From positions 6,734 through 70,733 of the forward strand of contig LBRD01000003.1 in the NCBI GenBank assembly GCA_000991245.1: a DNA stretch of 64,000 bases. The letters run 5' to 3'. Each line of letters begins with the position of its first letter. Within the stretch, counting starts at the first letter, position 1. This document shows, one piece after another, positions 1 to 64,000 of this stretch. This DNA is from Parcubacteria group bacterium GW2011_GWC1_36_108 (lineage in GTDB: Bacteria; Patescibacteriota; Minisyncoccia; Moranbacterales; GWC2-37-73). The translations under genes and the position numbers were made by a program. The notes beneath the pieces were generated by a model. That model searched no databases and was not told where the DNA came from. It was given only the letters and a program-made list of their open reading frames with translations.

Positions 1-407
1 ACAAGACCACAATATTGTTTGCAATATTGAATGTCTTCGGCTTCTTCAAAATCCTTGCAACCATTTTTGCAATCGGAAGACAAAATTTCCAAAAAACTGT
101 TGTCTTCAATGATGATTGTGTCATCCAAATCTTCTTCGTCGATATCTTCGTCATCGAAATCTTCCGAATCGTCTTGGGTTTCATCTTCCTCATCTTCAAG
201 ATCGATTGCTTCGTCATCTTCAAATTCAGCTTCGCTTGTTTCGTCAAGAGATTCAGGAGTTGTTGTTTCTTCTGAAATAATTTCATTGGCCTCATTTTTT
301 TGCTCAGCAGGAAAATAGCGAGATTTCAAAACAGGAAATGCCAAAACAGAAAGGATAATAATAGCCAGACCGAAGATGATAAGAGGGGCTTTGGGAGGAA
401 GAGACAT
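1..407 (-). CDS. hypothetical membrane-anchored acidic protein (partial, C-terminus beyond window edge)
   Basis: ATG at 407-405. The minus frame stays open to base 1, so it is absent from the track (no stop in window). N-terminal hydrophobic helix MSLPPKAPLIIFGLAIIILSVLAF, then a D/E-rich tail. Track ORFs 15..275 and 31..318 are antisense shadows. Confidence 0.5.
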   Translation of the reverse strand, partial: MSLPPKAPLIIFGLAIIILSVLAFPVLKSRYFPAEQKNEANEIISEETTTPESLDETSEAEFEDDEAIDLEDEEDETQDDSEDFDDEDIDEEDLDDTIIIEDNSFLEILSSDCKNGCKDFEEAEDIQYCKQYCGL

Positions 408-413
408 TGGATA

Positions 414-499
414 ATTTCAAATTAAAAATTAAAAATATCAAATAAATTAAAAACAAATTAAAAATTAAAAATATCAAATAAATTTTAAATTACTAAATT
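414..499. repeat. AT-rich word array (AATTTCAAATTAAAAATTAAAAATATCAAATAAATT), 30-nt unit duplicated in tandem (419-448, 455-484)
   Basis: Direct reading. An inverted partner lies at 880-911 on the other side of the four-helix-bundle gene. A near-identical copy in reverse orientation lies at about 20675-20717. Confidence 0.7.
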
Positions 500-865
500 T
501 CAATTTTGTTTTGTCTTTGTAATTATTGCTGAAAATATTAGCGTAAGTTCTTGGCATTCCCGCCATAATTCTCTAGACTCGTTACTTACTTCCGAGTCTG
601 CAACAGCAATCATTCTGAGCCAATGCTTGGTCTCCTTGCTTTCTTTTTTGCAAATGCCTAATTTGTGGATAAAGTCTTTTCGAGATTCTGCACCGTCAGC
701 TTCCATATAATTTGCGCCAATACTTGTTCCGCTTCTTACAATTTGACTGATCAGTGGTTTTGTTACTTCGCTTTTGGAAATACATTTAGAAAATTTAATA
801 ATTTTTTCTCCAAAAATTGCTGTACGCTCCTCCAAGTCAAATTTTATTGGTTTTTCATTTGTCAT
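500..865 (-). CDS. four-helix-bundle protein (23S rRNA intervening-sequence protein family)
   Basis: 121 aa. Family-typical pattern IVRSGTSIGANYMEA...SRKDFIHKLGICKKESKETKHWL. Confidence 0.8.
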   Translation of the reverse strand: MTNEKPIKFDLEERTAIFGEKIIKFSKCISKSEVTKPLISQIVRSGTSIGANYMEADGAESRKDFIHKLGICKKESKETKHWLRMIAVADSEVSNESRELWRECQELTLIFSAIITKTKQN

Positions 866-879
866 TTTTTTGGACTTTT

Positions 880-911
880 ATTTGAAATTTGATATTTGAA
901 ATTTGATATTC
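880..911. repeat. tandem 14-mer ATTTGAAATTTGAT x2, inverted relative to array 414-499
   Basis: Direct reading. Confidence 0.65.
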
Positions 912-916
912 TAATA

Positions 917-2377
917 CTAGTATTCTTTGACGATGTTTATACCGGAATAGTAGTAGCTGAGGATGCGGGTCCATTGCCAAGAGTGGTCACTGGCAAGAAC
1001 TCTGGCTCCATTGGCTGAAAGTCCAACCATATGATTGCCAGCGCTAGGATTGGAGATTGCTCCATATGGATCTGCTACTGATTGCAGATATGGATGATTT
1101 GAAAGTCCCCAAGCTTCTTCGGCACTTTTTGTTCGACCGTCAGTGTTGCTGCAATATGCACCCAAAACAATGTCGCTGCCATATTTCATTATAATCCCGT
1201 TGGTTTTTTGCGCTGCATCTGGAATAAAAGAATGTGTCAGTTCATAATCATATCCGTTGTAAATTTGATTAACAGGACTGGCAATCAAATCGAAACCAGC
1301 CATATCCCATTTGGTGGCATATTCAACCCACCAACGAGCATATGAGCGAGCGGCGACCATCATTGTTTTTGCCAAATGCTCAATTCCACCGGTACTCATT
1401 TCTCCATAGCCCCAAAGGTATAATTCCAAAGGCAATTCGTTGATTACCCAAACTCTGCGGCAAGCATTTTCCGGATCCCAAGCTGGGAAAGTTGCATCTT
1501 GATACAAACTGCAATTTGCATTTCCATCATTTGGAAGATTAGGATCAAGACTGTGCTGAATTTTAATCTTGCCTCTATATTGATCATATCCTGATCCTGA
1601 ATCGCCATCATAAAGAAGTGGCCTGTTAACATCAAAAATCATATCCGAATTGTTTCCGTCAACTGCATCAAAACAAATTTTATCCCCAACATTAGCGTTG
1701 GCCAAAATCAAAGGATCTGAATTGTATGCATTTAAAACTCCATCTCCTGCATATGAAACTCTGACATTTTGTCCAATTGCAATTGAAGGAGCAACAACGG
1801 TTGCTGCGCAATTTGTCACGCGGAAAGCCTTGTTGGCTGTTATTTTGAACGGATTGGCAGCAAGATCGATGGTATTTGAACTCCAAAGTCCGACTTTGAT
1901 TTCTGGTCCTCGGTTGGTAGTAACATTATCAATGTCAGCCATAAAAACTTTGTATCGATTGTATCCGTCTTTGTATGCACTTGAGCCATAATTTTTGTAA
2001 TTGTCATATTCCTTCTTGTCATATTTTTTGTATTTGGAATATTTTTTCACAGGCACGTATTTTTCCTTGTAAGTTTTGTATTTTTTGTATTCCTTAAGAA
2101 GCCCAGCATATTTTTGATTTGCGGCTGGATTTTTTTTGTACAATCTGTAATTGTCGTAAGCTTTTTTGTATCTCAGTCTTTCCTCAGTATTCTTAAAGCC
2201 GTATTTTGCTTTTGCTTTCTTGTATTTTGAGTAATCTTTCTTTTTTTCGTATTTACTGTATAAAGGATATTTTTCATAGTAATTAGCATCGTCAGACAAA
2301 GCGGCATCAGCCTTAAAGGTTGGTGTTAACAAGAAAGAGAGGATAATTACTACTAATACTATTTTTATTTTTGACAT
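917..2377 (-). CDS. SpoIID/LytB-domain protein with Lys/Tyr-rich N-terminal region
   Basis: Signal-like N-terminus MSKIKIVLVVIILSFLL. About 110 aa of K/Y-rich low complexity. C-terminal SpoIID-like motifs (MVAARSYARWW, YCSNTDGRT, NHMVGLSANGA, ILSYYYSG). Confidence 0.7.
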   Translation of the reverse strand: MSKIKIVLVVIILSFLLTPTFKADAALSDDANYYEKYPLYSKYEKKKDYSKYKKAKAKYGFKNTEERLRYKKAYDNYRLYKKNPAANQKYAGLLKEYKKYKTYKEKYVPVKKYSKYKKYDKKEYDNYKNYGSSAYKDGYNRYKVFMADIDNVTTNRGPEIKVGLWSSNTIDLAANPFKITANKAFRVTNCAATVVAPSIAIGQNVRVSYAGDGVLNAYNSDPLILANANVGDKICFDAVDGNNSDMIFDVNRPLLYDGDSGSGYDQYRGKIKIQHSLDPNLPNDGNANCSLYQDATFPAWDPENACRRVWVINELPLELYLWGYGEMSTGGIEHLAKTMMVAARSYARWWVEYATKWDMAGFDLIASPVNQIYNGYDYELTHSFIPDAAQKTNGIIMKYGSDIVLGAYCSNTDGRTKSAEEAWGLSNHPYLQSVADPYGAISNPSAGNHMVGLSANGARVLASDHSWQWTRILSYYYSGINIVKEY

Positions 2378-2408
2378 TATCTTTTATTTTTAAATTTAAA
2401 ATTGCAAC

Positions 2409-2441
2409 AAAAACTGCCACAATACAATTGTAGCAGTTTTC
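2409..2441 (-). terminator. rho-independent terminator-like hairpin
   Basis: CTGCCACAAT-aca-ATTGTAGCAG (9/10 bp), flanked by an A-run and a T-run, downstream of minus gene 2570..3202. Confidence 0.55.
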
Positions 2442-2466
2442 CCAGCTTCTTCCAAGTTTATTTTTT

Positions 2467-2541
2467 TCAGAAGTTACGCATTTCGAAACATTTCTTTTTT
2501 GGCCAATTGTTGGCGACAGCGACTCTTTGAGCTTTTGGATA
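2467..2541 (-). mobile_element. truncated copy of TIR element D (reverse orientation)
   Basis: tcagaagttacgcatttcgaaacatttcttttttggccaattgttggcgacagcgactctttgag is the reverse complement of 49172-49237. Confidence 0.7.
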
Positions 2542-2569
2542 CTCGCCCCGTCAAATTGTTCACAGATTT

Positions 2570-3202
2570 TTATTTAAATTTCTTTAAAAGTTTGCCATAT
2601 TTGCTTGATGGGTAATAGCAGTTTGGATTCGGTGTTTCGTCTGGGTCAAGACAACATTCCATATCCATATGTTTCTTTTTGCCCTTGTCACTTTTTTGAG
2701 GTTTGTCGTTTTTATTACTGCAAACTTTTTTGCCATCAGCATTTCTTTTAAAAATATAAGGTTCTGGCGCTTTTTTAATTGAAGGTGGTGCGGGAGTAAT
2801 TTTTTTTGTGTTAATATTTTCTTTGGGTTTGGGAATATCTTTTTTTGGAATTGTTTTTTCTGGGGATGCTATTGTTGGTGGTGTTACTGGTGTAATAATT
2901 TGAGTTTCTTGTGATTGATTTTCTTGTTCAGGTTCAGGCTGAGATTTTTTTTCATCATCAATGGTCGCGACAGGCGTGTTTTCAACTGGAATTTCTTTTT
3001 GCATATTTATGGCTGTTAAAAAAAACCCATTGATTGTCGATTCATTTATAAATTCAAGAAATGGTATAGAAACAGGCTTATCTTCTGAAACCTCAATATT
3101 TTGTGCCAGCAAAACTTTTGTTGGCAAGAAAACAATGAAAGACCCCAAAAAAATAAGTGGTAAAATTAGTGCTTGTTTTTTGATGTAAGATGTAGTCTTC
3201 AT
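2570..3202 (-). CDS. secreted or membrane-anchored Pro/Lys-rich hypothetical protein
   Basis: The track ORF starts at a TTG (3208); the first ATG is at 3202. N-terminal hydrophobic segment, P/K/E-rich middle, Cys-rich C-terminus. Confidence 0.55.
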   Translation of the reverse strand: MKTTSYIKKQALILPLIFLGSFIVFLPTKVLLAQNIEVSEDKPVSIPFLEFINESTINGFFLTAINMQKEIPVENTPVATIDDEKKSQPEPEQENQSQETQIITPVTPPTIASPEKTIPKKDIPKPKENINTKKITPAPPSIKKAPEPYIFKRNADGKKVCSNKNDKPQKSDKGKKKHMDMECCLDPDETPNPNCYYPSSKYGKLLKKFK

Positions 3203-3206
3203 AAAC

Positions 3207-3291
3207 AAAAGTTTTAAAGTTTTTAAAGTTATAAAGTTTTTAAAGTAAATTTCACACCTTTACCTTATGAACATTACAAACTTTACGAACA
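3207..3291. repeat. palindromic 9-bp-period array (GTTTTTAAA/GTTATAAAG words, then the inverted CTTATGAAC...TTTACGAAC)
   Basis: Direct reading. Confidence 0.65.
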
Positions 3292-3383
3292 AATTAAAGA
3301 TTTAGCTCACCACAACTTCGGCTATGTTATAATTCATCCTCGTTTGTCTTGAAGGTAATACCAATAAAATTAGAAAATAGTTC

Positions 3384-3418
3384 AAAAAACTGCCACCCTA
3401 TTGGGCGGCAGTTTTTTT
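3384..3418 (-). terminator. rho-independent terminator (bidirectional shape)
   Basis: CTGCCACCC-tatt-GGGCGGCAG between an A-run and a T-run, just downstream of minus gene 3435..3863. Confidence 0.7.
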
Positions 3419-3434
3419 GTTTTTGCTATATTTT

Positions 3435-3863
3435 TTATTGTTGTGCTTTTTGAGCTTGCTTCAAGGCTTTTGCTGCGAGTCTGGCAGCTTTTTTGGCTTC
3501 TTTGGCTGCGATTCTTTCTGCTTTGATTTTTTGTCTTTCAGCAATTTTAGCTTCTTTTGCTAGTCTTTTTGCTTCTTGTTTTTTCAAACGCTCAGCTTTT
3601 TTGATTTGCTGTGCTAATCTTTTTTCTTCCTGCTTTTTCAAAAGAGCGGCTTTTTTTGCAATTTGCGCTAGTCTTTTTGCTTCTTGTTTGGCTTTGATTG
3701 CTGCCAATCTTTCTGCTTGGCGTGCTTTGTTTGCTGCGAGTCGTTGTTGTTTTTTTGCTTGCGTGGTTGTTTCGGTTGTTGTTGTCGTTTCGTTTGCGCT
3801 AACAAACGTCACTGGGAAAGCAAATGCAACCATAAGGGCAATTGCCACGAGTTTTTTCTTCAT
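3435..3863 (-). CDS. secreted Lys/Ala/Glu-rich coiled-coil repeat protein
   Basis: Start moved to MKKKLVAIALMVAFAFPVTFVSA (signal-peptide-like). Reiterated KRLAQ/AKEAK motifs. The upstream extension in the track has no support. Confidence 0.6.
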   Translation of the reverse strand: MKKKLVAIALMVAFAFPVTFVSANETTTTTETTTQAKKQQRLAANKARQAERLAAIKAKQEAKRLAQIAKKAALLKKQEEKRLAQQIKKAERLKKQEAKRLAKEAKIAERQKIKAERIAAKEAKKAARLAAKALKQAQKAQQ

Positions 3864-4058
3864 TGTTTTTATTTTTAATAAATTACATCTGTTATTATAC
3901 AGCTTTGAAGCGAGAGCCACAAGGGAGTTGTGCACACCCGTCCGCATCGTCACGCGAGCAAGCTCGTTTGCCAGGGTCACATAAAATTTTTTAAATATTG
4001 TCTATAAATCAAATTTGCGCTATACTGGATAGGTAAATATTGAATAAATCAAACAATT

Positions 4059-5000
4059 ATGGAAGGTCAAAAACCGTTTATCTCAGTTGTCGTGCCTTTG
4101 TATAATGAAGAAGGAAATGTGAGGGAATTACACAAGCGTATTTTAGATGCGTGTGAAAAACTGGGAAAACCATTTGAAATTATCTTTATTGATGACGGTT
4201 CTAAGGATGAGACAATCAAAAATGCCCAAGGCTTGACTCCTCTTACTTTAATCAAATTTCGCAAAAATTTTGGACAAACCGCAGCTTTTGATGCTGGTAT
4301 TAAGCAAGCGCAGGGTGAGATTGTGATCACAATGGATGGAGATTTGCAAAATGATCCTGCTGACATCGGGCTGCTGTTATCCAAAATGGAAGAAGGATTC
4401 GATGTTGTTTCGGGTTGGCGTTTCAAGCGAAAAGATTCGTTGAGCAAAAAAATATTTTCACGTACTGCCAATTTGCTGCGAAAAATTCTGATTCAGGACA
4501 CGATTCACGATAGCGGTTGTTCTCTGAAAGCGTATAAACGAAATTGTTTCGAAGACGTTGATCTTTTTGGAGAGATGCATCGTTTTATGCCGGCATTGCT
4601 GGAACTTCAAGGGTATAAAATTGGTGAAGTGAAAGTGAATCATTATCCTCGCGTGCATGGCGTGACCAAATATAATTGGAAACGTGGGATGAAGGGTTTT
4701 GTGGATATGATTTCGATTTGGTTTTGGCGCAAATATTCCAACAGGCCGCTGCATCTTTTTGGTGGAACCGGCATCGTTGTTTCATTTTTGGGGACATTGG
4801 TTCTTGTTTGGATGGTGGTTGAGAAAATTTTCTTTGGCGCATCACTTTCAGAAAAAATATGGCCTTTGGTGGGAATCTTTTTGGTTCTCGTTGGCATTCA
4901 ACTTTTCGTGTTCGGACTTTTGGCCGATATTATGCTTAAGAATTATTACAAAGGACAAAAGAGGATGAATTACAATATCAAAGAAATTAGTCAAAGCTAA
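4059..5000 (+). CDS. GT2 polyprenol-phosphate glycosyltransferase (GtrB/ArnC-like)
   Basis: VVVPLYNEE...IFIDDGSKD...MDGDLQNDP, plus two C-terminal TM helices. Confidence 0.85.
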   Translation: MEGQKPFISVVVPLYNEEGNVRELHKRILDACEKLGKPFEIIFIDDGSKDETIKNAQGLTPLTLIKFRKNFGQTAAFDAGIKQAQGEIVITMDGDLQNDPADIGLLLSKMEEGFDVVSGWRFKRKDSLSKKIFSRTANLLRKILIQDTIHDSGCSLKAYKRNCFEDVDLFGEMHRFMPALLELQGYKIGEVKVNHYPRVHGVTKYNWKRGMKGFVDMISIWFWRKYSNRPLHLFGGTGIVVSFLGTLVLVWMVVEKIFFGASLSEKIWPLVGIFLVLVGIQLFVFGLLADIMLKNYYKGQKRMNYNIKEISQS

Positions 5001-5008
5001 TTTCTTAT

Positions 5009-5093
5009 TGTCATTCCCGTGAAAACGGGAATCCAGGACTGAGCCTAACTTGCGCGCAAACCTGGATCCCGGATCTGCTGTCCGGGACGACAC
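5009..5093. mobile_element. MITE-like hairpin element, family A copy 1
   Basis: GTCATTCCCGTGAAAACGGGAATCCAGG...CCTGGATCCCGGATCTGCTGTCCGGGACGAC. Three nested hairpins, with GTCAT / (G)ACGAC termini. Confidence 0.7.
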
Positions 5094-5106
5094 GAGTACA
5101 TGTCGA

Positions 5107-5175
5107 TTTCTTAACGCTCATCACTCGTTTTTTGCCTACGTACTTCATATGGTGCAAAGGGATGCGGGATACAAG
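5107..5175 (+). repeat. mosaic repeat: module C plus tail
   Basis: 5107-5156 matches 6677-6726 (50 nt, 2 mismatches). The tail ggtgcaaagggatgcgggataca matches 9446-9476. Confidence 0.75.
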
Positions 5176-5203
5176 ATATATAATTAGTATAATATTTTAA
5201 ATT

Positions 5204-6529
5204 ATGAAAATTGGAGTTATTGGAACTGGATATGTGGGTAGTGTGACAGGAGCTTGTTTTGCGGAAATGGGGAACACTGTTATTTGCGTGGACAATGATC
5301 AAAAAAAAGTTGATCAGTTTTCTTCTGGCAAAGTTCCACTTCACGAAAAAGGTTTGGATGAATTGGTTTCTCGAAATTTGAAAAACAAAACTTTGACATT
5401 CACGACTGATCTTGAAGATACTTTGAAAAAATCTGACATTATTTTTATCGCTGTTGGGACACCTCCAAATGAAGATGGAAGCGCCGACCTTTCTCACGTG
5501 CTTGGCGTGGCAACCTCAATCGGGCAAATGATGGATCATAAACTTATCATCGTGGACAAATCAACTGTGCCGGTTGGAACTGCTGAAAAAGTTTCCAAAA
5601 ATATCGCTAAAGAGCTTAAGGATAGAGGGGTCGAGATTCCTTTTTCCGTGGTTAGTAATCCCGAGTTTTTGGCGCAAGGAACTGCTGTCAAAGATTTCTT
5701 GGAACCGAGTCGTATTGTTATTGGCGCAGATGATCCAAAAGTAATTGAAACGATGCGCGAACTGTATGAACCTTTTATGCGTCGTGAAGGACGTTTCTTT
5801 TCAATGGATGCAAAAACAGCCGAGATTGTGAAATATGCTTCAAACTGTTTCTTGGCTGCCAAAATTTCTGTGAACAATGAGTTGGCAAACATTTGCTCAA
5901 AGGCAGGAGCTGATTTTGACAATGTGCGCAAAGCGATGGGCGCCGATCCGCGCATTGGAGAACCTTTTATGTATGCGGGTCCCGGTTTTGGTGGATCTTG
6001 TTTTCCAAAAGATGTGAAAGCACTTGTCAAAACAGCCAAGGATTTTGGATATGACGCTGAAATGTTGAAACAAACACTGGGAACAAACGACAAGCAAAAA
6101 TTTGTGTTGTCTCAAATGGTTATTGATGAGCTTGGGGAGGATTTGAAAAACAAAGTTTTTGGTGTTTGGGGATTGGCTTTCAAAGCGGGAACTGATGATA
6201 TGCGCGAATCTTCAGCGCTTACTATTATCAGTGAACTCATCAAAAGAGGAGCCAAAATTCAAGCGCACGATCCAGAAGCAATGAAAATGGCGCAGCGCGA
6301 GGAATATTTTGGCGAAAATTCAAGCATTACATATTTTGAAAATAAATATGATGCACTTAAGGAAGCGGATGCGATGCTTGTTATTACTGAATGGAAAGAA
6401 TTTCGCACACCAGATTTTGATGAGATTAAAAAACTTTTGAAAACTCCTATGATTTTTGATGGCAGGCTTTTGTATGAACCCAAGAAAATGAAAGAAATGG
6501 GATTTGATTATAAATCGATAGGAAGATAA
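5204..6529 (+). CDS. ugd: UDP-glucose 6-dehydrogenase family protein
   Basis: MKIGVIGTGYVGSVTGACFAEMG Rossmann N-terminus, GGSCFPKD catalytic-Cys motif, 441 aa. Confidence 0.85.
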   Translation: MKIGVIGTGYVGSVTGACFAEMGNTVICVDNDQKKVDQFSSGKVPLHEKGLDELVSRNLKNKTLTFTTDLEDTLKKSDIIFIAVGTPPNEDGSADLSHVLGVATSIGQMMDHKLIIVDKSTVPVGTAEKVSKNIAKELKDRGVEIPFSVVSNPEFLAQGTAVKDFLEPSRIVIGADDPKVIETMRELYEPFMRREGRFFSMDAKTAEIVKYASNCFLAAKISVNNELANICSKAGADFDNVRKAMGADPRIGEPFMYAGPGFGGSCFPKDVKALVKTAKDFGYDAEMLKQTLGTNDKQKFVLSQMVIDELGEDLKNKVFGVWGLAFKAGTDDMRESSALTIISELIKRGAKIQAHDPEAMKMAQREEYFGENSSITYFENKYDALKEADAMLVITEWKEFRTPDFDEIKKLLKTPMIFDGRLLYEPKKMKEMGFDYKSIGR

Positions 6530-6726
6530 ACTCATTTCCACATTTCTTTTTCCCGCAAAAAGAAACCTGGAGGAAAGAAAAGCTCGCACCTGATGAAGAT
6601 ACTGTGGCAAAAACTTCACTCTTCACTAAAATTTCTAACCGCCTCCGTCATTTTTGAAAATGACTCCGCGAAGAAATTTCTTAACGCTCATCACTCGTTT
6701 TTCGCCTATGTACTTCATATGGTGCA
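6530..6726 (+). repeat. mosaic repeat: module B (6530-6632), linker, module C (6677-6726)
   Basis: Module B is about 103 nt and nearly identical to 9341-9443. It contains the hairpin TTTCTTTTT-cccgc-AAAAAGAAA and starts 1 nt after the ugd stop. Confidence 0.8.
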
Positions 6727-6823
6727 GATAGGCTCAAAAAAATACAAACAGTTGCAGAATTTGAATGCAAATAAAAAAGACTTAGCGGGTTTTCTCGCTA
6801 AGCCTTTTGTTTATGTTAGGTCA

Positions 6824-7111
6824 CTAAGTCCATACGATTGAGTGACCTGGGTATATTTTTTGAATTTGTTTGATAAAATCCTCCTTTGAAATCGGAACGC
6901 AGAAGCGTTTGATTTTATCTATACCTCCAGAATAAAGAAGTGAAAATCCTGGAATATCAAACAGCGAAGCTTCGTTATGTTTCGTTGAAACATAAAGAAG
7001 AGGCGATCGTTTTGAGACCACAAAATCGTAGTCTTTTTGAAGTAGCGTTTTTTCTGTTGCTGTATCGGAAGCTTCTTTGATAATAATTGTTTTGCTCCTC
7101 CCGTCCTTCAT
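6824..7111 (-). CDS. hypothetical protein
   Basis: Start moved to the ATG preceded by AGGAGGAGGATT (strong SD). 95 aa. Confidence 0.5.
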   Translation of the reverse strand: MKDGRSKTIIIKEASDTATEKTLLQKDYDFVVSKRSPLLYVSTKHNEASLFDIPGFSLLYSGGIDKIKRFCVPISKEDFIKQIQKIYPGHSIVWT

Positions 7112-7121
7112 AATCCTCCTC

Positions 7122-7490
7122 CTATTTTGTGAGATTTGAAGATACAATCATACACACTGCGTTTACGTGCGTGGAAGATACATCAAGGGCAATTTCCTTT
7201 ACTCGCTTGTGTGTTCTGAGTACAAGACTACACGCTCTTTCCTGAACCTTTTTGTCAGAGAGAGCTTTTACGCGCAGAGCCTGCATCATAATTCGTTGAG
7301 CGTGGTCGTCGTCTATCTCTTTCAAGTCGTATTCCTTAAAAGAGGCGATATGTATACTTATGCCAAAGTTAAGTTCAGGATTATCATTCAAAAATTCACC
7401 AACAATTGCGGACACGGATTTAACCGCGGAATCCTTGTTGAAATTTTTGAGTTTTAGCTCCGCTGCTGCGTCAATAGTTGTTCTTTTCAT
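7122..7490 (-). CDS. hypothetical protein
   Basis: Start moved to the ATG preceded by TAGGGGGTAATACG (SD-like). 122 aa. Lies 10 nt upstream of 6824..7111, so probably forms an operon with it. Confidence 0.5.
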   Translation of the reverse strand: MKRTTIDAAAELKLKNFNKDSAVKSVSAIVGEFLNDNPELNFGISIHIASFKEYDLKEIDDDHAQRIMMQALRVKALSDKKVQERACSLVLRTHKRVKEIALDVSSTHVNAVCMIVSSNLTK

Positions 7491-7657
7491 CGTATTACCC
7501 CCTAAGTTTTTAAAGTGCATGGGCACTTTTTGGTATTTCAGCTATTATACACCTAAACGGGCAACGTGTCAATATGGGCGCCATTTTGCCCGCCTGCAAC
7601 GCTGTAGCACTGCGGGCAGGCCCTTGAGAAAGCGGAGAAAAGGTGGTAGGATGTAAT

Positions 7658-7788
7658 AGTTCATAAAGTTTTTAAAGTTCTTAAGGTTTATAAAGTAAAA
7701 TGCAAAAAGTTGTAAGGTTTTTAAGGTTTGTAAAGTTTATAATGTAAAATACAAAAAACTCCAAAGTTTATAAAGTTCATAAGGTAAA
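7658..7788 (+). repeat. 9-bp-period array, three sub-arrays each ending in GTAAAATRCAAAAA
   Basis: gttcataaa gtttttaaa gttcttaag gtttataaa ... read directly. Immediately upstream of four-helix-bundle gene 7794. Confidence 0.75.
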
Positions 7789-7793
7789 ACAAA

Positions 7794-8144
7794 ATGGCGA
7801 AATTTGAGACATTTGAAGATATTGTTGCTTGGCAAAAATCAAGAATTCTTGTAACTGATATTTATCAAGTATTCAGAAGCAGCAAGGACTATTCTTTTCG
7901 AGATCAAATACAGAGAGCTGCAGTTTCAATTATGAATAATATCGCCGAAGGTTATGAAAGAAAAGGAAATAAGGAATTTGCAAAGTTTTTATATATAGCA
8001 AAAGGTTCTTGCGCAGAGGTTCGTTCAATGCTTTATCTCGCTCTAGATTTAAGATATATTAATAGGGAAGAATTTAATAACTTTTCTGAACAATCACTTG
8101 TAATTTCTAAGATGTTATCAAGTCTCATAAAAACATTGTGTTAG
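7794..8144 (+). CDS. four-helix-bundle protein (23S rRNA intervening-sequence protein family)
   Basis: 116 aa. Motifs QIQRAAVSIMNNIAEGYER and FLYIAKGSCAEVRSMLYLA. Confidence 0.8.
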   Translation: MAKFETFEDIVAWQKSRILVTDIYQVFRSSKDYSFRDQIQRAAVSIMNNIAEGYERKGNKEFAKFLYIAKGSCAEVRSMLYLALDLRYINREEFNNFSEQSLVISKMLSSLIKTLC

Positions 8145-8146
8145 GG

Positions 8147-8166
8147 ACTTTAAAAACTTTAAGAAC
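8147..8166 (-). repeat. short inverted 9-mer array (ACTTTAAAA ACTTTAAGA)
   Basis: Reverse complement of the words in 7658-7788. It closes an inverted pair around gene 7794..8144. Confidence 0.55.
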
Positions 8167-8172
8167 TATACT

Positions 8173-9339
8173 ATGCGAATTTTATTCTTCAATTATGAAT
8201 TTCCACCGTTGGGTGGGGGAGCGGGAAATGCTTCTTTTTATTTGTTGCGCGAATATGCAAAAAATTCTGATTTGGAAGTTGATTTTGTGACAGCTTCAGT
8301 TGATGGGCAATATCATCTTTTGAAAATGGGAGAGAATGTTAATATTCATCGACTCCCGATTGGAAAAAATGCTGAAAATATTCATTATCAAACAAAGAAA
8401 GACTTGATTTTATACACTTGGAAAGCATATTGGTTTTCCAGAAAGTTGGCCAAGAAAAATCAATATGACTTGTCGCACTCATTTTTTTCTGTGCCTTGCG
8501 GAGCAATTTCATTGTTACTAAAATGGGAGTTCAAATTGCCATATATTGTTTCACTTCGTGGAAGCGACGTTCCTGGTTATAGTGAGCGATTTGTTGGGCT
8601 TTACAGGTGGATCACGCCGACTATTTTGAAAATTTGGAAAAATGCTTTTTTTGTGGTTGCCAACAGCCAAGGACTAAAAGAATTGGCAGTTAAATCTGAG
8701 CCGAAAAAAGAAATAGGTGTTATTTATAACGGCGTTGACGTCAAAGAATTTGTTGCTGATCCAAGCAAGCGCAATCCTGAGCACTTTACTATTATTTGTG
8801 TTTCACGTGTTACGCCGAGAAAAGGTATTCGTTTTTTGATTCAAGCTTTCAAGATGCTCTCTGGACGTTATGATAATGTGCAGCTTTTGATTGTGGGAGA
8901 TGGTAATGAAAAAAAATCACTTGAAGATTTGGTGCGAAGTCTTGAAATTGAAAACAGAGTTGAATTTGCAGGAGCGATTGATCACACAAATGTATTGGCA
9001 TATTATCAGCGAGCTGATGTTTTTGTGCTTCCGTCGCTTAATGAAGGAATGAGTAATGTGATGCTTGAAGCGTTGGCGGTTGGATTGCCAGTGGTTGCAA
9101 CTGATACGGGCGGTACCAAGGAACTTTTGACTGATAATGTGAATGGTTTGGTTGTTAAAATGAAAGATTCAAATGATTTGGCTGAAAAAATTGAAAAATT
9201 AATCGTGAATGATGAACTCAGAAAAACAATGAGTTTGGAGAGTCGCAAATTGGCGGAAAGGATGAGTTGGGAAAAAGTGGCAGGAGAATATGTTGAATTG
9301 TATAAAAAAATAGATAATTCGAGGAAGATGAAGGGGTAA
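8173..9339 (+). CDS. GT4 glycosyltransferase
   Basis: FPPLGGGAGN N-terminus. C-terminal LPSLNEGMSNVMLEALAVGLPVVATDTGG (E-x7-E region). Confidence 0.85.
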   Translation: MRILFFNYEFPPLGGGAGNASFYLLREYAKNSDLEVDFVTASVDGQYHLLKMGENVNIHRLPIGKNAENIHYQTKKDLILYTWKAYWFSRKLAKKNQYDLSHSFFSVPCGAISLLLKWEFKLPYIVSLRGSDVPGYSERFVGLYRWITPTILKIWKNAFFVVANSQGLKELAVKSEPKKEIGVIYNGVDVKEFVADPSKRNPEHFTIICVSRVTPRKGIRFLIQAFKMLSGRYDNVQLLIVGDGNEKKSLEDLVRSLEIENRVEFAGAIDHTNVLAYYQRADVFVLPSLNEGMSNVMLEALAVGLPVVATDTGGTKELLTDNVNGLVVKMKDSNDLAEKIEKLIVNDELRKTMSLESRKLAERMSWEKVAGEYVELYKKIDNSRKMKG

Positions 9340-9340
9340 G

Positions 9341-9476
9341 ACTCATTTCCACATTTCTTTTTCCCGCAAAAAGAAACCTGGAGGAAAGAAAAGCTCGCAC
9401 CGGATGAAGATACTGTGGCAAAAACTTCGTTCTTCACTAAAATTGGTGCAAAGGAATGCGGGATGCGGAATACAAA
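9341..9476 (+). repeat. mosaic repeat: module B (9341-9443) plus tail
   Basis: Near-identical to 6530-6632, starting 2 nt after the GT4 stop. The tail matches 5151-5175. Confidence 0.8.
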
Positions 9477-9480
9477 TCCA

Positions 9481-10413
9481 ATGAAAATATTGAATAATAA
9501 AATTGTGAAGTTTGTTGTAAAGTTAATAATCAGTCTTGCTTTTGTGGCTTGGTTGATTTTTGAGATTGATTGGTTGCAGGTTTGGGGGTATTTGAAAGAG
9601 CTTAGTCTTGTTTCGATTGTTTTATATGTGGCAGTGCTTCTTTTGGGGATGATGATTTCAGCTTGGAAGTGGAAAATGCTTTTGGCGCATAAAAATATTT
9701 CCATTAGTTTGAAGAAAAGTTTTCAACTTTATTTGACAGGCGCCTTCATTAATAATTTTATGCCCTCGACAATTGGAGGGGATACATATCGCGCATATCA
9801 AATTGGCAAAGACTCCAAAAGGTTTTCCGCGGTTAGTTCAAGTGTGGTTTTTGATCGTGTGACAGGACTTTTTGCAGTAATTCTTTTGACTGGGCTGATT
9901 GCGATTTTCCGGTGGAATGAAATTTCCAAATTTGCAGAATTGAAACTTGCTGTTATTGCTGTGCTTATCATTATGCACGCGATTATTTTTTTTGGTATTT
10001 TGACGAAGTTTTCTTTTTGGAAAAAAATTGCCGGCAAATTTCCAAAAATTGTGCAGGATTTTGCAATTGAGCTTGCACATTACAAAGAAGATGGGGCATA
10101 TTTGAGAGCAATTGGAATTTCAATTTTGTTCAGTGTTGTCGGTCTTGGATTGGTCAATTGGATTCTTTTTTCCGGACTTGGAATAACGGTGGGAATTTGG
10201 CAATATCTTTCAGTGATTTTTCTTATAAGCATAATTTCTGCTTTGCCAATCAGTATAAATAACATAGGGCTCAAAGAATGGGCCTATGTGACGTTCTTTG
10301 GTTTCTTTGGTGTTCCGGCCAGTGCTGTGGTTGCTGTGGCACTGATAAGCCGCGTGCTGCAAATGATTGTAAGTTTCACAGCACTGTCGATGTATTTGAG
10401 GAGCAAAAAATAG
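9481..10413 (+). CDS. flippase-like membrane protein (lysyl-PG synthase TM-region / UPF0104 family)
   Basis: Polytopic. Motif NNFMPSTIGGDTYRAYQIG. Start moved past the repeat-derived N-terminus of the track ORF. Confidence 0.65.
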   Translation: MKILNNKIVKFVVKLIISLAFVAWLIFEIDWLQVWGYLKELSLVSIVLYVAVLLLGMMISAWKWKMLLAHKNISISLKKSFQLYLTGAFINNFMPSTIGGDTYRAYQIGKDSKRFSAVSSSVVFDRVTGLFAVILLTGLIAIFRWNEISKFAELKLAVIAVLIIMHAIIFFGILTKFSFWKKIAGKFPKIVQDFAIELAHYKEDGAYLRAIGISILFSVVGLGLVNWILFSGLGITVGIWQYLSVIFLISIISALPISINNIGLKEWAYVTFFGFFGVPASAVVAVALISRVLQMIVSFTALSMYLRSKK

Positions 10414-10432
10414 TTTTGAATCTTTGTTCCTA

Positions 10433-13147
10433 TTAGTGAATTTCTTTTTCCAGATGGAATCCGTCTTTATTCCAAGTGAAATATGCCCAAGAGCCATTTG
10501 ATTTGCGAAATTCATCGATAATGTAATATTGAATGTTTCCTTGTTTTTCTTCGTGCCAAAGATGAGCTTCGCCGGAAATAGCCACGATTTCTTTTCCACT
10601 TTTTTCCAATAACTCTCTTACTTTGTCTCCATTGACGACATCATAAACTTTTTTTTGCGAGGTAAATTTGAACAATGGATGATCACTGAAGATAAGCACG
10701 CGGGAATGTTGCGTTGCGTTTATATCCGCAGAAAGCCAAGCCAATTCTTTTTCTAATATTTGCCCGCGATCACGAATACTCCATGAGCGGGTAATTTTTC
10801 TTGAATTATACATTTCTTGAAAAATAAAATTGAGAGCTTGTTTTTCTTCCGCGAGAGTTTTTTTCGAGTCAGTGTATTTCTGAGTGTATGTTTTAAATGA
10901 GATTTTGTTTAATTCTGAAAGACGATTTTCGATTAGTGTGCAATAAACATCCTCTTGGCAGGAAAGACCCATTGGTTCTCCTCCAAGAACTGTATCTAAA
11001 ATAATAATATGCAAATTTTTCAAATCAAAAGAATAGAATGTTTCATTTCTTTTGGTTGTTTCCAGCCAGTTTCGGTAGGATTTGACATTGCTTTCTATGT
11101 CATGATCTCCAAGAACAAAATGTGTCGGCAAGGCTGAATTTCTCAAATAATCGGCAACAAAGCGCGCATCCATATCTGCAGTTGTCGAGCAGCTTCTGAG
11201 ACGATGACTTGCATTATCTCCGAGACTGATTATAAAATCAGCTTTTTTTTCTCCACTAAAATCAATAAAAGCTTCAAGTTTTTCAGTTGAAACAGCTTCT
11301 CTTGAGGGACAGTGATCGATGTCTGTTATGATTGCAGCGCGCAGTTCATTATCGGAAATTTTTTTTATGTCTGACACCTTATTAAGGAGCGTTGAATTTA
11401 GGAATAAATCTTTCCATGAATGCATTTTTTCTATTGCTGAAAGTTGGCTCCTTTTTTGCATTGTTGTCTTGATATTGGCGTCATCTTCGATAGCAATTTT
11501 TGGTTTCAAATGCGTAACCTTCATTATCCCGAAATCTTTAATTTCAATAACATCAAAAAAATCAGAAAACTTTTCAGAATCGTTCTTTTTTTTGTTAGCA
11601 CTTAATTGTATTGAAAAATATTCTCCATTCTCACGTGGTTTTTCATTGTTAAATTCTTCAAAATAATTGTAGCCTTTATTTTGAAGAATAATCCAATATG
11701 TTGGTTCATATTCTGATTCTGATGAAATGAAAATTTTCGTGTTTTTGTTTGGAACTTGTTGTTCCATATAATCCGAAATTTTCTGATGTATGAATAGCGG
11801 AGTTCTATAATAATTGGGGAAGACATCTTCAGTTTCAATCTTAACCGCAACTTGCTGAGAATTTTTCAGTTGCCAAAAGCTGTCTGATATTTTTGTTGAA
11901 TTTATTATTACAATTAATAATGTAATCGTAATAATAAGGACAGTGTTGGTAAGTTTTTTTCTGAAAATTATTTTTTCAAATATTAGACCCAGAAGTATGA
12001 ACGCAAGTGGTGCAAGCACAAGATAAAACCTTGGGTATATGTACAATTTGTTTAAGGTTAAGGATATAAAATAAGCACTGCCGATGGATAGCCATAGTGC
12101 TGAAAGTATCAAAAAATCTTTTCTCTCTTCATTCTTTTCTTTTTTAATGTTCCACCCAAGAAGAAAAATGGATGTAATATATAAAAATAGTGCTGATAAT
12201 CTCCAGATGCGATCTTCTTTGCACGTGTTGCATAATATCCCCAGCGAATATCCATTTGGACGACTTGTGTTTATTCTGTCTTCTCCTGTGAGTATGAGAA
12301 AAAATTCTCCGGAATTGTAACGCAGATTCTGCACTATTTTTTCTGAAATATTTTTTTCTTCTGACTCTTCTTTTTCTTTCGAATTGCCTGAAATTTTTTC
12401 AATTAATAATTTTGAATTTGAAAAATCATATTTTAATTCATGCAATATAACAGGGGAATAGATGAGAATTGAAAATAAGACTGCATAAGCCCATGTTTTG
12501 ATGGGGAAGTGCGGTCTTTTTATTAGAAGAAAAATTACATATGCAGGGACAATAATAAAAAGACCGTTGAAATGCAATTGACTTATTATTGAAAGAATTG
12601 TTAATGAAGATATGAAAAAAACATCTCGTTTTTTTTCTTCGGGAGAAATGCTTCTTAGCAGTAAATAAAAGGTTGCTAGAACAAAAAAGGGTAAAACATT
12701 TGGATTCCAGGAAAAGCGAGCATATTGAATCAGATAAAATGAAGTGGCATATAAAGCCAGCAGCGATGCGGAAATTATTCGGGAAAAATAAAGACGCGCA
12801 AAAACAAGGAACAATGGCATAGCAGCAATAGCGAGAATTAAGTTTGGCGTGGCATGACCCTGTGGGGTGTTTCCAAAAATTTTTCCACCAAGATATTCAA
12901 TATAATAATATGCTGGTCCTATGCGCAATTCTTCTGCTCCAGCTCTTGGCCCAAGCAGCTTAAGATTTTCTATTCCATTTTGAATTGCGGGAGATGTTAT
13001 GAGATAATCATCTGTTTGATCGGTTTCAAAATGAATCCAATCGTTGAAATGATAAATTCGTAGAAATGAACCGGCAAGAATGATAAAAACTATGACAATA
13101 AGAAACCATTTTTTCTTCGTTAAGTCTAATATTTTTTTTGGGGTCAT
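10433..13147 (-). CDS. GT-C (ArnT/PMT-like) membrane glycosyltransferase fused to a C-terminal metallophosphoesterase domain
   Basis: The N-terminal ~400 aa are polytopic and paralogous to 15551..17344. The C-terminus has calcineurin-like motifs (DIDHCP, SLGDNASH, VLGDHDIE, IFSDHPLF, ISGEAHLWH). Confidence 0.7.
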   Translation of the reverse strand: MTPKKILDLTKKKWFLIVIVFIILAGSFLRIYHFNDWIHFETDQTDDYLITSPAIQNGIENLKLLGPRAGAEELRIGPAYYYIEYLGGKIFGNTPQGHATPNLILAIAAMPLFLVFARLYFSRIISASLLALYATSFYLIQYARFSWNPNVLPFFVLATFYLLLRSISPEEKKRDVFFISSLTILSIISQLHFNGLFIIVPAYVIFLLIKRPHFPIKTWAYAVLFSILIYSPVILHELKYDFSNSKLLIEKISGNSKEKEESEEKNISEKIVQNLRYNSGEFFLILTGEDRINTSRPNGYSLGILCNTCKEDRIWRLSALFLYITSIFLLGWNIKKEKNEERKDFLILSALWLSIGSAYFISLTLNKLYIYPRFYLVLAPLAFILLGLIFEKIIFRKKLTNTVLIITITLLIVIINSTKISDSFWQLKNSQQVAVKIETEDVFPNYYRTPLFIHQKISDYMEQQVPNKNTKIFISSESEYEPTYWIILQNKGYNYFEEFNNEKPRENGEYFSIQLSANKKKNDSEKFSDFFDVIEIKDFGIMKVTHLKPKIAIEDDANIKTTMQKRSQLSAIEKMHSWKDLFLNSTLLNKVSDIKKISDNELRAAIITDIDHCPSREAVSTEKLEAFIDFSGEKKADFIISLGDNASHRLRSCSTTADMDARFVADYLRNSALPTHFVLGDHDIESNVKSYRNWLETTKRNETFYSFDLKNLHIIILDTVLGGEPMGLSCQEDVYCTLIENRLSELNKISFKTYTQKYTDSKKTLAEEKQALNFIFQEMYNSRKITRSWSIRDRGQILEKELAWLSADINATQHSRVLIFSDHPLFKFTSQKKVYDVVNGDKVRELLEKSGKEIVAISGEAHLWHEEKQGNIQYYIIDEFRKSNGSWAYFTWNKDGFHLEKEIH

Positions 13148-13164
13148 AGATAATTTTTAATTCA

Positions 13165-15471
13165 TCAGTTATTTTTGTATAGATCGAAAAATTCTTGATC
13201 AAGCTTGATCACTTTTATGAAATTTCTAGGACGCCCGTTTATTTCCAGTTTGTAGACAACTTTTTCATCATCTCTGTCATAAAGAGTGTCAAAGCGAATC
13301 AAATCTTTTTTGATGGTCAAAGGAGTGACCATTTTTTTTGTTCGGGCAGATCTGCCAGCCGAAACGATTGCATAATCAAGATTGGCAGCTCGCAGTTTTG
13401 GATAGGCAAAACCAGAATAACATTTCGCCTTGAGAAAAGGGCAGACACCTTTTTTATCGGTCCATACTTGCAACTCCTCAGGATTTGGCAGGGAATTGAT
13501 GAATTGCGCAGCCTCGTAACTTCCAGTGCCCATATCCTTAAGGTCCGTGTAATATTTTTCAGGCAAAAGAGGGGAATCATAACTTATGAAAAATGGTTTG
13601 GCAAAATAAAGAGTGCCGATACCTAGGATTAGAAATAGTAATACGGTAATGTTTTTCTTGTCGAGTTTGTTTTTGATGAATTTTTCATAAAAAATACCCA
13701 TACCGATGCCGCCCAATATCATAGCCAATGGAAAGACCATAATTTGATAGCGATTCATTGCCGCAACTTTGTTAACGGTCGTTGCTAAATAATAGAGAAA
13801 GATAAAAAGAGAAAGGGAGAAAATGGTTGAGCTTGTTCTGGTGGGAATATTTTTTCCAAATATACTTATAATGGCGGCGAAAACCAGAAAGATTAGTGAT
13901 AATGGAGCTATGCTGAAAACTAATGGAAAAAAGTTTGCAAAGAACAGTCCATCATATCCACCCGTGGTGTAGGCTGATTTTGGGGAAGATATGATTGCTT
14001 CAAAATCATACCAAGACATATTCGTGTAAGTGTTGGCAAAAGTAAACGCGATAAAAAAAAGAAAAAGAGCTGAAATTGAAATGAGAAAAACTTTGCTGTA
14101 TCTGGAAAGAAAATTTAAAACATATGAAGATATTTTTCCACCTATTGCTGCAATGTCAATCAAGAGGAGTGCAAAAAAACCAGCGAAAATCGGCCAAGTG
14201 CTTTCAAAAGCCTGACTGAGCAATGTTCCCTCGAGAAGTCTTGAGGGCTTTATCCAAACTGCAGGAAACAAGACATAAAAAACCACCAATGAAACAAAAA
14301 AGAGAATGAGATAATCAGTGAGAGATTCTTTAATATATCTTTTGAGTGTCATTTTCGCATAGTTTGCTTTGTGGAAAACATATTCGACGAAAATCAGACC
14401 CAAGAAGAAAACGGAAAGAATATTGGCGACATATTTTGTCAGAAGTGCTAGTCCGAGCAATATTCCTGATAAATACAGATAAAAAGGAGTTCTTCTTTTT
14501 TGATAAACCAAAAAGGATAGCAGTGAAAGAGGTGCAAAAACCCAAAGGATAGCATCAGGATTTATGATGCTTGCCATCCCAATCAAAAGCGGAGAAAGAC
14601 CAATTGAGATATAGGAAAAAAGAGCTGTTTTCTTTCCTAAAAGTCTTTCCATAAGAAAATAGAAAAATGGAAGCATCAAGATGGTAAACAGTAAAATTGG
14701 AAATCTGAAAGTAAAATTCAATTTTTCAAAATCAAAACGATTAAGTTCGGTTCCTATCAATCCTCTGCCATAAGCCGATTTGTATGTTTTTGGACTTTCA
14801 AACAGGAGTCCTGCTCCCGAGATTATTGCTACCGTTATGCCCGGCTTGTCACTGATTTTTGTGTTTCGCCAATCTCTTTCCTTGAGATTTTTCCAATAAC
14901 TTGGAATTCGATCAAATGTCCAAAGTGGTTCATCAACTGCTCCAAATTTTGCCAGATTATATGTTCCAAGCCCCAAATTTGTCAGCATCACAGCAAAAAT
15001 AACAAACCAAGCAACTTTTCCTTGCAGTTTTGCCCATATTTTGAAAGATGAAAATGTGTTTTTGACCTCGTTCTCTTTCCATATGAAATTTCTTCTACCA
15101 ATCAGAAAGAATCCTGCTAGGATTACGTATAGTCCTGATGCGATATAAAAAAGATAATGAAAATCGGTTGATTGACTGAGACCATAAAGCATCACGAATT
15201 CTGCTGGCAAAAAAGTCAGCAACAACTTTTCAATGGTCAGTTTCAAGCTTGTTTCTTTGGTATAAAAAAAAGCGATGATTCCAAACGTCAAAACAATGAG
15301 TATGAAATATGCCAAATAGTGATTTGTCGTGCGGCTGGAAATGTTGAACATTGAAAGATTCTTTACCTCGCGGGAAATGAAAAACAATGTGTTTATAGTG
15401 AAGGCAAAAGACAGAAAAGTCAGCAGCGCATCAAGTGTATTTTTAGGAATATTATTCAAGAAATTTTTCAT
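13165..15471 (-). CDS. GT-C family membrane glycosyltransferase (PMT_2/ArnT-like)
   Basis: Many TM helices. The first ATG (15471) is preferred over the track's TTG at 15498. Confidence 0.6.
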   Translation of the reverse strand: MKNFLNNIPKNTLDALLTFLSFAFTINTLFFISREVKNLSMFNISSRTTNHYLAYFILIVLTFGIIAFFYTKETSLKLTIEKLLLTFLPAEFVMLYGLSQSTDFHYLFYIASGLYVILAGFFLIGRRNFIWKENEVKNTFSSFKIWAKLQGKVAWFVIFAVMLTNLGLGTYNLAKFGAVDEPLWTFDRIPSYWKNLKERDWRNTKISDKPGITVAIISGAGLLFESPKTYKSAYGRGLIGTELNRFDFEKLNFTFRFPILLFTILMLPFFYFLMERLLGKKTALFSYISIGLSPLLIGMASIINPDAILWVFAPLSLLSFLVYQKRRTPFYLYLSGILLGLALLTKYVANILSVFFLGLIFVEYVFHKANYAKMTLKRYIKESLTDYLILFFVSLVVFYVLFPAVWIKPSRLLEGTLLSQAFESTWPIFAGFFALLLIDIAAIGGKISSYVLNFLSRYSKVFLISISALFLFFIAFTFANTYTNMSWYDFEAIISSPKSAYTTGGYDGLFFANFFPLVFSIAPLSLIFLVFAAIISIFGKNIPTRTSSTIFSLSLFIFLYYLATTVNKVAAMNRYQIMVFPLAMILGGIGMGIFYEKFIKNKLDKKNITVLLFLILGIGTLYFAKPFFISYDSPLLPEKYYTDLKDMGTGSYEAAQFINSLPNPEELQVWTDKKGVCPFLKAKCYSGFAYPKLRAANLDYAIVSAGRSARTKKMVTPLTIKKDLIRFDTLYDRDDEKVVYKLEINGRPRNFIKVIKLDQEFFDLYKNN

Positions 15472-15550
15472 ATAAAAATGGTTGATTTCACGGTGCAATT
15501 GTAATATAATACCGGTGTGATCAATTTAATGTTTATACTTATCATTATAC

Positions 15551-17344
15551 ATGAATAATCCAATAGATAAAGAGTCTTTGAAGTCTTTGGTTGGGAGCAG
15601 ATTTTTTGTTGGAGCAATCTTGATTGCGATTTTGGCAGTTGGTGTTTTTTTGCGCGCATATAACTTTTCTGACTGGCAACATTTTGAACTTGATCAATCT
15701 CGCGATGCAAAGGTTATAGATTTGGCGGTGGAAAACGGAGTGGGGGATCTTCCTCTTTTGGGACCAAAGGCAGCGGGGTCATTTTTGCGTCTCGGTCCAA
15801 TATTTTATTATTTCGGTTATGTGAGCGCAAAAGTATTTGGTAACACGCCTTCTGGGATTGCTGTCATTTCACTCATTTTTTCTTGTTTAACGCTGCCCCT
15901 GTTTTATTTGTTTGTCAGAAGATTTTTTTCAAAAAAAATAGGACTTATGCTTCTAGGAGTTTTTTCCGTTTCAATTTTTCTTGTTCTGTACTCACGTTTT
16001 TCATGGAATCCTAATAATTTGCCATTTTTCATTTTGGGTGCACTTTATGGTCTCCTTCGTGCAACGGATGAGAATGAAAAAAGAAAAGGCTGGTGGTTGA
16101 TTGTAGGAGTTGTTTCTTTGACTATTGCAACTCAACTTCACTTTGTGGCTTTTTTGGGCTTGCCGATGATTGCCGTCGCGTATCTTCTAATAAAAAGACC
16201 TTTAATAAACTGGAAATATTGGCTGGCTTCTATCGCATGCATTGTTTTTTTGTATATTCCTTCGATAATAAATGATTTCAAGACAGGTGGTTCAAATATT
16301 ATTGAATTTGAAAAAGTGTTCGCAAAAACATCCACCAAGGGCGAGCATACTCTTGTTGAAAAAATAATAAGAAACATCGACAAGAGTTCGGCTGGATATG
16401 TCTTGCTGATAAGTGGAAATTCACAGGCCGAATTGCCAAAGGTGAAGATTCCAAGAATACGACCAATTTTTACATGTGATGAGGATTGCAAAAAAGGTGT
16501 CCCAATGGGAATTTTTTCACTATTCTTTGCTATTATTGGAAGTGCACTTTTGGGTTGGAATATTTTCAAAACAAAAGAAACTTCGCGCAGAGATTTTTTG
16601 ATCATCGTGGCTATTTGGGTATTGGTTACGCTGGCACTTTTTACTCCGATTTCATATGATATGGCTCCAAGATTCTTTCTGCTGGTTGCTCCGATCCCAT
16701 TTGTTTATTTGGGGCTTATTTTGGATTTTTTTGAAAAAAGAAAAGCCAGTGTTCTTTCTTGGGTTTTCGTTTTGATTCTCTTGGCTTCAAATGGCTGGCT
16801 TGTTAAAGAAAGATTTAGCGAACTTGCAAATGCTCCCGTTAAAGAATTTGAGATATCTTCGGACAAAATTCTCAAAGAAAACGAACGAGTAACCCTTGAG
16901 CAACAGCTTCTGATTACCAAATATATTGAAAGTATTTATAATCAAAACAACTTTCCAGTTTATGTTAATAGTGAGGCATTTTATCGCAGATCATTTTTGT
17001 ATCATCTGGAACAACGTTTGATAGTTCGCGATGATTTTCGCAATACCAGAAGTGTTTATTCTGAGGGAAATTATTTTTTGGTGTATCCATCTTCTTCAAC
17101 TGTGGAAAAAATTTATGAAAATTATCAGGATAAATATGATATTGCTGAAATCAAGGAATTTGGCACGCTTAGAGTTGTGCGCTTGCTTCCAAAATTGCAA
17201 ATGATAACAGCGGTGCGTCAGGAATTTGCTCCAGCAAGAAAACCAATCAGCGCTCCTGGCGTGCCAGTGCGTTGTCGTTGGAATGAAATTTTTTCCCAAT
17301 GTAATAGTGACGGAACGGAGGCGGAGGATGAAAGTAGTTTATAA
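15551..17344 (+). CDS. GT-C family membrane glycosyltransferase (ArnT-like)
   Basis: FLRAYNFSDWQHFELDQSRD...LLGPKA...GPIFYY, paralogous to the N-terminus of 10433..13147. Confidence 0.7.
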   Translation: MNNPIDKESLKSLVGSRFFVGAILIAILAVGVFLRAYNFSDWQHFELDQSRDAKVIDLAVENGVGDLPLLGPKAAGSFLRLGPIFYYFGYVSAKVFGNTPSGIAVISLIFSCLTLPLFYLFVRRFFSKKIGLMLLGVFSVSIFLVLYSRFSWNPNNLPFFILGALYGLLRATDENEKRKGWWLIVGVVSLTIATQLHFVAFLGLPMIAVAYLLIKRPLINWKYWLASIACIVFLYIPSIINDFKTGGSNIIEFEKVFAKTSTKGEHTLVEKIIRNIDKSSAGYVLLISGNSQAELPKVKIPRIRPIFTCDEDCKKGVPMGIFSLFFAIIGSALLGWNIFKTKETSRRDFLIIVAIWVLVTLALFTPISYDMAPRFFLLVAPIPFVYLGLILDFFEKRKASVLSWVFVLILLASNGWLVKERFSELANAPVKEFEISSDKILKENERVTLEQQLLITKYIESIYNQNNFPVYVNSEAFYRRSFLYHLEQRLIVRDDFRNTRSVYSEGNYFLVYPSSSTVEKIYENYQDKYDIAEIKEFGTLRVVRLLPKLQMITAVRQEFAPARKPISAPGVPVRCRWNEIFSQCNSDGTEAEDESSL

Positions 17345-17392
17345 AGTTTGTAAAGTTATAAAGTTCATAAAGTTTATAAAGTTCATAAAGTT
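17337..17392 (+). repeat. 9-bp-period array (GTTTATAAA/GTTCATAAA x6)
   Basis: Direct reading. It generates the fake KFIKFIKFIK N-terminus of track ORF 17226. Confidence 0.75.
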
Positions 17393-17399
17393 AAAAAAT

Positions 17400-18926
17400 A
17401 TGAAAAAGACATTTCTTATCTTGTTTGCCATCATAATTCTGGGTGCTTTTTTGCGCTTTTATAAATTGGGAGAACTTTCTTTTGTGGCGGATGAATTTTT
17501 GGATATGAATTCTTCCTATGCTTATGCTCAAACTGGAACTTGGCAATCCTGGGATTTTAATCGTGGAGTTGTTAATGTGGAAAATGAATTTGCACCGCGC
17601 GATGAAAGAGCATGGCCATATAAGATTCAAGTTGCCAAACTGTTTGGTTTTTTTGCTCCGACTGAAGAGGTGGCAAGGAGTATTAGTGCGGTGTGGGGAA
17701 TCTTGAGTATTATCCTAATTTTTTTCGTGGCAAAATATTTTACTAGGAAAAATTCAATCGGACTTCTCAGTGCATTTTTGTTTGCAATAAGTGTCAGCGG
17801 AATCATTTTTGACAGACGTCTTCGAATGTATGCAATGTTCTTCCCATTTTTTCTGCTTTTCTCTTGGTTGACGTATAAATTTTTTGAGGAATCTTATGGA
17901 GGCAAGCTCAGGGTTTTTAAATATGTAAATGAAAAAATAGGTGTAAATTTGAAATATATCCTGCCAATGCTTCTGTCAGGATCGATGAGTCTGAAGATTC
18001 ATGATTTGACGGTCAGTATGGTTGCTATCTTTACTACATATGTCTTTATTATGACAACCAAGACTTTCTTGGAAAAAAAGACATTCATTTGGAATAAATA
18101 TTCTGTGACATTAAGCGTTGTCTTGGTCGCTGCTGCAGGAATTTTTACTTTTGCATCTGAAAAGATTGGAATGTATGCAGCTGGTATAAAATTTTTCAAC
18201 GACAATTTTAGTTATTTTTCAATAGTTACTTCGGACTATAGCCATCCATTGTTGGCACTTTTGTTTTTTGTTGCCGGTATTTATTATCTGGCGGTGCATA
18301 AAAAACTTTCCAAGGAGGGAATATGGCTGGCAGTTTCTTTTTTGGTTCCGCTTTTAATGGCAGTATTTTTGTGGAGGAGAAATGCGGGCGCCCAATATAT
18401 TTTCTTTGCTCAGTCTTTTGCTATTATCTTGATTGCATCTGGTGTTTACGGTGCAGCAAAATTTTTCAAAAATAATCTCGAGACTTTTTCTGCAAAAAAA
18501 GTATATTTCGTGACCATTGCCTTATCTCTGATGCTTTTGCCAAACTACGCATATTTTTTTCAGGAGAACAACGCTTACAGCCAGACTTCAGCAGCTGAAA
18601 ATCCGAATTATCGAAGCATCTTCACATATTTCAAGAAGAAAAAAATCGATGGCGATGTTCTGATAACAAGAAATTTTCGAAACTATTATTGGAGTGGACA
18701 AAATGTGAAAGTGATTGACTTTGGTGGGGAATTGGCTGAAGAAAAATTTTCATTAGCCCAACTTACAAATGTCGTGAATGAAAATAAGACAGGTTGGGTA
18801 ATTCTTTCCGACAATGATGACCGCTACATTTCAAATGAGGCTTCTGTTTATATGCAAGAAAATATGACCAAGATAAATGATATTGCAGTGCGAGGAAACG
18901 TGCTGGTTTACAGATGGGGGATGTAA
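17400..18926 (+). CDS. GT-C family membrane glycosyltransferase (GT39/GT83-like)
   Basis: Start moved to MKKTFLILFAIIILGAFLRFYKLGE. Polytopic. Confidence 0.7.
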   Translation: MKKTFLILFAIIILGAFLRFYKLGELSFVADEFLDMNSSYAYAQTGTWQSWDFNRGVVNVENEFAPRDERAWPYKIQVAKLFGFFAPTEEVARSISAVWGILSIILIFFVAKYFTRKNSIGLLSAFLFAISVSGIIFDRRLRMYAMFFPFFLLFSWLTYKFFEESYGGKLRVFKYVNEKIGVNLKYILPMLLSGSMSLKIHDLTVSMVAIFTTYVFIMTTKTFLEKKTFIWNKYSVTLSVVLVAAAGIFTFASEKIGMYAAGIKFFNDNFSYFSIVTSDYSHPLLALLFFVAGIYYLAVHKKLSKEGIWLAVSFLVPLLMAVFLWRRNAGAQYIFFAQSFAIILIASGVYGAAKFFKNNLETFSAKKVYFVTIALSLMLLPNYAYFFQENNAYSQTSAAENPNYRSIFTYFKKKKIDGDVLITRNFRNYYWSGQNVKVIDFGGELAEEKFSLAQLTNVVNENKTGWVILSDNDDRYISNEASVYMQENMTKINDIAVRGNVLVYRWGM

Positions 18927-18980
18927 AACAAACAACAATCAACTTACAACAAACAACAAGAATTCATACTATTGGATAAC

Positions 18981-19008
18981 AAAAAAGACTCTTCACGAGT
19001 CTTTTTTT
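18981..19008. terminator. bidirectional terminator hairpin
   Basis: AAAAAAGACTC-ttcac-GAGTCTTTTTTT between convergent genes. Confidence 0.6.
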
Positions 19009-19053
19009 GGAATGCATTTTTTGCTATATGCTATATGCTATATGTTTTATGAT

Positions 19054-20583
19054 CTATGCGCTTGGTTCGTTACCAGAAAGTTCTTCTTGAATCTCAGTTT
19101 TCTTTTTCTTGGAGATGATGCTTTTTAAATATTCAAAATCTGTCAGCGTGATTTCTTTCAGCAAGATAAGGATAAAAATATAAAGGGAGAGCAGTGCGAC
19201 AGACCAGATTAGGAAGATGAAAGTTCCTTGAGAGAAAAATAGGGAAGCGAAATACATAATAATTCCTGCAAAAATCATTTTGAGCAAGCTTTTAATTTTA
19301 ATCAAAGTTCCGAAATCTTTTTGAATGTAATACAAGATTGCGAGCATTACCACAAAAGAAGTGATTGATGTTGCAATGGCGCTGCCAGCAAGAGCATATT
19401 TTTTGATCAAAATCACATTGAGGACGGTGTTGAGAATGACACCGAAGATTGAAATCCACATTGGAATTTTTGTTTTGCCGGCGCCGTTAGCCACAAAGCT
19501 CATCACATAAAAAATAGTGAGAAATCCCACACCATATGCCAAGATCGACATTGGATATGCTGCATCAAGATACTCAGCGGAATAAAAAAGTTTGATGATT
19601 GGAGCAGAAAATTGTGCCATCAAAATTACAGCTGGAATCAAGAAGATTAACATTAGTCGCAGGGAATGTTGAATGATCTGGTTGGTTTTGGCGCTGTCGT
19701 TTTCAGAAGTGCTTTTTGAAACCACTGGCAAAAGCATTATCGTGAGCGCATAAAAAATGTAATATGGGATGCGTCCAACAGTTAGAGCAGCGTTATAGAT
19801 TCCAGTTAGATGATCATTGTGCAAGATGCCTTTTACGAGGTACAAATCAATGCTGATAAGAAGCTCGTAGGCCAAAAAGAATAATATAACCTGCCAAGCG
19901 TAGTTAAGCAGTTTTTTGGTCTCAAATTCACTCTGTAGGCTCAAATTTTGCACCTTGGCGGCCTTTTTAATTTCTTTGGTATATTTGAGCTGATCAAGAG
20001 AAAAGGCAATTATAAAGACGCTTAATGCGGCTAGGGCATATCCCACAATCGATCCTGGCACTCCAAAAGCGTATGCAAGCCCTACGATTGCCACTACCTT
20101 CAAGATAGAGCGCAGGGTTTTGAGGATTGATTGGACATTGAACTTATGCAGGGCTGTATAGAAGGAAAAATAGAAAGAGGCCGCGGCAAAAGTAGGGATT
20201 ATGAGTGTTGAAATGCGAAATAGTGGCGTAAGCGTCTCATCTCCTAATGCTCTACTTATAAGTGGGGCACAAAAAAAGAAAATGACAGTGATTGATCCAA
20301 TAAGAAGAGATTGCAAAATAAGTGCTTTTCTTTTGATAACCAGCACTAGGCGCGGGTTGGTTTCAAAAATCTCGCTGATATATTTTGCCATCGCAGTCGG
20401 AATGCCATTGCCGATCAAAATAATGATCATTGTAGTCATTGTCACAACCAAACCATAGCGACCATAATCTGCCGGTCCCAAAATGCGCCCAACAAAAGAA
20501 TGGATGATATATCCGGAAAGATTGAAGATTATTTCACTGGCAATAAGCCACATTGTTGATTTTGCGAGATTTTTTGAGGTCAT
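19054..20583 (-). CDS. polysaccharide flippase (Wzx / MOP superfamily)
   Basis: 509 aa, about 14 TM segments, typical flippase N-terminus. Confidence 0.8.
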   Translation of the reverse strand: MTSKNLAKSTMWLIASEIIFNLSGYIIHSFVGRILGPADYGRYGLVVTMTTMIIILIGNGIPTAMAKYISEIFETNPRLVLVIKRKALILQSLLIGSITVIFFFCAPLISRALGDETLTPLFRISTLIIPTFAAASFYFSFYTALHKFNVQSILKTLRSILKVVAIVGLAYAFGVPGSIVGYALAALSVFIIAFSLDQLKYTKEIKKAAKVQNLSLQSEFETKKLLNYAWQVILFFLAYELLISIDLYLVKGILHNDHLTGIYNAALTVGRIPYYIFYALTIMLLPVVSKSTSENDSAKTNQIIQHSLRLMLIFLIPAVILMAQFSAPIIKLFYSAEYLDAAYPMSILAYGVGFLTIFYVMSFVANGAGKTKIPMWISIFGVILNTVLNVILIKKYALAGSAIATSITSFVVMLAILYYIQKDFGTLIKIKSLLKMIFAGIIMYFASLFFSQGTFIFLIWSVALLSLYIFILILLKEITLTDFEYLKSIISKKKKTEIQEELSGNEPSA

Positions 20584-20589
20584 CGAAGA

Positions 20590-20717
20590 TGAAAAATTTT
20601 AAATGTCAAAATTAAAATTTCAAATAAATGACTAAATATTTAATTTATTAAAAAATATTTTTATCATTAAGGAATTTGAAATTTATTTGATATTTGTAAT
20701 TTTTAATTTGAAATTAT
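20590..20717. repeat. palindromic AT-rich word array related to 414-499
   Basis: The reverse complement of about 20675-20717 is nearly identical to 414-448. Confidence 0.65.
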
Positions 20718-21305
20718 TTATGCTATCTGGGATTTTATAATGCTAAATATTTCTTCTTTATCTTTATTGCCGTCTACTATTTTTAAATTCCAGACAGTTG
20801 CTGCTTGGTCGAGAAGCGCTTTTTTCTTGTTTAAATATTCCAATCCTTGATCTGGCACGCGGTCACGTTGCATTATTTTTTCTGGAGAGGTGTTGAGATA
20901 AAAAGCAAAATCGGGAGTAGGAATTAGGTGGTAGGAATTAGGTGGTAGGGGGGAATTTTGAAGGTATAAAATATTAATAATGTTGTCGTAGAAATAGCGG
21001 TCGGAAAGAATGTAGTCGTAGCCGGAGTTACGTAGCTTGTTACGTAGCAAAACAAAACGCAGCAGGTCAATGTGCAGCGCAACTTTGCGCAGTTGGATTT
21101 GCAGCCAACCAGCCTTTGTTACACTTTTTGTTTCCTGTTGACCGTTGATTGTTGATTGTTGATTGTTAAGAACATTGGCGATTGAAAACTGGACAGCGTG
21201 AAAATAAAAAACTTTCTTGCCTTGTGATTCAAGATAATTTTTCAATAAATTTATTTGGGTCGATTTGCCGCTGCCGTCTAAACCTGAGATTGAAATTATT
21301 TTCAC
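20718..21305 (-). CDS. thymidylate-kinase-like nucleotide kinase carrying two in-frame tandem-repeat insertions
   Basis: GTG start. P-loop GLDGSGKST and an LSDRYFYD (DRY) motif. Repeats at 20917-20953 and 21144-21167. Confidence 0.6.
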   Translation of the reverse strand: MKIISISGLDGSGKSTQINLLKNYLESQGKKVFYFHAVQFSIANVLNNQQSTINGQQETKSVTKAGWLQIQLRKVALHIDLLRFVLLRNKLRNSGYDYILSDRYFYDNIINILYLQNSPLPPNSYHLIPTPDFAFYLNTSPEKIMQRDRVPDQGLEYLNKKKALLDQAATVWNLKIVDGNKDKEEIFSIIKSQIA

Positions 21306-21306
21306 A

Positions 21307-21389
21307 AAAGTTTATAAGGTTCATAAAGTTCTTAAGGTTCATAAAGTGTTTTTGTATTTACTTTATAAACTTTATAACTTTATAACTTT
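21307..21389. repeat. palindromic 9-bp-period array with loop GTTTTTGTATTT
   Basis: Forward words 21307-21346, inverted words 21360-21389. Confidence 0.75.
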
Positions 21390-21396
21390 TTACTAT

Positions 21397-22896
21397 TTAG
21401 TACATTATTACTGCCACTGGTTGCATTTTGGCGACAATATGTGCGACGCCGTTGGCTTCAACTCCTTTGATCACTTCATCAATATTTTTATATTTGGCGC
21501 TGTCTTGGTTGATGACGATTGAGGACTGGGCATTGTAAAGTCTAACACCTTTTTCTTCCATTTTGGCAAAAAGTTCTTCCTTGTTGGAAATGCTTTTTTC
21601 GTTGTTGTTTTTTCCTTTGCCGGTTCCGTGTGGTGCAGAATAAAAACTTTGATCGTTTCTGTCAGTGCCGACACAGATGTATGCATCAGTGCTCATTGAA
21701 GAGGGGATAAATGCTGGTTCTCCTGTTTCTTTATAAATCGGATGGTGCGACATTTTTGCAGGACCAAAGGCGCGCGAAGTGTTGGAACGATGAATCATCA
21801 CATCTTTTCCGAAATGCTCCTCCTTGGTGATGGAAATGTGCGGCAGGTCATAAATTAAATCCATTTCAGGGTCGCGGCCGAGAATTTTTTTGATAGCCTG
21901 CGAAATGTTGTGCGTGATGACAGCTCGGTTGGCTGTTCCAAAATTGCTTGCAGCTGCTCGGGCGTTCATATACATTTCGCCATCTTCTCCGTTGGCATCA
22001 TATTTCAAAAGCGAATCATCTTTGGTCATATGCAGCTTTATTTTTTTCTGCATCTTTTTGTAAACATCTTTTTTGCGAGAACTGAATGTGAGGCGACCAA
22101 GCGCAACCATAAGAGCTTGCGAAAGATGTTCAGCTTTTTTGGCTGTGTGAGTATACATTGTGTATTGGCCAAGAATGCCACTTCCGGTGTGAATCATAAA
22201 AAGATATTGGCCCTTTTTAATTCCAAATTTTTCTGCCATCTCAGCATCAACAATGTCTCCAACTTTCATTAAGTCAAGAAAGTGATTGCCAGCAGCGCCA
22301 AGAACTCCCAATCGATATTTCGCAAAGTTTAAATATAGTTTCGGGATGACATCAAAAATATCTTGTCGGGTCATTTCTTTTTCAAAAAAACTTCCTCCAC
22401 TCTGGGTGTTTTCCAATTCATTTTTGGTGGTAATTCCAAGATGTTTGATGATGGCCTTTGTGCCTTGACGGCAGATGTCCACCACGACATTGAAGGGAAC
22501 TTTTGTGCCGACAAATTTCTTGGTGGGAACAACCGAAACTAATTCTTGAAATAGCTTATGAATTTCTTCCGGCGAAATGTTTTCATCGCTAAGATTTGTT
22601 TTGACAAGTCGCATTCCGCAATTAGGATCAGAGTCATTAACTTGCGGGAGAATATATTTTTCACTGGCGATTGTTGTGCCAGCAGCATTTTTTCTTCCTG
22701 GCTTGGAACAAACATCTGGCATAGCGACGGTGCTTCTAAAAAAAGTGTCTTTATTTGAAGCGATGTCTTCCACTTGAGAGAATGTTTCTTCTTCTGGCAA
22801 AAGATTTTGATTCATAAAAAAAAGTGCCGGCACAGACATTTTGTCGGTTTTAAATTCTTTTATGTTCTCAGAAAGTGATTTCGTTTCGTATTTCAT
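21397..22896 (-). CDS. rtcB: RtcB-family RNA ligase (divergent)
   Basis: Ordered RtcB-like blocks: MPDV, PNCGMR, GNHFLD, HTGSG, FGTANR, HRSNTSRAFGP, SAPHGTGKG. Confidence 0.7.
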   Translation of the reverse strand: MKYETKSLSENIKEFKTDKMSVPALFFMNQNLLPEEETFSQVEDIASNKDTFFRSTVAMPDVCSKPGRKNAAGTTIASEKYILPQVNDSDPNCGMRLVKTNLSDENISPEEIHKLFQELVSVVPTKKFVGTKVPFNVVVDICRQGTKAIIKHLGITTKNELENTQSGGSFFEKEMTRQDIFDVIPKLYLNFAKYRLGVLGAAGNHFLDLMKVGDIVDAEMAEKFGIKKGQYLFMIHTGSGILGQYTMYTHTAKKAEHLSQALMVALGRLTFSSRKKDVYKKMQKKIKLHMTKDDSLLKYDANGEDGEMYMNARAAASNFGTANRAVITHNISQAIKKILGRDPEMDLIYDLPHISITKEEHFGKDVMIHRSNTSRAFGPAKMSHHPIYKETGEPAFIPSSMSTDAYICVGTDRNDQSFYSAPHGTGKGKNNNEKSISNKEELFAKMEEKGVRLYNAQSSIVINQDSAKYKNIDEVIKGVEANGVAHIVAKMQPVAVIMY

Positions 22897-23136
22897 AATT
22901 TTTTATTGTGTCAGGGTTGAGCTTCTTCAGAATTAAATTTTTTAAAAAATATTCTCGACGCTCCTTATTTTTTATCTGCACCCTCCGGGTATATATTATC
23001 CGGACAAAATCACAGATTTTGAAGGATGATTAAAATTTTCCCTCAATCAACACAATTATAGGAAAATTTTAGAAAAAATAAGGGCTTACTCAATCAAAAA
23101 ATATTTTTAAAAAAATTTATTCTTCAGTCGCTCCTC

Positions 23137-24249
23137 CTAGGATTTTAAAAGGTTGTTATAGACTTCTTGATATCTTTTGGCAACATCTTGAATGTCAAAA
23201 TTTTCCGCTACATAATTTCTTGCTACTGCACCTATTTTGGCACATTTTTCCTTATTTTCAAATAGATCAACAATTGCTGCATTAAGCTGGGACGAATCTT
23301 TAGGATTAATAACAATCGAATTTTCTTGAGAGGTAAATTCTTGCAGGATTGGAAGATTTGAGATTATTACGGGTTTGGCACAGGCCATTGCTTCAATGAC
23401 AGCAAGCGGCACGTCAAATTTTCCTTGCATATTTTGAACTGGAAAAATGACAATGTCAGAAAGGTTATATATTTTTGGCATATCAGAAAAAGTGTCTGTG
23501 AAGACAACTTTCTCCAAAATTCCTTTTTCCTTCAGTGTTGCGATAATTTCATCTTTTTTGCGTGCATCTTTTTCATTTTTTATGCGATTTGCAAAAACAA
23601 ATTTGGCGTTGGGAATTTTTGCAAAAAGCTCCGGCAGGGAAGAGACAATGTCATCAGTCGCGCCCAGGCGAGTGTATTCTCCTGGGTAGGAAATTACAAA
23701 ATCGGATTGCTTGATTTTGAAAATTTCCATTGCGGAGAAATCTTTTGGCTTGGGGAAAAATAATTCAATATCGATACCGGGATAAATTCGCACAACATTT
23801 TTAAAACCAATTTTTTCAAGTTTGTTTTTTGCATAGTCGGAATATGTGATAATCAGGTCAGCAAAAATAATTTTTTTGAAATCTTCATCGGAAAAAAGAT
23901 CTTCGCGCAAAGTGGCGATGGTTTGGATCGTCTTTGTTTGTTTGTTTGTTAAAAAAGTTTTGAAAGCCCAGGTGTTGAGTTTGTTGGGCGTGAGCATAAA
24001 GTGGGCGATGTCAAAATTTTTGATCATCGGTGCAATTTTTAGTAGTCGCAAACGCTCGCTCCAATCCAAGTGATTTTTTGAATAAATTGGAATTTGACTT
24101 ATTTTTTCCGGAAAGTCGCTGATAATTTTTGGAGTTAGCAAGCTAAAATCAAAACCGTCAACGCTTTTGGCGAGATAGTATGCGAAATTTTTGGATGCTT
24201 CATCCCACGGTGGAGCGATGGGGCGGGTAATTAGCAGAATTTTTTTCAT
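23137..24249 (-). CDS. GT4 glycosyltransferase
   Basis: 370 aa. C-terminal FPVQNMQGKFDVPLAVIEAMACAKPVIISN. Confidence 0.8.
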   Translation of the reverse strand: MKKILLITRPIAPPWDEASKNFAYYLAKSVDGFDFSLLTPKIISDFPEKISQIPIYSKNHLDWSERLRLLKIAPMIKNFDIAHFMLTPNKLNTWAFKTFLTNKQTKTIQTIATLREDLFSDEDFKKIIFADLIITYSDYAKNKLEKIGFKNVVRIYPGIDIELFFPKPKDFSAMEIFKIKQSDFVISYPGEYTRLGATDDIVSSLPELFAKIPNAKFVFANRIKNEKDARKKDEIIATLKEKGILEKVVFTDTFSDMPKIYNLSDIVIFPVQNMQGKFDVPLAVIEAMACAKPVIISNLPILQEFTSQENSIVINPKDSSQLNAAIVDLFENKEKCAKIGAVARNYVAENFDIQDVAKRYQEVYNNLLKS

Positions 24250-24259
24250 AAATAGTGTT

Positions 24260-24346
24260 TGTCATTCCGGACTTGATCCGGAATCCCGAGTTTTAGCTTA
24301 TAAGCCGTTCTGCTGCGAGAGATCCTGAAACAAGTTCAGGATGACA
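24260..24346. mobile_element. MITE-like hairpin element, family A copy 2
   Basis: GTCATTCCGGACTTGATCCGGAATCC...GATCCTGAAACAAGTTCAGGATGAC. Confidence 0.7.
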
Positions 24347-24356
24347 CAATATAAAA

Positions 24357-24710
24357 TTACAAACTCTTATATATTTCCTTAGTGTTTCCGTCACTTGTAA
24401 TAATCACGGTGATTTTTTTGTTTGTGATTCCATCAGAGGAAACGGGAATTGTTTTTTTTGCTCCGTTTGTAATCACGCTGTTGCCTTGGGTGACGCTGTC
24501 CTTGTCTGCCAAAATTTCCCAGTGAAAATTTGTACTGAGTGAATGATTTTCAATGGTAAAATTCAATGATTTGTCTTTAGGGTTTTCAAAATAAATCATC
24601 CACACATTTTTAGTGTTGATGTCTGCTTGTTTTCTTTCAACAAATGACAAAAAAACAAAACTTGTCAGGAGAAAAAAACTTGTTGCTAGGATGATGAGTT
24701 TATTGTTCAT
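24357..24710 (-). CDS. small membrane-anchored hypothetical protein
   Basis: N-terminal TM segment LIILATSFFLLTSFVFLSFV. Confidence 0.5.
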   Translation of the reverse strand: MNNKLIILATSFFLLTSFVFLSFVERKQADINTKNVWMIYFENPKDKSLNFTIENHSLSTNFHWEILADKDSVTQGNSVITNGAKKTIPVSSDGITNKKITVIITSDGNTKEIYKSL

Positions 24711-24724
24711 GTATGTGTAGTTGT

Positions 24725-24841
24725 TGTCATCCTGAGCGAAATTGAGACTGATAAGTCGAAATGTAGTCGAAGGATCTGAGCCCAGATTTCTCGACTGCGC
24801 TAATCTTCCCCATGGTTAGATTAGCTTCGCTCGAAATGACA
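24725..24841. mobile_element. MITE-like hairpin element, family A-related copy 3 (117 bp)
   Basis: TGTCATCCTGAGCGAA...TTCGCTCGAAATGACA, with internal hairpin GCTAATCT-N11-AGATTAGC. Confidence 0.65.
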
Positions 24842-24850
24842 TAGTGATGT

Positions 24851-26782
24851 TTAATTTGCTTTATAAAATATGCCAATGTCGTCGGCTGAGTAGACTTGCC
24901 AAAATTCTTTTAGACGAGAAAATTGCGAGCTGTCTATTTTTGGGTTTATCATAATGAAATCAGTGCCAGTGCCGTCGTAACATTGTTTGGCTTCTTTTGC
25001 GGTTGGGGTGGATATCATAAAATTGGTACACTGTTCACGTGGTTTTGTTTCATCTTCATATCGCTTGAAATATCCTCTTGAAAGGGGATAGCTGTAGCCG
25101 CGCATTGTGAAAAGTTTGATCCAAGAATCACCAGCGAGATAGTTGTGATCTTTGAGAATCATATCTTTGGCATCGCTGCGTTTGGTAATATATTCGGAAG
25201 CATTATACGTTTGCAAGGCTTTATTGGCGCTGCTAGCATCATTAAGAGCAAGGGCGTTGTCATAAAGTCCGCTTGTTGCAATGAATGATAAGAAAATAAA
25301 AAAAGTGGCCAATAGAAAAATCGGGTTGAGATAATTTTTTCCTTCTGATTTGAGTGCGGTTAAAATTTTTATCAGTGCATATGCTGCAATGATGGTTATT
25401 GGAAATACAATATAACTGGCGACGCGATTGGAAGGAATGTCCACAAAGAGCCAATTGGGACGAAGCGACATAATGGTCAGTGCGACAATCCATCCAATTA
25501 AAAAAGCTTGATTGTATTTTCCCAAACTGCGAGCAAAAAATAATATTACAATTCCGAGAAGTGCAAATGCAAAACGTGCTTCGCCAGCTGTTGACTTGAA
25601 TTGGTCAAATGTAAGTCCAGTGCGGGTGGCCTTGCTTGGCGCGCCAACTGCAGTGTCGATGGCTGTAGTGTTTAGATAGGTTGGGGTATATAAGAAGAAA
25701 ATAAAAATAATTCCTGCCGTAAGCACACCCAAAACCCAAGGAGAAATTATTAATTTCATCCATCCTTTTGCATCTTGTAAGAGTGTTTTGGGGTTGATTA
25801 TTGCATATGCAATGATTGTGAAAAAGAAAATAAATGCAAAAACAAAAGTGCTGAGATGATGCGTATATGCCAATCCAAAACTTAAAAATAGTGCGTAGGC
25901 AAGAATCTTTGATTTTTTTTCAATAAGCGCTTTCAAAAAAAGTAAGATAATCAAGGGTATTAAAAGGTTGCCAATATTATTTCCAATAACTCCACCGCTG
26001 GCGAATTTTGCTTGAGGCGAAGCAATTGCCCAAAGAGGACCAACGAGAAAAAGGGTCGCAGTAGCAATGGCGTTTTGGTGTTTTGAATTTTTAAACAGAG
26101 CTTGAGTGAGAACAAAAATAGCCAAAACAGACATAAGATGAATCAAAAATAGCGTGATGGCAGGGAATGCAGAAATGACACTGGCGCTTGAGATTATTGC
26201 AATGGCTGCAAATGGCAAGTGTTCGCCAATAATAAAATCAGCAATAGGCGACGGTTCTTCCAATGTGAAATCTTCTTGAATTTCAACCTTTTCATATTTT
26301 GGCAGTTCTCCAGTGACGGCAATAACTTTCGTCCAATACATATGATGTCCAAGATCAGTCGAGGTTGGGAAAATAGCATCTTTGAAATAAATTGTTTTGA
26401 TAAAGATTGTCAAAAGTAAAAGAGTGATGACCAAAATTGTGGAATGTTTTTTTATTCTTGATGATGAAATTGCTGGGGCTGGAATCGAAGGTTCGCTGTT
26501 GTTTTTTTTGTTAAAAATAAAATAAACGGTAAGGCAAATAACACTAAAAAGAACGATTCCACCCACGATGCTATTTCGAGTGATGCCAAGAGGGGATTTG
26601 CCAAGTATGATTACAAGAAAATCAATCAAGGCTATGCTGCTTCCAAATGACAAAACGAACAATTCCAACAGTGAAAATTCCTTGTGCATTCTTGTGCCCA
26701 GAATCAGAAAAAACCCAGGGACAAAAAGCACCAGGATTAGTGTTAAATAAAGTATTGTTTGTGAGAAGATGAAATCGAACAT
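24851..26782 (-). CDS. polytopic membrane protein, function unknown (glycan-assembly context)
   Basis: 643 aa, more than 12 hydrophobic segments. Confidence 0.55.
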   Translation of the reverse strand: MFDFIFSQTILYLTLILVLFVPGFFLILGTRMHKEFSLLELFVLSFGSSIALIDFLVIILGKSPLGITRNSIVGGIVLFSVICLTVYFIFNKKNNSEPSIPAPAISSSRIKKHSTILVITLLLLTIFIKTIYFKDAIFPTSTDLGHHMYWTKVIAVTGELPKYEKVEIQEDFTLEEPSPIADFIIGEHLPFAAIAIISSASVISAFPAITLFLIHLMSVLAIFVLTQALFKNSKHQNAIATATLFLVGPLWAIASPQAKFASGGVIGNNIGNLLIPLIILLFLKALIEKKSKILAYALFLSFGLAYTHHLSTFVFAFIFFFTIIAYAIINPKTLLQDAKGWMKLIISPWVLGVLTAGIIFIFFLYTPTYLNTTAIDTAVGAPSKATRTGLTFDQFKSTAGEARFAFALLGIVILFFARSLGKYNQAFLIGWIVALTIMSLRPNWLFVDIPSNRVASYIVFPITIIAAYALIKILTALKSEGKNYLNPIFLLATFFIFLSFIATSGLYDNALALNDASSANKALQTYNASEYITKRSDAKDMILKDHNYLAGDSWIKLFTMRGYSYPLSRGYFKRYEDETKPREQCTNFMISTPTAKEAKQCYDGTGTDFIMINPKIDSSQFSRLKEFWQVYSADDIGIFYKAN

Positions 26783-26842
26783 TGTTGAAATAATTTTAAG
26801 TTTTAAGTTTTAAATTTAAAATTGAACCATCGTCCTCTGTGC

Positions 26843-27967
26843 TTATGATCGCTTATTATTTATAGCCTTCTCTATCTCACTTAAATATATCTGTGAAATT
26901 CTTTTCCATTGATAATTTTCAATAACGAAATCGCGAACTTTTTGACCATATGTTTCGCGAGGACTTCCATTTGTGAAAAGCTCGTTGATTTTTTGAACAT
27001 AAGCTTCGGCATTTTCTGATTCAACCAAAAATCCATTTTTACCTTCCTTGATGGCATCTTTCAATCCTTCCATATTAGAAGCGAGTACAGGCAGGCGACA
27101 GGCGCCAGCTTCAATAACGGAGATGCCGAATCCTTCCATATCGCCAGCAATTTTGATGTTTGGTTGCACAAAAAGATCTGCAGTTGCCCAAAGAATGTTC
27201 CGATCTTCGTCTGGAATATATCCAAGCATTGCTACACGATTTTCAAGGCGATTGTTTTTAATCGCTTGGCTTATGTTTTCCTTGTCAGGGCCAGCGCCTG
27301 CAACAACGTATAAAAAGTTTTCATCCAGTTTTGGCATCACATTTGAAATAAACCACGCCACACCTTTTCTTTTGGCGAGTCTCCCGGAAGTCATTAAAAC
27401 TTTTTTGTCTGCAGTCGATTTCCCAATGATTTTCTCAAGATCAGTTTGCGTCGCTTGGACAAGATGTTTTTCAGTGTCGACTCCGTTAGGAATGAAAACA
27501 AATTTTTCTGCAGGAATATTTTTTTCTATGCCAACTTTTATAGTCTCATTGCCAACGGCGATTAATTTATCAAAGCTTTTAATGAAAACACCAATCCAAA
27601 AGGTTTGATATAATTTAATAAGAATTTTCTCATACCAGACGCCAAGGGAGGATGATCCATAATTTATATCTAGTCCGTGCACTACACACAATGTTGGTTT
27701 CTTATAAAACAATTTTATAATCCAACTTAAAATTGCTAGGGTACCATCTCCAATGAGCAGTGCATCATATCTTGGCATCAAAAATAATGCCCGTAGTAGT
27801 GCATAGGGTGCAAAAACAGGAAGAAATTTTCGTCCTCTAGTGTTGGCAATAATTTTTATTTCTGCAATTTCTCCTAGCCATGTTGCTAGTTCATAATTTT
27901 GGTTTTCAATGCCGCCAACAGTTGGAGGATAAGCCCTTGAAATGAAGAGTATTTTTAGATTATTCAT
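26843..27967 (-). CDS. GT4 glycosyltransferase
   Basis: Start moved to MNNLKILFISRAYPPTVGGIENQ. C-terminal EGFGISVIEAGACRLPVLAS. Confidence 0.8.
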   Translation of the reverse strand: MNNLKILFISRAYPPTVGGIENQNYELATWLGEIAEIKIIANTRGRKFLPVFAPYALLRALFLMPRYDALLIGDGTLAILSWIIKLFYKKPTLCVVHGLDINYGSSSLGVWYEKILIKLYQTFWIGVFIKSFDKLIAVGNETIKVGIEKNIPAEKFVFIPNGVDTEKHLVQATQTDLEKIIGKSTADKKVLMTSGRLAKRKGVAWFISNVMPKLDENFLYVVAGAGPDKENISQAIKNNRLENRVAMLGYIPDEDRNILWATADLFVQPNIKIAGDMEGFGISVIEAGACRLPVLASNMEGLKDAIKEGKNGFLVESENAEAYVQKINELFTNGSPRETYGQKVRDFVIENYQWKRISQIYLSEIEKAINNKRS

Positions 27968-28064
27968 ATACCTTATTCTAGCGCAAAAACAAATTAATTT
28001 CAACCTATTATAAAGAAAAAATGTCATAAGACATTTTTTCTAAAAAACGTAATTTTTTGTGTTT

Positions 28065-29015
28065 TTATCTCTTGTATTTTTCGACTTTCATCATATACAT
28101 CTGATCCTCAGTAAGTTTTCTGCTGGATTTGATCATATCAGCGATAAGTGCAAAAACCAAGAACTGAAGGCCAATAAGAAAACTTGAAATTGAAAAAATT
28201 AAATAATTGCGGTAAGGAGATATTTTGAATTCTTGAAAATATAACATTATGAAATATCCAAATACCGCTAAAGAGATGATTATTAAGAATAATCCAGGAA
28301 CACCAAAAAATTTCATTGGGCGCACATCGCGCACAGCCTTGAGAATTATTTTTGCGCTGTTGTTTACATATTTATAAATGCTGCGAACAACGCGAGATTT
28401 TCTTCCTTCAAAGTAAGTAACCTCCACTGGAATCCATTTAATTTTTAAATTTTTTCCAAGCGCATCAATAATAACTTCTTGTGTGTAAGTGAAAGCACCC
28501 GGAAGGTTTAATCGTAGCAATGTCTCTTTGTTATAACCGCGAAAACCACAAGTAAGATCCTTGATTGGATAATTCATAAACCAGCCTATGATCCAAGCGG
28601 CGAAACGGTTTAGATAATATTTGGCAGCCGGCATGTTTTTGGCTTTGTGCTTGCCAAAACGATCAGCGCTGGTCATATCAACCTCGCCATTTAAAATAGG
28701 TTCAATTATTTTTGAAATATCATTGGGATTGAATTGTCCGTCAGCGTCAATATTTACCATTATGTCAGCTCCATTTTCGAGAGCTTTTTCGGTGGCTGTT
28801 CTGAATGTTATGCCTAGTCCACGATTTACTTTATGTGAAAAAACAAAATCAGCTCCAGCTTCTTTTGCCTTTGTGGCTGTTTGATCTTTTGAGCCATCAT
28901 CAATAACCTGAACCAAAACCTCATCGATACCCTTGATTGTGCGTGGAATGCTTTTAATGGTTTCTGCAATTTTTTCTTCTTCATTAAATGCTGGAAGGTT
29001 TACAATCAGTCTCAT
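28065..29015 (-). CDS. GT2 polyprenol-phosphate glycosyltransferase (DPM/DPG-synthase-like)
   Basis: VIDDGSKD, NIDADGQ, and C-terminal TM helices. Confidence 0.85.
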   Translation of the reverse strand: MRLIVNLPAFNEEEKIAETIKSIPRTIKGIDEVLVQVIDDGSKDQTATKAKEAGADFVFSHKVNRGLGITFRTATEKALENGADIMVNIDADGQFNPNDISKIIEPILNGEVDMTSADRFGKHKAKNMPAAKYYLNRFAAWIIGWFMNYPIKDLTCGFRGYNKETLLRLNLPGAFTYTQEVIIDALGKNLKIKWIPVEVTYFEGRKSRVVRSIYKYVNNSAKIILKAVRDVRPMKFFGVPGLFLIIISLAVFGYFIMLYFQEFKISPYRNYLIFSISSFLIGLQFLVFALIADMIKSSRKLTEDQMYMMKVEKYKR

Positions 29016-29016
29016 A

Positions 29017-29247
29017 CTATTGTTTTTCGATTATTAATTTAGGATCAACACAATTGAGATCACATTTGGCATTCTGAGTTCCTTGTTTGATAAATTCTTT
29101 TGAACAATCGTTTAATTTCTGTTGACAAACAGATTTGCTTTCATTGAAATAATTCAAATTAACTTCATATCCAAAATAGGGAAGCGTGAAATATGCGACA
29201 ACTGCGATTCCTGCGAGCCAGATTGCAAATTTAATGAGATGAAACAT
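29017..29247 (-). CDS. small membrane protein with four Cys
   Basis: 76 aa, N-terminal TM. Its stop abuts the start of 28065..29015. Confidence 0.5.
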   Translation of the reverse strand: MFHLIKFAIWLAGIAVVAYFTLPYFGYEVNLNYFNESKSVCQQKLNDCSKEFIKQGTQNAKCDLNCVDPKLIIEKQ

Positions 29248-29256
29248 AGAAAAGTC

Positions 29257-29342
29257 AAAAAGTTTTTAAGGTTCTTAAGGTTTTTAAAGTATAAGCAGGT
29301 GTATGCCTTATGAACTTTATAACTTTATGAACTTTATAACTT
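29257..29342. repeat. palindromic 9-bp-period array
   Basis: Forward words 29257-29290, inverted words 29307-29342. Confidence 0.75.
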
Positions 29343-29349
29343 GTTTTTA

Positions 29350-30633
29350 TTATCGTCCGATTCCTTTATAGATTATACCACGTTTTTGAATTTCAGCCTT
29401 ATCGAGACAATTTTTTCCGTCAGTGATAACTTTGATGTTATTTTGTACAAATTTTTCAACAGGAATATCAATAAATTCTTGATGATTGGTAGCAAGTAGG
29501 ACAGCTTCACTTTTTTCCAATAGATCATCAATATTCTTAGCACTTGACATTGCAGGTACGAAAGGATCAAAGGTAACAACCTTGGCTCCATTTTTTTCCA
29601 AAAGCTTAATCAGTTCAAATGAAGGACTTTCTCTGAGGTCTCCAACGTTGGCTTTGTATGATAATCCTAATACTCCAACAGTTGTTCCTTTGAGAGATTT
29701 TTCAATTTCATTAAGTTGATCTTGCAAAAGTTCGATTGTGTATTCCGGCATACTGTTGTTTATTTTTCTGGCAGCTCGCAAAAACACGTGGTCGAAATCG
29801 TTTTCTTTGGCTTTTTCAATTAGGTAATATGGATCAACTGGAATGCAGTGACCACCAACTCCGCAGCTTGGCCAGTGTGCCAAAAATGAAAACGGTTTGG
29901 TGGATGCACCTTTAATCACGTTGGTAACATCTATATCCATTCGCTCAAAAGACCTGGCCAACTCATTTACAAAGGCAATATTGATATCACGGAAAGAGTT
30001 TTCGGTAATTTTCACAGCTTCTGCTTCTCGGATTGTTGCCATTGGCATAATTGGGGCATCCACAATGCTTTCATAAAACTCTTGTGAACGTTTCAAGCCA
30101 ATTTCATCAAAAGATCCAACCACACGCGGAATGTTTGAAACATTCCATTTTGGATCGCCGGGATTAACACGCTCTGGGCAGTGTGAAATAAAAACATCCT
30201 TACCAACTTCATAGCCTGCTTTTTCAAAAATTGGTTTGACGACTTCCTCACTAACTCCGGGATTGACGGTTGATTCAAGAATGACAAGCGAACCCTTCTT
30301 CATATTCTTAGCAACCGTTTCTGATGCACTTATAACTGGACTAAGATCTGGAAAATATTTATCATCTACTGGGGTTGGAACACATATGATATGGATATCA
30401 CACTGCGACATTAATTTTGGATCGCTGAAAACGTTTATTTTGACCTTTGGTAAGAGTTCCTCTAAAAATTCCTCCTTAAAAGGGGATATGCCTTGCTTGA
30501 TTAAATCTAATTTTTTCTGGTCATTATCAAAACCATATACTTCGTAACCCTTATTTGCGGCAACTGCGGCTAATGGTAAGCCCACATACCCCATTCCAAC
30601 AACGCACACTACTGGTTTTTCATTTTGATTCAT
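29350..30633 (-). CDS. nucleotide-sugar dehydrogenase (UDP-ManNAc/UDP-Glc dehydrogenase family)
   Basis: VCVVGMGYVGLPLA Rossmann N-terminus, GGHCIPVDP catalytic Cys. Confidence 0.85.
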   Translation of the reverse strand: MNQNEKPVVCVVGMGYVGLPLAAVAANKGYEVYGFDNDQKKLDLIKQGISPFKEEFLEELLPKVKINVFSDPKLMSQCDIHIICVPTPVDDKYFPDLSPVISASETVAKNMKKGSLVILESTVNPGVSEEVVKPIFEKAGYEVGKDVFISHCPERVNPGDPKWNVSNIPRVVGSFDEIGLKRSQEFYESIVDAPIMPMATIREAEAVKITENSFRDINIAFVNELARSFERMDIDVTNVIKGASTKPFSFLAHWPSCGVGGHCIPVDPYYLIEKAKENDFDHVFLRAARKINNSMPEYTIELLQDQLNEIEKSLKGTTVGVLGLSYKANVGDLRESPSFELIKLLEKNGAKVVTFDPFVPAMSSAKNIDDLLEKSEAVLLATNHQEFIDIPVEKFVQNNIKVITDGKNCLDKAEIQKRGIIYKGIGR

Positions 30634-30689
30634 ATTTTTTTGAAATTAAAAAATTTTTTTATTACATAGGCAAAAAAGCCAATGTGTAT

Positions 30690-30718
30690 AGTATATCTTT
30701 CTATAGAAATTAGGTCAA
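30690..30718 (-). promoter_or_regulatory. sigma70-like promoter (TTGACC-17-TATACT) for the minus-strand operon
   Basis: Read on the minus strand: -35 at 30718-30713, -10 at 30695-30690. Confidence 0.5.
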
Positions 30719-30732
30719 TTGTGATAGGGTTG

Positions 30733-30835
30733 ACCCCGTTAGAGATTTCACATTTATTGTTTAGTTTGAATATTGTACTTTATCTCTCAAAATAGACATA
30801 TTATTTGAGTTTACTTTTGAAATCTCTAACGGGGT
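30733..30835. repeat. perfect 18-bp inverted repeat ACCCCGTTAGAGATTTCA, arms 67 bp apart (operator or MITE-like)
   Basis: 30733-30750 is the exact reverse complement of 30818-30835. Lies between divergent promoters. Confidence 0.8.
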
Positions 30836-30863
30836 TGACAAAAGTGCTATTTGGGTGTATAAT
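30835..30863 (+). promoter_or_regulatory. consensus sigma70 promoter TTGACA-17-TATAAT
   Basis: -35 at 30835-30840, -10 at 30858-30863, both exact consensus. Confidence 0.6.
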
Positions 30864-30890
30864 AGATTGTTAATTTGTAAGTACAAAATT

Positions 30891-31028
30891 ATGCATAGAC
30901 AGCACCATAAAATGCACAAAGAGGAAATTATTTTCCATTTAATAGTCCCTGTGGTTATATTCGCGACAGTTGCGGCAATGGGATATTATGTGGTTATGCT
31001 TGTTACTGATATTATGAAAATGGCATAA
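30891..31028 (+). CDS. small membrane protein (45 aa), below track threshold
   Basis: MHRQHHKMHKEEIIFHLIVPVVIFATVAAMGYYVVMLVTDIMKMA. Sits downstream of the consensus promoter and upstream of a hairpin terminator. No clear SD. Confidence 0.4.
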   Translation: MHRQHHKMHKEEIIFHLIVPVVIFATVAAMGYYVVMLVTDIMKMA

Positions 31029-31043
31029 AGATTCAAAAAATTT

Positions 31044-31082
31044 AAAGACACTGGTTGCTGTTTGGCGATTAGTGTCTTTTTT
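31044..31082 (+). terminator. terminator-like hairpin
   Basis: AAGACACT-N19-AGTGTCTT followed by a T-run. Confidence 0.5.
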
Positions 31083-31096
31083 GTTATACTTACAAC

Positions 31097-32311
31097 ATGA
31101 TTAAAGTAGGAATAAATGCGTCATTTTTGCGCAAACAAAATACGGGGATAGGGCAAGTAAACATCAATTTTATTAAAAAATTGATGGAATTTCGAATTCC
31201 TGCCCGAAATGCTTCGCATAACGAAGCAGGCGGGTCGAATTTTGAATTTCTAAACAATAAGGAAGTTGAGTTTGTTTTGTATCTTGAAGAAGATGTTGAT
31301 TTAGATTTGCCGGATGGGTTCAGTAAAAAAGTTTTTTTGCCTGTATATAAGAGGGATGATTTGATACGTAAAATTTGGTGGGAAATGTTTTCACTCCCGA
31401 GAATTGCAAAAAGGGATAAATGTGATGTTTTTCTTAGTCTTTATCAGTCGCCAACAGTAATGCCAAAGAAAATAAAGCATATTATTGTTGCGCATGATAT
31501 TATTCCAAAACTTTTTCCAGAATATTTAAATAATTGGCGAAAAAAGATTTACCAATGGCTCATAGAACGAGCTATGAAAAAAGCTAATAAAATTATTGCG
31601 GTTTCGCATCGCACAGAAAAAGATTTGATTGCTCACTTAGAAATTGATGCCAAGAAAATTACAGTTTGCCATGTTGATGTGGATGAGATTTATAAAAAAG
31701 AAATTTCAGAAAAAGAAAGTCAGCGCGTTTTGAAAAAATATAATTTAGAAGCGGGATATATTTATTCCGGAGGGGGATTGGAAGTTAGAAAAAACACGGA
31801 GAATGTCCTTAGAGCCTATAAGATTTTGTTTGAAGCCTATGGTCATGCTAGTTGGCTTCCGAAAGTTGTTGTTTCTGGAAAAATGATGCCGCAGCTTGCT
31901 CCGTTGGTTACTGATGTTGAAGCTGTTGTGAAAGGTCTTGAACTCGAAAGCGAAGTTTCCTTATTGGATTTTGTACCGCAGGAAGATTTGCCGGCGCTAT
32001 ATAAAAATGCCAAAGTTTTTGTGTATCCATCATTATATGAGGGATTTGGACTTCCCGTTTTGGAAGCAATGAGTCAGGGCACTCCCGTGATAACATCAAA
32101 AACATCTTCACTGCCTGAGATTGGTAGTGACAGTGTTGTTTATTGCGACCCAAAGAGTGTGGACGACCTGGCGATGGTGATGAAGAATGTTTTGATGAGT
32201 AATCATTTGCTCAGTTCACTTTCAATAAAAGGCAAAGAGCGTGCTACGCATTTTTCATGGGATAAGTTTACTGAAAAGATGATAAATATAATAATTGATT
32301 TGAAAAAATAG
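31097..32311 (+). CDS. GT4 glycosyltransferase with an in-frame palindromic insertion
   Basis: YPSLYEGFGLPVLEAMSQGTPVITS. GC-rich palindrome at 31196-31238 encodes IPARNASHNEAGGS. Confidence 0.8.
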   Translation: MIKVGINASFLRKQNTGIGQVNINFIKKLMEFRIPARNASHNEAGGSNFEFLNNKEVEFVLYLEEDVDLDLPDGFSKKVFLPVYKRDDLIRKIWWEMFSLPRIAKRDKCDVFLSLYQSPTVMPKKIKHIIVAHDIIPKLFPEYLNNWRKKIYQWLIERAMKKANKIIAVSHRTEKDLIAHLEIDAKKITVCHVDVDEIYKKEISEKESQRVLKKYNLEAGYIYSGGGLEVRKNTENVLRAYKILFEAYGHASWLPKVVVSGKMMPQLAPLVTDVEAVVKGLELESEVSLLDFVPQEDLPALYKNAKVFVYPSLYEGFGLPVLEAMSQGTPVITSKTSSLPEIGSDSVVYCDPKSVDDLAMVMKNVLMSNHLLSSLSIKGKERATHFSWDKFTEKMINIIIDLKK

Positions 32312-32323
32312 TGTTGCGTGTTT

Positions 32324-32430
32324 AAAATTCCGTACAAATATATATTTTTTGTTTGCCTTTCCCTCGCCAGCCAAGGAAAAAACATGGCATCGGCCGGACT
32401 GCACAAAAAATAATATTTGTACGAAATTTT
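32324..32430. mobile_element. 107-bp element with ~28-bp imperfect terminal inverted repeats
   Basis: AAAATTCCGTACAAATATATATTTTTTGT ... ACAAAAAATAATATTTGTACGAAATTTT. Confidence 0.6.
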
Positions 32431-32461
32431 AAAAGTTATTATCAAGCGACAATAAAAAGAT

Positions 32462-34165
32462 ATGCCAATCATTAAACAAATTTTGGATCAAATTTTTAAA
32501 AATCCAACAAAGCTGTATCTCATTTTGGCCAATGTTGTTTTGGTTTCTTTTGCTATTTGGTTTTCAAATGTTGGACTTTTGCCGTTTAAAAACTTTGGAG
32601 ACTTTGCAGTTTTTGCAGTGTTGACTTTGATTTTGGGATTGTATCGTCCTGGTTGGACATTTCTTTTTTTTGTGGGAGCATTGGCCTTGAAGAATATTAA
32701 TCTTGTGCCAAAGGAGATTGGTTTGTCACTCAGACCATATCAATTTTTTGGGTTCATCACGATAATCGCGCTCTTGGTTCAGACTTTGTCAAAACGTCTT
32801 GCATTTTCATTGCCAAAATTTGCTTGGTATGACGCAATGCCTGTTGTTTTTGCTGTGGCTGGTTTTTTGAGCGCCTTGGGTGCAACAAACAAAGGGATGA
32901 GTTTCAAACAATCAATAATCGCTCTTACATTTGTCGCTTTGTATTTTTTAACCAGGATTTATGTGCAATCTTTTGATGATGCGAAACGCGTTCTGCCATT
33001 TTTTCTGAGCAGTGGATTGGTAGTGATGATATATTCTATTTGGCAAAATATCAGATTTTTAACTGGTGGAAATTCTTTTGAGGTAATGCCCGGCAGACCC
33101 AATGGAACTTTTACCGAGGCTGACTGGCTAGGAATATTTGTCACTTTTATTTTAGCTGTTTTATTAACAATATTGTATGCGCTTAATAGAAATTATATAA
33201 AAGATAGTGCTGGTCAAATTTCCAATTTCCAATTTCCAATTTCCAATAAATTCTTAAATTTACAAATTTTTAAAAAAGTAAGTGCTTATGTTTTTATTAC
33301 ACTTACGTTAATAACACTCATTCTGACTGTTTCTCGTAGTGCTTGGGTGGGGGCGGTGTTTGTGGCGGTTGTTTTTCTTAAATTTGTTCTCCTTGGAAAT
33401 TATGCGGAGCTTGGAGAAGGAGATCGAAGTAAATGGAAAAGATTGCTAAACATTTTGAAAATGCAAAAGTGGCAATGGAAAAAAGCCGGAACTCAGCTGC
33501 TGTTTGTTTTGCTTGCACTTGCTGTTGCACTTGCAATTGCAATGCCTCTGACACGTTTTCAATTGGCAAGCAGAGCAGCGAGCACAGCAGGATTTCAGAA
33601 AATAACGGTTGCGTGTCATAGTAGCGCTGACAATATTGTACCGCAAAAAATTCTCAGTGTTGATGAATTGGGAGGCTATGGTTGCAGACACATTAATCTG
33701 GAAGATATTGAAAAAGAAAAAGCTCTTGGCAATATGGTTATTGAAGTTGACAGGCCTGATCCAAATGTGAACATTCGCGCTGAAATTTATCAAAAATCTT
33801 GGCAGCAAATAAAATCACATCCTGTTTTTGGAATTGGGTGGGGAAGCATCTCGCAAGTTTTAGGCACAGACGAGCGTGGTGCGGGACTTAATGCGAGCAA
33901 TATCTTTTTGGAAGTCTGGCTGGGAAGTGGACTGCTTGGAATATTGTCGTTTGTGGTATTGCTTGGATATATTCTTGTATCATCAATCGGTGTGTTTTTG
34001 GATAATGGTAATAAGAATAAAAATGGTGCAGCACTTCTTTTTGTGATGGCCGGCTGGGCGGCTGTTGTTTTTCCAAATCTTTTTAATTCCGGAATATTCT
34101 TAGGATTCGTCTGGGTGTATTTAGGAGTAGCGGTGAGCTTATTACGAAATCATAAAAACATATAA
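32462..34165 (+). CDS. O-antigen ligase/polymerase-like membrane protein (Wzy_C-type)
   Basis: Polytopic, with LTVSRSAWVGAVFVAV and a large loop. In-frame AATTTCC repeat at 33215-33271. Confidence 0.7.
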   Translation: MPIIKQILDQIFKNPTKLYLILANVVLVSFAIWFSNVGLLPFKNFGDFAVFAVLTLILGLYRPGWTFLFFVGALALKNINLVPKEIGLSLRPYQFFGFITIIALLVQTLSKRLAFSLPKFAWYDAMPVVFAVAGFLSALGATNKGMSFKQSIIALTFVALYFLTRIYVQSFDDAKRVLPFFLSSGLVVMIYSIWQNIRFLTGGNSFEVMPGRPNGTFTEADWLGIFVTFILAVLLTILYALNRNYIKDSAGQISNFQFPISNKFLNLQIFKKVSAYVFITLTLITLILTVSRSAWVGAVFVAVVFLKFVLLGNYAELGEGDRSKWKRLLNILKMQKWQWKKAGTQLLFVLLALAVALAIAMPLTRFQLASRAASTAGFQKITVACHSSADNIVPQKILSVDELGGYGCRHINLEDIEKEKALGNMVIEVDRPDPNVNIRAEIYQKSWQQIKSHPVFGIGWGSISQVLGTDERGAGLNASNIFLEVWLGSGLLGILSFVVLLGYILVSSIGVFLDNGNKNKNGAALLFVMAGWAAVVFPNLFNSGIFLGFVWVYLGVAVSLLRNHKNI

Positions 34166-34226
34166 TATAACATAAAACATGTAACAATAAATACAAGAAT
34201 GTTACATGCTATATGCTACATGCTTC

Positions 34227-35372
34227 ATGGATATTGGAATCGACATTAGATTAATAGGGAAGAAGAGGACTGGCGATGAGGTGGTTGTTTTTAATTTGGT
34301 CAAGAACTTCGTACGGATAAATACGGATCACAAATTCAGACTTTTTACGGATGTTACAGATAAGGTGGTGCTTGAGAAAATCAGTGAGCAATTGGGAATT
34401 ATTGAAAGAGAAAATTTTGAAATTATTTCACTTCCAACCAAAAATAAATTCGTTTGGAATTTTTGGACGCTGCCAAAATATCTCAAAAAAAATCCGGTTG
34501 ATGTATATCACACGCAATACATCACACCGTTTTTTGTTTCAAGAAAAGTTAAGATTGTGACGATTGTGCACGACATTTCCTTTAATTTTTTTCCGCAGTT
34601 TATAAAATTTTCAGATTTATTTTTTTTGAAAACATTGATTCCGCTGAGTTTGAAACGCGCAGATAAAATTGTTGGTGTTTCGCAATTTACCAAAGATGAA
34701 ATTATTAAATATTATAAAGTTAATCCTGAAAAAGTTGAGTGGATTCACAATTCGATTAGTGATGAATTTGCAAAAACGATAGAGGCGCAAAATCTTGCGT
34801 CTGTGCGCGAAAAATATCACTTGCCTGAAAAATTCATTTTATATTTGGGCACTTTGCAGCCGCGAAAAAACGTTTCGCACCTAGTTTCCGCCTTTGCTCG
34901 TATTAAAGATAGTCTTGATGGCACAAAGCTTGTTATTTGTGGCAACATTGAAGGACACAATGCTGACAGTCAAATCAAGAAAAACGTGGTTAAGTTCAAT
35001 CTTGAGGAAGATGTGTTGTTTCCTGGTTTTATTGATGAACAAGACAAGGTGGCAGTTTTTGCTTTGGCGCATTCTTTTGTTTTTCCTTCATTGTATGAAG
35101 GATTTGGTATTCCTGTGCTTGAGGCGATGAGTCAAGGTGTGCCAGTGCTTTGCTCTGATATTCCAAGTTTGAAAGAAATTGCCGAGAATGGCGCATTATT
35201 CTTTGATTTGCAAGACCTTGATGATTTTTCAAAAAAGTTGTATGATATATCTATGAATTTGGACCTTCGAAGTGAGCTAATTCGATTGGGAAAACAGCGA
35301 GTTAGCTTTTTTTCTTGGGAAAAATCAGCACATAGGATGCTTGCAATTTATGAAAATATGCGGCATAATTAA
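34227..35372 (+). CDS. GT4 glycosyltransferase
   Basis: Start moved to MDIGIDIRLIGKKRTG. FPSLYEGFGIPVLEAMSQGVPVLCS. Confidence 0.8.
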   Translation: MDIGIDIRLIGKKRTGDEVVVFNLVKNFVRINTDHKFRLFTDVTDKVVLEKISEQLGIIERENFEIISLPTKNKFVWNFWTLPKYLKKNPVDVYHTQYITPFFVSRKVKIVTIVHDISFNFFPQFIKFSDLFFLKTLIPLSLKRADKIVGVSQFTKDEIIKYYKVNPEKVEWIHNSISDEFAKTIEAQNLASVREKYHLPEKFILYLGTLQPRKNVSHLVSAFARIKDSLDGTKLVICGNIEGHNADSQIKKNVVKFNLEEDVLFPGFIDEQDKVAVFALAHSFVFPSLYEGFGIPVLEAMSQGVPVLCSDIPSLKEIAENGALFFDLQDLDDFSKKLYDISMNLDLRSELIRLGKQRVSFFSWEKSAHRMLAIYENMRHN

Positions 35373-35419
35373 GCAGATTGTTTAGAAAATTTTAATTAAC
35401 GTAAAAAATAATATTTTGT

Positions 35420-36622
35420 ATGGAAAATGAACAGGGTTTTGGCCGAAATTCAAAGGCTGAATTGAAAAAAACAACTAAAAAAAGGTGGTTAAAGCCACTT
35501 CTTGTTATTATTGTCTTATTATTGCTTATTGGTGGTGTTTTTGCTTGGAAAGCAGGTAGCATTTTTGATAAAATTTCGACAGATGGTAATGTTTTTGGAA
35601 GTCTTACCCGTATGATTCCGGGTGTGGATAATGAATTGATAGGTGAAAAGGAGGGGAGAGTGAATATTTTGCTTTTGGGAATGCGAGGAGAGGAATTGAC
35701 CGGTGGTGGTCTTTTGGCTGACACCATTATGGTTGCAAGCATCGCACCTGCAGAAAACAAAATATCATTGTTTTCTTTGCCGCGAGATTTGTATGTTCAA
35801 AATCCCGGGACGGAATCAAGAAGCAAAATCAACGCCGTATATGCTTATGGCGAAGAAAAAAGAAAAGGAGGAGGAATGGAGGATATGAAAACAGTTGTTA
35901 GTGAGATTGTTGGTCAGCCAATCGGATATGCTTTGGCGATTAACTTTAAAGGCTTCACTGACTTGGTCAATGCTATTGATGGTGTGGAAGTTGATTTGAA
36001 GCAACCGTTTGAAGAGAATATGCAATTCAATGAAGAGCGTGCGTGTGATTCATATACTTTCACTAAGCCAACTGGAAAATTTGAAAATAAATATTACACC
36101 AGAAGTGAGGGAACTAAATATCTCGCAAAAAGTTATCCTCTTTGCACAAATCCAAATGTTGAATGTGGCGGCGATTTCAAATTGCCAGCCGGCAAGCAGA
36201 CTCTAAGTGGAGAGCAAGCTCTTTGCTACGCTCGTTCAAGAAAGACCTCAAGTGATTTTGAACGCGCAAAAAGACAACAACTTGTGATTCAGAAAATAAA
36301 AGAAAAAGCTCTTTCATTGGGAACATTGACTGATTTCAATAAGGTAAATGGAATAATTGATAGTCTTGGTAATAATGTTAGAACCGATATGCAAGCTTGG
36401 GAAATGAAACGTCTCTATGAAATTGAAAGAGGCCTGGAAAATCCGCAAATGGCTCAAAGAGTTTTGGAAAATTCAGAGGAAGGGTTGCTTTATAATCCTG
36501 AACAACGACCAGAAACGGGATACATTTTGCTTCCAATTGGTGATAACTATGACAAAATAAGAGAAGTGTTTAAGAATATTTTCACACTTCCTGCTCAGTC
36601 TGACATTGAACCAAAAGCATAA
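35420..36622 (+). CDS. LytR-CpsA-Psr (LCP) family glycopolymer ligase
   Basis: NILLLGMRG...LADTIMVASI...SLPRDLYV. Confidence 0.85.
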   Translation: MENEQGFGRNSKAELKKTTKKRWLKPLLVIIVLLLLIGGVFAWKAGSIFDKISTDGNVFGSLTRMIPGVDNELIGEKEGRVNILLLGMRGEELTGGGLLADTIMVASIAPAENKISLFSLPRDLYVQNPGTESRSKINAVYAYGEEKRKGGGMEDMKTVVSEIVGQPIGYALAINFKGFTDLVNAIDGVEVDLKQPFEENMQFNEERACDSYTFTKPTGKFENKYYTRSEGTKYLAKSYPLCTNPNVECGGDFKLPAGKQTLSGEQALCYARSRKTSSDFERAKRQQLVIQKIKEKALSLGTLTDFNKVNGIIDSLGNNVRTDMQAWEMKRLYEIERGLENPQMAQRVLENSEEGLLYNPEQRPETGYILLPIGDNYDKIREVFKNIFTLPAQSDIEPKA

Positions 36623-36627
36623 ACTTA

Positions 36628-37437
36628 ATGGAACTTTCTATAATCGTAACAAGTTATCGCAATCCCGAACTCCTACGAGTTTGCTTGGATTCAATCAGAA
36701 AATGCGTCACTGGGATCGCGTATGAGTTAATTGTGGCTGATAGTGCAACCCAGGAGGATATGGAGATGATGATGCGTGAAGATTATGCTGATGTTAAGTT
36801 TTTTTCTTTTGAAAAGAACGTTGGATTTCAAGCTTTGGTAAAAATAGGACTTGATAATTCTGTGGGCAAATATATATTAATGCTTAATGGGGATATTCTT
36901 GTTACGCCAGATTCTGTGACCAAGATGTTAGAATTTTTGAAAACGGATGCTTCAATTGGAATGGTTGGTCCAAAGCTGCTTAATTTTAATGGCACACTTC
37001 AACCTTCCTGTTTTCGTTTTTATAAGCCGATTACAATTGTTTATCGCAGAACATTTTTAAGCAAATTTTCTTTTGCAAAAAAACATTTGGATTGGTTTTT
37101 GATGAAAGACTATGATCACAGTGAGCCAAAGGAAGTTGATTGGATTATGGGAAGTGCGGTTATGATTTCAAGATCTGCTTTGGAAAAAGTAGGGATTATG
37201 GATCCTCGATATTTTATGTATATGGAAGATGTTGATTGGTGTCGCAGGTTTTGGGAGAATGGCTTTAAGGTGATATATTTTCCATTGGTTAGTATGCATC
37301 ATTATCACGGCAAAGGAAGTGCCAAGGGTGGCGTGATAAGATCACTATTGTTTAACAAATATACCTGGATTCATATTGCAAGTGGAATTAAATATTTCAA
37401 AAAGTTTTTAGGAAAACCGCTCCCAATTCATAATTAA
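36628..37437 (+). CDS. GT2 glycosyltransferase
   Basis: LSIIVTSYRN N-terminus, and a NGD...ED(V)DWC pattern. Confidence 0.8.
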   Translation: MELSIIVTSYRNPELLRVCLDSIRKCVTGIAYELIVADSATQEDMEMMMREDYADVKFFSFEKNVGFQALVKIGLDNSVGKYILMLNGDILVTPDSVTKMLEFLKTDASIGMVGPKLLNFNGTLQPSCFRFYKPITIVYRRTFLSKFSFAKKHLDWFLMKDYDHSEPKEVDWIMGSAVMISRSALEKVGIMDPRYFMYMEDVDWCRRFWENGFKVIYFPLVSMHHYHGKGSAKGGVIRSLLFNKYTWIHIASGIKYFKKFLGKPLPIHN

Positions 37438-37442
37438 TAGGA

Positions 37443-37575
37443 TTAGGACTTACGCATTTTCTCAACGATTTCTTTTTTGGCACGTTTTTGACCCAAGACT
37501 ATGGTTAAAAACTCAAAGAATTGCTGTCGCAATAATTGGCTAAAAAAGAAATGTTTCGAAATGCGTAACCTCTAA
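37443..37575 (+). mobile_element. TIR element D, full copy (133 bp)
   Basis: TTAGGACTTACGCATTT...AAATGCGTAACCTCTAA termini. About 85% identical to 49102-49238. Confidence 0.8.
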
Positions 37576-37594
37576 GTATTACAAAATTAATAAT

Positions 37595-38881
37595 ATGTCA
37601 GATTTTCAGCAGTCGAAAGATTTTCCGGAAGAATTTCAACTTTATAAAAAAAGAATGTTGAAATATTTCGTCCAAATATTTGCAATTATCTTGTTGGGCG
37701 GGGGAGTATTCTGGATGGGTTTTGAAAATGGAAAGAATAGTGGGCAATTAGAAGCTCCAATTTCAATTGAAGGTGCAATGTTTAAAAATAAAGATCAAGG
37801 TGCTGATGGCGCCATCGATTTTTCTTTGTTTTGGAGCGTCTGGGACTTGCTCAAGAGCAAATATGTTGATGCGGGAAGTTTGGATGCGAAAAAGCTATAC
37901 TACGGAGCTATAAAGGGTATGCTTGCAGCCACGGGAGATCCGTATACAACATTTCTTGATCCTATTGAAAATCAAAAATTTGGCGAGGATATTTCCGGAA
38001 ATTTCGAAGGAATTGGAGCTGAACTTGGAATAAAGAGTGGAATCCTTACGGTTATTGCACCACTTCAGGGAACACCAGCGGAAAAAGCGGGGATTCGCAG
38101 TGGTGACAAGATAATAAAAATTGATGGCAAATCTTCTGGCGATATGACAATTGAAGAAGCTGTCGATCATATTCGTGGGAAAAAGGGAACCAGTGTGGTG
38201 CTAACTGTTTATCGAGAAGGAAATGCTGATGCGCAGGATATTACCGTGCAAAGAGGTATAATCAATGTTAAGAGTGTGACTTTTGAGGTTAAAGAAAATA
38301 ATATTGCCTATATAAAAATTACGCGTTTTGGAGATGACACGAACAAGCTTTTTGCAGAAGCTATTAAAAAAGTTTCTACTGCAAAAAATCAGGGACTTGT
38401 GATTGATTTGCGGAATAATCCTGGTGGATATCTTGAAACATCAATAGATGTTGCCAGCAAATTATTGCCAAAAGGTAAAATCGTGGTTATTGAAGAGAGT
38501 GGCAACAAGAGTCAAAAGAAAATGTATACCCGAGGAGGTGATGTGGCCAGCGAGATTGAAACTGTGGTGCTTATCAACGAGGGAAGTGCTAGTGCCTCAG
38601 AAATTTTGGCAGGAGCGCTTAAAAATAATCGCAGCAATATAACCTTGGTTGGAAAAAAATCATTTGGCAAAGGATCGGTGCAGGAATTTATTGAAATGCC
38701 ACAAGGCACAGCTGCCAAAATAACAGTTGCGCGTTGGCTCACACCTGATGGCACGCAAATCAATGAGCAAGGCATCAAACCTGACAATGAAGTTGAGTTT
38801 AGTGACGAAGACTATGAAAATAATCGCGATCCTCAATTGGATGAAGCATTGAAGATATTGAAAGAAAAACTTTCTTTATAA
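37595..38881 (+). CDS. S41 C-terminal processing peptidase with PDZ domain
   Basis: GIRSGDKIIKIDG (PDZ), GSASASEILAGAL, FGKGSVQ. Confidence 0.85.
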   Translation: MSDFQQSKDFPEEFQLYKKRMLKYFVQIFAIILLGGGVFWMGFENGKNSGQLEAPISIEGAMFKNKDQGADGAIDFSLFWSVWDLLKSKYVDAGSLDAKKLYYGAIKGMLAATGDPYTTFLDPIENQKFGEDISGNFEGIGAELGIKSGILTVIAPLQGTPAEKAGIRSGDKIIKIDGKSSGDMTIEEAVDHIRGKKGTSVVLTVYREGNADAQDITVQRGIINVKSVTFEVKENNIAYIKITRFGDDTNKLFAEAIKKVSTAKNQGLVIDLRNNPGGYLETSIDVASKLLPKGKIVVIEESGNKSQKKMYTRGGDVASEIETVVLINEGSASASEILAGALKNNRSNITLVGKKSFGKGSVQEFIEMPQGTAAKITVARWLTPDGTQINEQGIKPDNEVEFSDEDYENNRDPQLDEALKILKEKLSL

Positions 38882-38906
38882 ATAAGTTACTTGTTTTGTA
38901 AGAGAT

Positions 38907-38934
38907 AAAAACACTCAGTTTCAACTGAGTGTTT
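38907..38934 (+). terminator. rho-independent terminator
   Basis: AAAACACTCAGT-ttca-ACTGAGTGTTTT. Confidence 0.7.
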
Positions 38935-38987
38935 TGCGTTTCAAACTCATTTCCACATTTCTTTTTCCCGTAAGCGGAATATAAATA

Positions 38988-39821
38988 CTATTTTACTAGT
39001 GGGAATCCTTTGTCTTTCCAGCCGGTCATCGCTGTGCGCATTACGTAGGGAGAAACAAGTAGCATATCATACATTTGAACCGAAGCTTGAAATTCCTGCA
39101 GTTCATTTAAGCCGACCACGATAACCTTTTTTTCTGTGATTTCGTTACGTCTTTTTTCAAGTTCTTCGAATGGAATGTTTTTTGCTTCTGCTATATGACC
39201 CTCGGCAAATTGCTCTTTGGAGCGAACGTCTATAATATAGATAGGAACTTTTTGCGTTATTGCATCATTGAGCTCAGCTGGATCAAGATATAAAACCTTT
39301 GCTTGATCCACAAATGATTTTGGATCGCCATAAGTAACAGTTGCTCCGATAATTTGAGTCCAAGAAGACATTCCTCCAGCCAGAACAATAATATTTTTGC
39401 AATCTTCTTCCTTAAGTTTTTCCAGTGCTGTGGAGATGTTTTTATCGGCGCTGTCACTTCCGATGACAACAATAAGATTTTTGGTGTTTATTTTTTCTTT
39501 TACTGGAAATTCATCAAGCGGAATGTTGATTGCGTCCACAATGTGTTCTTGAATGTATTCATTAAAAGGTCTGATGTCCAGCAAAGTAAATTCTTCTTTT
39601 GTTCCAATGCCTAGAATTTTTTTGTTAAGATCTTTTGCGCCGATTGTTTCATACGGCAGTGATGTTGAAAGCTGCGAATTTAAGTTGCTTTGCTTGGAGT
39701 CGGAATTATCTTTTTTTGTAAAATCAGAATTGCGAAGCAGTGTAAAAACAATAACAAAAAGAATCAAACCAAAACCAAGACCGATAATCATTTTTTCTTT
39801 TTTGTCTTTTTCTATTTCCAT
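38988..39821 (-). CDS. membrane-anchored tandem rhodanese-like domain protein (no obvious catalytic Cys)
   Basis: N-terminal TM segment, then two rhodanese-like repeats (LLDIRPFNEY..., IIDVRSKEQF...). Confidence 0.6.
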   Translation of the reverse strand: MEIEKDKKEKMIIGLGFGLILFVIVFTLLRNSDFTKKDNSDSKQSNLNSQLSTSLPYETIGAKDLNKKILGIGTKEEFTLLDIRPFNEYIQEHIVDAINIPLDEFPVKEKINTKNLIVVIGSDSADKNISTALEKLKEEDCKNIIVLAGGMSSWTQIIGATVTYGDPKSFVDQAKVLYLDPAELNDAITQKVPIYIIDVRSKEQFAEGHIAEAKNIPFEELEKRRNEITEKKVIVVGLNELQEFQASVQMYDMLLVSPYVMRTAMTGWKDKGFPLVK

Positions 39822-39857
39822 ATTTACTTGTGATTATATTCAATTTATAATATTGAA

Positions 39858-40820
39858 TTATTGCAAAATACTGCCGATAAAATTTGGATAACCGTTGATA
39901 AATTCTTTTATGGTTGCAGTTTTTTTGCCTTCTTTTTGAATTTCCTTGAGAATGACGATGCCTTCTTCGGTTTGAATTCCAATATCATCTCCCAATTCGA
40001 AAATCTCGCCAACCTGATGTTTTTCGATCGGATTAATTTTTTGTAGCTCGATGGAAATTAATTTCAGCCTGATGTTTTCCGCAGAGTTTTTCCAAAAAGT
40101 GAAAATGCCCGGCCAAGGAGTGAGGGCGCGATATTTGTTGAAGATATCCTGAGCACTGTCTGTCCAAAATATTCTACCATCTTCGCGTTCAATCAATTGG
40201 CAAAGCGTTGCCTGGCTGTGATCTTGAGCAGTGGGCTGGATTTTGCGTTCAATCCAAAGAGGAATAGTTTTTAACAATAGCGCTGCGCCTATAAAAGACA
40301 ATTTTTCCATTAAAATTGCAGTTGTGTCGTTTTGCTGGATGGTTACTTTTTCCTGAGTCAAAATATCTCCCGTATCAACACCTTCATCCATCAGCATTAT
40401 GGTCACGCCAGTCTCTGTTTCACCTGAAAGCAAAGCATTTTGGATAGGAGATGGACCGCGATATTTTGGCAAGAGCGAAACGTGCACATTGATGCAACCA
40501 AAACCTGGGATTTCCAAGGCTTCCTTGGGGATTATTTTTCCATATGCCGCTACGATAATAAGATCGGGTTTTAGTTTTTTCAATTCCTCAACTGCATCAG
40601 TTTTAAATTTGACAGGTTGAAAAACGGGGATGCTGCTTTGCTCAGCCAGTTGTTTTACCAAAGGTTTTTCAATTTCTTGTTTGCGTCCAACCTTGGTGTC
40701 AGGTTTCGTGAAAACCCCCACGATGTTATATTCATCGTCAATTAAGGCTCTGAGAACTTTTTCCGACAAATCGGAAGTTCCCATAAAAACAACCCGCAGT
40801 TTTATTTTTTTTGAATCCAT
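39858..40820 (-). CDS. fmt: methionyl-tRNA formyltransferase
   Basis: VVFMGTSD, INVHVSLLPKYRGPSPIQ. Confidence 0.9.
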   Translation of the reverse strand: MDSKKIKLRVVFMGTSDLSEKVLRALIDDEYNIVGVFTKPDTKVGRKQEIEKPLVKQLAEQSSIPVFQPVKFKTDAVEELKKLKPDLIIVAAYGKIIPKEALEIPGFGCINVHVSLLPKYRGPSPIQNALLSGETETGVTIMLMDEGVDTGDILTQEKVTIQQNDTTAILMEKLSFIGAALLLKTIPLWIERKIQPTAQDHSQATLCQLIEREDGRIFWTDSAQDIFNKYRALTPWPGIFTFWKNSAENIRLKLISIELQKINPIEKHQVGEIFELGDDIGIQTEEGIVILKEIQKEGKKTATIKEFINGYPNFIGSILQ

Positions 40821-40848
40821 TTTATTTTTTATAAAAATATTTTCACAT

Positions 40849-40930
40849 TGTCATTCCCGTGAAAACGGGAATCCAGGACTGAGTCTGACTGAAGAGCTAA
40901 ACTGGATCCTGAAACAAGTTCAGGATGACA
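40849..40930. mobile_element. MITE-like hairpin element, family A copy 4
   Basis: TGTCATTCCCGTGAAAACGGGAATCCAGG...GGATCCTGAAACAAGTTCAGGATGACA. Confidence 0.75.
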
Positions 40931-40940
40931 AACAATTAAT

Positions 40941-41429
40941 TTATTTTTTATTTTTAACATCATTCGGTTTAATTTTAGGTTGACGTGTTTTTTTCACTCT
41001 ATCAATAATGAGCATACCATCAAGATGATCAAGTTCGTGCTGAATGGCTCTGGCCAGTAAATCGCGACCCTTGAGCTTGCTTGCCTTGCCGTTTTCGTCA
41101 ATATATCTAACTTGCACTTCCTTGTAACGAGAAATCGGAAAAAATTTCCCCGGGAAACTAAGACAACCTTCTTCAGAAACAACCTTAATTTTTGATTTGG
41201 CGGTGATTTGGGGATTAATGAGGACATATTGAACACCTTCCGTTTCAATCACGCACACGCGCAAATTTGAGCCAACCTGCGTCGCTGCCAAGCCAACACC
41301 ATTATTGGCATACATCGTTTCAATCATATTTAAAACAAGCTCCTGCACATCTTTAGCAAGAGGATCTTTAATTTTCACCGTTTTCACCCGCAAAAGGGGA
41401 TTGGGATCTTTTAGGATTTTTAACTTCAT
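40941..41429 (-). CDS. def: peptide deformylase
   Basis: GVGLAATQV, EGCLSFP, HELDHL. Confidence 0.9.
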   Translation of the reverse strand: MKLKILKDPNPLLRVKTVKIKDPLAKDVQELVLNMIETMYANNGVGLAATQVGSNLRVCVIETEGVQYVLINPQITAKSKIKVVSEEGCLSFPGKFFPISRYKEVQVRYIDENGKASKLKGRDLLARAIQHELDHLDGMLIIDRVKKTRQPKIKPNDVKNKK

Positions 41430-41444
41430 ATTTATAGCTAGTGT

Positions 41445-42263
41445 TTAAAATGGGCTTTTGATGTTTCTAAGCATTGGATTAGTTACTTTCGTGTATATCT
41501 GTGTTGTTCTTATATTAGCATGTCCAAGCAATTCTTGTACATATCGCACATCAACCCCATTTTCAAGCAGATGAGTGGCAAAAGAATGTCTAAGTGAGTG
41601 AAAAGTGGCTTCTTTTTGAACCTCAGCTTTTTGCAGAGCATTTTCAAAAACTTTTTGTGCGCTACGCTCATCTAATTTTCCTCCGCGATTACTGGCAAAA
41701 ACATAATCATTTAAATCTCTAAGCGCAATCATATTAAGCAATTGTGGTTTCAATTTTTCTGAAATTACACTTATTCTATCCTTGTTTCCTTTAGCTCCTT
41801 TTATATGAATTGTTAATTCGTCTAAATTGATGTCTTTAATCTTTAAATTTATTGCTTCACTGACGCGAAAACCTGCGCCATAGGAAAGGGAAATGAGCAG
41901 CTTATGTTTCGGATTGCTTATGGAATCAATCATTCTTCCAATCTCATCCCTAGAAAGTACTACGGGCAATTTGCTGGCAGTTTTGGCAAATTTGATATCA
42001 ATTTCAATATTATTTTTAAAAACTTCTCTATAAAAGTATTTAATAGCTTGAAGATGCACATTCATCGTCTGTGAGGATTGTCCACGAGCTTGTTTTTCTA
42101 ATAAATATTTCTTAATTACTTCAATTTCCGGTTCGCGCTTAATAATTTTAATGTATTTGAAATATTCATTCAGACAAGACAAATAACTCTCAATTGTCCT
42201 TGGACTGTAATTTCGAAGTTTCAGTTCGTTTTTGATTTTTTCCAGCAACTCTTGGAGATTCAT
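41445..42263 (-). CDS. tyrosine site-specific recombinase (Xer/IntI-like, 272 aa)
   Basis: YSPRTIESY N-terminal SAM-like domain; KLPVVLSRDE; catalytic R (GFRVSE), K (KGNKDR), HSLRHSFATHL and LGHANIRTTQIYTKV (Tyr). There is no long insertion between the K and HxxR regions. Confidence 0.85.
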   Translation of the reverse strand: MNLQELLEKIKNELKLRNYSPRTIESYLSCLNEYFKYIKIIKREPEIEVIKKYLLEKQARGQSSQTMNVHLQAIKYFYREVFKNNIEIDIKFAKTASKLPVVLSRDEIGRMIDSISNPKHKLLISLSYGAGFRVSEAINLKIKDINLDELTIHIKGAKGNKDRISVISEKLKPQLLNMIALRDLNDYVFASNRGGKLDERSAQKVFENALQKAEVQKEATFHSLRHSFATHLLENGVDVRYVQELLGHANIRTTQIYTKVTNPMLRNIKSPF

Positions 42264-42321
42264 AAAAAATATGCTATATTTTATTCATAAATCAGTGATG
42301 GTTGTATTATACTAAAAGTTC

Positions 42322-42384
42322 GCATAACCTGCAACTTTCAACATACTATCAAACACTAAGTTCGTATATAAAGGAGTTATGTGC
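42322..42384 (+). other. attI-like region: GCATAAC (42322-42328) ... GTTATGTGC (42376-42384)
   Basis: Inverted AAC/GTT boxes 113 bp or less from the recombinase start. 42376 is where similarity to the right end of cassette 1 begins. Confidence 0.4.
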
Positions 42385-42489
42385 AATAGCCAGAAATACC
42401 CCATTATCTTTTAGAATTTTTTTTGGCGAAATGCAGGGTCGAATAACTCAAGGTAAAATTAATATTAATTAAATTAAACAACAAACATT

Positions 42490-43110
42490 ATGAAAGAAAT
42501 GTATCAACCATCGCAAGCTGAAATAAAAAAAGCAGAAGATGTCATGACTGAAGAACAAAAACTTGAGAGCATGACGAGAGAAAATGCTGTTCACGCAGGG
42601 GAAGCATCTTTCAGTGATTATGATGAAACAAAAAAAATTAACCCAGAAAAAACCCATAAAATTGAGATAGAACTGCAAGCCACAATTTATAAGGAATTCA
42701 ATGATCGAGTTAAAGAATTAGTTAAATCATATACAGAAAGCCTATCTGCCCTAAAAAGAGAAGCTAACTATGAAGACGACGAGCAGCTTGATGAGATAGA
42801 TAAAAAAATAAATGAATTAACAAAAAAATTATTTGAAGACTTTGGAGAACAGTATATGCGCTTAAGCAAGGTTGTAATAGACACCACAATAACAATATCA
42901 GATTTTGTAATTCATAAAAAAGACATGTTATTACAGCAAGAAGAAGATCAACAAAAAAGACAGGAGTTAGAAGCCAGCATACTTAAAAGCGAAAATGCAA
43001 AAATACAAAGAGCGGAAGCTGTCATAGCAAATCTTGAAAAATATATAAACGATGTTAAAAACAATTTTGAAAAAGGTGCTGAAGAATTAATGAAAGAAAT
43101 AAAGAAATAA
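42490..43110 (+). CDS. cassette 1 ORF: acidic coiled-coil protein, unknown function
   Basis: 206 aa, E/K-rich. Bracketed by inverted repeats 42376-42430 and 43117-43175. Confidence 0.6.
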   Translation: MKEMYQPSQAEIKKAEDVMTEEQKLESMTRENAVHAGEASFSDYDETKKINPEKTHKIEIELQATIYKEFNDRVKELVKSYTESLSALKREANYEDDEQLDEIDKKINELTKKLFEDFGEQYMRLSKVVIDTTITISDFVIHKKDMLLQQEEDQQKRQELEASILKSENAKIQRAEAVIANLEKYINDVKNNFEKGAEELMKEIKK

Positions 43111-43166
43111 GAAAAATTCGCCAAAAAAAATTAAACACAAATAAGGAATGGGTATTTCTAGCTACA

Positions 43167-43364
43167 GCACATAACAGCCCATATCTGGCTACAGGAAATT
43201 GACGCTAGTAAAAACAATATTGAGTGTCAATTTCCCTCCGCCCAAATTTTCATCCCTTGGTTTGATGAAGGTTTAGGCGGAGTGCATTAAAAAAAATATC
43301 AGCCTGTAATTAAAGTTTATCCTGCTAAACGGGATGAAAACTTCAGATATGGGCGACGTTGTGC
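43167..43364 (+). other. attC-like folded site 1
   Basis: GCACATAAC, then CCCATATCTG pairing with CAGATATGGG; hairpin GGAAATTGAC/GTCAATTTCC; CCCAAATT; GTTGTGC. Confidence 0.55.
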
Positions 43365-43527
43365 GAAATAAATTTTTTATCTATACTAATATTAGCGTTT
43401 AGTGATGCTAGTAAGGACAGAAAATTTGATTTTTTAATTATTTTAAGAGGGGTAATATGTGTTTTTCTGCTCTTTGGGGAGCAGAAAAAATTAATTCATT
43501 TGTAATTTATTTTTAAGCAATAAAACT

Positions 43528-44430
43528 ATGAGCATGGAACAACCAAAATTTAATCCACACAATCCTGAATATAAAAAAGTTGAGGATTTACCAAAAGAAG
43601 AACAAGTAAATTATTCTGACGTTGAAGGTGGTTTTGTTCAAAAAGAAGCAGCTGAGTTTTATAAAATAGCGCAGGACATTGAAAGAATTACAGAGCGCGA
43701 AAGTGGCTCAATGAGTGCTGACAAATTCATGATGCTTCTCGCGCAAGATGAGGACACGAAAAGAGAATGGGATGCGCTTACTGGAAAACAAAAGCTCAAT
43801 GTTCTCATGGGAAATCCTAAAAAAGAGGACATGGATTTATCGACTTGGAACACGAATAGGTCTGCGATAGAGAAAACTCTTGAAGAACATCCTGAACTTA
43901 GAGATAACAAGAAGCTTATGCTTAAATTGATTATTTCAGGTACCAGTCAGGCACCAGGGCTTGCTTCTGAAAAAGTGCGTAATGATAAGGGTTACGCTTT
44001 GGAGGCGGTAAAACGAAACGGAATGGCTCTCGGGTATCTTCCAGAGGAGATGCAAGACGATGAAGATGTTGTTATGGCAGCAGTTACTACGCGTGGATTA
44101 GCTCTTAGAGAGGCTTCTCCACGATTGCAGAACAATAGAGAAATTGTTGCTGCAGCAATCACCTCAGAGGATGGAGACTTTGGAGACATAATATATGCCT
44201 CCTCAGATGAGGTAATTGAAAGTTTATTGGATGAAAATAACCCAGCCAATAAGGATATTCTTTTAAAAGCGATGAATAACAAGCATGTCAATGATAATTA
44301 TAAAAGAATTGCCAGCTATAATCCAAATCATCCAGACTACCAGGGTGGGCAGTACGATGAAGTTTTCAAGAGATATGAGCATCTGCACATGCGTGAGAAA
44401 ATAGAGAAAATATTGGGAGAGAATTTATAA
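43528..44430 (+). CDS. cassette 2 ORF: DUF4116-type repeat protein
   Basis: Repeats of the form AVKRNGMALGYLPEEMQDDEDVVMAAVTTRGLALREASPRLQNNREIVAAAI. No SD. Confidence 0.6.
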   Translation: MSMEQPKFNPHNPEYKKVEDLPKEEQVNYSDVEGGFVQKEAAEFYKIAQDIERITERESGSMSADKFMMLLAQDEDTKREWDALTGKQKLNVLMGNPKKEDMDLSTWNTNRSAIEKTLEEHPELRDNKKLMLKLIISGTSQAPGLASEKVRNDKGYALEAVKRNGMALGYLPEEMQDDEDVVMAAVTTRGLALREASPRLQNNREIVAAAITSEDGDFGDIIYASSDEVIESLLDENNPANKDILLKAMNNKHVNDNYKRIASYNPNHPDYQGGQYDEVFKRYEHLHMREKIEKILGENL

Positions 44431-44455
44431 ATATCCAAAAAAATACCAATAAGGA

Positions 44456-44504
44456 GTCTTGAAAAAAGGAATTCACCCCTTACCCCTCTTCCTTTTTTCA
44501 AGAC
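44456..44504 (+). other. 15-bp perfect hairpin with conserved C-rich loop ATTCACCCCTTACCCCTCT
   Basis: GTCTTGAAAAAAGGA / TCCTTTTTTCAAGAC. The loop is complementary to AAGAGGGGTAA at 43445-43455 and 44782-44792. Confidence 0.7.
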
Positions 44505-44573
44505 AAAAATCAAATTTTCTTAGACGCAACACAACGTTTAGTTTAATAAAAAACGAGATAAAAAATTTACATC

Positions 44574-44700
44574 GCACAACAACTCATATCTGGCTCAAGA
44601 AATTGACACTTTAATGTTTCAGATGAAAGTCAATTTCTTTCGACCCAAATTTTTGTGCAATTACATTGCGCAAAAACTTCAGATATGAGTAACGTTAGCT
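44574..44700 (+). other. attC-like folded site 2
   Basis: GCACAAC, then ACTCATATCTG pairing with CAGATATGAGT; GAAATTGAC/GTCAATTTC; CCCAAATT; GTTAGCT. Confidence 0.55.
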
Positions 44701-44853
44701 GAAATATTTTTTTGTCTTTAGTAGTGATTTTTAGATTTGTGATTTAAATAGGGACAGAAAATTTGATTTTTAATTTATTTAAAGAGGGGTAATGGGATAT
44801 TTTTTTGCTCCTGGAATCGCAAAAAAAAGATTTATTTTATTTTTAAAAACAGT

Positions 44854-46431
44854 ATGGAAAAATATTCATTAGAAAATGCCCAGAGCGAAGCTACTGTTAT
44901 TAGAAATGATGCACAAGAGGCAAAACAAAAAAGAGTGCTAGAGGGCGAAAAAAGCGGTGAGCCAAATAGAGATGATTATGACAAAGCCGACAAAGCGATT
45001 GATAGCATTGGCATAAGTAATAGAAAAGAATTTGAGCAAAAACAAGCTGAGATACAAAATAAATATTCAACCGTATTGGAGGGGTCAAAAAATAGCGGTA
45101 ATCAAGAATCTGTAAAATTGCTTCAAGATAACATGAGTCAAGAACTATCTTTTATTGATAGCCAATCAAAGAAATTTAATAGTTTGGAATTTAAAAAGGG
45201 AGAGAAGGCGACGCGTGAATATATTAAAAAAAATAATCTTGATAAATTAGTAGAAGAATTCGGAATTGAGCCAATGAAAGAGGGTTGTCGTCTTTCATTG
45301 GTCATTCCAGCATGCAACGAGGGGCGTGATATTCAAAAAACATTACAATCCTTAGCAGAGCAGAAAGATGAAAATGGTGAAGGTATTAATCCTGATGAAT
45401 TTGAGGTTTTGATTACAGTCAATCAAAAAGAGCAATCAAGCGAGGAAATAAAAAAATCAAATCAACAAACACTTGAAGCAATAGAAGAATTCAAAAGGAA
45501 TAATCCATCTTTAAATATCCATGCTATTTTAAAAGAATTTACGGGCGAGCAAGGTGGTGTTGGTTGGGCAAGAAAATTAGGAAGTGATTTGGTACTTGCA
45601 AGAAGTTTTAGCAGAAATCAAGAATCTGAACGAGAACCGATGTATATTGCAGGAACTGACGCTGATACAATTGTTGGTGAGCAATATGTATCAGAAATTA
45701 TCAAGGCAGCAAATAAGTATGGCGATGCCGCCTATGGCGGTGGTGTTATTTTTGATGAGAATTGGGAAAAAGCATTGGGAAAAAATGCGTCCGACAAGCT
45801 CAGGGTATTCATGGAAGATATGCGTGGATTTCTATTAAAGGCATTAAATGGCGGTTTGCAAGGTGCAAACTTTGCCATACGCGAAGATATCTATGCTCGC
45901 ATGGAAGGAAGCTCAACAAAAGTACATAGCGAAGATGCGGAAAATGATGAACGATTACGAAGTTTGAAAAAAAATGTAACATTTTTAAATTCTGACCATA
46001 TCACTAGCTCTCGTAGGATGATTGGAGAATTCGAAAACTATATTGCTGGAATGCGAGGGCAAAAAATAGACTGGGAAACACGAAACAAGACTTATGGAAA
46101 GTCTGTCCCTACGGGAGAAAAAATTGACTTTACTGAATCCGAGCTTGATGAGGTAATTGCTTACCACAAATTACATAGATCAGATCTAATTATAGACAGT
46201 ATAACTTCGGAAAACGTAAATAATCCAGAGATGGTGCAATTGATTGGAGAAAAATATCATTCTGATTTTAAAGATTTAAAAACTGAAGAATTTAAGACAC
46301 TATTGAATGATAAAAATTTTAGAAAAAAATTACAAATTGAGATAGCATACAATATGTCTAAATTATTTGCATCGAAAATTTCATATACAGAAAAAGATAA
46401 ATTCATCATCGGAATTCCAGAAAAACAATAA
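44854..46431 (+). CDS. cassette 3 ORF: protein with central GT-A (GT2-like) glycosyltransferase fold
   Basis: LSLVIPACNEGRDIQKTLQSL and GTDADTIV (DxD-like). Coiled-coil N-terminus. No SD. Confidence 0.55.
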   Translation: MEKYSLENAQSEATVIRNDAQEAKQKRVLEGEKSGEPNRDDYDKADKAIDSIGISNRKEFEQKQAEIQNKYSTVLEGSKNSGNQESVKLLQDNMSQELSFIDSQSKKFNSLEFKKGEKATREYIKKNNLDKLVEEFGIEPMKEGCRLSLVIPACNEGRDIQKTLQSLAEQKDENGEGINPDEFEVLITVNQKEQSSEEIKKSNQQTLEAIEEFKRNNPSLNIHAILKEFTGEQGGVGWARKLGSDLVLARSFSRNQESEREPMYIAGTDADTIVGEQYVSEIIKAANKYGDAAYGGGVIFDENWEKALGKNASDKLRVFMEDMRGFLLKALNGGLQGANFAIREDIYARMEGSSTKVHSEDAENDERLRSLKKNVTFLNSDHITSSRRMIGEFENYIAGMRGQKIDWETRNKTYGKSVPTGEKIDFTESELDEVIAYHKLHRSDLIIDSITSENVNNPEMVQLIGEKYHSDFKDLKTEEFKTLLNDKNFRKKLQIEIAYNMSKLFASKISYTEKDKFIIGIPEKQ

Positions 46432-46434
46432 GGA

Positions 46435-46484
46435 GTTTTGTTTCAAAAAAATTCACCCCTACCCCTCTTTTTTTGAAACAAAAC
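46435..46484 (+). other. 17-bp perfect hairpin with conserved loop TTCACCCCTACCCCTC
   Basis: GTTTTGTTTCAAAAAAA / TTTTTTTGAAACAAAAC. The stem differs from 44456-44504 but the loop is conserved. Confidence 0.7.
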
Positions 46485-46553
46485 GAAAAATCAAATTTTC
46501 TTAGTAATAAAACAAAGTTTGTATTAATAAAATAGAAGACAAAAAAATACATC

Positions 46554-46743
46554 AGCTAACACGGCATATCTGGTTCAGAAATTTTTCACTTTTATACTTT
46601 TTAACGCCAAGGTTTGAAAAATTTCCTCTCCCAAATTGCGCTGTGATATGGCAAAGTTTAGTGATATAATTAAGGCAGGCAGAAAGTTGAAGTTTTAGCC
46701 AATGAATATGGGCGCAACTTCAGATGATGCCGATACGTTGTCG
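46554..46743 (+). other. attC-like folded site 3
   Basis: AGCTAAC, then GGCATATCTG pairing with CAGATGATGCC (one bulge); GAAATTTTTCA/TGAAAAATTTC; CCCAAATT; GTTGTCG. Confidence 0.5.
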
Positions 46744-46803
46744 GAAATATCAAAAAACAAATTCATTAATATTTTTTTCAAGCCCTTTTGAAATTCAGGT
46801 AAA

Positions 46804-46830
46804 GAAAAAACCGCACAGTATTCTGTGCGG
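46804..46830 (-). terminator. rho-independent terminator for the minus-strand small ORF
   Basis: Minus strand reads CCGCACAG-aata-CTGTGCGG followed by TTTTTT. Confidence 0.7.
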
Positions 46831-46848
46831 TCGTAATTACATTTGTCA

Positions 46849-47019
46849 TTATATCGCCCTCGACATTTCCTGAATTGAAGCCTCGCTTAGTTTGTTGTGT
46901 TCTTTTTCGTCACAAGAAGCTATCAAGTACGTGCACAAGATTATAGTACCACCAAATCCATTGGGAAAATGTTGGGCATGTCTACAGTCATCATCTTCGT
47001 ATGGACAACGCTTTTCCAT
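46849..47019 (-). CDS. cassette 4 ORF: 56-aa Cys/His-rich protein (below track threshold)
   Basis: AAGGAGGTGATTAAT-ATG strong SD. MEKRCPYEDDDCRHAQHFPNGFGGTIILCTYLIASCDEKEHNKLSEASIQEMSRAI. Has its own terminator. Confidence 0.5.
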   Translation of the reverse strand: MEKRCPYEDDDCRHAQHFPNGFGGTIILCTYLIASCDEKEHNKLSEASIQEMSRAI

Positions 47020-47092
47020 ATTAATCACCTCCTTGTTTAATGTGCTAGTATACTATTATTAGATAAATTATCAATATTGTCAAGCGGGGAAA

Positions 47093-47124
47093 AACTTCTC
47101 ATACTTAGATATGTTGTGCGAAAT
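47093..47124 (+). other. degenerate terminal site (AACTTC...TAGATAT-GTTGTGCGAAAT)
   Basis: Shares GTTGTGCGAAAT with 43358-43369 and retains a decayed AACTTCAGATATG box. Confidence 0.4.
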
Positions 47125-47212
47125 TTTTTAAAAATGCTGTGGATAAGTTACGGTGTACGGTTTTTAATTATAATGATACAATATCACTATAATTAAATAA
47201 AGAATAAAACTT

Positions 47213-48040
47213 ATGCAAAATCCAGAAAGTCACATTGCCATTTTCAAGGGAAAAACTATCAGAAAAATCATTTTTCAAAAGGAATGGTGGTTTTCTGTTG
47301 TGGATATTATACAGGTCATAACGGACAGTCCAACTCCAAGGCAATATTGGGGCAAGGTTAAGCAGCGTGAATTTACTGATCTTCAGTTGTCCCCAATTTG
47401 GGTACAACTGAAATTGGAAGCTTCTGATGGCAAAAAATATGAAACAGATTGTGCAAATACAGAAGGAATGCTTCGTATTATTCAATCAATACCATCTCCT
47501 AGGGTTGAACCATTGAAACGTTGGCTAGCAAAGGTTGGTTATGAGCGCATTCAAGAGGTAGAAAACCCAGAACTTGCCAGCAAACGGACAAGATTATTAT
47601 ATAAACTAAAAGGTTATCCTGAAGATTGGATTGAAATGCGTATGCGTGGTATTGCAATTCGCGAAGAATTGACAGATGAATGGCAAAAAAGAGGTGCAAA
47701 ATATAAACAAGATTACGAAATTTTAACTGCAGAAATATCTGAGGCCACATTTGGACTAAAACCAAATGAATATAAAAAAGTAAAAAGTCTGAAGCGTGAA
47801 AATCTTCGTGACCACATGGATGACTTCGAATTAATTTTGACTATGCTGGGCGAGCGAACCACAAAAGAAATTCATAAAACCAAAGATTCCAAAGGTATAC
47901 AAAGATTGAAAGATGATGCTAGACTTGGCGGAGAAGTAGCAGGAACAGCTAGAAAACAAATTGAAAGAAGAATTGGCAGACCAGTGATTTCAGAAAAGAA
48001 TTTTCTGAAATCTAACAATAGGAAGAAAATTAAAAAATAG
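47213..48040 (+). CDS. Bro-N domain protein (DinD/antirepressor-like)
   Basis: IAIFKGKTIRKIIFQKEWWFSVVDIIQVITDS N-terminal Bro-N pattern. DinD-like C-terminal half. Confidence 0.65.
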   Translation: MQNPESHIAIFKGKTIRKIIFQKEWWFSVVDIIQVITDSPTPRQYWGKVKQREFTDLQLSPIWVQLKLEASDGKKYETDCANTEGMLRIIQSIPSPRVEPLKRWLAKVGYERIQEVENPELASKRTRLLYKLKGYPEDWIEMRMRGIAIREELTDEWQKRGAKYKQDYEILTAEISEATFGLKPNEYKKVKSLKRENLRDHMDDFELILTMLGERTTKEIHKTKDSKGIQRLKDDARLGGEVAGTARKQIERRIGRPVISEKNFLKSNNRKKIKK

Positions 48041-48077
48041 AATATTTTCAAAAATAATAATAAGCAATCTTAATCTT

Positions 48078-48539
48078 ATGAAATATAAACACACTCAAAT
48101 TGGTTATCTGATGTTAGTTGTTACGTTGGCTGTGGCGGTGCTTTTCGCACGGATTTATATTATGGCTGCTGCCGAGCCACCTTCGGCTGATTCGGGCACA
48201 AATCTTCTTGTTACTGCTGTAATGTTATTAATCCTGTCTGTTCTTGCTTCCTTCGGGTCACTTCAAGTAATTATTGATGAAGAAAATTTAAGAATAAAAT
48301 TTGGCTACGGTATTTTTAGAAAAAAGTTTTCGCTTGATGATATAATTTCTGCTAAAACAGTGAAGAATCATTGGTATTATGGATGGGGAATAAAGATGTG
48401 GCTCTGGCCAAAAATGTGGATTTACAACGTTTCCGGTTTTGATGCGGTTGAAATAAAAATGAAGAATGGTAAAATGTATAGAATAGGCACGGATGAACCT
48501 GGAAAATTAGAACAAGCAATTTTGCAATCAATTAAATAA
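48078..48539 (+). CDS. membrane protein, two TM segments plus a small soluble domain
   Basis: 153 aa. Hydrophobic N-terminus. Confidence 0.5.
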   Translation: MKYKHTQIGYLMLVVTLAVAVLFARIYIMAAAEPPSADSGTNLLVTAVMLLILSVLASFGSLQVIIDEENLRIKFGYGIFRKKFSLDDIISAKTVKNHWYYGWGIKMWLWPKMWIYNVSGFDAVEIKMKNGKMYRIGTDEPGKLEQAILQSIK

Positions 48540-48574
48540 TTAAGACTAGGTAAAAAAATAAAAAAACAAAAACT

Positions 48575-48781
48575 ATGTTTAAACATCACAAAAAGAAAAA
48601 CCCATTCTTGTATCATTTAATATCAGGAATTGGGCTTATTATTTTTTGGCGAGGAATTTGGGGGATTATGGATCTGTATCTCTTTCCCGGAAATCCAACG
48701 CTGAGTCATTCTTTTGCAATTACACTTGGGCTTGTTATTTTATATTTCAATGATTTTTCAATATCAGAGTTGATCAAATAA
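48575..48781 (+). CDS. small membrane protein
   Basis: 68 aa, two hydrophobic segments. Confidence 0.45.
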   Translation: MFKHHKKKNPFLYHLISGIGLIIFWRGIWGIMDLYLFPGNPTLSHSFAITLGLVILYFNDFSISELIK

Positions 48782-49064
48782 GTGGCTCGGTTTTGACTTT
48801 CGGCGCATCTGATTTCTTGCCAATAATTTTGAAGAAGTAATTCCACTTTTGTCCTGTTTTGCAAAGCTCTTTGGTGTCGTTCATTGCGCGCTCAACGATT
48901 TGTTTGTTGTATTGCTTGCAGACACGAAAGATGGAACCGCGTTTGTCATTGGGAACATCAAAATCTTTGATAATTTTAAGTGCCAGCTCTTGCCACTGAT
49001 AAGCAGGAGCTTTTTGAACAACTCTTTTTTTCATTAATTCTCCAAAGGTTTTTAAATCTTTCAT
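48774..49064 (-). CDS. hypothetical protein
   Basis: 96 aa, basic, no recognisable motif. Confidence 0.45.
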   Translation of the reverse strand: MKDLKTFGELMKKRVVQKAPAYQWQELALKIIKDFDVPNDKRGSIFRVCKQYNKQIVERAMNDTKELCKTGQKWNYFFKIIGKKSDAPKVKTEPLI

Positions 49065-49101
49065 ATGTTTTTGCGGGGATTATCTTAATAATTTTTTATT
49101 G

Positions 49102-49238
49102 TTAGGACTTACGCACTTTCTCAACGATTTCTTTTTTGGCACGCTTTTGGATAAATACTCACTATCCAAAAACTCAAAGAGTCGCTGTCGCCAACAATTG
49201 GCCAAAAAAGAAATGTTTCGAAATGCGTAACTTCTGAA
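49102..49238 (+). mobile_element. TIR element D, full copy
   Basis: TTAGGACTTACGCACTT...AAATGCGTAACTTCTGAA. Track ORF 49080..49274 lies inside it. Confidence 0.8.
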
Positions 49239-49326
49239 TTTGTTTATTTTACCAGTAGGGGATGGTAAAAGCAAAGATGTTATTCAAAAAGGTTGATTTA
49301 ACGCTAAAAGCTGTTATAATAGGGCA

Positions 49327-49866
49327 ATGCAAAAGAAAAAAATATTTGTTGAAATAGAGGTTCCCGGACAGTTAAAAAGACGGTTGGCTCAGATTATAGC
49401 CAAGTGGTCTGATTTGCCGATCAAATGGATGAAAGAGGAAAATTTGCACATCACTGTGTCTTTTGTGGGATATGTTGATGAAAGCGTGCTGCCTGAAATT
49501 TGTCAAAAAGTCAGAGTGGCTGTGGAAAACTTTGAAGCTTTTGATTTGGAATTTGACCGCATCGAACTTGGACCAAATCCTGCTGATCCCAAAACAGTTT
49601 GGCTCACGGGACAGCCTTGCAGTGAGCTTGGCGTGCTTAATGAACAAGTCGAGCGAGCTCTTGGAATGAGACCGGAAACACACAAGGAATTTCGACCGCA
49701 CATCACGCTGGGGCGCATTCGCAAGCTGAAATGGGATGAACTTGTCGAAAAGCCTGAAATTTCTGAGAAAATTAATGTTTCAATGACGGTGGACAGTCTT
49801 TCGATTATGGAAAGTAAAGGCGGGGGAGCGGAATATGTTTCGTTGGAAGAATGTTCGCTGGCGTAA
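49327..49866 (+). CDS. thpR: RNA 2',3'-cyclic phosphodiesterase (2H phosphoesterase, ThpR/LigT)
   Basis: Two HxT/S motifs: LHITVSF and PHITLGR. Confidence 0.8.
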   Translation: MQKKKIFVEIEVPGQLKRRLAQIIAKWSDLPIKWMKEENLHITVSFVGYVDESVLPEICQKVRVAVENFEAFDLEFDRIELGPNPADPKTVWLTGQPCSELGVLNEQVERALGMRPETHKEFRPHITLGRIRKLKWDELVEKPEISEKINVSMTVDSLSIMESKGGGAEYVSLEECSLA

Positions 49867-49870
49867 AATA

Positions 49871-49906
49871 GTTCGTAAGGTTATAAGGTTTGTAAAGTTC
49901 ATAAAG
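49871..49906 (+). repeat. 9-bp-period array (4 words) abutting the next start codon
   Basis: gttcgtaag gttataag gtttgtaaa gttcataaa gta-ATG. Confidence 0.65.
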
Positions 49907-49908
49907 TA

Positions 49909-50646
49909 ATGCAGATACTTGGTGTGAGGATTGATAATTTTTCTAAAAAAGAAATTCTTGAAAAAATAGAATTTTTTTTGAATGAAGAAAATCTTCATCA
50001 AATTGCTACTGTTAATCCGGAGTTTATTTTGAGAGCTCAAAAAGATTTGGAATTTAAAAATATTTTGAATAAATCTGATTTGAATGTGGCTGATGGCGTT
50101 GGAATTTGGTATGCATTTTTGAGGTATGGGGGTCGCCTTAAAAACAGAATCGCGGGAGTTGATCTGATGGATATGATACTTAAAATGGCAGATGAAAAAA
50201 ACCTCAGTTTGTTTTTGGCAATACATAAAAATGGTTTGAGCTCGTTTGATGAGATTAAAAAGGTTTTAAATGAAAAATATCCCAACATTGAAGTTTTTGG
50301 TGGAGATATTGATTCTCGAAGGAATAAAAAGATTATACCTAATGTTGATCAGACATTAGTCCTGTGCAACTTTGGTTTTCCGGCGCAGGAAAAATTTATA
50401 AATTTACTCAAAAACAAACAAAATTCAAGCTTGCAGTTAAATAGCTGTCGGGGTAAAATAAGATTGGCTATAGGAGTTGGTGGCAGTTTTGATTTTGTCA
50501 CTGGAAAAATTTCGCGCGCTCCACATTGGATGCAAAAAATTGGTTTAGAATGGCTATGGAGATTTGCTCAAGAGCCAAAATATAGATTTAAAAGAATTAT
50601 AAACGCAGTTATTGTTTTTCCGATTAGAGTTTTGTTTAATAAGTAG
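49909..50646 (+). CDS. WecB/TagA/CpsF family (GT26) glycosyltransferase
   Basis: ATVNPEF...LNVADGVGI... family pattern. Confidence 0.8.
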   Translation: MQILGVRIDNFSKKEILEKIEFFLNEENLHQIATVNPEFILRAQKDLEFKNILNKSDLNVADGVGIWYAFLRYGGRLKNRIAGVDLMDMILKMADEKNLSLFLAIHKNGLSSFDEIKKVLNEKYPNIEVFGGDIDSRRNKKIIPNVDQTLVLCNFGFPAQEKFINLLKNKQNSSLQLNSCRGKIRLAIGVGGSFDFVTGKISRAPHWMQKIGLEWLWRFAQEPKYRFKRIINAVIVFPIRVLFNK

Positions 50647-50654
50647 TTAAAAAA

Positions 50655-50736
50655 TGTCATTCCCGTGAAAACGGGAATCCAGAACCGAGTCTAGCTGAAG
50701 AGCTAAACTAGATTCCGGATCAAGTCCGGAATGACA
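50655..50736. mobile_element. MITE-like hairpin element, family A copy 5
   Basis: TGTCATTCCCGTGAAAACGGGAATCCAG...GATTCCGGATCAAGTCCGGAATGACA. Confidence 0.75.
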
Positions 50737-50743
50737 ATGAAAT

Positions 50744-52291
50744 ATGACTGAATCAGAAAAAAAAGTTCGTGTGCGTTTTGCGCCATCGCCGACGGGCTAT
50801 ATGCACGTGGGAAATTTCAGGACGGCTTTGTATAATTATTTGTTTGCCAAAAAAACTAGTGGCGACTTTTTGATACGTATTGAGGACACTGATCAAACAC
50901 GGTTTGTTAATGGTGCTGCTGAACAGTTGTTGCAATCTATGAATGAGATGGGAATTATTTGGAGCGAAGGAAATTATTTAAAATCTCAAGTTAAAGATTC
51001 TGAATCTCAAAAATTAGTAGAATCAAAAACATATCCTAATACTGTAGAAATTGGTGAATTTGGACCATATGCTCAGTCAGAAAGAACTGAAATTTACAAG
51101 AAATATGCACAACAACTAGTTAATGATGGTCATGCCTACTATTGTTTTTGTGAGCCAGCTAGATTAAATGAGATGCGTGAGAATCAACAAAAAGAAAAGC
51201 GTGCGCCAATGTATGATCGTTATTGCTTGGCAAATCTTAGTCCTGATCAAATAAATCAAAAATTGAAAGAAAAATGTCCCGCAACTATCAGATTAAAAGT
51301 TCCAAAAGATGAAATTGTGGAATTTGATGATATGATTCGTGGAAAAGTTTCATTTAATACTAGTAATATTGACGATCAAGTTCTCTTAAAATCTGATGGT
51401 TTTCCAACTTATCATTTGGCGAATGTGGTTGACGATCATTTGATGCAAATTACACATGTTATTCGTGGAGAAGATTGGCTTCCTAGTACGCCTAAGCATA
51501 TTTTGTTGTATCGAGCTTTTGGTTGGGAAATTCCTGTTTTTGCACATTTGCCATTATTATTAAATCCGGACAGGTCAAAACTTTCTAAGCGACAAGGAGA
51601 CGTCGCTGTGGAGGATTATTTAGCTAAGGGATATCTTAAGGAGGCAATTTTGAATTTTGTGGCGATGCTTGGTTGGAATCCTGGAGAGGGAAGTGTGCAG
51701 GAAATTTTTTCAATGGAGGAATTGATTGAAAAATTTGAATTGGAAAAAGTGCACAAAGCTGGCGCAGTTTTTGATATTAAAAAATTGGATTGGATTAATG
51801 GGCAATATATTAAAAAACTTTCTGCAGATGATTTGCTTGAAAATGCACTGCCATTTTTTACCGAGAAAGATTTTTTTGCGAAAGCATCTGATGAAAAAAA
51901 AACTGATGATTATTTAAAAAGGGTTTTGACTGTAGAAAAAGAGCGTTTGGCAAAATTTACTGACGTGGGCGAGGAAAACAAATTCTTTTTTCAAGATATT
52001 TCTTATGAAAAAGAAATGTTACACTGGAAAACAAATACGAGTGAGGAAACAATAGCATCATTGAATACTGCGCAAACAGTGCTTGATGAAATTCCTGAAA
52101 ATGATTGGATGCTTGCAAAAATTGAAGAAAAACTATTGGCAGTAGCAGGGGATAAGCGCGGGGACTTGCTTTGGCCACTTCGTATGGCATTAACTGGTGC
52201 GCAAAAATCGCCATCACCATTTGAATGTGCTTGGGTGCTGGGAAAAATTGAAACGTTAAAAAGAATAGCTGAAGCGATAAAAAAGCTTTAA
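50744..52291 (+). CDS. gltX: glutamate--tRNA ligase
   Basis: RFAPSPTGYMHVGNFRTAL (HIGH region), KLSKRQG (KMSKS). Confidence 0.9.
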   Translation: MTESEKKVRVRFAPSPTGYMHVGNFRTALYNYLFAKKTSGDFLIRIEDTDQTRFVNGAAEQLLQSMNEMGIIWSEGNYLKSQVKDSESQKLVESKTYPNTVEIGEFGPYAQSERTEIYKKYAQQLVNDGHAYYCFCEPARLNEMRENQQKEKRAPMYDRYCLANLSPDQINQKLKEKCPATIRLKVPKDEIVEFDDMIRGKVSFNTSNIDDQVLLKSDGFPTYHLANVVDDHLMQITHVIRGEDWLPSTPKHILLYRAFGWEIPVFAHLPLLLNPDRSKLSKRQGDVAVEDYLAKGYLKEAILNFVAMLGWNPGEGSVQEIFSMEELIEKFELEKVHKAGAVFDIKKLDWINGQYIKKLSADDLLENALPFFTEKDFFAKASDEKKTDDYLKRVLTVEKERLAKFTDVGEENKFFFQDISYEKEMLHWKTNTSEETIASLNTAQTVLDEIPENDWMLAKIEEKLLAVAGDKRGDLLWPLRMALTGAQKSPSPFECAWVLGKIETLKRIAEAIKKL

Positions 52292-52306
52292 AACTCGTAG
52301 GTGGAT

Positions 52307-53668
52307 ATGAAAATCAATATAAAACAAAAAAAGAAATATATAAGTTTGTTTTTAATTGCAGCGCTTGGCGTTGGAATATCTTTTTTGTTTTGGCAAAATA
52401 TTAAAGCTGAAACTGATAGCATTGAAAATGAGATTACTGAGGCGCAAGAAGAAACGCAGGAAAAAATAGAGGAATTGGAAAAACGCGCGGATGTCTATCG
52501 CGAGATTATTGATATTAAAAAGAAGCAAGGCGAAACATTGAACAATCAGTTGGCTATAACTGATACTAGTATTCAACAGGTTCAAGCTCAAATAGAAGTC
52601 AGCAAACAACAAATTGATGATTATAACAGCCAAATAACACGCATTGAAGCGCAAATCAAAGAAAAGAGTGAAACAATTTTGTCACAGAAAGAAATGTTGG
52701 CAAATTTGATGCAAGCATATTATGAAGTGAATTTGGCAAGTCCAATTGTTTCATATTTAACTAGTGGTAACATCGCTTCTTTTATTGTTGAAAAAGACAG
52801 GCTTTCGCAGACTGGGGATAAAATCAAGGATTTGGTTGTTTCCGTTAAGGAAATTAGGGATGATCTTGAGGTTCAAAGCAAAGAACTTGATAAGAAAAAA
52901 GGAGAATTCGTGGTAACAAAAGAAAAATTGCAGAATCAAGGTTCTACTCTTGAGTCTGCAAAAAAACAAAAAGAAACTTTGCTAGCACAAACAAAGGGCG
53001 AAGAAGCACGCTATGCACAACTTCTTGAACGTGTTGAACAGCAAAAACAAGATTTGTTGAATATGGATCAACTCTTCTTGAGTGGAAATTTTAGTGTTGG
53101 TGGGCTTTCAGCAGATGAATATATTAAAAAAAATACGCCACCTTCATCAGTATTTGCTTCAACCAGTTGGTTTTTTTCTCAGAAAGATCCAAAATGGGCT
53201 GATGTGAATATTGGAAACTCAACTAGTGATATGAAAAACTGGGGATGCGCAGTGACTTCAGTTGCAATGGTTGCAAAATTTTATGGCGATAGTAAAATAA
53301 CCCCTGGAATATTGGCAAAAAAACCGATTTTTTCATTTGACCTTATGAAATGGCAAATGAATGAATGGTCAGATGCCAAAATAACACTTGTGGATACATA
53401 TGGGTCATCACATAGAAATTTGAGTTGGACAGCAATTGATTCACTTGTGAAAAACAAACAACCCGTAATTGTTTATATTGGAAAATCAGGTGGAAAAGGT
53501 GGTCACTATGTGGTTATTCATACGAAAGAATCTAAAACAGGGAAGTATGTTGTTCATGATCCATATTTTGGTGCTAATTTATATTTGGACACTTCTCGCG
53601 CTTTAGTTGGTGCTATGGGTACAAGCACAAGCACATATCTTGATCAAATGATTGTGTATAATGATTAG
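52307..53668 (+). CDS. secreted coiled-coil protein with C-terminal C39-like/papain-like peptidase domain (PcsB-like architecture)
   Basis: ATG at 52307 preferred over the track's GTG at 52301. N-terminal TM/signal, about 230 aa of coiled coil, then NWGCAVTSVAMV...GGHYVVIH. Confidence 0.6.
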   Translation: MKINIKQKKKYISLFLIAALGVGISFLFWQNIKAETDSIENEITEAQEETQEKIEELEKRADVYREIIDIKKKQGETLNNQLAITDTSIQQVQAQIEVSKQQIDDYNSQITRIEAQIKEKSETILSQKEMLANLMQAYYEVNLASPIVSYLTSGNIASFIVEKDRLSQTGDKIKDLVVSVKEIRDDLEVQSKELDKKKGEFVVTKEKLQNQGSTLESAKKQKETLLAQTKGEEARYAQLLERVEQQKQDLLNMDQLFLSGNFSVGGLSADEYIKKNTPPSSVFASTSWFFSQKDPKWADVNIGNSTSDMKNWGCAVTSVAMVAKFYGDSKITPGILAKKPIFSFDLMKWQMNEWSDAKITLVDTYGSSHRNLSWTAIDSLVKNKQPVIVYIGKSGGKGGHYVVIHTKESKTGKYVVHDPYFGANLYLDTSRALVGAMGTSTSTYLDQMIVYND

Positions 53669-53697
53669 AAATGCAGCTTATTTTTTGTAGCCAAACT

Positions 53698-53740
53698 AAA
53701 CATATAAATTATTTTGTATTTATATGTTTTTATTTTTTAT
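53698..53740 (+). terminator. terminator-like hairpin
   Basis: AAACATATAAAT-N8-ATTTATATGTTT followed by a T-rich tract. Confidence 0.5.
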
Positions 53741-53809
53741 ATACAAAGGGGTTGTGCGACATTAAAAAGGGCGGACCAATCTTAGTAGAGGATTGTTATT
53801 TATCGCCGC

Positions 53810-53879
53810 TGTCATTCCCGTAAAAACGGAAATCTGGAACTAGGCATCACTCTGGATCCCAGTTAAGCCGAAGATGACA
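53810..53879. mobile_element. MITE-like hairpin element, family A copy 6 (short)
   Basis: TGTCATTCCCGTAAAAACGGAAATCTGG...CTGGATCCC...GATGACA. Confidence 0.65.
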
Positions 53880-54588
53880 ATGTGCGCTTAGCTCATTATT
53901 CAAATTATTTTTTGTAATTTTTCAAAAAATTTTAAAATTTATTTTTTTTAAATTTTTATAGATAATAACATTTAAATGTATGTCCGTAGTTGGTATATTA
54001 GAGATAGCAAAAAGACCTCTTATTTTGCTCTAGAAGCTTTGTATTTGATTAATCTATATACAGACACTAGAAGTAATAAAATATACAATCCTGGGGCAAA
54101 AACAGCTAAAATACACCCCAAAAAGAGCTTAAAATGACCTCCAAATTATGGCTTAAACAAGCCATAAAACGACGCTCAAAATTGACCTGTAAGGCCCCTT
54201 TGGGTAAAAAGTGGTATACGTATACCTCCTAATATGGCTTATCTTAGGCATTATTTCACGATTATGTTAAAAATGAGATATTATTTAAGAAATCTCAAAA
54301 AAGGAATATGATTATTGAAATTATCAGATATGGTTTTGGAGAGTATTTGATTGGTTGAGCAGAGTAATAGCATCAGTAGATTGATAGTAGGGTTAAATAT
54401 GAATACAAAAGATATTATTGGATAGTTGGTGGTATATGACTAACTGATGTTCTATTTGTATTATATGTCGTAAAAGATATAATGTGCGACATTGTATATA
54501 TTTATAAATAAGGTGTCTTCTACCCTATTTATATATCAAAATGTAGAGATGTGTGCAGATTGAAGTAATTAATTTTTGAATTTAAAAA

Positions 54589-55002
54589 CTAAAAAGTCAT
54601 TCTGAATGTGTCCGTGTTATGCTTAACGAAACCAACTGATTCGTATAACTTCTGCGCAGCAACTCGCATCGGATTACTTGTAAGATTTATTTGTTTTATT
54701 TTCCGCTGCTTTGCAATTTCAATTAATCCTAGGACTAATGCTCGTCCAAGACCTCTTCCTTGGTTATTATCGCCAATAACAATATCTTCAAGTCTAGCCA
54801 CCTCCCCTTTCGTTGGAACTTTGTGAATTATCAGGGACCCAAAGCCGATCAATTCATCTCCTTCTTCAAAAACCAAACAGACAGCATTTGCATCAGCAAC
54901 TAATGACGCATCATCAATAAGGATTTCTTTGCCGGTTAAAATCTTAAACAGTGGTTTTAATTTTTCCGCATCCCCTACTTTTAATTCTCTTAAATTTGGC
55001 AT
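54589..55002 (-). CDS. GNAT family N-acetyltransferase
   Basis: QGRGLGRALV acetyl-CoA-binding motif. Confidence 0.8.
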   Translation of the reverse strand: MPNLRELKVGDAEKLKPLFKILTGKEILIDDASLVADANAVCLVFEEGDELIGFGSLIIHKVPTKGEVARLEDIVIGDNNQGRGLGRALVLGLIEIAKQRKIKQINLTSNPMRVAAQKLYESVGFVKHNTDTFRMTF

Positions 55003-55088
55003 AGGATTATTTTTTATTATCTAGTGAAACGAGCGAAATGATTCGTCAGCAGACGAGTATTTCCGAGTGAGCGACGATACCAAAAGGT

Positions 55089-55159
55089 TTAATACCTTCC
55101 CCGACTTTGTCGGGGTAAGCCCAAAGGGTCCAGGGCTTGCCCTGGGGTGTTAATACCTT
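55089..55159. repeat. 51-bp GC-rich double-hairpin segment flanked by the 10-bp direct repeat TTAATACCTT
   Basis: CCCCGAC-ttt-GTCGGGG and CCAGGG-cttg-CCCTGG. The right repeat contains the stop codon of 55150..55539. Confidence 0.55.
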
Positions 55160-55539
55160 TTATTTTTATAATTTTTAATAGCAGCGTGAAGCGCATCAGC
55201 AGCTAGGTTTGAACAGTGCATTTTTGCTGTTGGAAGTCCTCCTAGTTCTTCTGCCACACTCTTGTTGGTTATTTCCAAGGCTTGCTTGATGGTTTTCCCT
55301 TTTGCCAAATCAGTGGTCATTGATGATGTTGAAATGGCTGCACCACAACCCAGTGTTTCAAATTTCACATCTTTGATTATTTCTTGACCTTGTTTATCCT
55401 TGGAAACCTTGATGTATAGGCGCATAATGTCGCCACACTTTGGATTGCCAACAGTGCCAACACCGTCTGCATTTTTAATTTTCCCCTGATTATGGGGTTT
55501 GGTAAAGTGTTCTAAAACTTTTTTTGAATATTTTTGCAT
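55150..55539 (-). CDS. NifU/IscU-type Fe-S cluster scaffold
   Basis: GNPKCGD, LGCGAAI, HCSNLA (three conserved Cys). Confidence 0.85.
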   Translation of the reverse strand: MQKYSKKVLEHFTKPHNQGKIKNADGVGTVGNPKCGDIMRLYIKVSKDKQGQEIIKDVKFETLGCGAAISTSSMTTDLAKGKTIKQALEITNKSVAEELGGLPTAKMHCSNLAADALHAAIKNYKNKRY

Positions 55540-55705
55540 ATAAATTTCTAATTTTTATAATTACCAAAATAATAAGTAAATTAATTGTGGTGAGAATATT
55601 TTTTATTTTTTCACTTAAAACAAGTCTCATTGGCTGTTAATTTCAAAAGTTGCAATTGTTTTTCTGTGACAAAAATAAAAATATATTCGAACCACAAACT
55701 CAATA

Positions 55706-56926
55706 CTATTGGAAGTCTGCGAGGACGTTGCCGGAAATTTTTCGCAGGCGTTTTACAACTTCTTTTATTTTTTCAATGACAGTGTCTAGTTCTTTTTTGG
55801 TGGTATGTTTTCCTAAGGTTAGTCTGAGACTGCCGTGAGCTTGCTCGTGCTTAAGTCCCAAAGAAAGCAAAACGTGCGATGGATCAAGTGCTCCAGATGA
55901 GCAAGCAGAGCCCGTAGAAGCCGCGATGCCGTCTAAATCAAGTGAGAGTATTAATCCCTCTCCTTCAACATCATCAAAACGAAAATTGGCATTATTTGGA
56001 GATCTTTTTTCTAATGAGCCATTAAGATATGATTTAGGGATTTCTTTTAGTACACGTTTGATAAGATAATCTCGCAGCTTGGTTATTTCAATAATATTTT
56101 TTTGCGCGGCTGGAGTTTTGATCATATTAATTGCTTCTCCAAGACCAACTATTGCTGGAACGTTGTGCGTTCCTGCGCGCAGCCTGAATTCTTGATCGCC
56201 GCCATCTTGCACACGTTTAATCAAAGTGCCTTTTCTAACATACAAAAGTCCAATCCCCTTTGGACCATATATTTTGTGCGCCGACATTGAAAGCAAATCA
56301 ACTCCAAGTTCATTCACATCACAATCAAAATAGTTTATAGCTTGAGTGGCGTCAGTATGAAATGAGATGCGCGGCAGCTTGTTTTCTGCTCGCTCAACAT
56401 TTATTTTTTTTAGCAACTTCCCTATTTCAGCAATCGGCTGAACTGTGCCAATTTCATTATTAACGTACATCACGGAAATTAAAATCGTGTTAGGTTTGAT
56501 GGCTGCTTTGATATCTTTAACTGCGATTAAGCCTTCTTTATTGGGCGCAACGAATGTCACATCAGCAAGTCCATCTTTTTCGGCAAATTTGCAAGCATCT
56601 AAAACGCAATGATGTTCAAATTTGCTGGTAATGATATGTGGTTTTTCTCCTGCTTTTCTGGCAATGGAATAATATGAACGCAAACCTCCCTTTACAACAA
56701 GATTATTACTCTCCGTGGCTCCAGAGGTAAAAATTATTTCAGAAGCATTAGCGCGGAAAAAAAGTGCAGCTTTAGCTCTGGCATCATCAACTGCTTCTAA
56801 GGCTTCTTGACCAAAACTATGCACACTCATTGCATTACCAAAATTCTGCGAAAAATATGGCAACATTTTTTCAAACACTTTAGCATCAACTGGAGTTGTG
56901 GCTGCGTAATCTAAATATATTTTCAT
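55706..56926 (-). CDS. cysteine desulfurase (NifS/IscS class)
   Basis: YLDYAATTP, SAHKIYGPKGIG (PLP Lys), SSGSACSS (active Cys). Confidence 0.9.
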   Translation of the reverse strand: MKIYLDYAATTPVDAKVFEKMLPYFSQNFGNAMSVHSFGQEALEAVDDARAKAALFFRANASEIIFTSGATESNNLVVKGGLRSYYSIARKAGEKPHIITSKFEHHCVLDACKFAEKDGLADVTFVAPNKEGLIAVKDIKAAIKPNTILISVMYVNNEIGTVQPIAEIGKLLKKINVERAENKLPRISFHTDATQAINYFDCDVNELGVDLLSMSAHKIYGPKGIGLLYVRKGTLIKRVQDGGDQEFRLRAGTHNVPAIVGLGEAINMIKTPAAQKNIIEITKLRDYLIKRVLKEIPKSYLNGSLEKRSPNNANFRFDDVEGEGLILSLDLDGIAASTGSACSSGALDPSHVLLSLGLKHEQAHGSLRLTLGKHTTKKELDTVIEKIKEVVKRLRKISGNVLADFQ

Positions 56927-56929
56927 AAT

Positions 56930-56962
56930 AGGTTTTAGGTATTAGGTTTTAGTTTTTAGGTT
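56930..56962 (+). repeat. AGGTTTTAGGT word array
   Basis: Direct reading. An inverted partner lies at 57819-57856. Confidence 0.6.
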
Positions 56963-56992
56963 GCTCACTCTAAATGCTAATTTCTAATTAAG

Positions 56993-57385
56993 CTAGTTTT
57001 TTATTAGGTCACTTAATTTCATCCCGTACAGTGTTTTTTTAATTTGCACTCCTAATTTATTCCAAACAACACTTGATGGACATTTATGCTCGCTGGAACA
57101 GAATTTTCCTACACAGCGCATTGGCGCAATATCTCCATCCAAAAGTTCTATGATCTCGCCAACCGGAATTTTTTTTGGGTCTTTCGATAACACATAACCA
57201 CCCTGTTTTCCTTTTGAGCTTTGTACCACTTCCCCATTTCGAAGGATTCCCATCAGTCTCTCAAGATATTTTTGAGAAATATTTTCTTGACTGGCAATCT
57301 CGCCTATTGTTTTTTGGGCTGGATAACATTGAGCCAGGTTAGTCATAGCCTTAAGTCCATATTCTGCTTTAGTGGAGAATCTCAT
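56993..57385 (-). CDS. Rrf2 family transcriptional regulator (IscR-like)
   Basis: Start moved to MRFSTKAEYGLKAM. Cys cluster CVGKFCSSEHKC. Lies upstream of NifS-NifU. Confidence 0.8.
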   Translation of the reverse strand: MRFSTKAEYGLKAMTNLAQCYPAQKTIGEIASQENISQKYLERLMGILRNGEVVQSSKGKQGGYVLSKDPKKIPVGEIIELLDGDIAPMRCVGKFCSSEHKCPSSVVWNKLGVQIKKTLYGMKLSDLIKN

Positions 57386-57420
57386 ATTTTTATTAATGTC
57401 TACTAAATTAGTATACATTC

Positions 57421-57449
57421 ATAATAATAGGCTTTATACAAATTGTCAA
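57421..57449 (-). promoter_or_regulatory. sigma70-like promoter TTGACA-17-TATTAT for the Rrf2-NifS-NifU operon
   Basis: Minus strand: -35 at 57449-57444, -10 at 57426-57421. Confidence 0.5.
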
Positions 57450-57461
57450 ATCGTATCATTC

Positions 57462-57489
57462 TTGCTTAAAAGTTAACATTTAGTATAAT
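57462..57489 (+). promoter_or_regulatory. sigma70-like promoter TTGCTT-16-TATAAT
   Basis: Upstream of 57539. Confidence 0.45.
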
Positions 57490-57538
57490 TACAGTAGAAA
57501 AATATCATCATAGTACCTTAGTAAGAAGGAGGAGATGT

Positions 57539-57745
57539 ATGGAAAAAATTTTATTGTGTCCAGATTGTCTGGACAATGATGAAAGAAAAATCATAGGGTG
57601 TGAGGATAGTGGAAGAAAAAAAGAGTGTCTTTGGTGTAGCGCTAAAGACAAGGCAAATTGTCCCCAGCACAAGACACCCCTTATTTTCTTTGCTAATCCA
57701 GGTTTGCGATGTGATCCTTGTGATGAAATAAGGAATATTTGGTAA
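57539..57745 (+). CDS. Cys-rich small protein (zinc-ribbon-like)
   Basis: AGGAGGAG SD. CPDC...C...CLWC...C...CDPC. Confidence 0.55.
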   Translation: MEKILLCPDCLDNDERKIIGCEDSGRKKECLWCSAKDKANCPQHKTPLIFFANPGLRCDPCDEIRNIW

Positions 57746-57775
57746 AAAGGCTGTGCAGCGACACAGCCTTTTTTT
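57744..57775 (+). terminator. rho-independent terminator
   Basis: GGCTGTG-cagcga-CACAGCC followed by TTTTTTT. Confidence 0.75.
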
Positions 57776-57795
57776 CTTGCTCAAAAACTCTTATT

Positions 57796-57804
57796 TGTTA
57801 TAAT
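57796..57804 (+). promoter_or_regulatory. extended -10 element TGTTATAAT
   Basis: About 58 nt upstream of 57862. Confidence 0.4.
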
Positions 57805-57818
57805 AAATTAAGTTATCA

Positions 57819-57856
57819 TATCACCTAAAACCTAGCACCTAATCACCTAAAACCTA
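57819..57856 (-). repeat. inverted ACCTAAAAC word array
   Basis: Reverse complement of the words at 56930-56962. Confidence 0.6.
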
Positions 57857-57861
57857 TTCTT

Positions 57862-58992
57862 ATGCGTTTATCATATTCAGCACTCGATAGTTTTCAAAAT
57901 TGTAGTTTGAAATATAAATTTCAAAATATCGACAAAATTAAAGAACCCAAAAGCAAAGAAGCTGTTTTTGGAACGCTTGTTCATGGCACGATGAAATTTA
58001 TTCATAATCCTTCTTTACTACCCCCGAAATTGGAAGATGCTTTGGATTATTTTTCCAAAAATTGGAACAGTGATGTTTTTGAAGATGAACTTGAAGAACG
58101 CAGCGCTTTTTCAATGGGTGTGGCGATGATTCAACAATATTATAAAAATAATATTGTTTCTGAATATAATATTGTTGATTTGGAAAGCAGGTTTGCTATT
58201 GAAATAATAGATCCTAAAAATGGAGCTAACCATACTATTTCCGGTATTATTGACCGTATTGATAAAACAGAAGATGGCTATGAAATTATTGATTATAAGA
58301 CAACCAAAAAAATGCCTTCGCAAGACAAGGTGGATAATGATTTGCAGCTATCAGTTTACTTGAACGCATTTTTGGCTCGCTACCCAAAAGAAGCTGCAAA
58401 TCTGGATAAGATTACCGTTAGCCTTTATTATCTCAAGCACGGCGTAAAATTGAGCTCACAGCGTTCACTTGAACAACTTAAAAATGCAAACCAACTTTTC
58501 CTAGATGTTATTGCGGAAATTGAAAAAGGAATTTTCGTGCCTAATGTTACTCCACTTTGCGATTGGTGTGGTTTTCAAAAGATTTGTCCGATGTGGAAGC
58601 ATAAATTTAAGGAGGAGAGAAAAATTGATAGTGAAGAAATTAATGCTGCCATTGGTGATTATATCAATCTTAAATCAGCTATTGCTTCTACCAAAACTCA
58701 GTTTGCTGAGCTGCAAGAAAAAATTACCAAATATATGGAGCAAGAAGGTGTTGAAAGAGTTTTTTCTGATGAAGGAATCATTGCTCAGACACTGCGCAAG
58801 ACCTATAAATATGATGAAAAACAACTTCGTGAAATTCTGGAGCCTCTGGATAAATGGGAGTCAGTCCTCAAGGTTGATGGCATCGCACTGAAAAATATTA
58901 TGAGTGTGCTGCCGGTCAGCACGCGGCAGGACGTTGAACGCGCCCGCGTTTTAGATAAAGAAAGCAAGAGTTTGACTATCAAGAAGAAATGA
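57862..58992 (+). CDS. PD-(D/E)XK nuclease (RecB/Cas4/AddB-nuclease-like, with Cys cluster)
   Basis: IIDRID...YEIIDYKT nuclease core. C...CDWCGFQKIC Fe-S-type Cys motif. Confidence 0.75.
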   Translation: MRLSYSALDSFQNCSLKYKFQNIDKIKEPKSKEAVFGTLVHGTMKFIHNPSLLPPKLEDALDYFSKNWNSDVFEDELEERSAFSMGVAMIQQYYKNNIVSEYNIVDLESRFAIEIIDPKNGANHTISGIIDRIDKTEDGYEIIDYKTTKKMPSQDKVDNDLQLSVYLNAFLARYPKEAANLDKITVSLYYLKHGVKLSSQRSLEQLKNANQLFLDVIAEIEKGIFVPNVTPLCDWCGFQKICPMWKHKFKEERKIDSEEINAAIGDYINLKSAIASTKTQFAELQEKITKYMEQEGVERVFSDEGIIAQTLRKTYKYDEKQLREILEPLDKWESVLKVDGIALKNIMSVLPVSTRQDVERARVLDKESKSLTIKKK

Positions 58993-59042
58993 TTTAAGCT
59001 GTATAATCTTCTTTAAAAACTAAATCCAAGGAGGTATTGCAA

Positions 59043-59198
59043 ATGGAAACTGATCCTGTTGTTTGTGAGTATAATTCTAATGACGAAGTTCTAAAAGAAC
59101 TAGTAAGTATTTTCAAAGAAGATCTTTACAATAGTGGTTATATCGATAAAGAAGGAAATATAATTGGCGTTGGATTACAAGGCGAAGACTTTACCTGA
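59043..59198 (+). CDS. small acidic protein, 51 aa (below track threshold)
   Basis: AAGGAGGTATTGCAA-ATG strong SD. METDPVVCEYNSNDEVLKELVSIFKEDLYNSGYIDKEGNIIGVGLQGEDFT. Confidence 0.4.
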   Translation: METDPVVCEYNSNDEVLKELVSIFKEDLYNSGYIDKEGNIIGVGLQGEDFT

Positions 59199-59218
59199 TC
59201 TCCAAGGAGGTGTTACCA

Positions 59219-59536
59219 ATGGAAAAACAATTCTTTAAGAAATATTTTCTGGATTATTGGTTTGGCTTTTTCGTTTGGATTGTTCTTGCGGTGCTAATTT
59301 TCCTAGTTACTCCAAGCGCAATCATGTTTTTTCTTGTTTTAGTACTTTTAACTTCCGTTTGGTTAATCCCCTATGCGGATTACGTTTCTAAAACCGCAGT
59401 GGAATCGTATATAGAACGTATACGAAGGGAAACATACCCAACAACCAAAGATATCAATGAGGACACAGATCTTATTATTTTAGGATTTGATAATGGACTA
59501 TTAAAGACCAGCAAGCTTAGCAGAAAAATAAAATAA
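59219..59536 (+). CDS. small membrane protein
   Basis: AAGGAGGTGTTACCA-ATG. Two TM segments. Confidence 0.5.
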   Translation: MEKQFFKKYFLDYWFGFFVWIVLAVLIFLVTPSAIMFFLVLVLLTSVWLIPYADYVSKTAVESYIERIRRETYPTTKDINEDTDLIILGFDNGLLKTSKLSRKIK

Positions 59537-59551
59537 TTGAATATATTTCAA

Positions 59552-59577
59552 AAAAGCCGATCAATTGATCGGCTTTT
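59552..59577. terminator. bidirectional terminator
   Basis: AAAGCCGATC-aatt-GATCGGCTTTT between convergent genes. Confidence 0.7.
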
Positions 59578-60286
59578 AAAATTTTAAATATTTTTCCCAA
59601 TATTGATACAGCGCCTTGGTGGCTTGCAAGTCCCCTACATTATATTTTGCAATGTCGAGAAATCTTTTTTCCTTGAAAAGTTGACCAACGTCATCGCTGG
59701 AAATCCCTTCTTCTTTGGGACTTTTGATGCCAAAAGCTTTGCTCCAGAGATGCAAGTTTCCTTTGCGACGAACTGCACCATAAAAAGTTAATTGATCGAG
59801 TAAATCGATATGTTTGGCATTTTGCGGCTGGCTTGAGAGATATCGATTAGCCATTAAATTTTTAGTCGGACGTATTTTATTAATAGCACTTCTGACAAAT
59901 AAAAAAGGCACATCGAATGTGCGCCCGTTAAAGCTGACAAATTCATCATACTTTTCAGCCAAGTTCCAAAATTGCGCCAGCATTTCTTTTTCGCCCAAAA
60001 CTCTGAATTTTATATTGCCATCTTCATAATCAGAAACGCCACCATCTGGCGCTTGAAAATACACTGCGCCTTTGTCCTTTTCAACATCATACACTCCAAT
60101 AGCCACAATTTGCCCCGTAAGTGGCGAAAAACAAAGCCCATTTTTCACTTCTGCCAATTCTTTTTCGTATTCTTCATCCGAAGTTGTCTCTTTCTTGATC
60201 CAACGGGTAAGCGCTTCCTGTGAAATTTCATCCAGCAAGTTAAAATCATCCCCGATTGTTTCAATATCAAATACTAATTTCCCCAT
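59576..60286 (-). CDS. RNase H-like 3'-5' exonuclease (PolB-exonuclease-like DEDDy)
   Basis: FDIET (ExoI), SFNGRTFDVPFL (ExoII), YNVGDLQAT (ExoIII). Confidence 0.7.
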   Translation of the reverse strand: MGKLVFDIETIGDDFNLLDEISQEALTRWIKKETTSDEEYEKELAEVKNGLCFSPLTGQIVAIGVYDVEKDKGAVYFQAPDGGVSDYEDGNIKFRVLGEKEMLAQFWNLAEKYDEFVSFNGRTFDVPFLFVRSAINKIRPTKNLMANRYLSSQPQNAKHIDLLDQLTFYGAVRRKGNLHLWSKAFGIKSPKEEGISSDDVGQLFKEKRFLDIAKYNVGDLQATKALYQYWEKYLKF

Positions 60287-60422
60287 ATTGTTTTTCTATA
60301 GCTTAAACATATCAATTAATACCTGCTTGCACAAGTATTGACACAAAATACATAATATGTCACAATACAGCCTTCGCACATTAACAATAAAATATAAAAT
60401 ACATACAGGAAAGGGGTACGAA

Positions 60423-61475
60423 ATGGAAGAAAATAGAATGTTTAATGATTTAATGGGTCACTTATCAGTACTTGTGTTTTTTACTGATGAGCAGCTGTGT
60501 TTCACAAAGGTTAGTCAAGCAATGGCTAATTATTTGAATACAGATATGGAAAGTATGATTGGTAAATCAATCTTTGAATGCTTTCCTGAAAAAGAGGGTG
60601 ACCAAAATTGGTTGGCGCACATTAAGAATACTGGCAAATCCATTCGCGGTAAGCTTAAAAAATTAGCTGATTCTGATGGGAATGAAAGTTATTTAACTAT
60701 GGATATAGACTCAAGATATAATGAGGAACGTAAATTCCTTGGTCTAATGGGTTTTGCCATGGATGTAACAAAAATGATGGAATATGAACAAGCGTTAACA
60801 GATCTCGTGTTAAACGAATCACATGGGATTAAGGAGCCAATCATATCAGCAACAGGTTTTCTTTCAAGAATTATTGAAGGTAAATATGGTACGATGAATG
60901 ATGAAATTTTCAATAGAGTAAAGTTGGTTCATAAGACTAACACTTTTGCTCAGTTGAAAGTTATGAGTTCATTGACTCAATTGGCTATGATCAGTCCTGG
61001 TGAAAATAATTTTTTGATACGCAAAGTTAGAACAAATATTCAGCAAAGCATATTAGGACCTATTTTATATGCTTACTCTGAAAAAATAAAAGAGAGGAAT
61101 ATTAAAGTAGTAAATAAAATTGAGAACCAAGATATTCTTATCAGAACAAATAAGGATTGGATATCTTCTATTTTTGATAATTTTGTAGATAACGAAGTAA
61201 AATATCTTGAATATGGAGGAACGGTCGTAATAGATTCATATATGGAAGATAGTAAGGTTTATTTTTGCGTATCTGATTCCGGAAAACTTCTCGACGAAGA
61301 TTTCGTTCGCAACAGATTGTTTGGAAAATTTCAGCAGGAAAATGAAGACCAAGATGGTAGCGGAATTGGTTTGTATGCTAACAGAAAAACCATTCGTCTA
61401 CTAGGTGGTGATCTTGGTTATCGTATAAACGAAAATGGCCAAAATGAATTTTATTTCTGGCTGCCAATGCAATAA
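60423..61475 (+). CDS. cytoplasmic PAS-domain sensor histidine kinase
   Basis: Start moved to the ATG after AGGAAAGGGG. PAS-like N-terminus, ESHGIKEPI H-box-like motif, DNEVKY (N box), DSGKLL, GSGIGLYA (G2). Confidence 0.7.
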   Translation: MEENRMFNDLMGHLSVLVFFTDEQLCFTKVSQAMANYLNTDMESMIGKSIFECFPEKEGDQNWLAHIKNTGKSIRGKLKKLADSDGNESYLTMDIDSRYNEERKFLGLMGFAMDVTKMMEYEQALTDLVLNESHGIKEPIISATGFLSRIIEGKYGTMNDEIFNRVKLVHKTNTFAQLKVMSSLTQLAMISPGENNFLIRKVRTNIQQSILGPILYAYSEKIKERNIKVVNKIENQDILIRTNKDWISSIFDNFVDNEVKYLEYGGTVVIDSYMEDSKVYFCVSDSGKLLDEDFVRNRLFGKFQQENEDQDGSGIGLYANRKTIRLLGGDLGYRINENGQNEFYFWLPMQ

Positions 61476-61490
61476 AAGCAACAACATTAA

Positions 61491-61533
61491 AAAGAGCTCT
61501 GCGCGAGAATCATCGTGCAGAGCTCTTTAATTT
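61491..61533 (+). terminator. rho-independent terminator
   Basis: AAAGAGCTCTGC-N14-GCAGAGCTCTTT followed by a T-rich tract. Confidence 0.65.
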
Positions 61534-61544
61534 TTCAAAAAAAG

Positions 61545-61579
61545 AAAAAAGGCAACAGAGAAATCTCTATTTGCCTTTT
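61545..61579 (-). terminator. second hairpin terminator (serves the minus strand)
   Basis: AAAGGCAAcAGAGA-aa-TCTCTaTTGCCTTTT with A/T runs on both sides. Confidence 0.55.
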
Positions 61580-61815
61580 CGTTCGCCTTAGCATAGTTTT
61601 TTGATGAAATCTAGGGTGAGATCGCTCAAACCTTAAATTGCGGGTTCAATTGATGCAGGCCGTTCGAATCATGCTTACTATACTGGCTTCCACGTTCGTG
61701 GAAAATACGTTTAATCTCACCCCTATTTTTTATTTTTCCCCAATACTTGGGCTGGCAGTCCAGTTTCCATCATTCAGGGTGAGTAAGACAGAGTTCGCCA
61801 ACTCGATCGTCTTAA
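61546..61815 (-). ncRNA. candidate structured RNA of unknown class (about 270 nt)
   Basis: ORF-poor. Minus-strand promoter-like TTTGCA-16-TATAAT (61849-61822) and a terminator at 61545-61579. Several hairpins and mutually exclusive GGGTGAG/CTCACCC pairings. Confidence 0.3.
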
Positions 61816-61821
61816 AACGAT

Positions 61822-61849
61822 ATTATAACATTACTAGAAAATATGCAAA
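61822..61849 (-). promoter_or_regulatory. promoter-like TTTGCA-16-TATAAT
   Basis: Directly after the stop of 61856..62440. Confidence 0.4.
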
Positions 61850-61855
61850 TTTAAT

Positions 61856-62440
61856 TTATTCCCACTTGCCTACCTTAAAAAATGAAAGTCTGAGGGTTTT
61901 ATCGATGCTATCCTCATTGAAAGTTATAATGTAATCAACTTCCACGTTGTTAGGAAAATTTTTCAATGCAAGATTTTCATTTATTGATTTATCCGTATGA
62001 ATCCAGCAATATTGGTAATTCTTTACAACAAGAAGCGCGGCATCTGTTTCTTGTAGTGTTTTAGGATTATCAAAAGCACTAGGCTGAATACCTCCAAATT
62101 TACTTACGCGAATATTTTTCCACTTGGATTTATTTTGCATATCACAAATAGAACTTGCTATGTTAAATGTCAACCCCTGTTTCTTTTTATGATCAACGAT
62201 AGAATTTACACTGTTGCCCCAAAGAAGATCAAAAAAATCCCCGAATTTATTAAGCAGCTCCGGATAATTTCTGCTTAAAAAATAGAAAAATTTAGCTTCC
62301 TCCATGATTTCATACACAAAACATTCCATCCTTTTCATTAACCTTATTCGCATTTTACCTTCCAAGATTATGCCTATTAGTTTTAAAAGAGCCTTTGCCA
62401 ATTTTTCCGAACATCCGTCCATGCGGTTCGTTGTTTCCAT
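61856..62440 (-). CDS. hypothetical protein
   Basis: AAGGAGGCACAAA-ATG strong SD. 194 aa, no recognised motif. Confidence 0.55.
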   Translation of the reverse strand: METTNRMDGCSEKLAKALLKLIGIILEGKMRIRLMKRMECFVYEIMEEAKFFYFLSRNYPELLNKFGDFFDLLWGNSVNSIVDHKKKQGLTFNIASSICDMQNKSKWKNIRVSKFGGIQPSAFDNPKTLQETDAALLVVKNYQYCWIHTDKSINENLALKNFPNNVEVDYIITFNEDSIDKTLRLSFFKVGKWE

Positions 62441-62558
62441 TTTGTGCCTCCTTGGGCAATGGGATTTTTACTTCTGAATACAAACTAGCATAGATACACA
62501 AAAAAACAACCCTCTTGAGTTGTTTTTCTAGAAAGCTAAGAAGCTAATGCCTAATAAG

Positions 62559-63251
62559 CTATTTTATCATTGTTCCCACAAATTTCTCCCCATCCAAATA
62601 TCTCTGAAAGTTGTTCATTTTTTTGCCGTTTAAAATTGCAACCTCAATCCCCTCTTTGGCTGCCATTTTGGAAGCGATTGGATCAAATGGAACATTGGAG
62701 CCTGGATCCCAAGTTTCGCCGACTATTTTTTGAAAATCATTCCAATTTATTTCTTTGATTCTTTTGGCATCTTTGTGTTTCTTTGGATCTTTGTCACAAA
62801 CGTAATCAATATTGGAAAGGTTGGCAATTTTTTTAACATCAAAATGCTTAGCCAGCAGCACTGCAATATAATCCGTGGAATTTCCAGGTTTATATCCAGC
62901 CGCAACCAAAACTGATTCTTTGGCTTTTAAAAAACTTTCCAAATCATATGGATTTTTGTTAATCGTCGGATGTGCATATTTCTTGAAAATAGTTCGGATG
63001 AAATGTGCATTCATTCTGGTGGCATGAATCCCAATCCAATCCTTGTCTTCATCATCAATATCGCCCACTTTTGCGCCAGCTTCAATATATTTTCTTGCAG
63101 TCTTCCCCCCGCCAGTAATGATAATAAAACGAAAACCTTTGACAATTCCATCCTCAATAACTTTTTTAAATTGCTTAACAAATTTCCAATCAATTTCTTC
63201 CGGTACAATTAATGAACCACCAAGTGAAATAACGATTGTTTTTTTGTTCAT
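62559..63251 (-). CDS. pyrH: amino-acid-kinase-fold UMP kinase (archaeal-type PyrH)
   Basis: VISLGGSL..., IIITGGGKTAR, 230 aa without the long bacterial PyrH N-terminus. Confidence 0.7.
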   Translation of the reverse strand: MNKKTIVISLGGSLIVPEEIDWKFVKQFKKVIEDGIVKGFRFIIITGGGKTARKYIEAGAKVGDIDDEDKDWIGIHATRMNAHFIRTIFKKYAHPTINKNPYDLESFLKAKESVLVAAGYKPGNSTDYIAVLLAKHFDVKKIANLSNIDYVCDKDPKKHKDAKRIKEINWNDFQKIVGETWDPGSNVPFDPIASKMAAKEGIEVAILNGKKMNNFQRYLDGEKFVGTMIK

Positions 63252-63347
63252 AAGGTATAGTTGTAAAGTTCATAAAGTTTGTAAGGTTCATAAAGTATTT
63301 TTGTAATTCCACTTTATAAACTTTTGACTTTATAACTTTATAAACTT
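63246..63347. repeat. palindromic 9-bp-period array with loop ATTTTTGTAATTCC
   Basis: Forward words 63246-63296, inverted words 63311-63347. Confidence 0.75.
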
Positions 63348-63352
63348 TTTTA

Positions 63353-63661
63353 TTATTTAATATGCTCGTCGGCTTTGGCTTTTGTTTCAGTAAGCTTGGC
63401 TAAAGTGTTTTCCATCTCTTCCTTGATCCCTAAAAACATTTCCAAGCCCTTTTGCAATTTCTCAATATCATTTTTATACTTAGCAATGATTTCTTCGTTT
63501 TTAACTGGGCTTCCCTCTTGCAGCTTTCTTTCTTTTTCCAAAAGTTCTTCTCCCAATTTCAAAAAATTCTCAATCTCCCCAATCTCCATTCCAATCTGAA
63601 TCAAATTAGTCCTCAAATGCTCCTCAATTTCCTCAAATGTTTTAACCCGTTTATTTTCCAT
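63353..63661 (-). CDS. coiled-coil hypothetical protein
   Basis: ATG at 63661 preferred over the track's TTG at 63676. Starts 1 nt after the upstream stop. Confidence 0.5.
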   Translation of the reverse strand: MENKRVKTFEEIEEHLRTNLIQIGMEIGEIENFLKLGEELLEKERKLQEGSPVKNEEIIAKYKNDIEKLQKGLEMFLGIKEEMENTLAKLTETKAKADEHIK

Positions 63662-63662
63662 A

Positions 63663-64000
63663 TTATTTTGTTCCAATTATTTGCATAAAATATTTCGTAC
63701 CGCCATTACCAAAGTCAAATGGCTCAATTGAATTTATTATTAAACCATTCTCTTTAAATGATTCATCGATTTCCTTCATTGAATGCTTATAAAAAGTGTT
63801 TCTTGTGAGTGGTGTTATAGGGGTATTTGCTTTTCCGATAATTTTTTTACCATTTTCTTCTATATTATCATACGATTTTATCCAGCCCTCATATTCATCG
63901 GGATTTACAGTAATAATCATAAACTTGCCTGCCGGTTTTAATATTCGTGCAAGTTCTTTTGCGGCTTGGTTAAGATTTTCTAAATGAAACCAAACATTAA
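63663..64000 (-). CDS. class I SAM-dependent methyltransferase (partial, N-terminus beyond window edge)
   Basis: The frame stays open upstream of the track's Met. It reads ...NVWFHLENLNQAAKELARILKPAGKFMIITVNP, typical of the post-II/III region. Confidence 0.6.
   Translation of the reverse strand, partial: NVWFHLENLNQAAKELARILKPAGKFMIITVNPDEYEGWIKSYDNIEENGKKIIGKANTPITPLTRNTFYKHSMKEIDESFKENGLIINSIEPFDFGNGGTKYFMQIIGTK

Follow-up and report, generated by a model that had tools for sequence, protein, structure and literature searches.

The window, i.e. the whole stretch of 64,000 nucleotides analysed here, carries four ORFs next to a tyrosine recombinase gene, and all four are present exactly where the initial annotation had placed them. 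The features of the locus are as follows.

41445–42263, minus strand: tyrosine recombinase of IntI/XerA-like type, 272 aa, pointing away from the array (Pfam Phage_integrase, 1.9e-41, and SAM_4)
42264–42378, plus strand: attI-like site, ending in ..TTCGTATATAAAGGA and the crossover GTT at 42376–42378 (alignment of 11 genomes)
42376–43357, plus strand: cassette 1, 982 bp, comprising leader, ORF1, trailer and attC1; its start GTTATGTGC and its own end GCACATAAC are complementary
42490–43110, plus strand: ORF1, 206 aa, an acidic hydrophilic orphan by composition and family searches
43167–43364, plus strand: attC1, 198 nt, with R'' GCACATAAC, L'' CCCATATCTGG, L' CAGATATGGG and R' GTTGTGC (fold, motifs)
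43358–44693, plus strand: cassette 2, 1336 bp, comprising a conserved leader, ORF2, trailer and attC2; the same ends are found in locus L008 at 3128–4455
43416–43489, plus strand: leader module of cassette 2, with GACAGAAAATTTGATTTTT, AAGAGGGGTAAT and the hairpin TTTTTCTGCTC/GAGCAGAAAAA; twin in cassette 3 from 44753
43528–44430, plus strand: ORF2, 300 aa, DUF4116 helical repeats (PF13475) after an N-terminal module of 45 aa
44456–44520, plus strand: trailer module of cassette 2, a hairpin with the loop TTCACCCCTTACCCCTC, then AAAAATCAAATTTTCT; twin in cassette 3 at about 46435–46501
44573–44701, plus strand: attC2, 129 nt, with R'' CGCACAAC, L'' CTCATATCTGG, L' CAGATATGAG and R' GTTAGCTG (motifs, covariation)
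44694–46736, plus strand: cassette 3, 2043 bp, comprising a conserved leader, ORF3, trailer and attC3; its start GTTAGCTG and its own end CAGCTAAC are complementary
44854–46431, plus strand: ORF3, 525 aa, a helical N-terminal region, a GT2 core (putative GT-A) at about residues 147–350 and a helical C-terminal region (PF00535)
46553–46744, plus strand: attC3, 192 nt, with R'' CAGCTAAC, L'' GGCATATCTGG, L' CAGAT(G)ATGCC and R' GTTGTCGG (motifs)
46737–47112, plus strand: cassette 4, 376 bp, decayed, a reversed ORF4 expression unit without intact R''/L'' (limits: GTT at 46737, half-site at 47113)
46832–46809, minus strand: terminator of ORF4, 10-bp stem
46849–47019, minus strand: ORF4, 56 aa from the ATG at 47019, with a promoter, SD and terminator of its own
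47028–47034, minus strand: SD of ORF4
47083–47055, minus strand: promoter of ORF4, near-consensus TTGACA-17-AATAAT
47095–47124, plus strand: terminal half-site at the array end, L'–R' only, CTTCTCATACTTAGATAT GTTGTGCGAAAT

The GTT crossover points are at 42376, 43358, 44694, 46737 and 47113, and each of ORF1–ORF4 falls between two of them. The ORFs are separated by three full attC-like palindromes of 129–198 nt. Within the window, the 3' attC motif (CTTC..ACGTTnnnnGAAAT) is confined to 43358, 44694, 46737 and 47113, always on the plus strand, and a search downstream of the terminal half-site gave no further motif. It is highly probable that the segment 42376–47112 is a four-cassette array, with three intact cassettes and one decayed, belonging to a sedentary chromosomal integron-like element of an ultra-small bacterium from groundwater, Candidatus Moranbacteria (CPR). 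The initial annotation had read the ORFs as cassette cargo; this reading is supported by the attC sites, the covariation of their L stems, the complementarity of the cassette ends, cassette mobility and the comparison of syntenic loci.

As single-stranded DNA, attC1 folds into a multibranch hairpin of -41.1 kcal/mol (z = -7.3). The fold of the whole attC3 element was no better than those of shuffled sequences (z = -0.9), though its L and R boxes pair. The L stems show compensatory covariation: 93.4% of cells were paired, and double changes were found in eight of 11 pairs. The covariation score was 0.528 as compared with 0.154 for shuffles, none of the 500 shuffles reached it, and pairing fell to 31–40% of cells when the partners were slid. 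The duplex energy of an L box was -15.3 kcal/mol with its own partner and -8.2 kcal/mol with a non-own partner. Several of the attC sites have bulged bases.

In addition, the bases 3' of each GTT are complementary to the 3' end of the same cassette (GTTATGTGC/GCACATAAC, GTTGTGCG/CGCACAAC and GTTAGCTG/CAGCTAAC). This R'/R'' complementarity within cassettes was seen for eight covarying sequence types from the window and the arrays L001, L002 and L008, five of them outside the window. It runs 60–105 nt past the R box and crossover. In cassette 1, a 26-nt inverted repeat pairs 42376–42401 with 43150–43175, and the duplex of leader and trailer has an energy of -52 kcal/mol (shuffles, -15 kcal/mol). 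In cassette 3, a 25-nt inverted repeat pairs 44694–44718 with 46536–46560, and the corresponding duplex energy is -74 kcal/mol. Trailer, attC and leader would together form one hairpin of 300–420 nt.

The cargo had been described as mutually unrelated, which holds for the proteins: pairwise BLASTP of ORF1–ORF4 gave nothing significant. The sole hint, a match of 19 residues at the N-termini of ORF1 and ORF2 (E 0.015), was non-significant by profile comparison (E 0.012, probability 3.7%). Among 46 cassette ORFs compared all-vs-all by BLASTP, matches were found between orthologous cassettes only. As DNA, however, the cassettes are not entirely unrelated, because those of ORF2 and ORF3 have homologous non-coding leaders and trailers. 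The leader module of cassette 2 is identical in 24 distinct leaders, which precede unrelated ORFs in other CPR genomes and metagenomes. The trailer module is complementary to the leader module (inverted repeats I1, I8, I15, I24 and I25) and is present in other arrays too.

The cassettes have moved between arrays. That of ORF2 recurs in L008, which is from another metagenome, with 89% amino acid identity, the same boundaries and different neighbours. The homology extends from ACGTTGTGCGAAAT (GTTGTGCG) to just past the cassette's own attC at GAGTAACGTTA (..AACGTT), attC2 accompanies ORF2, and the flanks of the two copies are unrelated. Their non-coding parts are 90–94% identical, as compared with 76% at roughly 4-fold third positions. 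The ORF3 gene (87% amino acid identity) is found in other arrays, again with different neighbours, among them small NUDIX, MazG, SnoaL and DUF1706 cassettes. The L001 and L002 arrays have two cassettes in common and then diverge; L001 has no recombinase within 10 kb upstream. The array also varies at a conserved chromosomal locus: L032, from Moranbacteria and in the same fmt-def-recombinase ... ligT frame, contains NUDIX-like and SnoaL-like cassettes and lacks all of ORF1–ORF4.

These comparisons bear on the explanation that the four ORFs work together as a single operon (a glycosylation module including scaffold proteins, for instance), in which the palindromes would be REP-like or terminator-like regulatory repeats. 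ORF1–ORF3 are indeed co-oriented, the flanks of ORF2 and ORF3 are homologous, and the same array is found in all contigs of this population. However, the homologues of ORF2 and ORF3 are found apart, homology stops precisely at the GTT sites, each cassette has R boxes of its own, and the hairpins have no T-run downstream. Because ORF2 and ORF3 recur with other neighbours and the syntenic L032 carries other cassettes, the ORFs are not the conserved syntenic operon that had been named as the outcome contrary to a cassette array. The operon explanation is largely refuted, and we consider it extremely improbable. It should be mentioned that identical ORF2 was found in at least 24 contigs, all with the same array, so that this population gives no sign of ongoing shuffling.

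The DUF4116-repeat assignment of ORF2 was confirmed: Pfam PF13475 matched in two stretches with an E-value of 2e-18 and 66.1 bits (cutoff, 24.9). The AF2 model is all-helical with a pLDDT of 73.7, and the repeat region matches phrog_31839. At least 176 protein clusters contain the N-terminal 45-aa module. Part of the cargo may belong to a large family with this common module and variable C-termini. The gene is under purifying selection, with a dN/dS of 0.15 against the L008 homologue.

ORF3, to which a GT-A fold had been ascribed, belongs to glycosyltransferase family 2 by sequence. Pfam Glycos_transf_2 (PF00535) matched residues 148–347 with an E-value of 1.8e-9 and 38.2 bits (cutoff, 23.3). 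A word-indexed search of 5.8 billion protein clusters gave only four homologues, which keep the LSLVIPACNEG motif, and D269-A-D271 is invariant in the five sequences. A search for sequence relatives in the PDB gave none. The top Foldseek matches of the model in the PDB were all GT-A/GT2 structures (E ~1e-3, about 145 columns); the mean pLDDT was 57.9, and residues 289–405 were unreliable. The GT2 domain, the N-terminal xxVIPAxNE motif and the DxD motif (DAD) are shared with GT2 enzymes of the SpsA, GtrB, K4CP and TarP type, and the structural matches suggest that their GT-A fold may be shared as well. In contrast to these enzymes, ORF3 has long helical N- and C-terminal extensions and no visible membrane segment. 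Judged from these sequence features, the protein is predicted to be a divergent soluble GT2 glycosyltransferase. Its dN/dS of 0.10 also shows purifying selection.

ORF1 had been called an acidic coiled-coil protein. It is acidic (pI 4.91; Asp and Glu make up 47 of its 206 residues), but the coiled coil was not confirmed: its heuristic heptad score was 0.68 as compared with 0.53±0.09 for shuffled sequences, 9% of which reach this value (p ~0.09), and there were only weak matches to the coiled-coil tail of ZorA (E 4e-4). No family matched in Pfam, NCBIfam or PHROG, and the 5.8 billion protein clusters returned ORF1 alone. ORF1 and ORF4 are putative genes on account of their ORF length and expression signals only, no homologues having been found. 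ORF1–ORF3 would be read from an upstream promoter. The proposal that the GT-A and DUF4116 proteins act in surface modification or host interaction gained no direct support: inspection of the cargo sequences revealed no signal peptide or transmembrane segment, and three of the proteins are hydrophilic (GRAVY, -0.83 to -0.94). All biochemical roles of the cargo are putative; none of the four proteins can be assigned beyond "GT2 enzyme" or "helical repeat protein".

The observation that ORF2 and ORF3 have no SD, whereas several nearby small genes have AAGGAGG (57526, 59028, 59204 and 62447), is correct, but the contrast is misleading. In a sample of 47 ORFs, made up of ORF4 and the larger ORFs (120 aa or more), the SD was absent in 45, among them the core genes def, fmt, gltX and ligT. 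Absence of an SD is the norm of this genome and not a property of cassettes; the SD of ORF4 is an exception.

ORF4 is as described earlier: it is Cys/His-rich (four Cys and three His in 56 aa), reversed, and equipped with a strong SD (AAGGAGGTG, 8 nt before the ATG) and a terminator of its own. No relatives were found in JGI metagenome contigs. A complement of the start of cassette 4 was sought within the cassette and not found (best, 7/12). A toxin-antitoxin cassette was considered and rejected, ORF4 being a lone ORF with no match in Pfam, NCBIfam, PHROG or PADLOC. Its origin is probably foreign. These foreign-looking expression signals, the phrog_31839 match of ORF2 and a phage-associated Bro-N/PDC-S13 gene after the array might indicate a decayed prophage or genomic island beside a phage-type integrase, with the repeats being incidental. 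However, phage structural or replication genes are absent from 42.3–47.1 kb, and a search for a tRNA or att duplication gave none. Furthermore, the repeated, covarying attC architecture and the linkage of recombinase and array in dozens of genomes are not island features. A prophage or island is accordingly very improbable.

In the integron-like element proposed here, the tyrosine recombinase, encoded divergently beside a conserved attI, would insert and excise circular cassettes, each consisting of one ORF and its own 3' attC. Site-specific recombination would take place at the GTT of attI and of the folded attC-like palindromes, the substrate presumably being single-stranded. Since the cassettes would be acquired singly, the cargo would be a historical mixture. 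The attI alignment of 11 genomes is conserved through ..ACTTCGCATATAAAnGAGTT (GAGTT) and divergent directly after. The GTT is about 114 nt from the recombinase start, as it is in L033, L036, L041, L043, L044 and L051. Over the 5 kb upstream of recombinase homologues, on the opposite strand, attC motifs are about 20 times as dense (0.475 vs. 0.023 per kb), and at least one motif was present at 25 of the 31 homologue loci with enough flank.

The classification of the enzyme is less simple. The only NCBIfam model above its cutoff was XerA_Arch (224.5 bits; cutoff, 220), and the score against the integron integrase model TIGR02249, which matched in two stretches, was 212.5 bits, below the cutoff of 265. 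Because of these scores, the role of the recombinase in cassette recombination is only putative. The best PDB match was VchIntIA (2A3V), in two pieces, and the full-length similarity to archaeal XerA (4A8E and 5HXY) equals that to IntI. The enzyme lacks the IntI-specific insert: residues 184–195 (12 aa) replace residues 186–240 (~55 aa) of VchIntIA. The IntI-specific domain lies around patch III and reads the extrahelical bases of the folded attC. It has been called necessary for integron recombination (Messier and Roy 2001, via PMC9668308; PMC4792948).

These features would also fit an enzyme that is the sole chromosome-dimer resolvase (XerA-like), with the "attI" being a dif-type site and the cassettes IMEX-like passengers. 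The XerA_Arch score and the similarity to 4A8E and 5HXY point in this direction, as do the high conservation of the recombinase (55–82% identity over many CPR lineages) and the fmt-def-recombinase synteny common to L032 and L034. There are precedents: streptococci have difSL beside xerS, and CTX phage uses XerCD to integrate a folded site of single-stranded DNA. In contrast to 28-bp dif sites, however, the sites here are imperfect palindromes of 129–198 nt with R and L boxes, the R boxes being cassette-specific. The divergent gene, attI and co-oriented array form an integron arrangement, the best single PDB match is an integron integrase, and inspection of attI did not identify a dif-like 11-6-11 palindrome. 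We regard the Xer explanation as unlikely. It concerns the primary role of the enzyme and does not affect the cassette nature of the cargo. The enzyme is also like that of Xer-dependent modules, such as the pdif modules of Acinetobacter plasmids and IMEX (e.g., CTX phage), in being of Xer type without the IntI insert and in accompanying small gene modules; with CTX phage, a folded, single-stranded site would be shared too. Whereas pdif modules have 28-bp XerC/XerD sites in alternating orientation and IMEX integrate at dif, the long palindromes here are all on the plus strand with cassette-specific R boxes. Such sites do not have the pdif form.

The integron-like element resembles the Vibrio cholerae superintegron (IntIA, attIA and VCR-type attC) in the divergent tyrosine recombinase, the adjoining attI and the co-oriented array. 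As in sedentary chromosomal integrons, each cassette joins one ORF, in most cases promoterless, to an imperfect palindrome at its 3' end that has L boxes and AAC...GTT R boxes; GTT is the crossover point, and the attC family is homogeneous per lineage. The genes carried are unrelated to one another, most of them small and most without a known function, reversed self-expressed cassettes occur occasionally, and a variable array lies at a conserved locus. The differences are the recombinase without the ~55-aa IntI-specific domain, the R-box consensus (RYRYAAC/GTTRYRY here, RYYYAAC/GTTRRRY there), the attC length from R'' to R' (198, 129 and 192 nt; classical, 57–141 nt), the cassette-end complementarity 60–105 nt beyond the R box, the CPR host and the short array of four cassettes. 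According to Ghaly et al. 2022 (PMC9668308), archaeal integrons likewise show integron architecture and attC folding in MAGs outside the classical bacterial phyla, but their IntIs retain the additional domain that is missing here. An IntI-specific profile should reject the recombinase, so that the locus would probably be assigned to the CALINs (in the sense of IntegronFinder, attC clusters without an integron integrase). Unlike CALINs, it has a consistently adjoining recombinase and a conserved attI, and for this reason the element looks complete and not degraded.

The cargo is therefore ordinary for integron arrays, whereas the capture platform is unusual, since the domain by which integron integrases are defined is missing from its recombinase. 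No description of such a CPR system was found in the literature searched. It seems quite possible, if short of probable, that it represents an undescribed, CPR-wide integron lineage with a short IntI/XerA-like integrase without the IntI domain, long self-complementary cassette ends and module-sharing cargo. The system might represent a proto-integron stage, intermediate between Xer recombinases and canonical IntI, or might have arrived independently at a way of recombining folded DNA sites. Tools requiring the IntI domain may systematically overlook such elements; in a recent survey, a complete integron was not called for 97.4% of the contigs that had "integron-type" recombinases (PMC13323075). 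Despite the absence of this domain, a widespread natural recombinase shows tight linkage to a conserved attI and to covarying attC arrays across many lineages of the CPR. If this reading is true, the origin of integrons from Xer-type enzymes could become experimentally testable, and these ultra-small, reduced-genome episymbionts would possess a dedicated gene-capture device.

The three intergenic regions between the genes ORF1 to ORF4 are homologous to one another and about 420 nt long, and each contains an AAC...GTT palindrome (attC1, attC2 and attC3, with boxes in the order R''-L''...L'-R'). Within the 64-kb window, the 3' motif of these sites, CTTC..ACGTTnnnnGAAAT, is confined to positions 43358, 44694, 46737 and 47113, all on the plus strand. 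Further attC sites were sought beyond 47113, in the region of the Bro-N gene, and none was found.

Features of the array (window coordinates)
41445-42263, minus strand: recombinase, 272 aa, with a Phage_integrase domain and an N-terminal SAM-like domain
42490-43110: ORF1, 206 aa, acidic (pI 4.91, 47 Asp plus Glu)
43528-44430: ORF2, 300 aa, DUF4116 (E 2e-18)
43528-43689: N-terminal module of ORF2, residues 1-54
44854-46431: ORF3, 525 aa, Glycos_transf_2 over residues 148-347
46849-47019, minus strand: ORF4, 56 aa, with 4 Cys and 3 His
43358-43527, 44694-44853, 44431-44580 and 46432-46560: leader and trailer segments
47095-47124: terminal half-site, L'-R' only, at the end of the array

The sequence following each GTT is complementary to the one preceding AAC at that cassette's own 3' end. 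The pairs of cassette ends are GTTATGTGC/GCACATAAC, GTTGTGCG/CGCACAAC and GTTAGCTG/CAGCTAAC in the window, and GTTATCGG/CCGATAAC, GTTGTACG/CGTACAAC, GTTGTGTG/CACACAAC, GTTAGGCG/CGCCTAAC and GTTGGGCG/CGCCCAAC in other arrays. Such cassette-specific complementary ends are the classical cassette signature. In addition, the L''/L' stem shows compensatory pairs between sites (e.g., CCCATATCTG/CAGATATGGG, CTTGTATCAG/CTGACACAAG and CGTGTATGAG/CTCATACACG). Over 13 sites, 93.4% of the cells in this stem pair, compared with 31-40% when the partners are slid, and double changes are observed in 8 of the 11 pairs. The covariation score of the L stem was 0.528, against 0.154 in shuffles, and was reached by none of 500 shuffles; the mean L-box duplex energy was -15.3 kcal/mol for own partners and -8.2 kcal/mol for non-own ones. 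A bulged base is present in some of the attC sites.

The ORF2 cassette recurs in the metagenome contig L008, with a protein 89% identical. Homology between the window and this contig starts at ACGTTGTGCGAAAT, spans the leader, the ORF, the trailer and the entire downstream attC, and stops at GAGTAACGTTA; beyond both boundaries the two sequences are unrelated. The cassette-specific ends, the covarying stem and these exact boundaries together indicate that the palindromes are recombination sites and not ordinary repeats, and, with the attC motifs, they support the cassette array proposed in the initial annotation. Upon excision of the ORF2 cassette, the circle junction would read ...GATATGAGTAACG|TTGTGCGAAATAAATTTTTTATC, and the empty site left by its loss would read ...GGGCGACG|TTAGCTGAAATATT.

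In each cassette, complementarity between the 5' leader, the non-coding DNA ahead of the ORF, and the 3' trailer reaches 60-105 nt past the crossover, which is a departure from classical integrons. The own leader/trailer duplexes have energies of -52, -80 and -74 kcal/mol, compared with -15 to -35 for shuffles and -15 to -58 for non-cognate pairs. A leader module, GACAGAAAATTTGATTTTT ... AAAGAGGGGTAAT ... hairpin TTTTTCTGC-N-GCAGAAAAA, is common to cassettes 2 and 3, as is a trailer module complementary to it. The same leader precedes unrelated ORFs in 24 distinct sequences of other genomes and metagenomes, at a constant position about 60 nt past the GTT and about 100 nt ahead of the ATG, and the apex of its hairpin covaries. 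When the ORF2 cassettes of two arrays are compared, the non-coding parts are 90-94% identical and roughly 4-fold third positions 76% identical; the non-coding parts are therefore constrained. The constraint may be for recombination, or else for RNA processing and expression. The leader was considered as a sigma-70 promoter, and this was dropped, since no acceptable -35/-10 spacing is present; promoter-like matches in the region (19, versus 20.8 in shuffles) were not in excess. It is also not a marker of one cargo type, since leader-bearing cassettes encode diverse proteins, which from their N-terminal sequences alone appear to be NUDIX-, HisD-, HAD-, HD-, beta-lactamase- and GNAT-like proteins and membrane proteins. 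This conserved leader, with its complementary trailer, is found again around unrelated ORFs in many CPR arrays (L008, L012, L013, L015, L033, L034, L043, L044, L050 and L088-L191).

The ORFs had been described as mutually unrelated, and pairwise BLASTP among ORF1, ORF2 and ORF3 indeed gave no significant similarity; an all-versus-all BLASTP of 46 cassette ORFs from the arrays matched only orthologous cassettes. The reading set against a cassette array, a conserved syntenic operon, disagrees with the occurrence of an ORF3 homologue elsewhere and with the syntenic locus of Moranbacteria GW2011_GWE1_49_15 (L032). This locus has the same fmt-def-recombinase ... ligT frame as the window and none of ORF1-ORF4; between recombinase and ligT it carries cassettes that, by reading of the sequence, look NUDIX-like and SnoaL-like. 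Contigs with an identical ORF2 all show the same array; they represent one population and favour neither reading. Another shared cassette is seen in L037 and L041, loci from different genomes, whose second cassette encodes a 91% identical 192-aa protein, NUDIX-like by reading. For a cassette array, this cargo is ordinary. That the products of ORF2 and ORF3 act at the surface or on a host, as suggested earlier, remains a guess: the ORF1-ORF3 proteins are hydrophilic (GRAVY -0.83 to -0.94), and neither signal peptide nor membrane segment was seen in them by inspection.

ORF1 and ORF2 are 100% matches to the hypothetical proteins US57_C0003G0016 and US57_C0003G0015, respectively, which are encoded in the groundwater CPR genome of Candidatus Moranbacteria bacterium GW2011_GWC2_37_73. 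A search of 5.8 billion protein clusters with ORF1 returned ORF1 alone, and no Pfam, NCBIfam or PHROG family matched it. The coordinates of the four ORFs and the acidity of ORF1 agree with the initial annotation; the coiled-coil label of ORF1 was not confirmed, its heptad heuristic being 0.68 against 0.53+-0.09 in shuffles and its coiled-coil-type matches being weak ones to the ZorA coiled-coil tail only.

The DUF4116-repeat assignment of ORF2 was borne out. In its AF2 model (pLDDT 73.7, above 90 across the repeat region) the repeat is entirely helical, and Foldseek gave alpha-solenoid resemblances only, none significant (E >= 0.37). The N-terminal module is an unannotated 45-aa sequence, FNPxNPEYKKVEDLPxEEQxxFxDVEGGFVxKEA. 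At least 176 representative clusters contain it; their proteins range from 46 to 587 aa and vary in their C-termini, and the module almost always falls within residues 1-50. In ten module-bearing proteins checked, DUF4116 was present in three and six had no Pfam domain. The module as a cassette-specific feature was dropped, the loci of three proteins bearing it (P0016, P0021 and P0022) being without attC motifs. A common N-terminal signal in ORF1-ORF3 was likewise dropped: the N-terminus of ORF1 resembles the module weakly and non-significantly (profile comparison E 0.012, probability 3.7%), and ORF3 gave no match with it.

ORF3 is predicted to be a rare, divergent GT2 enzyme. Only four homologues were found, and a PDB sequence search with its profile gave no relative. 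The five-sequence alignment shows conserved RLSLVIPACNEG, GWARKLGSD, YIAGTDADT, GANFAIR and TSSRRM. Overall confidence in the AF2 model is low (pLDDT 57.9), but the nucleotide-binding half is confident, and with it Foldseek found GT-A/GT2 enzymes only (K4CP, Leptospira GT, PcManGT, AvpGT, GtrB, SpsA and TarP). The dN/dS values are 0.15 for ORF2 and 0.10 for ORF3; both genes are thus under purifying selection.

A homologue of ORF3 with 87% identity is located on a 442-kb contig (L001), immediately 3' of an IS256 transposase, as the first gene of an array. The small cassettes of this array (125, 54, 169, 77, 102 and 81 aa) include NUDIX, MazG, DUF1706 and SnoaL proteins and are separated by the same type of site. 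In a second sample the array with the ORF3 homologue has the first two cassettes in common and diverges afterwards. The attC cores following the two genes (window 46561-46736; L001 11741-11896) have an identity of only 51%, with different R'' boxes (CAGCTAAC in the window, CGCACAAC in L001), despite the 87% identity of the proteins; thus, the association of ORF and attC is not fixed. The IS256-family gene (L001 8587-9840) is directly 5' of the glycosyltransferase gene, where the conserved leader is missing, and an ISL3 transposase (15305-16273) lies within another cassette of the same array.

ORF4 was correctly described as a Cys/His-rich gene on the opposite strand with its own Shine-Dalgarno (SD) sequence, AAGGAGGTG, 8 nt from the ATG, and a terminator (10-bp stem, 46832-46809). 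A near-consensus promoter, TTGACA-17-AATAAT (47083-47055), is present as well, so that ORF4 is predicted to be a complete expression unit. It is not annotated as a gene in public contigs, and no relative was found in JGI metagenome contigs. Its GC content of 0.41 is above the average of the AT-rich window (about 36%), which, with the SD and the promoter, suggests a foreign origin. ORF2 and ORF3 lack an SD and AAGGAGG precedes a few small genes at 57.5-62.5 kb, as had been claimed; however, the lack is not unusual. SD sequences are absent in 45 of 47 ORFs checked (the larger ORFs and ORF4), including def, fmt, ctp, ligT and gltX, so SD-less initiation is the norm in this genome and ORF4 is the anomaly. 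The canonical AAGGAGG occurs at 47028, 57526, 59028, 59204 and 62447; the genes led by it, which are ORF4, a 68-aa Cys-rich ORF, a 51-aa ORF, a 105-aa apparently membrane ORF and a 194-aa ORF, may be foreign or specially translated.

Directly after the array, at 47213-48040, is the gene of a Bro-N protein, with matches to phrog_15286 (6e-80) and, in PADLOC, to the phage-defence candidate PDC-S13 (1.4e-108). Neither this gene nor the next ORFs, of 153 and 96 aa, are present in L032, and a 68-aa ORF of the same stretch has only a weak match, in locus L017. Since 47113-49300 contains no attC motif, this stretch seems to be a second variable segment, different in kind from the array. No tRNA gene or Rfam family was detected by a tRNA scan and an Rfam gathering scan of the whole window.

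Among solved structures, the recombinase is closest to VchIntIA, the integron integrase of Vibrio (2A3V; E 9.6e-46). The two align in two pieces, and where VchIntIA has the roughly 55 residues of the IntI-specific domain the recombinase has 12. With archaeal XerA structures the alignment is full-length and almost as good. In NCBIfam, the recombinase is over the XerA_Arch cutoff (224.5 vs 220) and under the integron-integrase cutoff (212.5 vs 265). Homologues with 55-82% identity were found in 49 CPR genome loci (L010-L058), labelled Moranbacteria, Wolfebacteria, Uhrbacteria, Shapirobacteria and others. Nine of these contigs (L010, L011, L021, L027, L034, L037, L041, L054 and L058) are labelled as Bdellovibrionales, Cyanobacteriota or Gammaproteobacteria MAGs, with recombinases in the same range of identity to the Moranbacteria protein; these are probably CPR contigs that were mis-binned. 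Within 5 kb upstream of the recombinases, on the opposite strand, the attC 3' motif is enriched about 20-fold (0.475 vs 0.023 per kb), and at least one motif is present in 25 of the 31 loci having at least 1 kb of upstream sequence. Across 11 genomes, the segment of roughly 115 nt from the recombinase start to the first GTT shows conservation (..ATATTCGCAAA..GCAATATT..ACTTCGCATATAAAnGAGTT), and the alignment diverges right past the GTT, as for an attI site. In 16 of the 49 loci, the recombinase gene starts less than 300 nt from a contig end on the expected side of the array, as expected if repeated attC sites break assemblies. Array sizes in MAGs thus seem to be underestimated, the attC repeats breaking short-read assemblies.

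The integrase of classical integrons has the IntI domain, which the window recombinase lacks and which published work treats as necessary (PMC9668308; PMC4792948). The R-box consensus RYRYAAC/GTTRYRY and the length of the attC sites (129-198 nt) are further departures. Searches of open-access papers and preprints on integrons and CPR, Patescibacteria or Parcubacteria found no account of such arrays, though an earlier description is possible; CPR lineages are mentioned neither in the archaeal-integron paper (PMC9668308) nor in that on IntegronFinder 2. In a 2026 permafrost survey (PMC13323075), 97.4% of the contigs with "integron-type" recombinases were not called complete integrons. Although it fails the defining integrase-domain test, the Moranbacteria element is integron-like on every sequence-level test, and at that level it is best described as an integron variant.

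Follow-up and report, generated by a model that had tools for sequence, protein, structure and literature searches.

The 64-kb window, i.e., the whole stretch of Candidatus Moranbacteria chromosome analyzed here, encodes a 272-aa tyrosine recombinase of the Xer-like ‘Cand’ type (41445..42263, minus strand), which is transcribed divergently from a one-directional cassette array whose ORFs read away from the recombinase, each followed by its own site. The recombinase matches Pfam PF00589 (E = 1.9e-41) and PF13495, contains the HxLRHSFATHLL and TTQIYT motifs, and has NF040815 as its top NCBIfam match (224.5 bits). The integron integrase model TIGR02249 gave 212.5 bits, below its cutoff of 265, with the match broken into two stretches. 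The alignment with VchIntIA (PDB 2a3v) was also split in two, query residues 184-195 replacing chain residues 186-240, so that the recombinase has 12 residues where VchIntIA has ~55. By both comparisons the IntI-specific domain (patch III region) is missing from the recombinase. Integron integrases are defined by this additional domain around patch III (Messier and Roy 2001, via PMC9668308), and canonical integron recombination needs it (PMC9668308). In the structural database XerA ranks among the top matches (E = 5e-43), and the recombinase resembles XerA and IntI to the same degree. The family has more than 7000 homologues, nearly all of 272-280 aa among the 120 listed, and is very conserved, ubiquitous in the candidate phyla radiation (CPR; Patescibacteria), and annotated as XerD.

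The array begins at a putative attachment site, termed attI here, which lies ~110 nt upstream of the recombinase (113 nt separate it from the start codon) and whose core (42358..42387, plus strand) comprises a left arm AAGTTCGTATAT (42358-69), the spacer AAAGGA (42370-75), and the crossover GTT (42376-78); the ATGTGCAAT after this GTT is part of cassette 1. The resulting AAGTTCGTATAT-AAAGGA-GTTATGTGCAAT is built like dif, with a 6-bp spacer between two arms, in keeping with the description of Xer/dif sites as two ~11-bp arms around a 6-8-bp central region (PMC5357621). The consensus A(A/C)(G/C)TTCG(C/T)ATAT-AAACGA-GTT recurs in most CPR loci for which upstream sequence exists (~40 of 44), and the left arm matches the consensus of the P1 3’ strand of the sites described below. 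In addition, GTTATGTGC of attI and the left box of site 1 are exact reverse complements of each other, and the window contains no other exact copy. The sequences of related genomes part exactly after the attI GTT, with ten locus pairs showing 81-97% identity to its left and 50-57% to its right. Two plus-strand boxes lie upstream of the core. A TGnTATAAT-like box, TGCTATATT (42272..42280), points toward the cassettes and is found at the same place in most CPR loci; it was listed, with a TG extension, by a promoter scan that overall performed no better than chance, and may be a Pc-type promoter. The arm-like box AAGTTCGCATAAC (42316..42328), in the upstream part of the attI region, has the form A-N-TTC-NNNN-AAC, as in the left box of the sites, is conserved in position and sequence between loci, and is possibly an accessory recombinase-binding site.

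Three cassettes follow on the plus strand. Cassette 1 (42377..43358) carries an ORF at 42490-43110 (206 aa) with no family assigned, cassette 2 (43359..44694) an ORF at 43528-44430 (300 aa, DUF4116), and cassette 3 (44695..46737) an ORF at 44854-46431 encoding a family 2 glycosyltransferase of 525 aa. The ends of each cassette are complementary, pairing 42376-42401 with 43150-43175 in cassette 1, 43358-43382 with 44556-44580 in cassette 2, and 44694-44718 with 46536-46560 in cassette 3, the latter two with a 2-nt mismatch. A pattern search also delimited 46738..47124 (plus strand), which is probably a fourth, decayed cassette, with a small minus-strand ORF at 46849-47028. It is closed by the half-site ACTTCTCATACTTAGATATGTTGTGCGAAAT (47094-47124; arm, spacer, GTT, arm), which has no convincing 5’ half and no CCCAAAT and lies below detection by the covariance model described below. 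One main ORF, reading toward the site, was present in 15 of 18 delimited cassettes; their contents are diverse, and replication, phage, and mobility genes were absent from the cassettes. A 191-nt cassette without an ORF occurs three times within one array. All 24 public contigs with an identical recombinase carry the same three cassettes, and therefore no ongoing rearrangement is seen in this lineage.

The initial annotation had proposed a common multi-helix fold for the three AAC...GTT cores, and all of its motifs lie exactly at the places it gave. Site 1 (43164..43369, plus strand; AAC at 43173-75 and GTT at 43358-60; 97.8 bits in the covariance model) contains the helices P1 (43178-88/43343-53), P2 (43194-203/43226-35), and P3 (43247-56/43331-40, enclosing further hairpins), with CCCAAATT at 43241-48. 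Site 2 (44569..44705, plus strand; AAC at 44578-80 and GTT at 44694-96; 138.8 bits) contains P1 (44582-93/44679-90), P2 (44599-607/44629-37), CCCAAATT at 44644-51, and P3 (44650-61/44665-76), while site 3 (46549..46748, plus strand; AAC at 46558-60 and GTT at 46737-39; 98.2 bits) contains P1 (46563-73/46720-31, with a bulged G), P2 (46578-88/46615-25), CCCAAATT at 46630-37, and P3 (46636-41/46712-17, enclosing a large insert). The second hairpin (P2) and the unpaired CCCAAATT, starting at 43241, 44644, and 46630, are present as proposed, as are the outer triplets of the closing helix P1, namely CCC/GGG (43178-80/43351-53), ACT/AGT (44582-84/44688-90), and GGC/GCC (46563-65/46729-31). The closing helix can be described more precisely, as it also takes in GG, paired with the TC of ACTTC (G-C plus G.T), and its site 3 version has a bulged G (GGCATATCTGG / TCAGAT-G-ATGCC). 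The hairpins regarded as variable have a closing helix, P3, that is present in all three sites (TTTTCATCCC/GGGATGAAAA, TTTTTGTGCAAT/ATTGCGCAAAAA, and TTGCGC/GCGCAA) and likewise covaries. The constancy of CATATCTG/CAGATATG holds in this genome only, since elsewhere the pair varies by compensatory changes. Within the window, AACTTCAGAT occurs exactly three times and CATATCTG four times, three of them within sites. Predicted single-strand DNA folding gave z = -7.4 for site 1 and z = -4.8 for site 2, and was not significant for site 3 alone (z = -0.8).

A covariance model seeded on relatives, with site 2 as the only seed member from this window, detected 69 homologous sites of 81-210 nt at ~30 Patescibacteria loci, and sites 1 and 3, which were outside the seed, scored 98 bits (E ~1e-22). 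Homologues are plentiful, and the helices are kept in them. RNAalifold predicted the same three helices from a plain MAFFT alignment of 14 sites without a prior model, with double-sided changes in 21 of 28 pairs; among the 69 sites, such changes affected 24 of the 28 modelled pairs. In the latter set, 92.5% of cells pair compared with 65% in shuffles, and only 39-59% pair when the partners are slid by 1-3 columns. Double-change cells number 419 compared with 116 in shuffles, and the covariation score is 0.442 compared with 0.12. The fold common to the three sites is real, with strong support from covariation across many genomes, and the selection on a folded nucleic acid that had been suggested is supported. 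The strong matches all lie on one strand, 0.2-4.8 kb upstream of a recombinase gene (CPR loci L002-L042), and ~30 genomes from several CPR classes have them at this place and in this orientation with respect to the recombinase. The covariance model found no site in 24 loci with distant recombinases (L050-L073) and no further copy in the remainder of the 64-kb window, and the fetched loci contain none on the far side of the recombinase. This distribution bears on the idea that the sites are selfish palindromic repeats (MITE or REP-like) served by a transposase encoded elsewhere, with the recombinase nearby by coincidence. The sites are imperfect palindromes with conserved ends, and cassettes 2 and 3 have terminal inverted repeats of ~110 nt, as that idea would have it; however, the confinement of the copies to one side of the recombinase, their constant placement across CPR classes, and the tyrosine-recombinase (dif/lox-like) form of the arms make it extremely improbable.

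The GTT-NNNN of one site is perfectly complementary to the NNNN-AAC of the next in 17 of 35 consecutive site pairs, compared with 2.5 expected from shuffled partners (maximum 8 in 2000 shuffles), whereas the two boxes of a single site match in only 2 of 64 cases. The approximately half of consecutive pairs without the 4-nt match likely reflect undetected or decayed sites. In 19 cassettes the complementarity of the ends reaches 25-36 nt, with differing sequences and a constant 2-nt mismatch, so that a cassette excised as a circle would fold into a long hairpin (R stem), the partners of which are 0.1-1.9 kb apart on a transcript and adjacent only in the circle. The bottom strand was the more stable in 20 of 21 circularized junctions (mean 3.6 kcal/mol, p = 7e-5), in agreement with reports for canonical attC sites (PMC5027507). 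Moreover, homologous cores show no differences between genomes over the stretch from AAC to GTT, and diverge immediately beyond it. The core of site 1 is near-identical in L041:815-1021, with a different right flank, and the homologous cores of site 3 (L010:6674-6865 and L035:8886-9078) stop at GTT.

The initial annotation had offered a single-stranded DNA recombination substrate or an RNA as the folded molecule, and the evidence favors the recombination substrate. If the sites were structured RNAs (3’-UTR stabilizers, terminators, or small RNAs) transcribed with the cassettes and selected for their RNA fold, this would account for the multi-helix fold with conserved unpaired motifs, the location of the sites downstream of ORFs on the sense strand, and the invariant coding-strand G.T (G.U) at the foot of P1 (50 of 63 sites). 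Among the ~1465 cells of the variable pairs, however, G.T (30) is no commoner than A.C (34), and wobble pairs as rare as A.C fit a DNA palindrome constrained on both strands and not an RNA. Searches with the Rfam 15 covariance models returned nothing at the gathering threshold in the window, and the sole Rfam match in 10 related loci was a tRNA. The distance between the R-stem partners on a transcript, the exclusive occurrence of the sites beside a recombinase and attI, and the end of homology exactly at GTT also speak against an RNA, which we consider very unlikely to be the selected form; a secondary RNA-level role for the sites is possible.

The sites are most probably attC-like structure-specific recombination sites of an integron-like cassette array in the Candidatus Moranbacteria (Patescibacteria/CPR) chromosome. 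Sequence comparison demonstrates the fold, the position of the cassette boundaries at GTT, the association with the recombinase and attI, and the turnover of cassettes between genomes. The folded single strand would be the reactive form, and this recombinase is the putative catalyst. To judge from the complementary ends, the 3’ box ACATC-NNNN-AAC of an excised cassette would pair with the cassette’s own 5’ start GTT-N’N’N’N’-GAAAT, and pairing would continue for 13-24 nt to give an R stem of 25-36 bp, always with the 2-nt mismatch. Beyond the R stem there would be an unpaired spacer of unequal sides (1-2 nt against 3-5 nt), followed by a P1 of 11-12 bp whose 3’ strand, ACTTC-NN-ATAT, has the sequence form of the attI left arm, and a three-way junction (P2, P3) with the invariant CCCAAAT would close the structure. 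With this architecture of R stem, spacer, and P1, the hairpin would mimic a dif/attI-like duplex of arm, spacer, and arm. The mechanism would be analogous to that of IntI/attC and XerC/CTX-phi attP, with a single strand swapped by one pair of recombinases at the point in the R arm where AAC/GTT has its boundary, and with replication resolving the resulting junction. Cassette excision would be attC x attC and cassette insertion attI x attC.

Alternatively, only the double-stranded dif-like part (ACTTC..ATAT, spacer, GTT-NNNN-GAAAT) may recombine, with classical two-strand Xer recombination excising double-stranded circles and the hairpin being a by-product or having another purpose. The 3’ half of a site and the start of the next cassette do form a complete, attI-like arm-spacer-arm, and the half-site at 47094-47124 exists without a 5’ partner. 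Nevertheless, a double-stranded mechanism would leave unexplained why the R stem (25-36 nt), the left box, and the 5’ strand of P1 covary with their partners across 0.1-1.9 kb. Two-strand exchange by tyrosine recombinases needs matching central regions. The spacers of the sites and attI differ in sequence and length (AAAGGA, GGCGAC, AGTAAC, and GCCGATAC), which is unfavorable for such an exchange, and we regard this alternative as quite improbable.

The recombinase could also be the single housekeeping Xer of the CPR, with attI as the chromosomal dif adjoining its gene (cf. XerS/difSL and XerH/difH) and the cassettes as IMEX, i.e., small elements that integrate by exploiting Xer and pile up at dif, in place of a dedicated integron. 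Its Xer length and domain content, its equal similarity to XerA and IntI, and the strong conservation and ubiquity of a family labelled XerD agree with this, and the ‘Cand’ subgroup has been counted among putative dimer-resolution enzymes, as the presumed CPR chromosome-dimer resolvase (10.1101/542381). Furthermore, attI, with its dif-like arm, 6-bp spacer, and arm, adjoins the gene as the site does in single-recombinase Xer modules, and CTX-phi integrates at dif as a folded single strand (PMC5357621). On the other hand, the sign of the GC skew does not change across the locus in the window, nor does it in 11 of 12 loci with 10-kb flanks (the twelfth, L042, was flat and uninformative). The locus therefore lies at neither a skew switch nor a terminus, where the site of a dimer-resolution module would be expected, with the caveat that in archaea the dif sites of XerA do not always face the origin (PMC5357621). 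Known IMEX carry replication, phage, or mobility genes, none of which occur in these cassettes, and the arrays are integron-like, with one ORF and one site per cassette in a single direction throughout. A housekeeping function of this kind, with attI as dif, appears rather doubtful. In mechanism it overlaps with the integron-like array, and the two differ on what the platform is for.

Like integrons (IntI/attI/attC), of which the VCR array of Vibrio cholerae is an example, the integron-like array has a tyrosine recombinase gene that is divergently transcribed, an adjacent attI, single-ORF cassettes in one direction that end in imperfect palindromes, the AAC...GTT triplets, the order of R box, unpaired spacer, L box, and terminal structure, and the resemblance among sites of one array. 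In both, the crossover is at GTT, so that a cassette begins with bases complementary to its own inverse core. Unlike integrons, the array is found in the CPR, its recombinase does not have the IntI-specific domain of integron integrases, its R stem has a conserved 2-nt mismatch and measures 25-36 bp, compared with ~7 bp in integron attC, and a conserved three-way junction with invariant CCCAAAT replaces the non-conserved variable terminal structure. In canonical attC sites, which are 57-141 bp long compared with 81-210 nt here, the central spacer is unpaired and the extrahelical bases are on the arm across from the cleaved AAC (PMC5027507). The spacer here is asymmetric, and the 3’ arm of the top strand, to which the bottom-strand AAC also belongs, bears both its excess and the bulged G, unlike in canonical attC. 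The exchanged strand is probably the bottom strand by analogy; with the unpaired excess on the arm opposite to the canonical expectation, this feature does not allow the strand choice to be read by analogy.

CTX-phi attP(+) and IMEX acting on XerCD/dif likewise use an Xer-type recombinase without accessory domains. In CTX-phi attP(+) a folded single strand with a partly unpaired central region mimics a dif-like duplex, as the hairpin would here, the single strand-exchange pair followed by replication, which would apply here, is known for CTX-phi, and elements can stack at the site in both cases (PMC5357621). Unlike CTX-phi and IMEX, the cassettes here are single-gene units of 0.1-1.9 kb without phage or replication genes, and the locus is not at a GC-skew switch. 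CTX-phi loses its fold upon integration, whereas every integrated cassette here keeps a complete foldable site, so that excision remains possible. XerS/difSL, XerH/difH, and archaeal XerA/dif likewise combine one Xer-like recombinase with an arm-spacer-arm site beside its gene (PMC5357621). Those modules resolve chromosome dimers and have neither cassette arrays nor hairpin sites, in contrast to the arrays with folded sites described here. The pdif sites of Acinetobacter plasmids are simple duplexes of 28 bp, with inverted orientations in alternation, whereas the sites here are direct, hairpin-forming, chromosomal, and beside the recombinase gene. The pdif modules, in which XerC/XerD sites flank plasmid genes, are similar in being discrete gene modules bounded by Xer-type sites and are thought to move by Xer recombination (PMC7399989).

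The array would work like an integron or CTX-phi/Xer and is distinct from canonical integrons in its recombinase, its junction, and the arm that bears the unpaired bases. No description of such a system was found in the searchable literature, and this type of system is apparently undescribed. It would represent an integron-like gene-capture system that is widespread in the candidate phyla radiation.

The three AAC...GTT elements of the window (sites 1 to 3, at 43164-43369, 44569-44705, and 46549-46748, + strand) share a multi-helix architecture, and every element that the initial annotation had listed for them was found in the sequence at the coordinates given. In the closing helix (P1), the three outermost pairs read CCC:GGG, ACT:AGT, and GGC:GCC, the second hairpin (P2) is altered on both strands in site 3, and CCCAAATT occurs at 43241, 44644, and 46630, with exactly three copies of AACTTCAGAT in the 64-kb window. 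P1 is present in all three sites as described, with the refinement of a bulged G in its 3' strand at site 3, and it is prolonged by GG, which pairs with TC in ACTTC. The hairpins that had been described as variable are enclosed by a third common helix (P3), which covaries between the three sites (TTTTCATCCC/GGGATGAAAA, TTTTTGTGCAAT/ATTGCGCAAAAA, and TTGCGC/GCGCAA). The pair CATATCTG/CAGATATG is invariant only inside this genome. Single-strand DNA folding was far better than that of shuffled sequences for site 1 (z = -7.4) and site 2 (z = -4.8); site 3, which has a long insert, folded no better than its shuffles (z = -0.8).

Scanning a single genome for each species yielded 73 loci, 49 of which were Patescibacteria with recombinases of 55-82% identity, and dozens of homologous sites were seen by eye upstream of those recombinase genes, with compensatory changes such as CACATGCGG/CGCATGTG and GAATATGAGG/CTCATATTC. 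RNAalifold, applied to a MAFFT alignment of 14 mid-sized sites with no prior structure given, recovered the three helices, with double-sided changes in 21 of 28 pairs. The covariance model made from this alignment scored sites 1 and 3 of the window, both outside the seed, at 98 bits, and a search of the loci, a check that had been proposed initially, found 69 sites with pairing retained. All strong matches were confined to CPR loci, where they lay 0.2-4.8 kb upstream of the recombinase gene and on the other strand. Among the 69 sites, 92.5% of cells in the modelled pairs were complementary (65% in shuffles and 39-59% with partners slid), double-change cells numbered 419 as opposed to 116, and double-sided changes occurred in 24 of 28 pairs. 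This larger alignment is model-fitted, a bias guarded against by the independent 14-site RNAalifold result, and spacer lengths counted on it are muddled because the model's P1 is truncated. Two weak matches, at 56540-56653 (inside a coding region) and 57718-57808 (at a terminator), were dismissed as noise.

Two further features of individual sites were observed. In the hybrid site L017:8966-9106, from a CPR locus, the left P1 strand ACTAATATCTGG is mismatched to the right strand CAGATGATGCC, a type frequent at the last site of arrays, which suggests within-site recombination between two different sites. The loops of P2 and P3 often contain TATAAT followed by AAGGA(G), with the look of a -10 box and a Shine-Dalgarno sequence (alignment A1, columns 40-60 and 105-125; e.g., L010:9007-9166 and L019:1588-1746), and AATAAGGAG also occurs downstream of stop codons in the window cassettes.

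The covariation in many loci supports the initial claim of selection on a folded nucleic acid, which had been left as either a single-stranded DNA recombination substrate or an RNA. G.T cells were no commoner than A.C cells in the variable pairs (30 and 34 of about 1465), a search of Rfam with the window and 10 related loci gave no relevant match, and the R stem, in which the 3' box of a cassette would pair with its own 5' start, is unable to form inside a transcript of a single site. The single-stranded DNA substrate is therefore favoured. Wobble-pair asymmetry gave no guide to the folding strand except for an invariant G.T at the base of P1, and a search for tRNA and tmRNA found none.

The sites divide + strand ORFs encoding proteins of 206 aa (no family), 300 aa (DUF4116), and 525 aa (family 2 glycosyltransferase). 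The sequence following site 1, GTTGTGCG, is complementary to the one that precedes site 2, CGCACAAC, and the same holds for GTTAGCTG (following site 2) and CAGCTAAC (preceding site 3); judged from sequence, such cross-site complementarity is the signature of integron cassettes. The mobile unit would begin with the TT of one GTT and finish with the G of the following one, and its ends would therefore pair in a circle. The 4 nt after GTT were a perfect complement of the 4 nt before the next AAC in 17 of 35 consecutive site pairs, as opposed to a mean of 2.5 and a maximum of 8 with shuffled partners (2000 shuffles), and the two boxes of the same site matched in only 2 of 64 cases. In the 19 cassettes whose two ends are both defined, this complementarity spans 25-36 nt and differs in sequence per cassette, with a constant 2-nt mismatch at positions 10-11 (GAAAT opposite ACATC). 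The complementary ends lie 0.1-1.9 kb apart in the array and are adjacent only in the circle. When homologous cores of different genomes are compared, the stretch between AAC and GTT, both included, is identical, the sequence right after GTT is unrelated, and the homology reaches upstream into the cassette, which assigns the core to the preceding ORF.

An equivalent boundary lies beside the recombinase gene, at the putative attI (42358-42387). The sequence GTTATGTGC (42376-84), in the gap that separates the recombinase gene from the first ORF, is a perfect reverse complement of GCACATAAC, the box before site 1, and no other exact copy occurs in the window. Among the 44 CPR loci for which upstream sequence was available, most (about 40) contained the form A(A/C)(G/C)TTCG(C/T)ATAT-AAACGA-GTT about 110 nt off the recombinase start, and 10 locus pairs were 81-97% identical over the 400 nt left of the attI GTT and 50-57% identical to its right. 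The arm ACTTCGTATA occurs in many attI left arms (42358-42369 in the window) and in the P1 3' strands of some sites; it presumably matches the 10 inner nucleotides of the loxP arm ATAACTTCGTATA exactly, and the right arm TTATGTGAAAT presumably has a similar sequence to TTATGTTAAAT, the XerD arm of E. coli dif. By the recombinase start codon, a TGnTATAAT-like box (42272-42280, +) faces the array in the window and in most CPR loci, and is a possible counterpart of the integron Pc promoter; a scan of the array for sigma-70 promoters and terminators was no better than shuffles and served only to point out one conserved box. The exact 21-nt attI core AAGTTCGTATATAAAGGAGTT was also present in three metagenome contigs (L075:5426-5446, L076:67-87, and L077:1303-1323), two of them identical in sequence, where it is followed by GTT-NNNN-..AT and, about 0.8 kb further in L075, by a PvuRts1I-like nuclease gene. 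These are possibly related sites in other lineages, although the contigs are uninformative for this species because they have neither a nearby recombinase nor a covariance-model match.

In 15 of 18 cassettes, a single main ORF points toward the site, and the contents are diverse (NIF3, Na/Ca exchanger, glycosyltransferases, and many putative secreted proteins). The first cassette beside an 89%-identical recombinase (L080:3-1835) encodes a 611-aa protein that by eye resembles a DNA methyltransferase (..LIWGDNKLILSSLKNG..), and cassettes may thus carry restriction-modification or defence genes. Cassettes 2 and 3 of the window have a common chassis around unrelated ORFs, consisting of a 5' leader (43415-43456 and 44752-44793; GGACAGAAAATTTGATTTTT..AAGAGGGGTAAT) and a 3' trailer (44448-44523 and 46427-46504; AATAAGGAGTYTTG, a hairpin with the loop ATTCACCCCTNACCCCTCTT, and AAAAATCAAATTTTCTTAG), which are mutually complementary and give a cassette-end inverted repeat of about 110 nt. 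The leader, the trailer, or both occur in many loci (e.g., L003, L004, L008, L010, L024, L025, L028, L035, and L080).

GC-rich, ORF-less mini-cassettes of about 95-200 nt are found in the otherwise AT-rich arrays (L024:7721-7911, 8504-8694, and 9700-9890; L007:2011-2105; L011:9105-9199; L013:1334-1428; L035:8706-8800), often at array ends or directly after attI (the latter in L016, L022, L031, L037, and L038). Their form is GTT-NNNN-AAAATG-[GC loop]-CATTTT-NNNN-AAC, then a core with GAAACCCTTCGGGATTTC. Two alternative left boxes are able to pair with one right half; they had no Rfam match. The 191-nt mini-cassette of L024 is present in three copies of 95-100% identity in one array. In the window, the stretch 46738-47124 contains a short ORF on the minus strand (46849-47028), which is preceded by a strong Shine-Dalgarno sequence and has its own terminator-like hairpin (46809-46832, minus), and the stretch ends in a half-site (47094-47124) missed by the covariance model. 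It may be a fourth, decayed cassette, and the Bro-N gene and small ORFs that follow may be older cassettes. About half of the consecutive site pairs have no 4-nt match, which is likely due to undetected GC-rich mini-cassettes or to decayed sites such as this half-site.

The 272-aa tyrosine recombinase (41445-42263, minus) is located directly upstream of the array, followed by def and fmt. Its best NCBIfam match is NF040815, the XerA-type "tyrosine recombinase/integron integrase" (224.5 bits), and the integron integrase model TIGR02249 gave 212.5 bits, split into two stretches, against a cutoff of 265. The alignment to the VchIntIA structure also splits, with 12 residues in place of about 55 in IntI, which indicates that the IntI-specific domain is absent; XerA matches the recombinase equally well. 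Candidatus Moranbacteria GW2011_GWC2_37_73 encodes a protein of 100% identity to it, and there are more than 7000 homologues; among the 120 listed, nearly all are 272-280 aa long and labelled XerD or "tyrosine recombinase/integron integrase". A scan of viral contigs gave one distant match only (27% identity). The 'Cand' subgroup comprises simple Xer-like recombinases, found in candidate phyla only and presumed to resolve chromosome dimers (Smyshlyaev et al., 10.1101/542381), and our literature searches found no paper tying it to cassettes or hairpin sites. All 24 contigs with an identical recombinase have the same array, three contigs with an 89%-identical recombinase have one first cassette in common, and no ongoing rearrangement was seen among them. 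Arrays vary only between more distant relatives, and activity is therefore suggested only on evolutionary time scales.

ACTTC-NN-ATAT, which comprises the P1 3' strand and its flank, shares its form with the attI left arm, and GTT-NNNN-GAAAT is the right arm, so that the 3' half of a site has the arm-spacer-arm layout of dif or lox; the 5' half is its imperfect complement. In an excised circle, the junction would consist of the site core followed by the start of the same cassette (e.g., CAGATATGAGTAACGTT + GTGCGAAATAAATTTTTTATC), and four parts make up the predicted fold: an R stem of 25 bp interrupted by a 2-nt internal loop, then an asymmetric spacer, then P1, and finally the branched junction. 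Both attI and every site keep the spacer together with the left arm, which places the predicted crossover at the R-arm boundary. Tyrosine recombinases (Cre, XerCD, lambda Int) cut with a 5' stagger, and with this crossover position the bottom strand would be the one cleaved. In 20 of 21 circularised junctions the bottom strand was also predicted to be the more stable one, by a mean of 3.6 kcal/mol (p = 7e-5), as is reported for canonical attC sites (PMC5027507). The exchange may be of the integron-like or CTX-like single-strand type, with either attI or a second folded site as the partner of a folded site, and would be finished by replication.

In common with integrons, the system has a divergent recombinase, attI, one-directional single-ORF cassettes, AAC/GTT triplets, the G|TT crossover logic, an R box, a spacer, and an L box. 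However, two defining integron features, the IntI-specific domain (PMC9668308) and the canonical unpaired features, are absent. Compared to canonical attC sites, the extra unpaired bases are on the opposite arm, a conserved three-way junction containing CCCAAAT forms the terminal structure, and the R stem has 25-36 bp. A plain Xer-type enzyme and a folded strand mimicking dif are shared with CTX-phi/Xer (PMC5357621), and a recombination site adjoining the gene with XerS/difSL and XerH/difH. A reading of the locus as dif or an IMEX is disfavoured by two observations: GC skew keeps its sign there in the window and in 11 of 12 loci with long flanks (it is uninformative in the twelfth, L042), and the cassettes have no phage functions.

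On the sequence evidence, the elements are thus attC-like sites of a putative integron-like cassette platform built on an Xer-type recombinase and widespread in CPR bacteria. Integrons are defined by, and sought with, the IntI-specific domain and the canonical attC model, and a system with an Xer-like enzyme and other hairpins is invisible to such searches; IntegronFinder 2.0 reported no integrons in CPR phyla, and literature searches combining integron, attC, cassette, or Xer with Patescibacteria or CPR found the system nowhere described. We consider it somewhat more probable than an even chance that it represents a separate, possibly ancestral integron lineage across much of Patescibacteria, in which a plain Xer-family recombinase without the IntI domain captures single-gene cassettes at a dif-like attI using a new site architecture (long mismatched R stem and three-way junction with invariant CCCAAAT); as such it would be a living link from Xer/dif (or CTX-type IMEX) to classical integrons, and one of the main ways in which these reduced genomes acquire genes.

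If confirmed, the IntI domain would be dispensable for structure-specific cassette capture, and there would be a concrete candidate for the origin of integrons from Xer/dif, as well as a new family of folded recombination sites in DNA, with conserved nucleotides at the junction, that could be used in mechanistic and engineering work. The function of the highly conserved 'Cand' recombinase of CPR becomes testable. The CPR, whose members have tiny genomes and make up a large, poorly understood share of bacterial diversity, would then have a gene-exchange platform, whose cassettes encode surface or secreted proteins, glycosyltransferases, and, by eye only, one DNA methyltransferase-like protein.

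Follow-up and report, generated by a model that had tools for sequence, protein, structure and literature searches.

Mirrored cassette flanks in a putative integron-like array of Patescibacteria may be the halves of a long palindrome centred on attC

Within the window (the whole 64-kb stretch of DNA that was analysed), the segment 41445-46740 appears, from its sequence, to be an integron-like array in which an attI and three attC-bearing cassettes lie next to a short IntI-like recombinase (Table 1). The recombinase matched Pfam Phage_integrase at 1.9e-41, with catalytic and SAM-like domains found, and scored 224 bits against the NCBIfam XerA/integron integrase model and 212 against TIGR02249, the latter under the cutoff of 265 and with the match split in two. 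The best solved structure for this protein was VchIntIA (2a3v), which also aligned in two stretches; query residues 183-196 span 2a3v chain residues 185-241, so that ~43 residues are missing from the recombinase. The IntI-specific additional domain (the insertion holding the I2 helix) was thus found neither in the 2a3v alignment nor in the TIGR02249 match. This insertion domain is what canonical IntI uses to read extrahelical bases. Short recombinases homologous to this one adjoin arrays in 14 other loci.

At the attI junction, GGA is followed directly by GTTATGTGC at 42376, and the sequence downstream mirrors cassette 1's own 3' end. The junction of TTCGCATATAAAaGA with GTT was found again in five other loci (L003, L011, L019, L021, and L024). 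The three attC sites, of 119-188 nt, are imperfect palindromes of the form R''-L''...L'-R' with AAC/GTT ends and unpaired spacer bases; their inner boxes are CATATCTGG / CAGATATG, and their spacers are unequal, at 4 vs 6 nt. The array is followed, 3' of attC3, by a convergent gene with its terminator at 46809-46832 (-). A scan for a Pc promoter gave a weak sigma-70-like match at 42284-42313 (9/12), with matches in the region at the level expected from shuffles, and scans for sigma-70 promoters and intrinsic terminators found nothing in the leaders or trailers, where no T-run follows either the 3' or the 5' hairpin. A tRNA scan of the window found no gene, Rfam searches at gathering and permissive thresholds found no family for the hairpin, leader or attC, and no homologues of ORF1-3 were found in the related loci compared. 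Because the at least 24 contigs with this array all show it as one identical three-cassette array, no cassette rearrangement was seen.

Table 1. Positions of the recombinase, attI, cassette and attC features within the window.
Feature	Position	Strand	Remarks
IntI-like tyrosine recombinase, 272 aa	41445..42263	(-)	without IntI-specific insertion
attI region	42264..42378	(+)	crossover G/TT at 42376-42378; two GTTCG(C/T)ATA repeats
Cassette 1	42377..43358	(+)	ORF 42490-43110; arms ~55 nt, different subfamily; without G-box or hairpin
attC1 core	43173..43360	(+)	AAC...GTT, 188 nt
Cassette 2 5' arm, R' extension GTTGTGCGAAATAAATTTTTTATCT	43358..43382	(+)	92% complementary to 44556-44580
Cassette 2 5' arm, module A (AGAAAATTTGATTTTT)	43419..43434	(+)	
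Cassette 2 G-box AAGAGGGGTAA	43445..43455	(+)	
Cassette 2 5' leader hairpin TTTTTCTGCTC / GAGCAGAAAAA	43462..43489	(+)	crossed by upstream ORF 43457-43516
ORF2, 300 aa	43528..44430	(+)	DUF4116
Cassette 2 trailer	44448..44504	(+)	AATAAGGAG, then 16-bp hairpin; loop 44472-44488; C-box 44480-44490
Cassette 2 3' arm, module A'	44505..44520	(+)	
Cassette 2 3' arm, R'' extension	44556..44580	(+)	ends in AAC
attC2 core	44578..44696	(+)	119 nt
Cassette 3 5' arm/leader	44694..44853	(+)	R' extension 44694-44718; module A 44756-44771
Cassette 3 leader, inner part		(+)	G-box 44782-44792; hairpin 44800-44827; upstream ORF 44792-44872
ORF3, 525 aa	44854..46431	(+)	GT2 glycosyltransferase; stop is the TAA of conserved AATAAGGAG
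Cassette 3 trailer/3' arm	46427..46560	(+)	AATAAGGAG 46427-46435; 17-bp hairpin 46435-46484
Cassette 3 trailer parts		(+)	loop 46452-46467; C-box 46459-46469; module A' 46486-46501; R'' extension 46536-46560
attC3 core	46558..46739	(+)	182 nt; last site of the array

The flanks of cassettes 2 and 3 had first been described as imperfect terminal inverted repeats (TIRs) of ~125 nt carrying shared, mirrored modules, and all of these motifs sit where the original prediction put them. Module A has exactly four copies in the 64 kb, at 43419 and 44756 (+) and, mirrored, at 44505 and 46486 (-), and the G-box is found at 43445 and 44782 (+) and at 44480 (-), with a one-mismatch copy at 46459 (-). The perfect hairpins, of 16 bp (44456-44471 / 44489-44504) and 17 bp (46435-46451 / 46468-46484), have different stems in the two cassettes and a loop common to both. 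The 25-nt terminal repeats are 92% complementary. Measured against dinucleotide shuffles, the match of the 5' flank to the reverse complement of the 3' flank reached z = 8.7 in cassette 2 and 13.9 in cassette 3, and past the first 26 nt the mirror score stood at z = 3.6 and 7.3, respectively. These repeats are real, and cassette 1 (z = 15.3) also has one, of ~55 nt and of a different subfamily. The mirror homology continues beyond the G-box to CTCC / AATAAGGAG, which extends the arms from ~125 to ~150 nt each. The outermost ~25 nt, which had been taken as cassette-specific, are so only for the 4-5 nt after GTT; the rest is subfamily-conserved across many genomes. Nor is the G-box strictly the sole SD-like element, contrary to the original description: GGGGAG occurs in the cassette 2 5' hairpin, and AAGGAG at both trailers.

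TIRs that flank an ORF are typical of transposons, and this DNA is AT-rich, but we give almost no credence to the repeats being transposon or MITE ends, or chance matches in AT-rich low-complexity DNA. Chance is excluded by the shuffle controls. The GTT/AAC of attC-type sites is precisely where the repeats start and where they change partners, each cassette's 5' end mirroring its own 3' end and not its neighbour's; this junction pattern contradicts a TIR transposon or MITE, and no transposase was found in the cassettes.

Profile searches retrieved 181 sites from 72 loci, most of these being Patescibacteria MAGs, and about 24 of the 34 loci with the module pair are Patescibacteria MAGs with an identical layout; far from being absent from other cassettes, the modules are widespread. 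Leader and trailer of the same cassette were both full in 34 cases, both short in five and full/short in none (of 53 pairs), and discordant classes were seen in 0/53 same-cassette pairs vs 8/26 neighbour pairs (Fisher p = 6e-5). Arm identity over the first 26 nt was 0.83 within cassettes, 0.60 between neighbours and 0.70 in random pairs, and in no segment did neighbour or random arms resemble each other as closely as same-cassette arms. For the 4-5 nt after GTT, the match was 0.82 with the cassette's own end and 0.54 with that of a neighbour (p = 0.002). Only within cassettes is module class concordant, as for a mobile unit with both ends from one attC; arm subfamilies switch concordantly in both arms, and many subfamily-specific sequences are common to a cassette's two arms. 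The symmetry is imperfect: positions 10-11 outside GTT show a fixed asymmetry (AA versus TG), and the spacer segment between conserved blocks is only ~50% complementary. Cassettes with short arms, which are without the G-box/loop sites altogether, also exist, and long arms are therefore not essential. A mosaic exchange of outer arms was seen in one locus (L168). The cassettes share a standard non-coding chassis of ~300 nt (long palindromic arms, an invariant G-box and an invariant-loop hairpin), and the chassis family is spread over several candidate phyla.

We think it somewhat probable that the two mirrored flanks together form a single long imperfect palindrome, one half each, with the attC core at its centre and a length of ~420-480 nt in the excised circle. 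Of the two readings originally offered, the first took the arms as an extension of the recombination palindrome; the within-cassette arm matching, the concordant subfamilies and the fold of the circle junction support it. As ssDNA, the cassette 2 circle junction zips to a single long hairpin (-88.4 kcal/mol, z = -11.1), far more stable than the array junction 2-3 (-64.3 kcal/mol, z = -6.7). Crossover would take place at G/TT within the palindrome formed by the attC-centred arms, and, lying inside the palindrome, would leave each arrayed cassette with TIRs, the right half of the palindrome being 5' and the left half 3'. We infer that the AT-rich arms may both extend the folded attC, single-stranded or cruciform, on which the recombinase acts and nucleate its folding, an effect that would matter mainly while the cassette is a circle, during attC x attI insertion. 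The module at the inner tip of the arms, made up of the G-box on the 5' side and, on the 3' side, a covarying hairpin whose loop shows the G-box in mirror image, could be the sequence-specific part of the same DNA-level structure, either as a loop-to-strand clamp or as a protein site. The complementarity of the loop to the SD-like leader would in that case be a consequence of the palindrome and not a translational switch.

The leader G-run box (AGAGGGGTAA..AAGGTG) and the covarying hairpin with its loop ATTCACCCCTnACCCCTCT are nearly invariant across subfamilies, their sequences staying constant while the adjoining arm sequence varies. The 3' hairpin has 44 different stems among 69 unique copies, with 10/10 stem pairs changed on both sides (223 cells; 0/500 shuffles reach this), and the loop is invariant in 29/31 loci not chosen by loop. 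The 5' hairpin has at least two forms and aligns poorly, and RNAalifold found no consensus across 38 leaders. The ORF is tightly packed between the inner tips of the two arms, and in about half of cassettes the distance from its stop codon to the loop is 18-22 nt, with the stop at the hairpin base. A structural role alone leaves unexplained both the sequence invariance of the G-box and loop and the start of the hairpin exactly at the stop codon. Separately, module A was considered as an IHF-like site and dropped, the match being partial and by eye only and module A differing between subfamilies.

Such constancy beside variable arms would also be expected if the G-box and the hairpin loop, with their tandem AGGGGT repeats, were symmetric protein-binding sites for the insertion-less recombinase or for an accessory or architectural factor, placed ~90-110 nt either side of the crossover like the accessory arms at other tyrosine-recombinase sites. 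Their symmetric placement about attC, the absence of strand bias, and a recombinase without the domain by which canonical IntI reads extrahelical bases all fit this proposal. Nevertheless, we regard it as very improbable: the analysis found neither a candidate protein to bind the sites nor an additional DNA-binding domain (the recombinase is only 272 aa), attI has no G-box, and the sites are wholly missing from short-armed cassettes.

The second reading originally offered was that pairing between loop and leader gates translation of the cassette. The pairing is thermodynamically possible, at -17 to -21 kcal/mol, but no computed result favours a gate. Under this reading the G-box and the next GTG/ATG would be a ribosome-binding site, and the C-rich loop, with two ACCCCU anti-SD-like repeats, would pair with it and block initiation, either within its own cassette transcript or from the trailer of the upstream cassette; the pairing would be remodelled by a ribosome that terminates at the hairpin base, where the stop codon sits in about half of cassettes. 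The leader-loop duplex is stronger than the -9 to -10 kcal/mol of the leader with a canonical 16S tail (the host's own 16S 3' tail was absent from the sequences searched), yet shuffled loops also yield -11 to -14 kcal/mol through base composition. In the centroid fold of the array junction the boxes pair with each other, which is an alternative to the local hairpin, AGGAGGG and GAGGAGGGG occur among G-box variants, a need to match rRNA would account for the sequence invariance, and the UCCCC motif in the icaR 3' UTR, which pairs with its own SD, is a precedent (PMC3868564). In seven cassettes the main ATG lies 3-11 nt 3' of the G-box, as at a true ribosome-binding site, which is a point against the palindrome reading.

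Set against the gate is the near absence of SDs in the host (1/41 window genes and 38/302 genes in related loci). Additionally, the loop is more conserved than the leader, its invariant bases GTGAAT / ATTCAC (including the ATTCA of the loop) have no leader partner, and no loop/leader covariation is visible among variants. The stems show no sense-strand G.U excess (19 G.T versus 29 A.C), nor a significant strand bias, and in the arms bottom- versus top-strand wobbles numbered 143 versus 120 (p = 0.17, the fixed AA/TG position aside), although these tests of the strand of action cannot tell DNA from RNA function. The upstream ORFs also differ in start codon, frame and length. We consider a translational gate of this kind unlikely. 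We hold equally doubtful its more specific form, in which each full-chassis cassette would carry a self-contained gate (loop at the stop codon plus its own G-box, as in icaR) whose sequences double as a distal clamp of the palindrome; were it true, the hairpin would keep stored cassettes from being translated until opened by a ribosome or a structural change.

Both upstream ORFs of the original prediction (43457-43516 and 44792-44872) exist, but they are not demonstrably coding. A conserved peptide was rejected: the similarity stems from T-run/A-run stems, and starts, frames and lengths vary. These ORFs also bear on the proposal that the flanks are portable expression signals mirrored by chance. 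The leader would then supply each cassette with its own translation-initiation region, made up of an SD and a short upstream ORF that runs through the 5' hairpin and ends just before an SD-less main ATG, and the trailer hairpin would act at the mRNA 3' end, as a stabiliser or as a site of processing. In ~32/51 leaders the G-run is followed, after 6-7 nt, by a GTG/ATG/TTG that starts an 11-21-codon ORF. The end of this ORF is usually found 3-17 nt short of the main ATG, and in four loci (L011, L032, L028, and L025) the upstream ORF is fused in frame to the main ORF; the main ORFs have no SD of their own, and coupling of this type is established for ORF-11/ORF-18 in class 1 integrons (PMC8876359). 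Even so, we judge this explanation quite unlikely: the start codon, frame and length of the upstream ORF are inconstant, chance alone predicts both that T-run/A-run stems stay open in frame and that the AT-rich tail contains stops, and the host has few SDs. It also leaves unexplained the strict leader/trailer co-inheritance and the mirror symmetry. The ORF is on the sense strand in 50/53 cassettes, and one full-chassis cassette (L018) has an antisense ORF as its only long ORF, a point against portable expression signals.

The cassette family described here is handled by recombinases without the domain thought to define integron integrases, and if the palindromic arms do assist folding, they would show how attC recognition can work without that IntI domain. 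If box and loop instead regulate translation, the cassettes would carry their own silencing device. Additionally, the fit of the ORF between the inner tips and the outer-arm mosaic in L168 are concrete material on how cassettes are assembled.

The usual description of an integron cassette is an ORF with an attC of 57-141 bp and, to our knowledge, nothing conserved beyond the R boxes. Similar to class 1 integrons and Vibrio VCRs, the sites described here are imperfect palindromes with outer R''/R' (AAC/GTT) and inner L boxes, unequal spacers and a G/TT crossover, as a result of which each cassette begins with the last bases of the previous site; the cassettes are mostly single promoterless ORFs in one orientation, next to a divergent tyrosine recombinase and attI. 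Unlike in those systems, palindromy and conservation reach ~100-150 nt past the R boxes on both sides, a fixed 2-nt mismatch lies 10-11 nt outside GTT, an invariant G-box/hairpin module sits at the ORF boundaries, the recombinase is without the IntI-specific insertion, and the hosts are Patescibacteria, for which the literature searched held no description of integrons or attC arms. ORF-11/ORF-18 at attI1 provides an SD and a short non-functional ORF upstream of a cassette gene without an initiation region (PMC8876359), and there too the upstream ORF ends near the gene's start codon; here, the candidate SD and upstream ORF belong to each cassette and not to the platform, a hairpin lies inside, and the hosts hardly use SDs. 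Translation of one integron cassette affects the next through translation-dependent polarity (PMC11511950), and attC secondary structures in polycistronic integron mRNA can impede ribosomes (Jacquier et al., as related in PMC8876359), though these effects arise from the attC core itself, without conserved leader/trailer modules or a loop motif. In the icaR mRNA of Staphylococcus aureus, pairing between the 5' and 3' UTRs has been shown experimentally (PMC3868564), and, as here, the transcript holds in its 3' region a C-rich anti-SD motif complementary to its own SD region; the icaR element is the UTR of a chromosomal gene, whereas the complementarity described here, read from the sequence, is part of an inverted DNA repeat that a mobile cassette carries.

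The mirrored flanks lie within an integron-like array spanning window positions 41445-46740, the features of which are listed in the table below. Its attC-type palindromes have outer boxes AAC...GTT, inner boxes CATATCTGG / CAGATATG, and unequal spacers.

Features of the integron-like array in the window
Feature	Position	Remarks
Tyrosine recombinase, 272 aa	41445-42263	minus strand
attI-type junction	G|TT at 42376	beside the recombinase, before the cassettes
Cassette 1 ORF	42490-43110	
Cassette 2 ORF	43528-44430	DUF4116
Cassette 3 ORF	44854-46431	GT2 glycosyltransferase
attC-type palindromes ending cassettes 1, 2 and 3		188, 119 and 182 nt, respectively
Convergent gene with canonical terminator	terminator 46809-46832	closes the array

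The original prediction, that cassettes 2 and 3 are bounded by imperfect inverted repeats ("arms") carrying mirrored modules, was largely borne out. All of its motif coordinates were correct; module A has exactly four copies, two on each strand; the G-box of the leader (5' arm) and its mirror, the C-box in the hairpin loop of the trailer (3' arm), likewise total four copies, one of which has one mismatch; and both hairpins (16 and 17 bp) are perfect, their stems differing and their loop identical. No further copies of the mirrored motifs were found elsewhere in the window. Alignment of each 5' flank to its reverse-complemented 3' flank gave z-scores of 8.7 and 13.9 against dinucleotide shuffles, and still 3.6 and 7.3 with the first 26 nt removed. 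Several details are revised: cassette 1 likewise has an inverted repeat, of ~55 nt and a different sequence family; the mirroring reaches further inward than described, to CTCC / AATAAGGAG; only the 4-5 nt after GTT, rather than ~25 nt, are cassette-specific; and the G-box is not the sole SD-like element, as the leaders hold other purine-rich strings.

The first 25 nt of cassette 2 have their complement in the 25 nt before its own AAC (44556-44580), not in the sequence across attC1. Cassettes 1 and 3 are likewise complementary to their own ends and not across the neighbouring attC, which is the signature of a G|TT crossover within a palindrome. The next cassette would take along the right half of the site, and in the excised circle both halves would be contiguous. 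The mirrored flanks are very probably the two parts of one long palindrome, centred on attC and divided by recombination, on the cassettes of an integron-like system in Patescibacteria.

The observation is genuine and holds generally. Searching species-representative genomes for module A together with the G-box retrieved 34 loci. About 24 were from Patescibacteria MAGs (Moraniibacteriota, Uhr-, Falkow- and Kuenenbacteria, and Parcubacteria groups), and these have the same layout in both its 5' and its 3' form. A loop-motif scan of metagenomes yielded at least 120 loci; about half of the matches listed had perfect inverted repeats on either side of the motif. Leader and trailer profile searches gave 181 sites in 72 loci. 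We would like to note that the loop motif also matched an unrelated repeat family (GATCGGGTGCTCTAGCCTAAGAGGGGGAGGGGGTGAATTAGGCACT...) without flanking stem or attC context in other metagenomes (loci L046, L048, L083, L085, L105, and others). One contig classed as viral (L160; IMG/VR UViG_3300001335_000566, 71 kb) has a family-type trailer hairpin and leader, which may mean that a Patescibacteria contig was wrongly classed or that a phage bears such cassettes.

That the arms extend the recombination palindrome, one of two readings originally offered, is supported by their cassette-wise inheritance, subfamily concordance, and fixed asymmetry. Among 53 same-cassette leader-trailer pairs, 34 were full/full, 5 short/short, and none full/short, whereas 8 of 26 neighbour pairs across an attC were discordant (Fisher p = 6e-5). 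Arm likeness over the first 26 nt was 0.83 for same-cassette, 0.60 for neighbour, and 0.70 for random pairs; over the module A / G-box segment it was 0.67, 0.58, and 0.60. There are many arm subfamilies, with module A being AAAATTTGATTTTT, TTCAAATTTCTTTTT, AAATAAGTTTTTT or AATTTTATTTTT and the R-box extension differing too, and the subfamily is always identical for both arms of any one cassette. The asymmetry consists of G(A/C)AATA in the 5' arm versus TACATC in the 3' arm, which when folded gives A.A and C.A on the top strand and T.T and T.G on the bottom strand. A related locus, L168 (4001-5950), holds an 87% identical ORF3 orthologue with an identical trailer hairpin and module A' joined to another kind of outer arm and attC (GTGCG type), the breakpoint falling directly after AAAAATCAAATTTTCTT; its 5' leader is truncated beside an IS256-type transposase gene.

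Unlike the remaining arm sequence, the G-run box (AGAGGGGTAA, usually followed by AAGGTG) and the 3' hairpin hardly vary. The sense-strand loop, ATTCACCCCTnACCCCTCT, contains two ACCCCT repeats, was complete in 29 of 31 trailers from loci not selected on the loop, and also accompanies GC-richer attC families whose arms are very unlike these (L072, L126, L140, L144, L153). The 69 unique hairpins have 44 distinct stems. Across 48 of these hairpins, both-side changes occurred at all 10 stem pairs (223 cells), with a covariation score of 1.08 versus 0.23 in shuffles (0/500 as high). As a caveat, hairpins entered the set only with 8 or more of 10 positions paired; nevertheless, 70 of 146 motif hits passed this filter, compared with about 4 in 10,000 for random flanks. 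A conserved AATAAGGAG precedes the hairpin, and its TAA serves as the ORF stop, 18-22 nt from the loop, in about half of the family's cassettes, cassette 3 (46429-46431) among them. Because this stop codon sits at the hairpin base, the ORFs abut the chassis (the shared non-coding flanks) exactly. The 5' hairpin takes two forms in leaders such as those of L021, L130, L072, and L087, among others: one has a long T-run/A-run stem, and the other, in which GTTTTC...GAAAAC closes a CTCC-rich loop (TCCGCTCCGCTCC), resembles sequence within attC cores.

In single-stranded DNA folding, the junction of the cassette 2 circle closes into a single long hairpin of -88.4 kcal/mol (shuffles -37.2 +/- 4.6, z = -11.1); its pairing includes the R-box extension and module A / A', with the 3' hairpin branching off to the side. 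The junction found in the array itself (trailer 2, attC2, and leader 3) reaches only -64.3 kcal/mol (z = -6.7). The AT-rich arms would stabilise or nucleate the folded attC, chiefly in the excised circle; we give roughly even weight for and against this role, with the invariant G-box/loop pair as a sequence-specific distal element of the folded structure.

The second reading offered, that loop-leader pairing gates cassette translation, could draw on a predicted leader-loop RNA duplex of -17 to -21 kcal/mol covering the G-box and the start codon after it, but even with the loop shuffled the duplex is at -11 to -14 kcal/mol. In seven cassettes without a 5' hairpin the main ATG lies 3-11 nt past the G-box, a tight spacing equally explained by ORFs packing against the inner chassis ends, as on the 3' side. 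In hairpin-containing leaders, a GTG/ATG/TTG 6-7 nt past the G-run opens an ORF of 11-21 codons, which usually stops 3-17 nt ahead of the main ATG and in four cassettes is fused in frame with the main ORF; these upstream ORFs, however, vary in start codon, frame, and length. ORF-11/ORF-18 coupling at attI1 (PMC8876359) and the icaR 3'-UTR anti-SD (PMC3868564) are precedents. Against a gate, the genome is essentially SD-free (1 of 41 window genes), any SD-like tetramer precedes just 38 of 302 ORFs in 62 related loci, and neither the stems (G.T 19 vs A.C 29) nor the arms (143 vs 120, p = 0.17) have the wobble bias that an RNA helix should leave. The loop is also conserved more than the leader, and some of its invariant bases have no leader partner. 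On the balance of these points the gate is possible but unsupported, and we consider it unlikely.

Upstream of the 41 window genes the sequence is rich in A/T and depleted of G, and 71% of the genes have T at position -1. The same 25-nt motif, TTCCGGATCAAGTCCGGAATGACAA, which contains a hairpin, occurs directly upstream of two unrelated genes (24259-24283, minus strand; 50713-50737, plus strand), with none expected by chance, and short periodic repeats, AACTTTAAAAACTTTAA or ACCTAAAACCTAA for example, precede several genes (among other places, 3203-3237, 8138-8172, 26783-26817, 56927-56961, 57827-57861).

Returning to the palindrome reading and its recombinase, no description of such arrays in Patescibacteria was found in the literature searched. 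In public assemblies, at least 24 contigs (L167 and 23 others like it) carry the recombinase with the same three cassettes, and this array appears stable across samples. Short homologues of the recombinase (42-80% identity) adjoin arrays in 14 other loci. Among solved structures, the nearest to the array's recombinase is the Vibrio integron integrase (2a3v, E = 1e-45), with archaeal XerA next. It lacks some 43 residues that match the IntI-specific insertion, the feature defining integron integrases; nevertheless, it adjoins a well-formed attI/attC array. By the usual definition it is not a canonical integron integrase, but its sites and cassettes behave like those of an integron.
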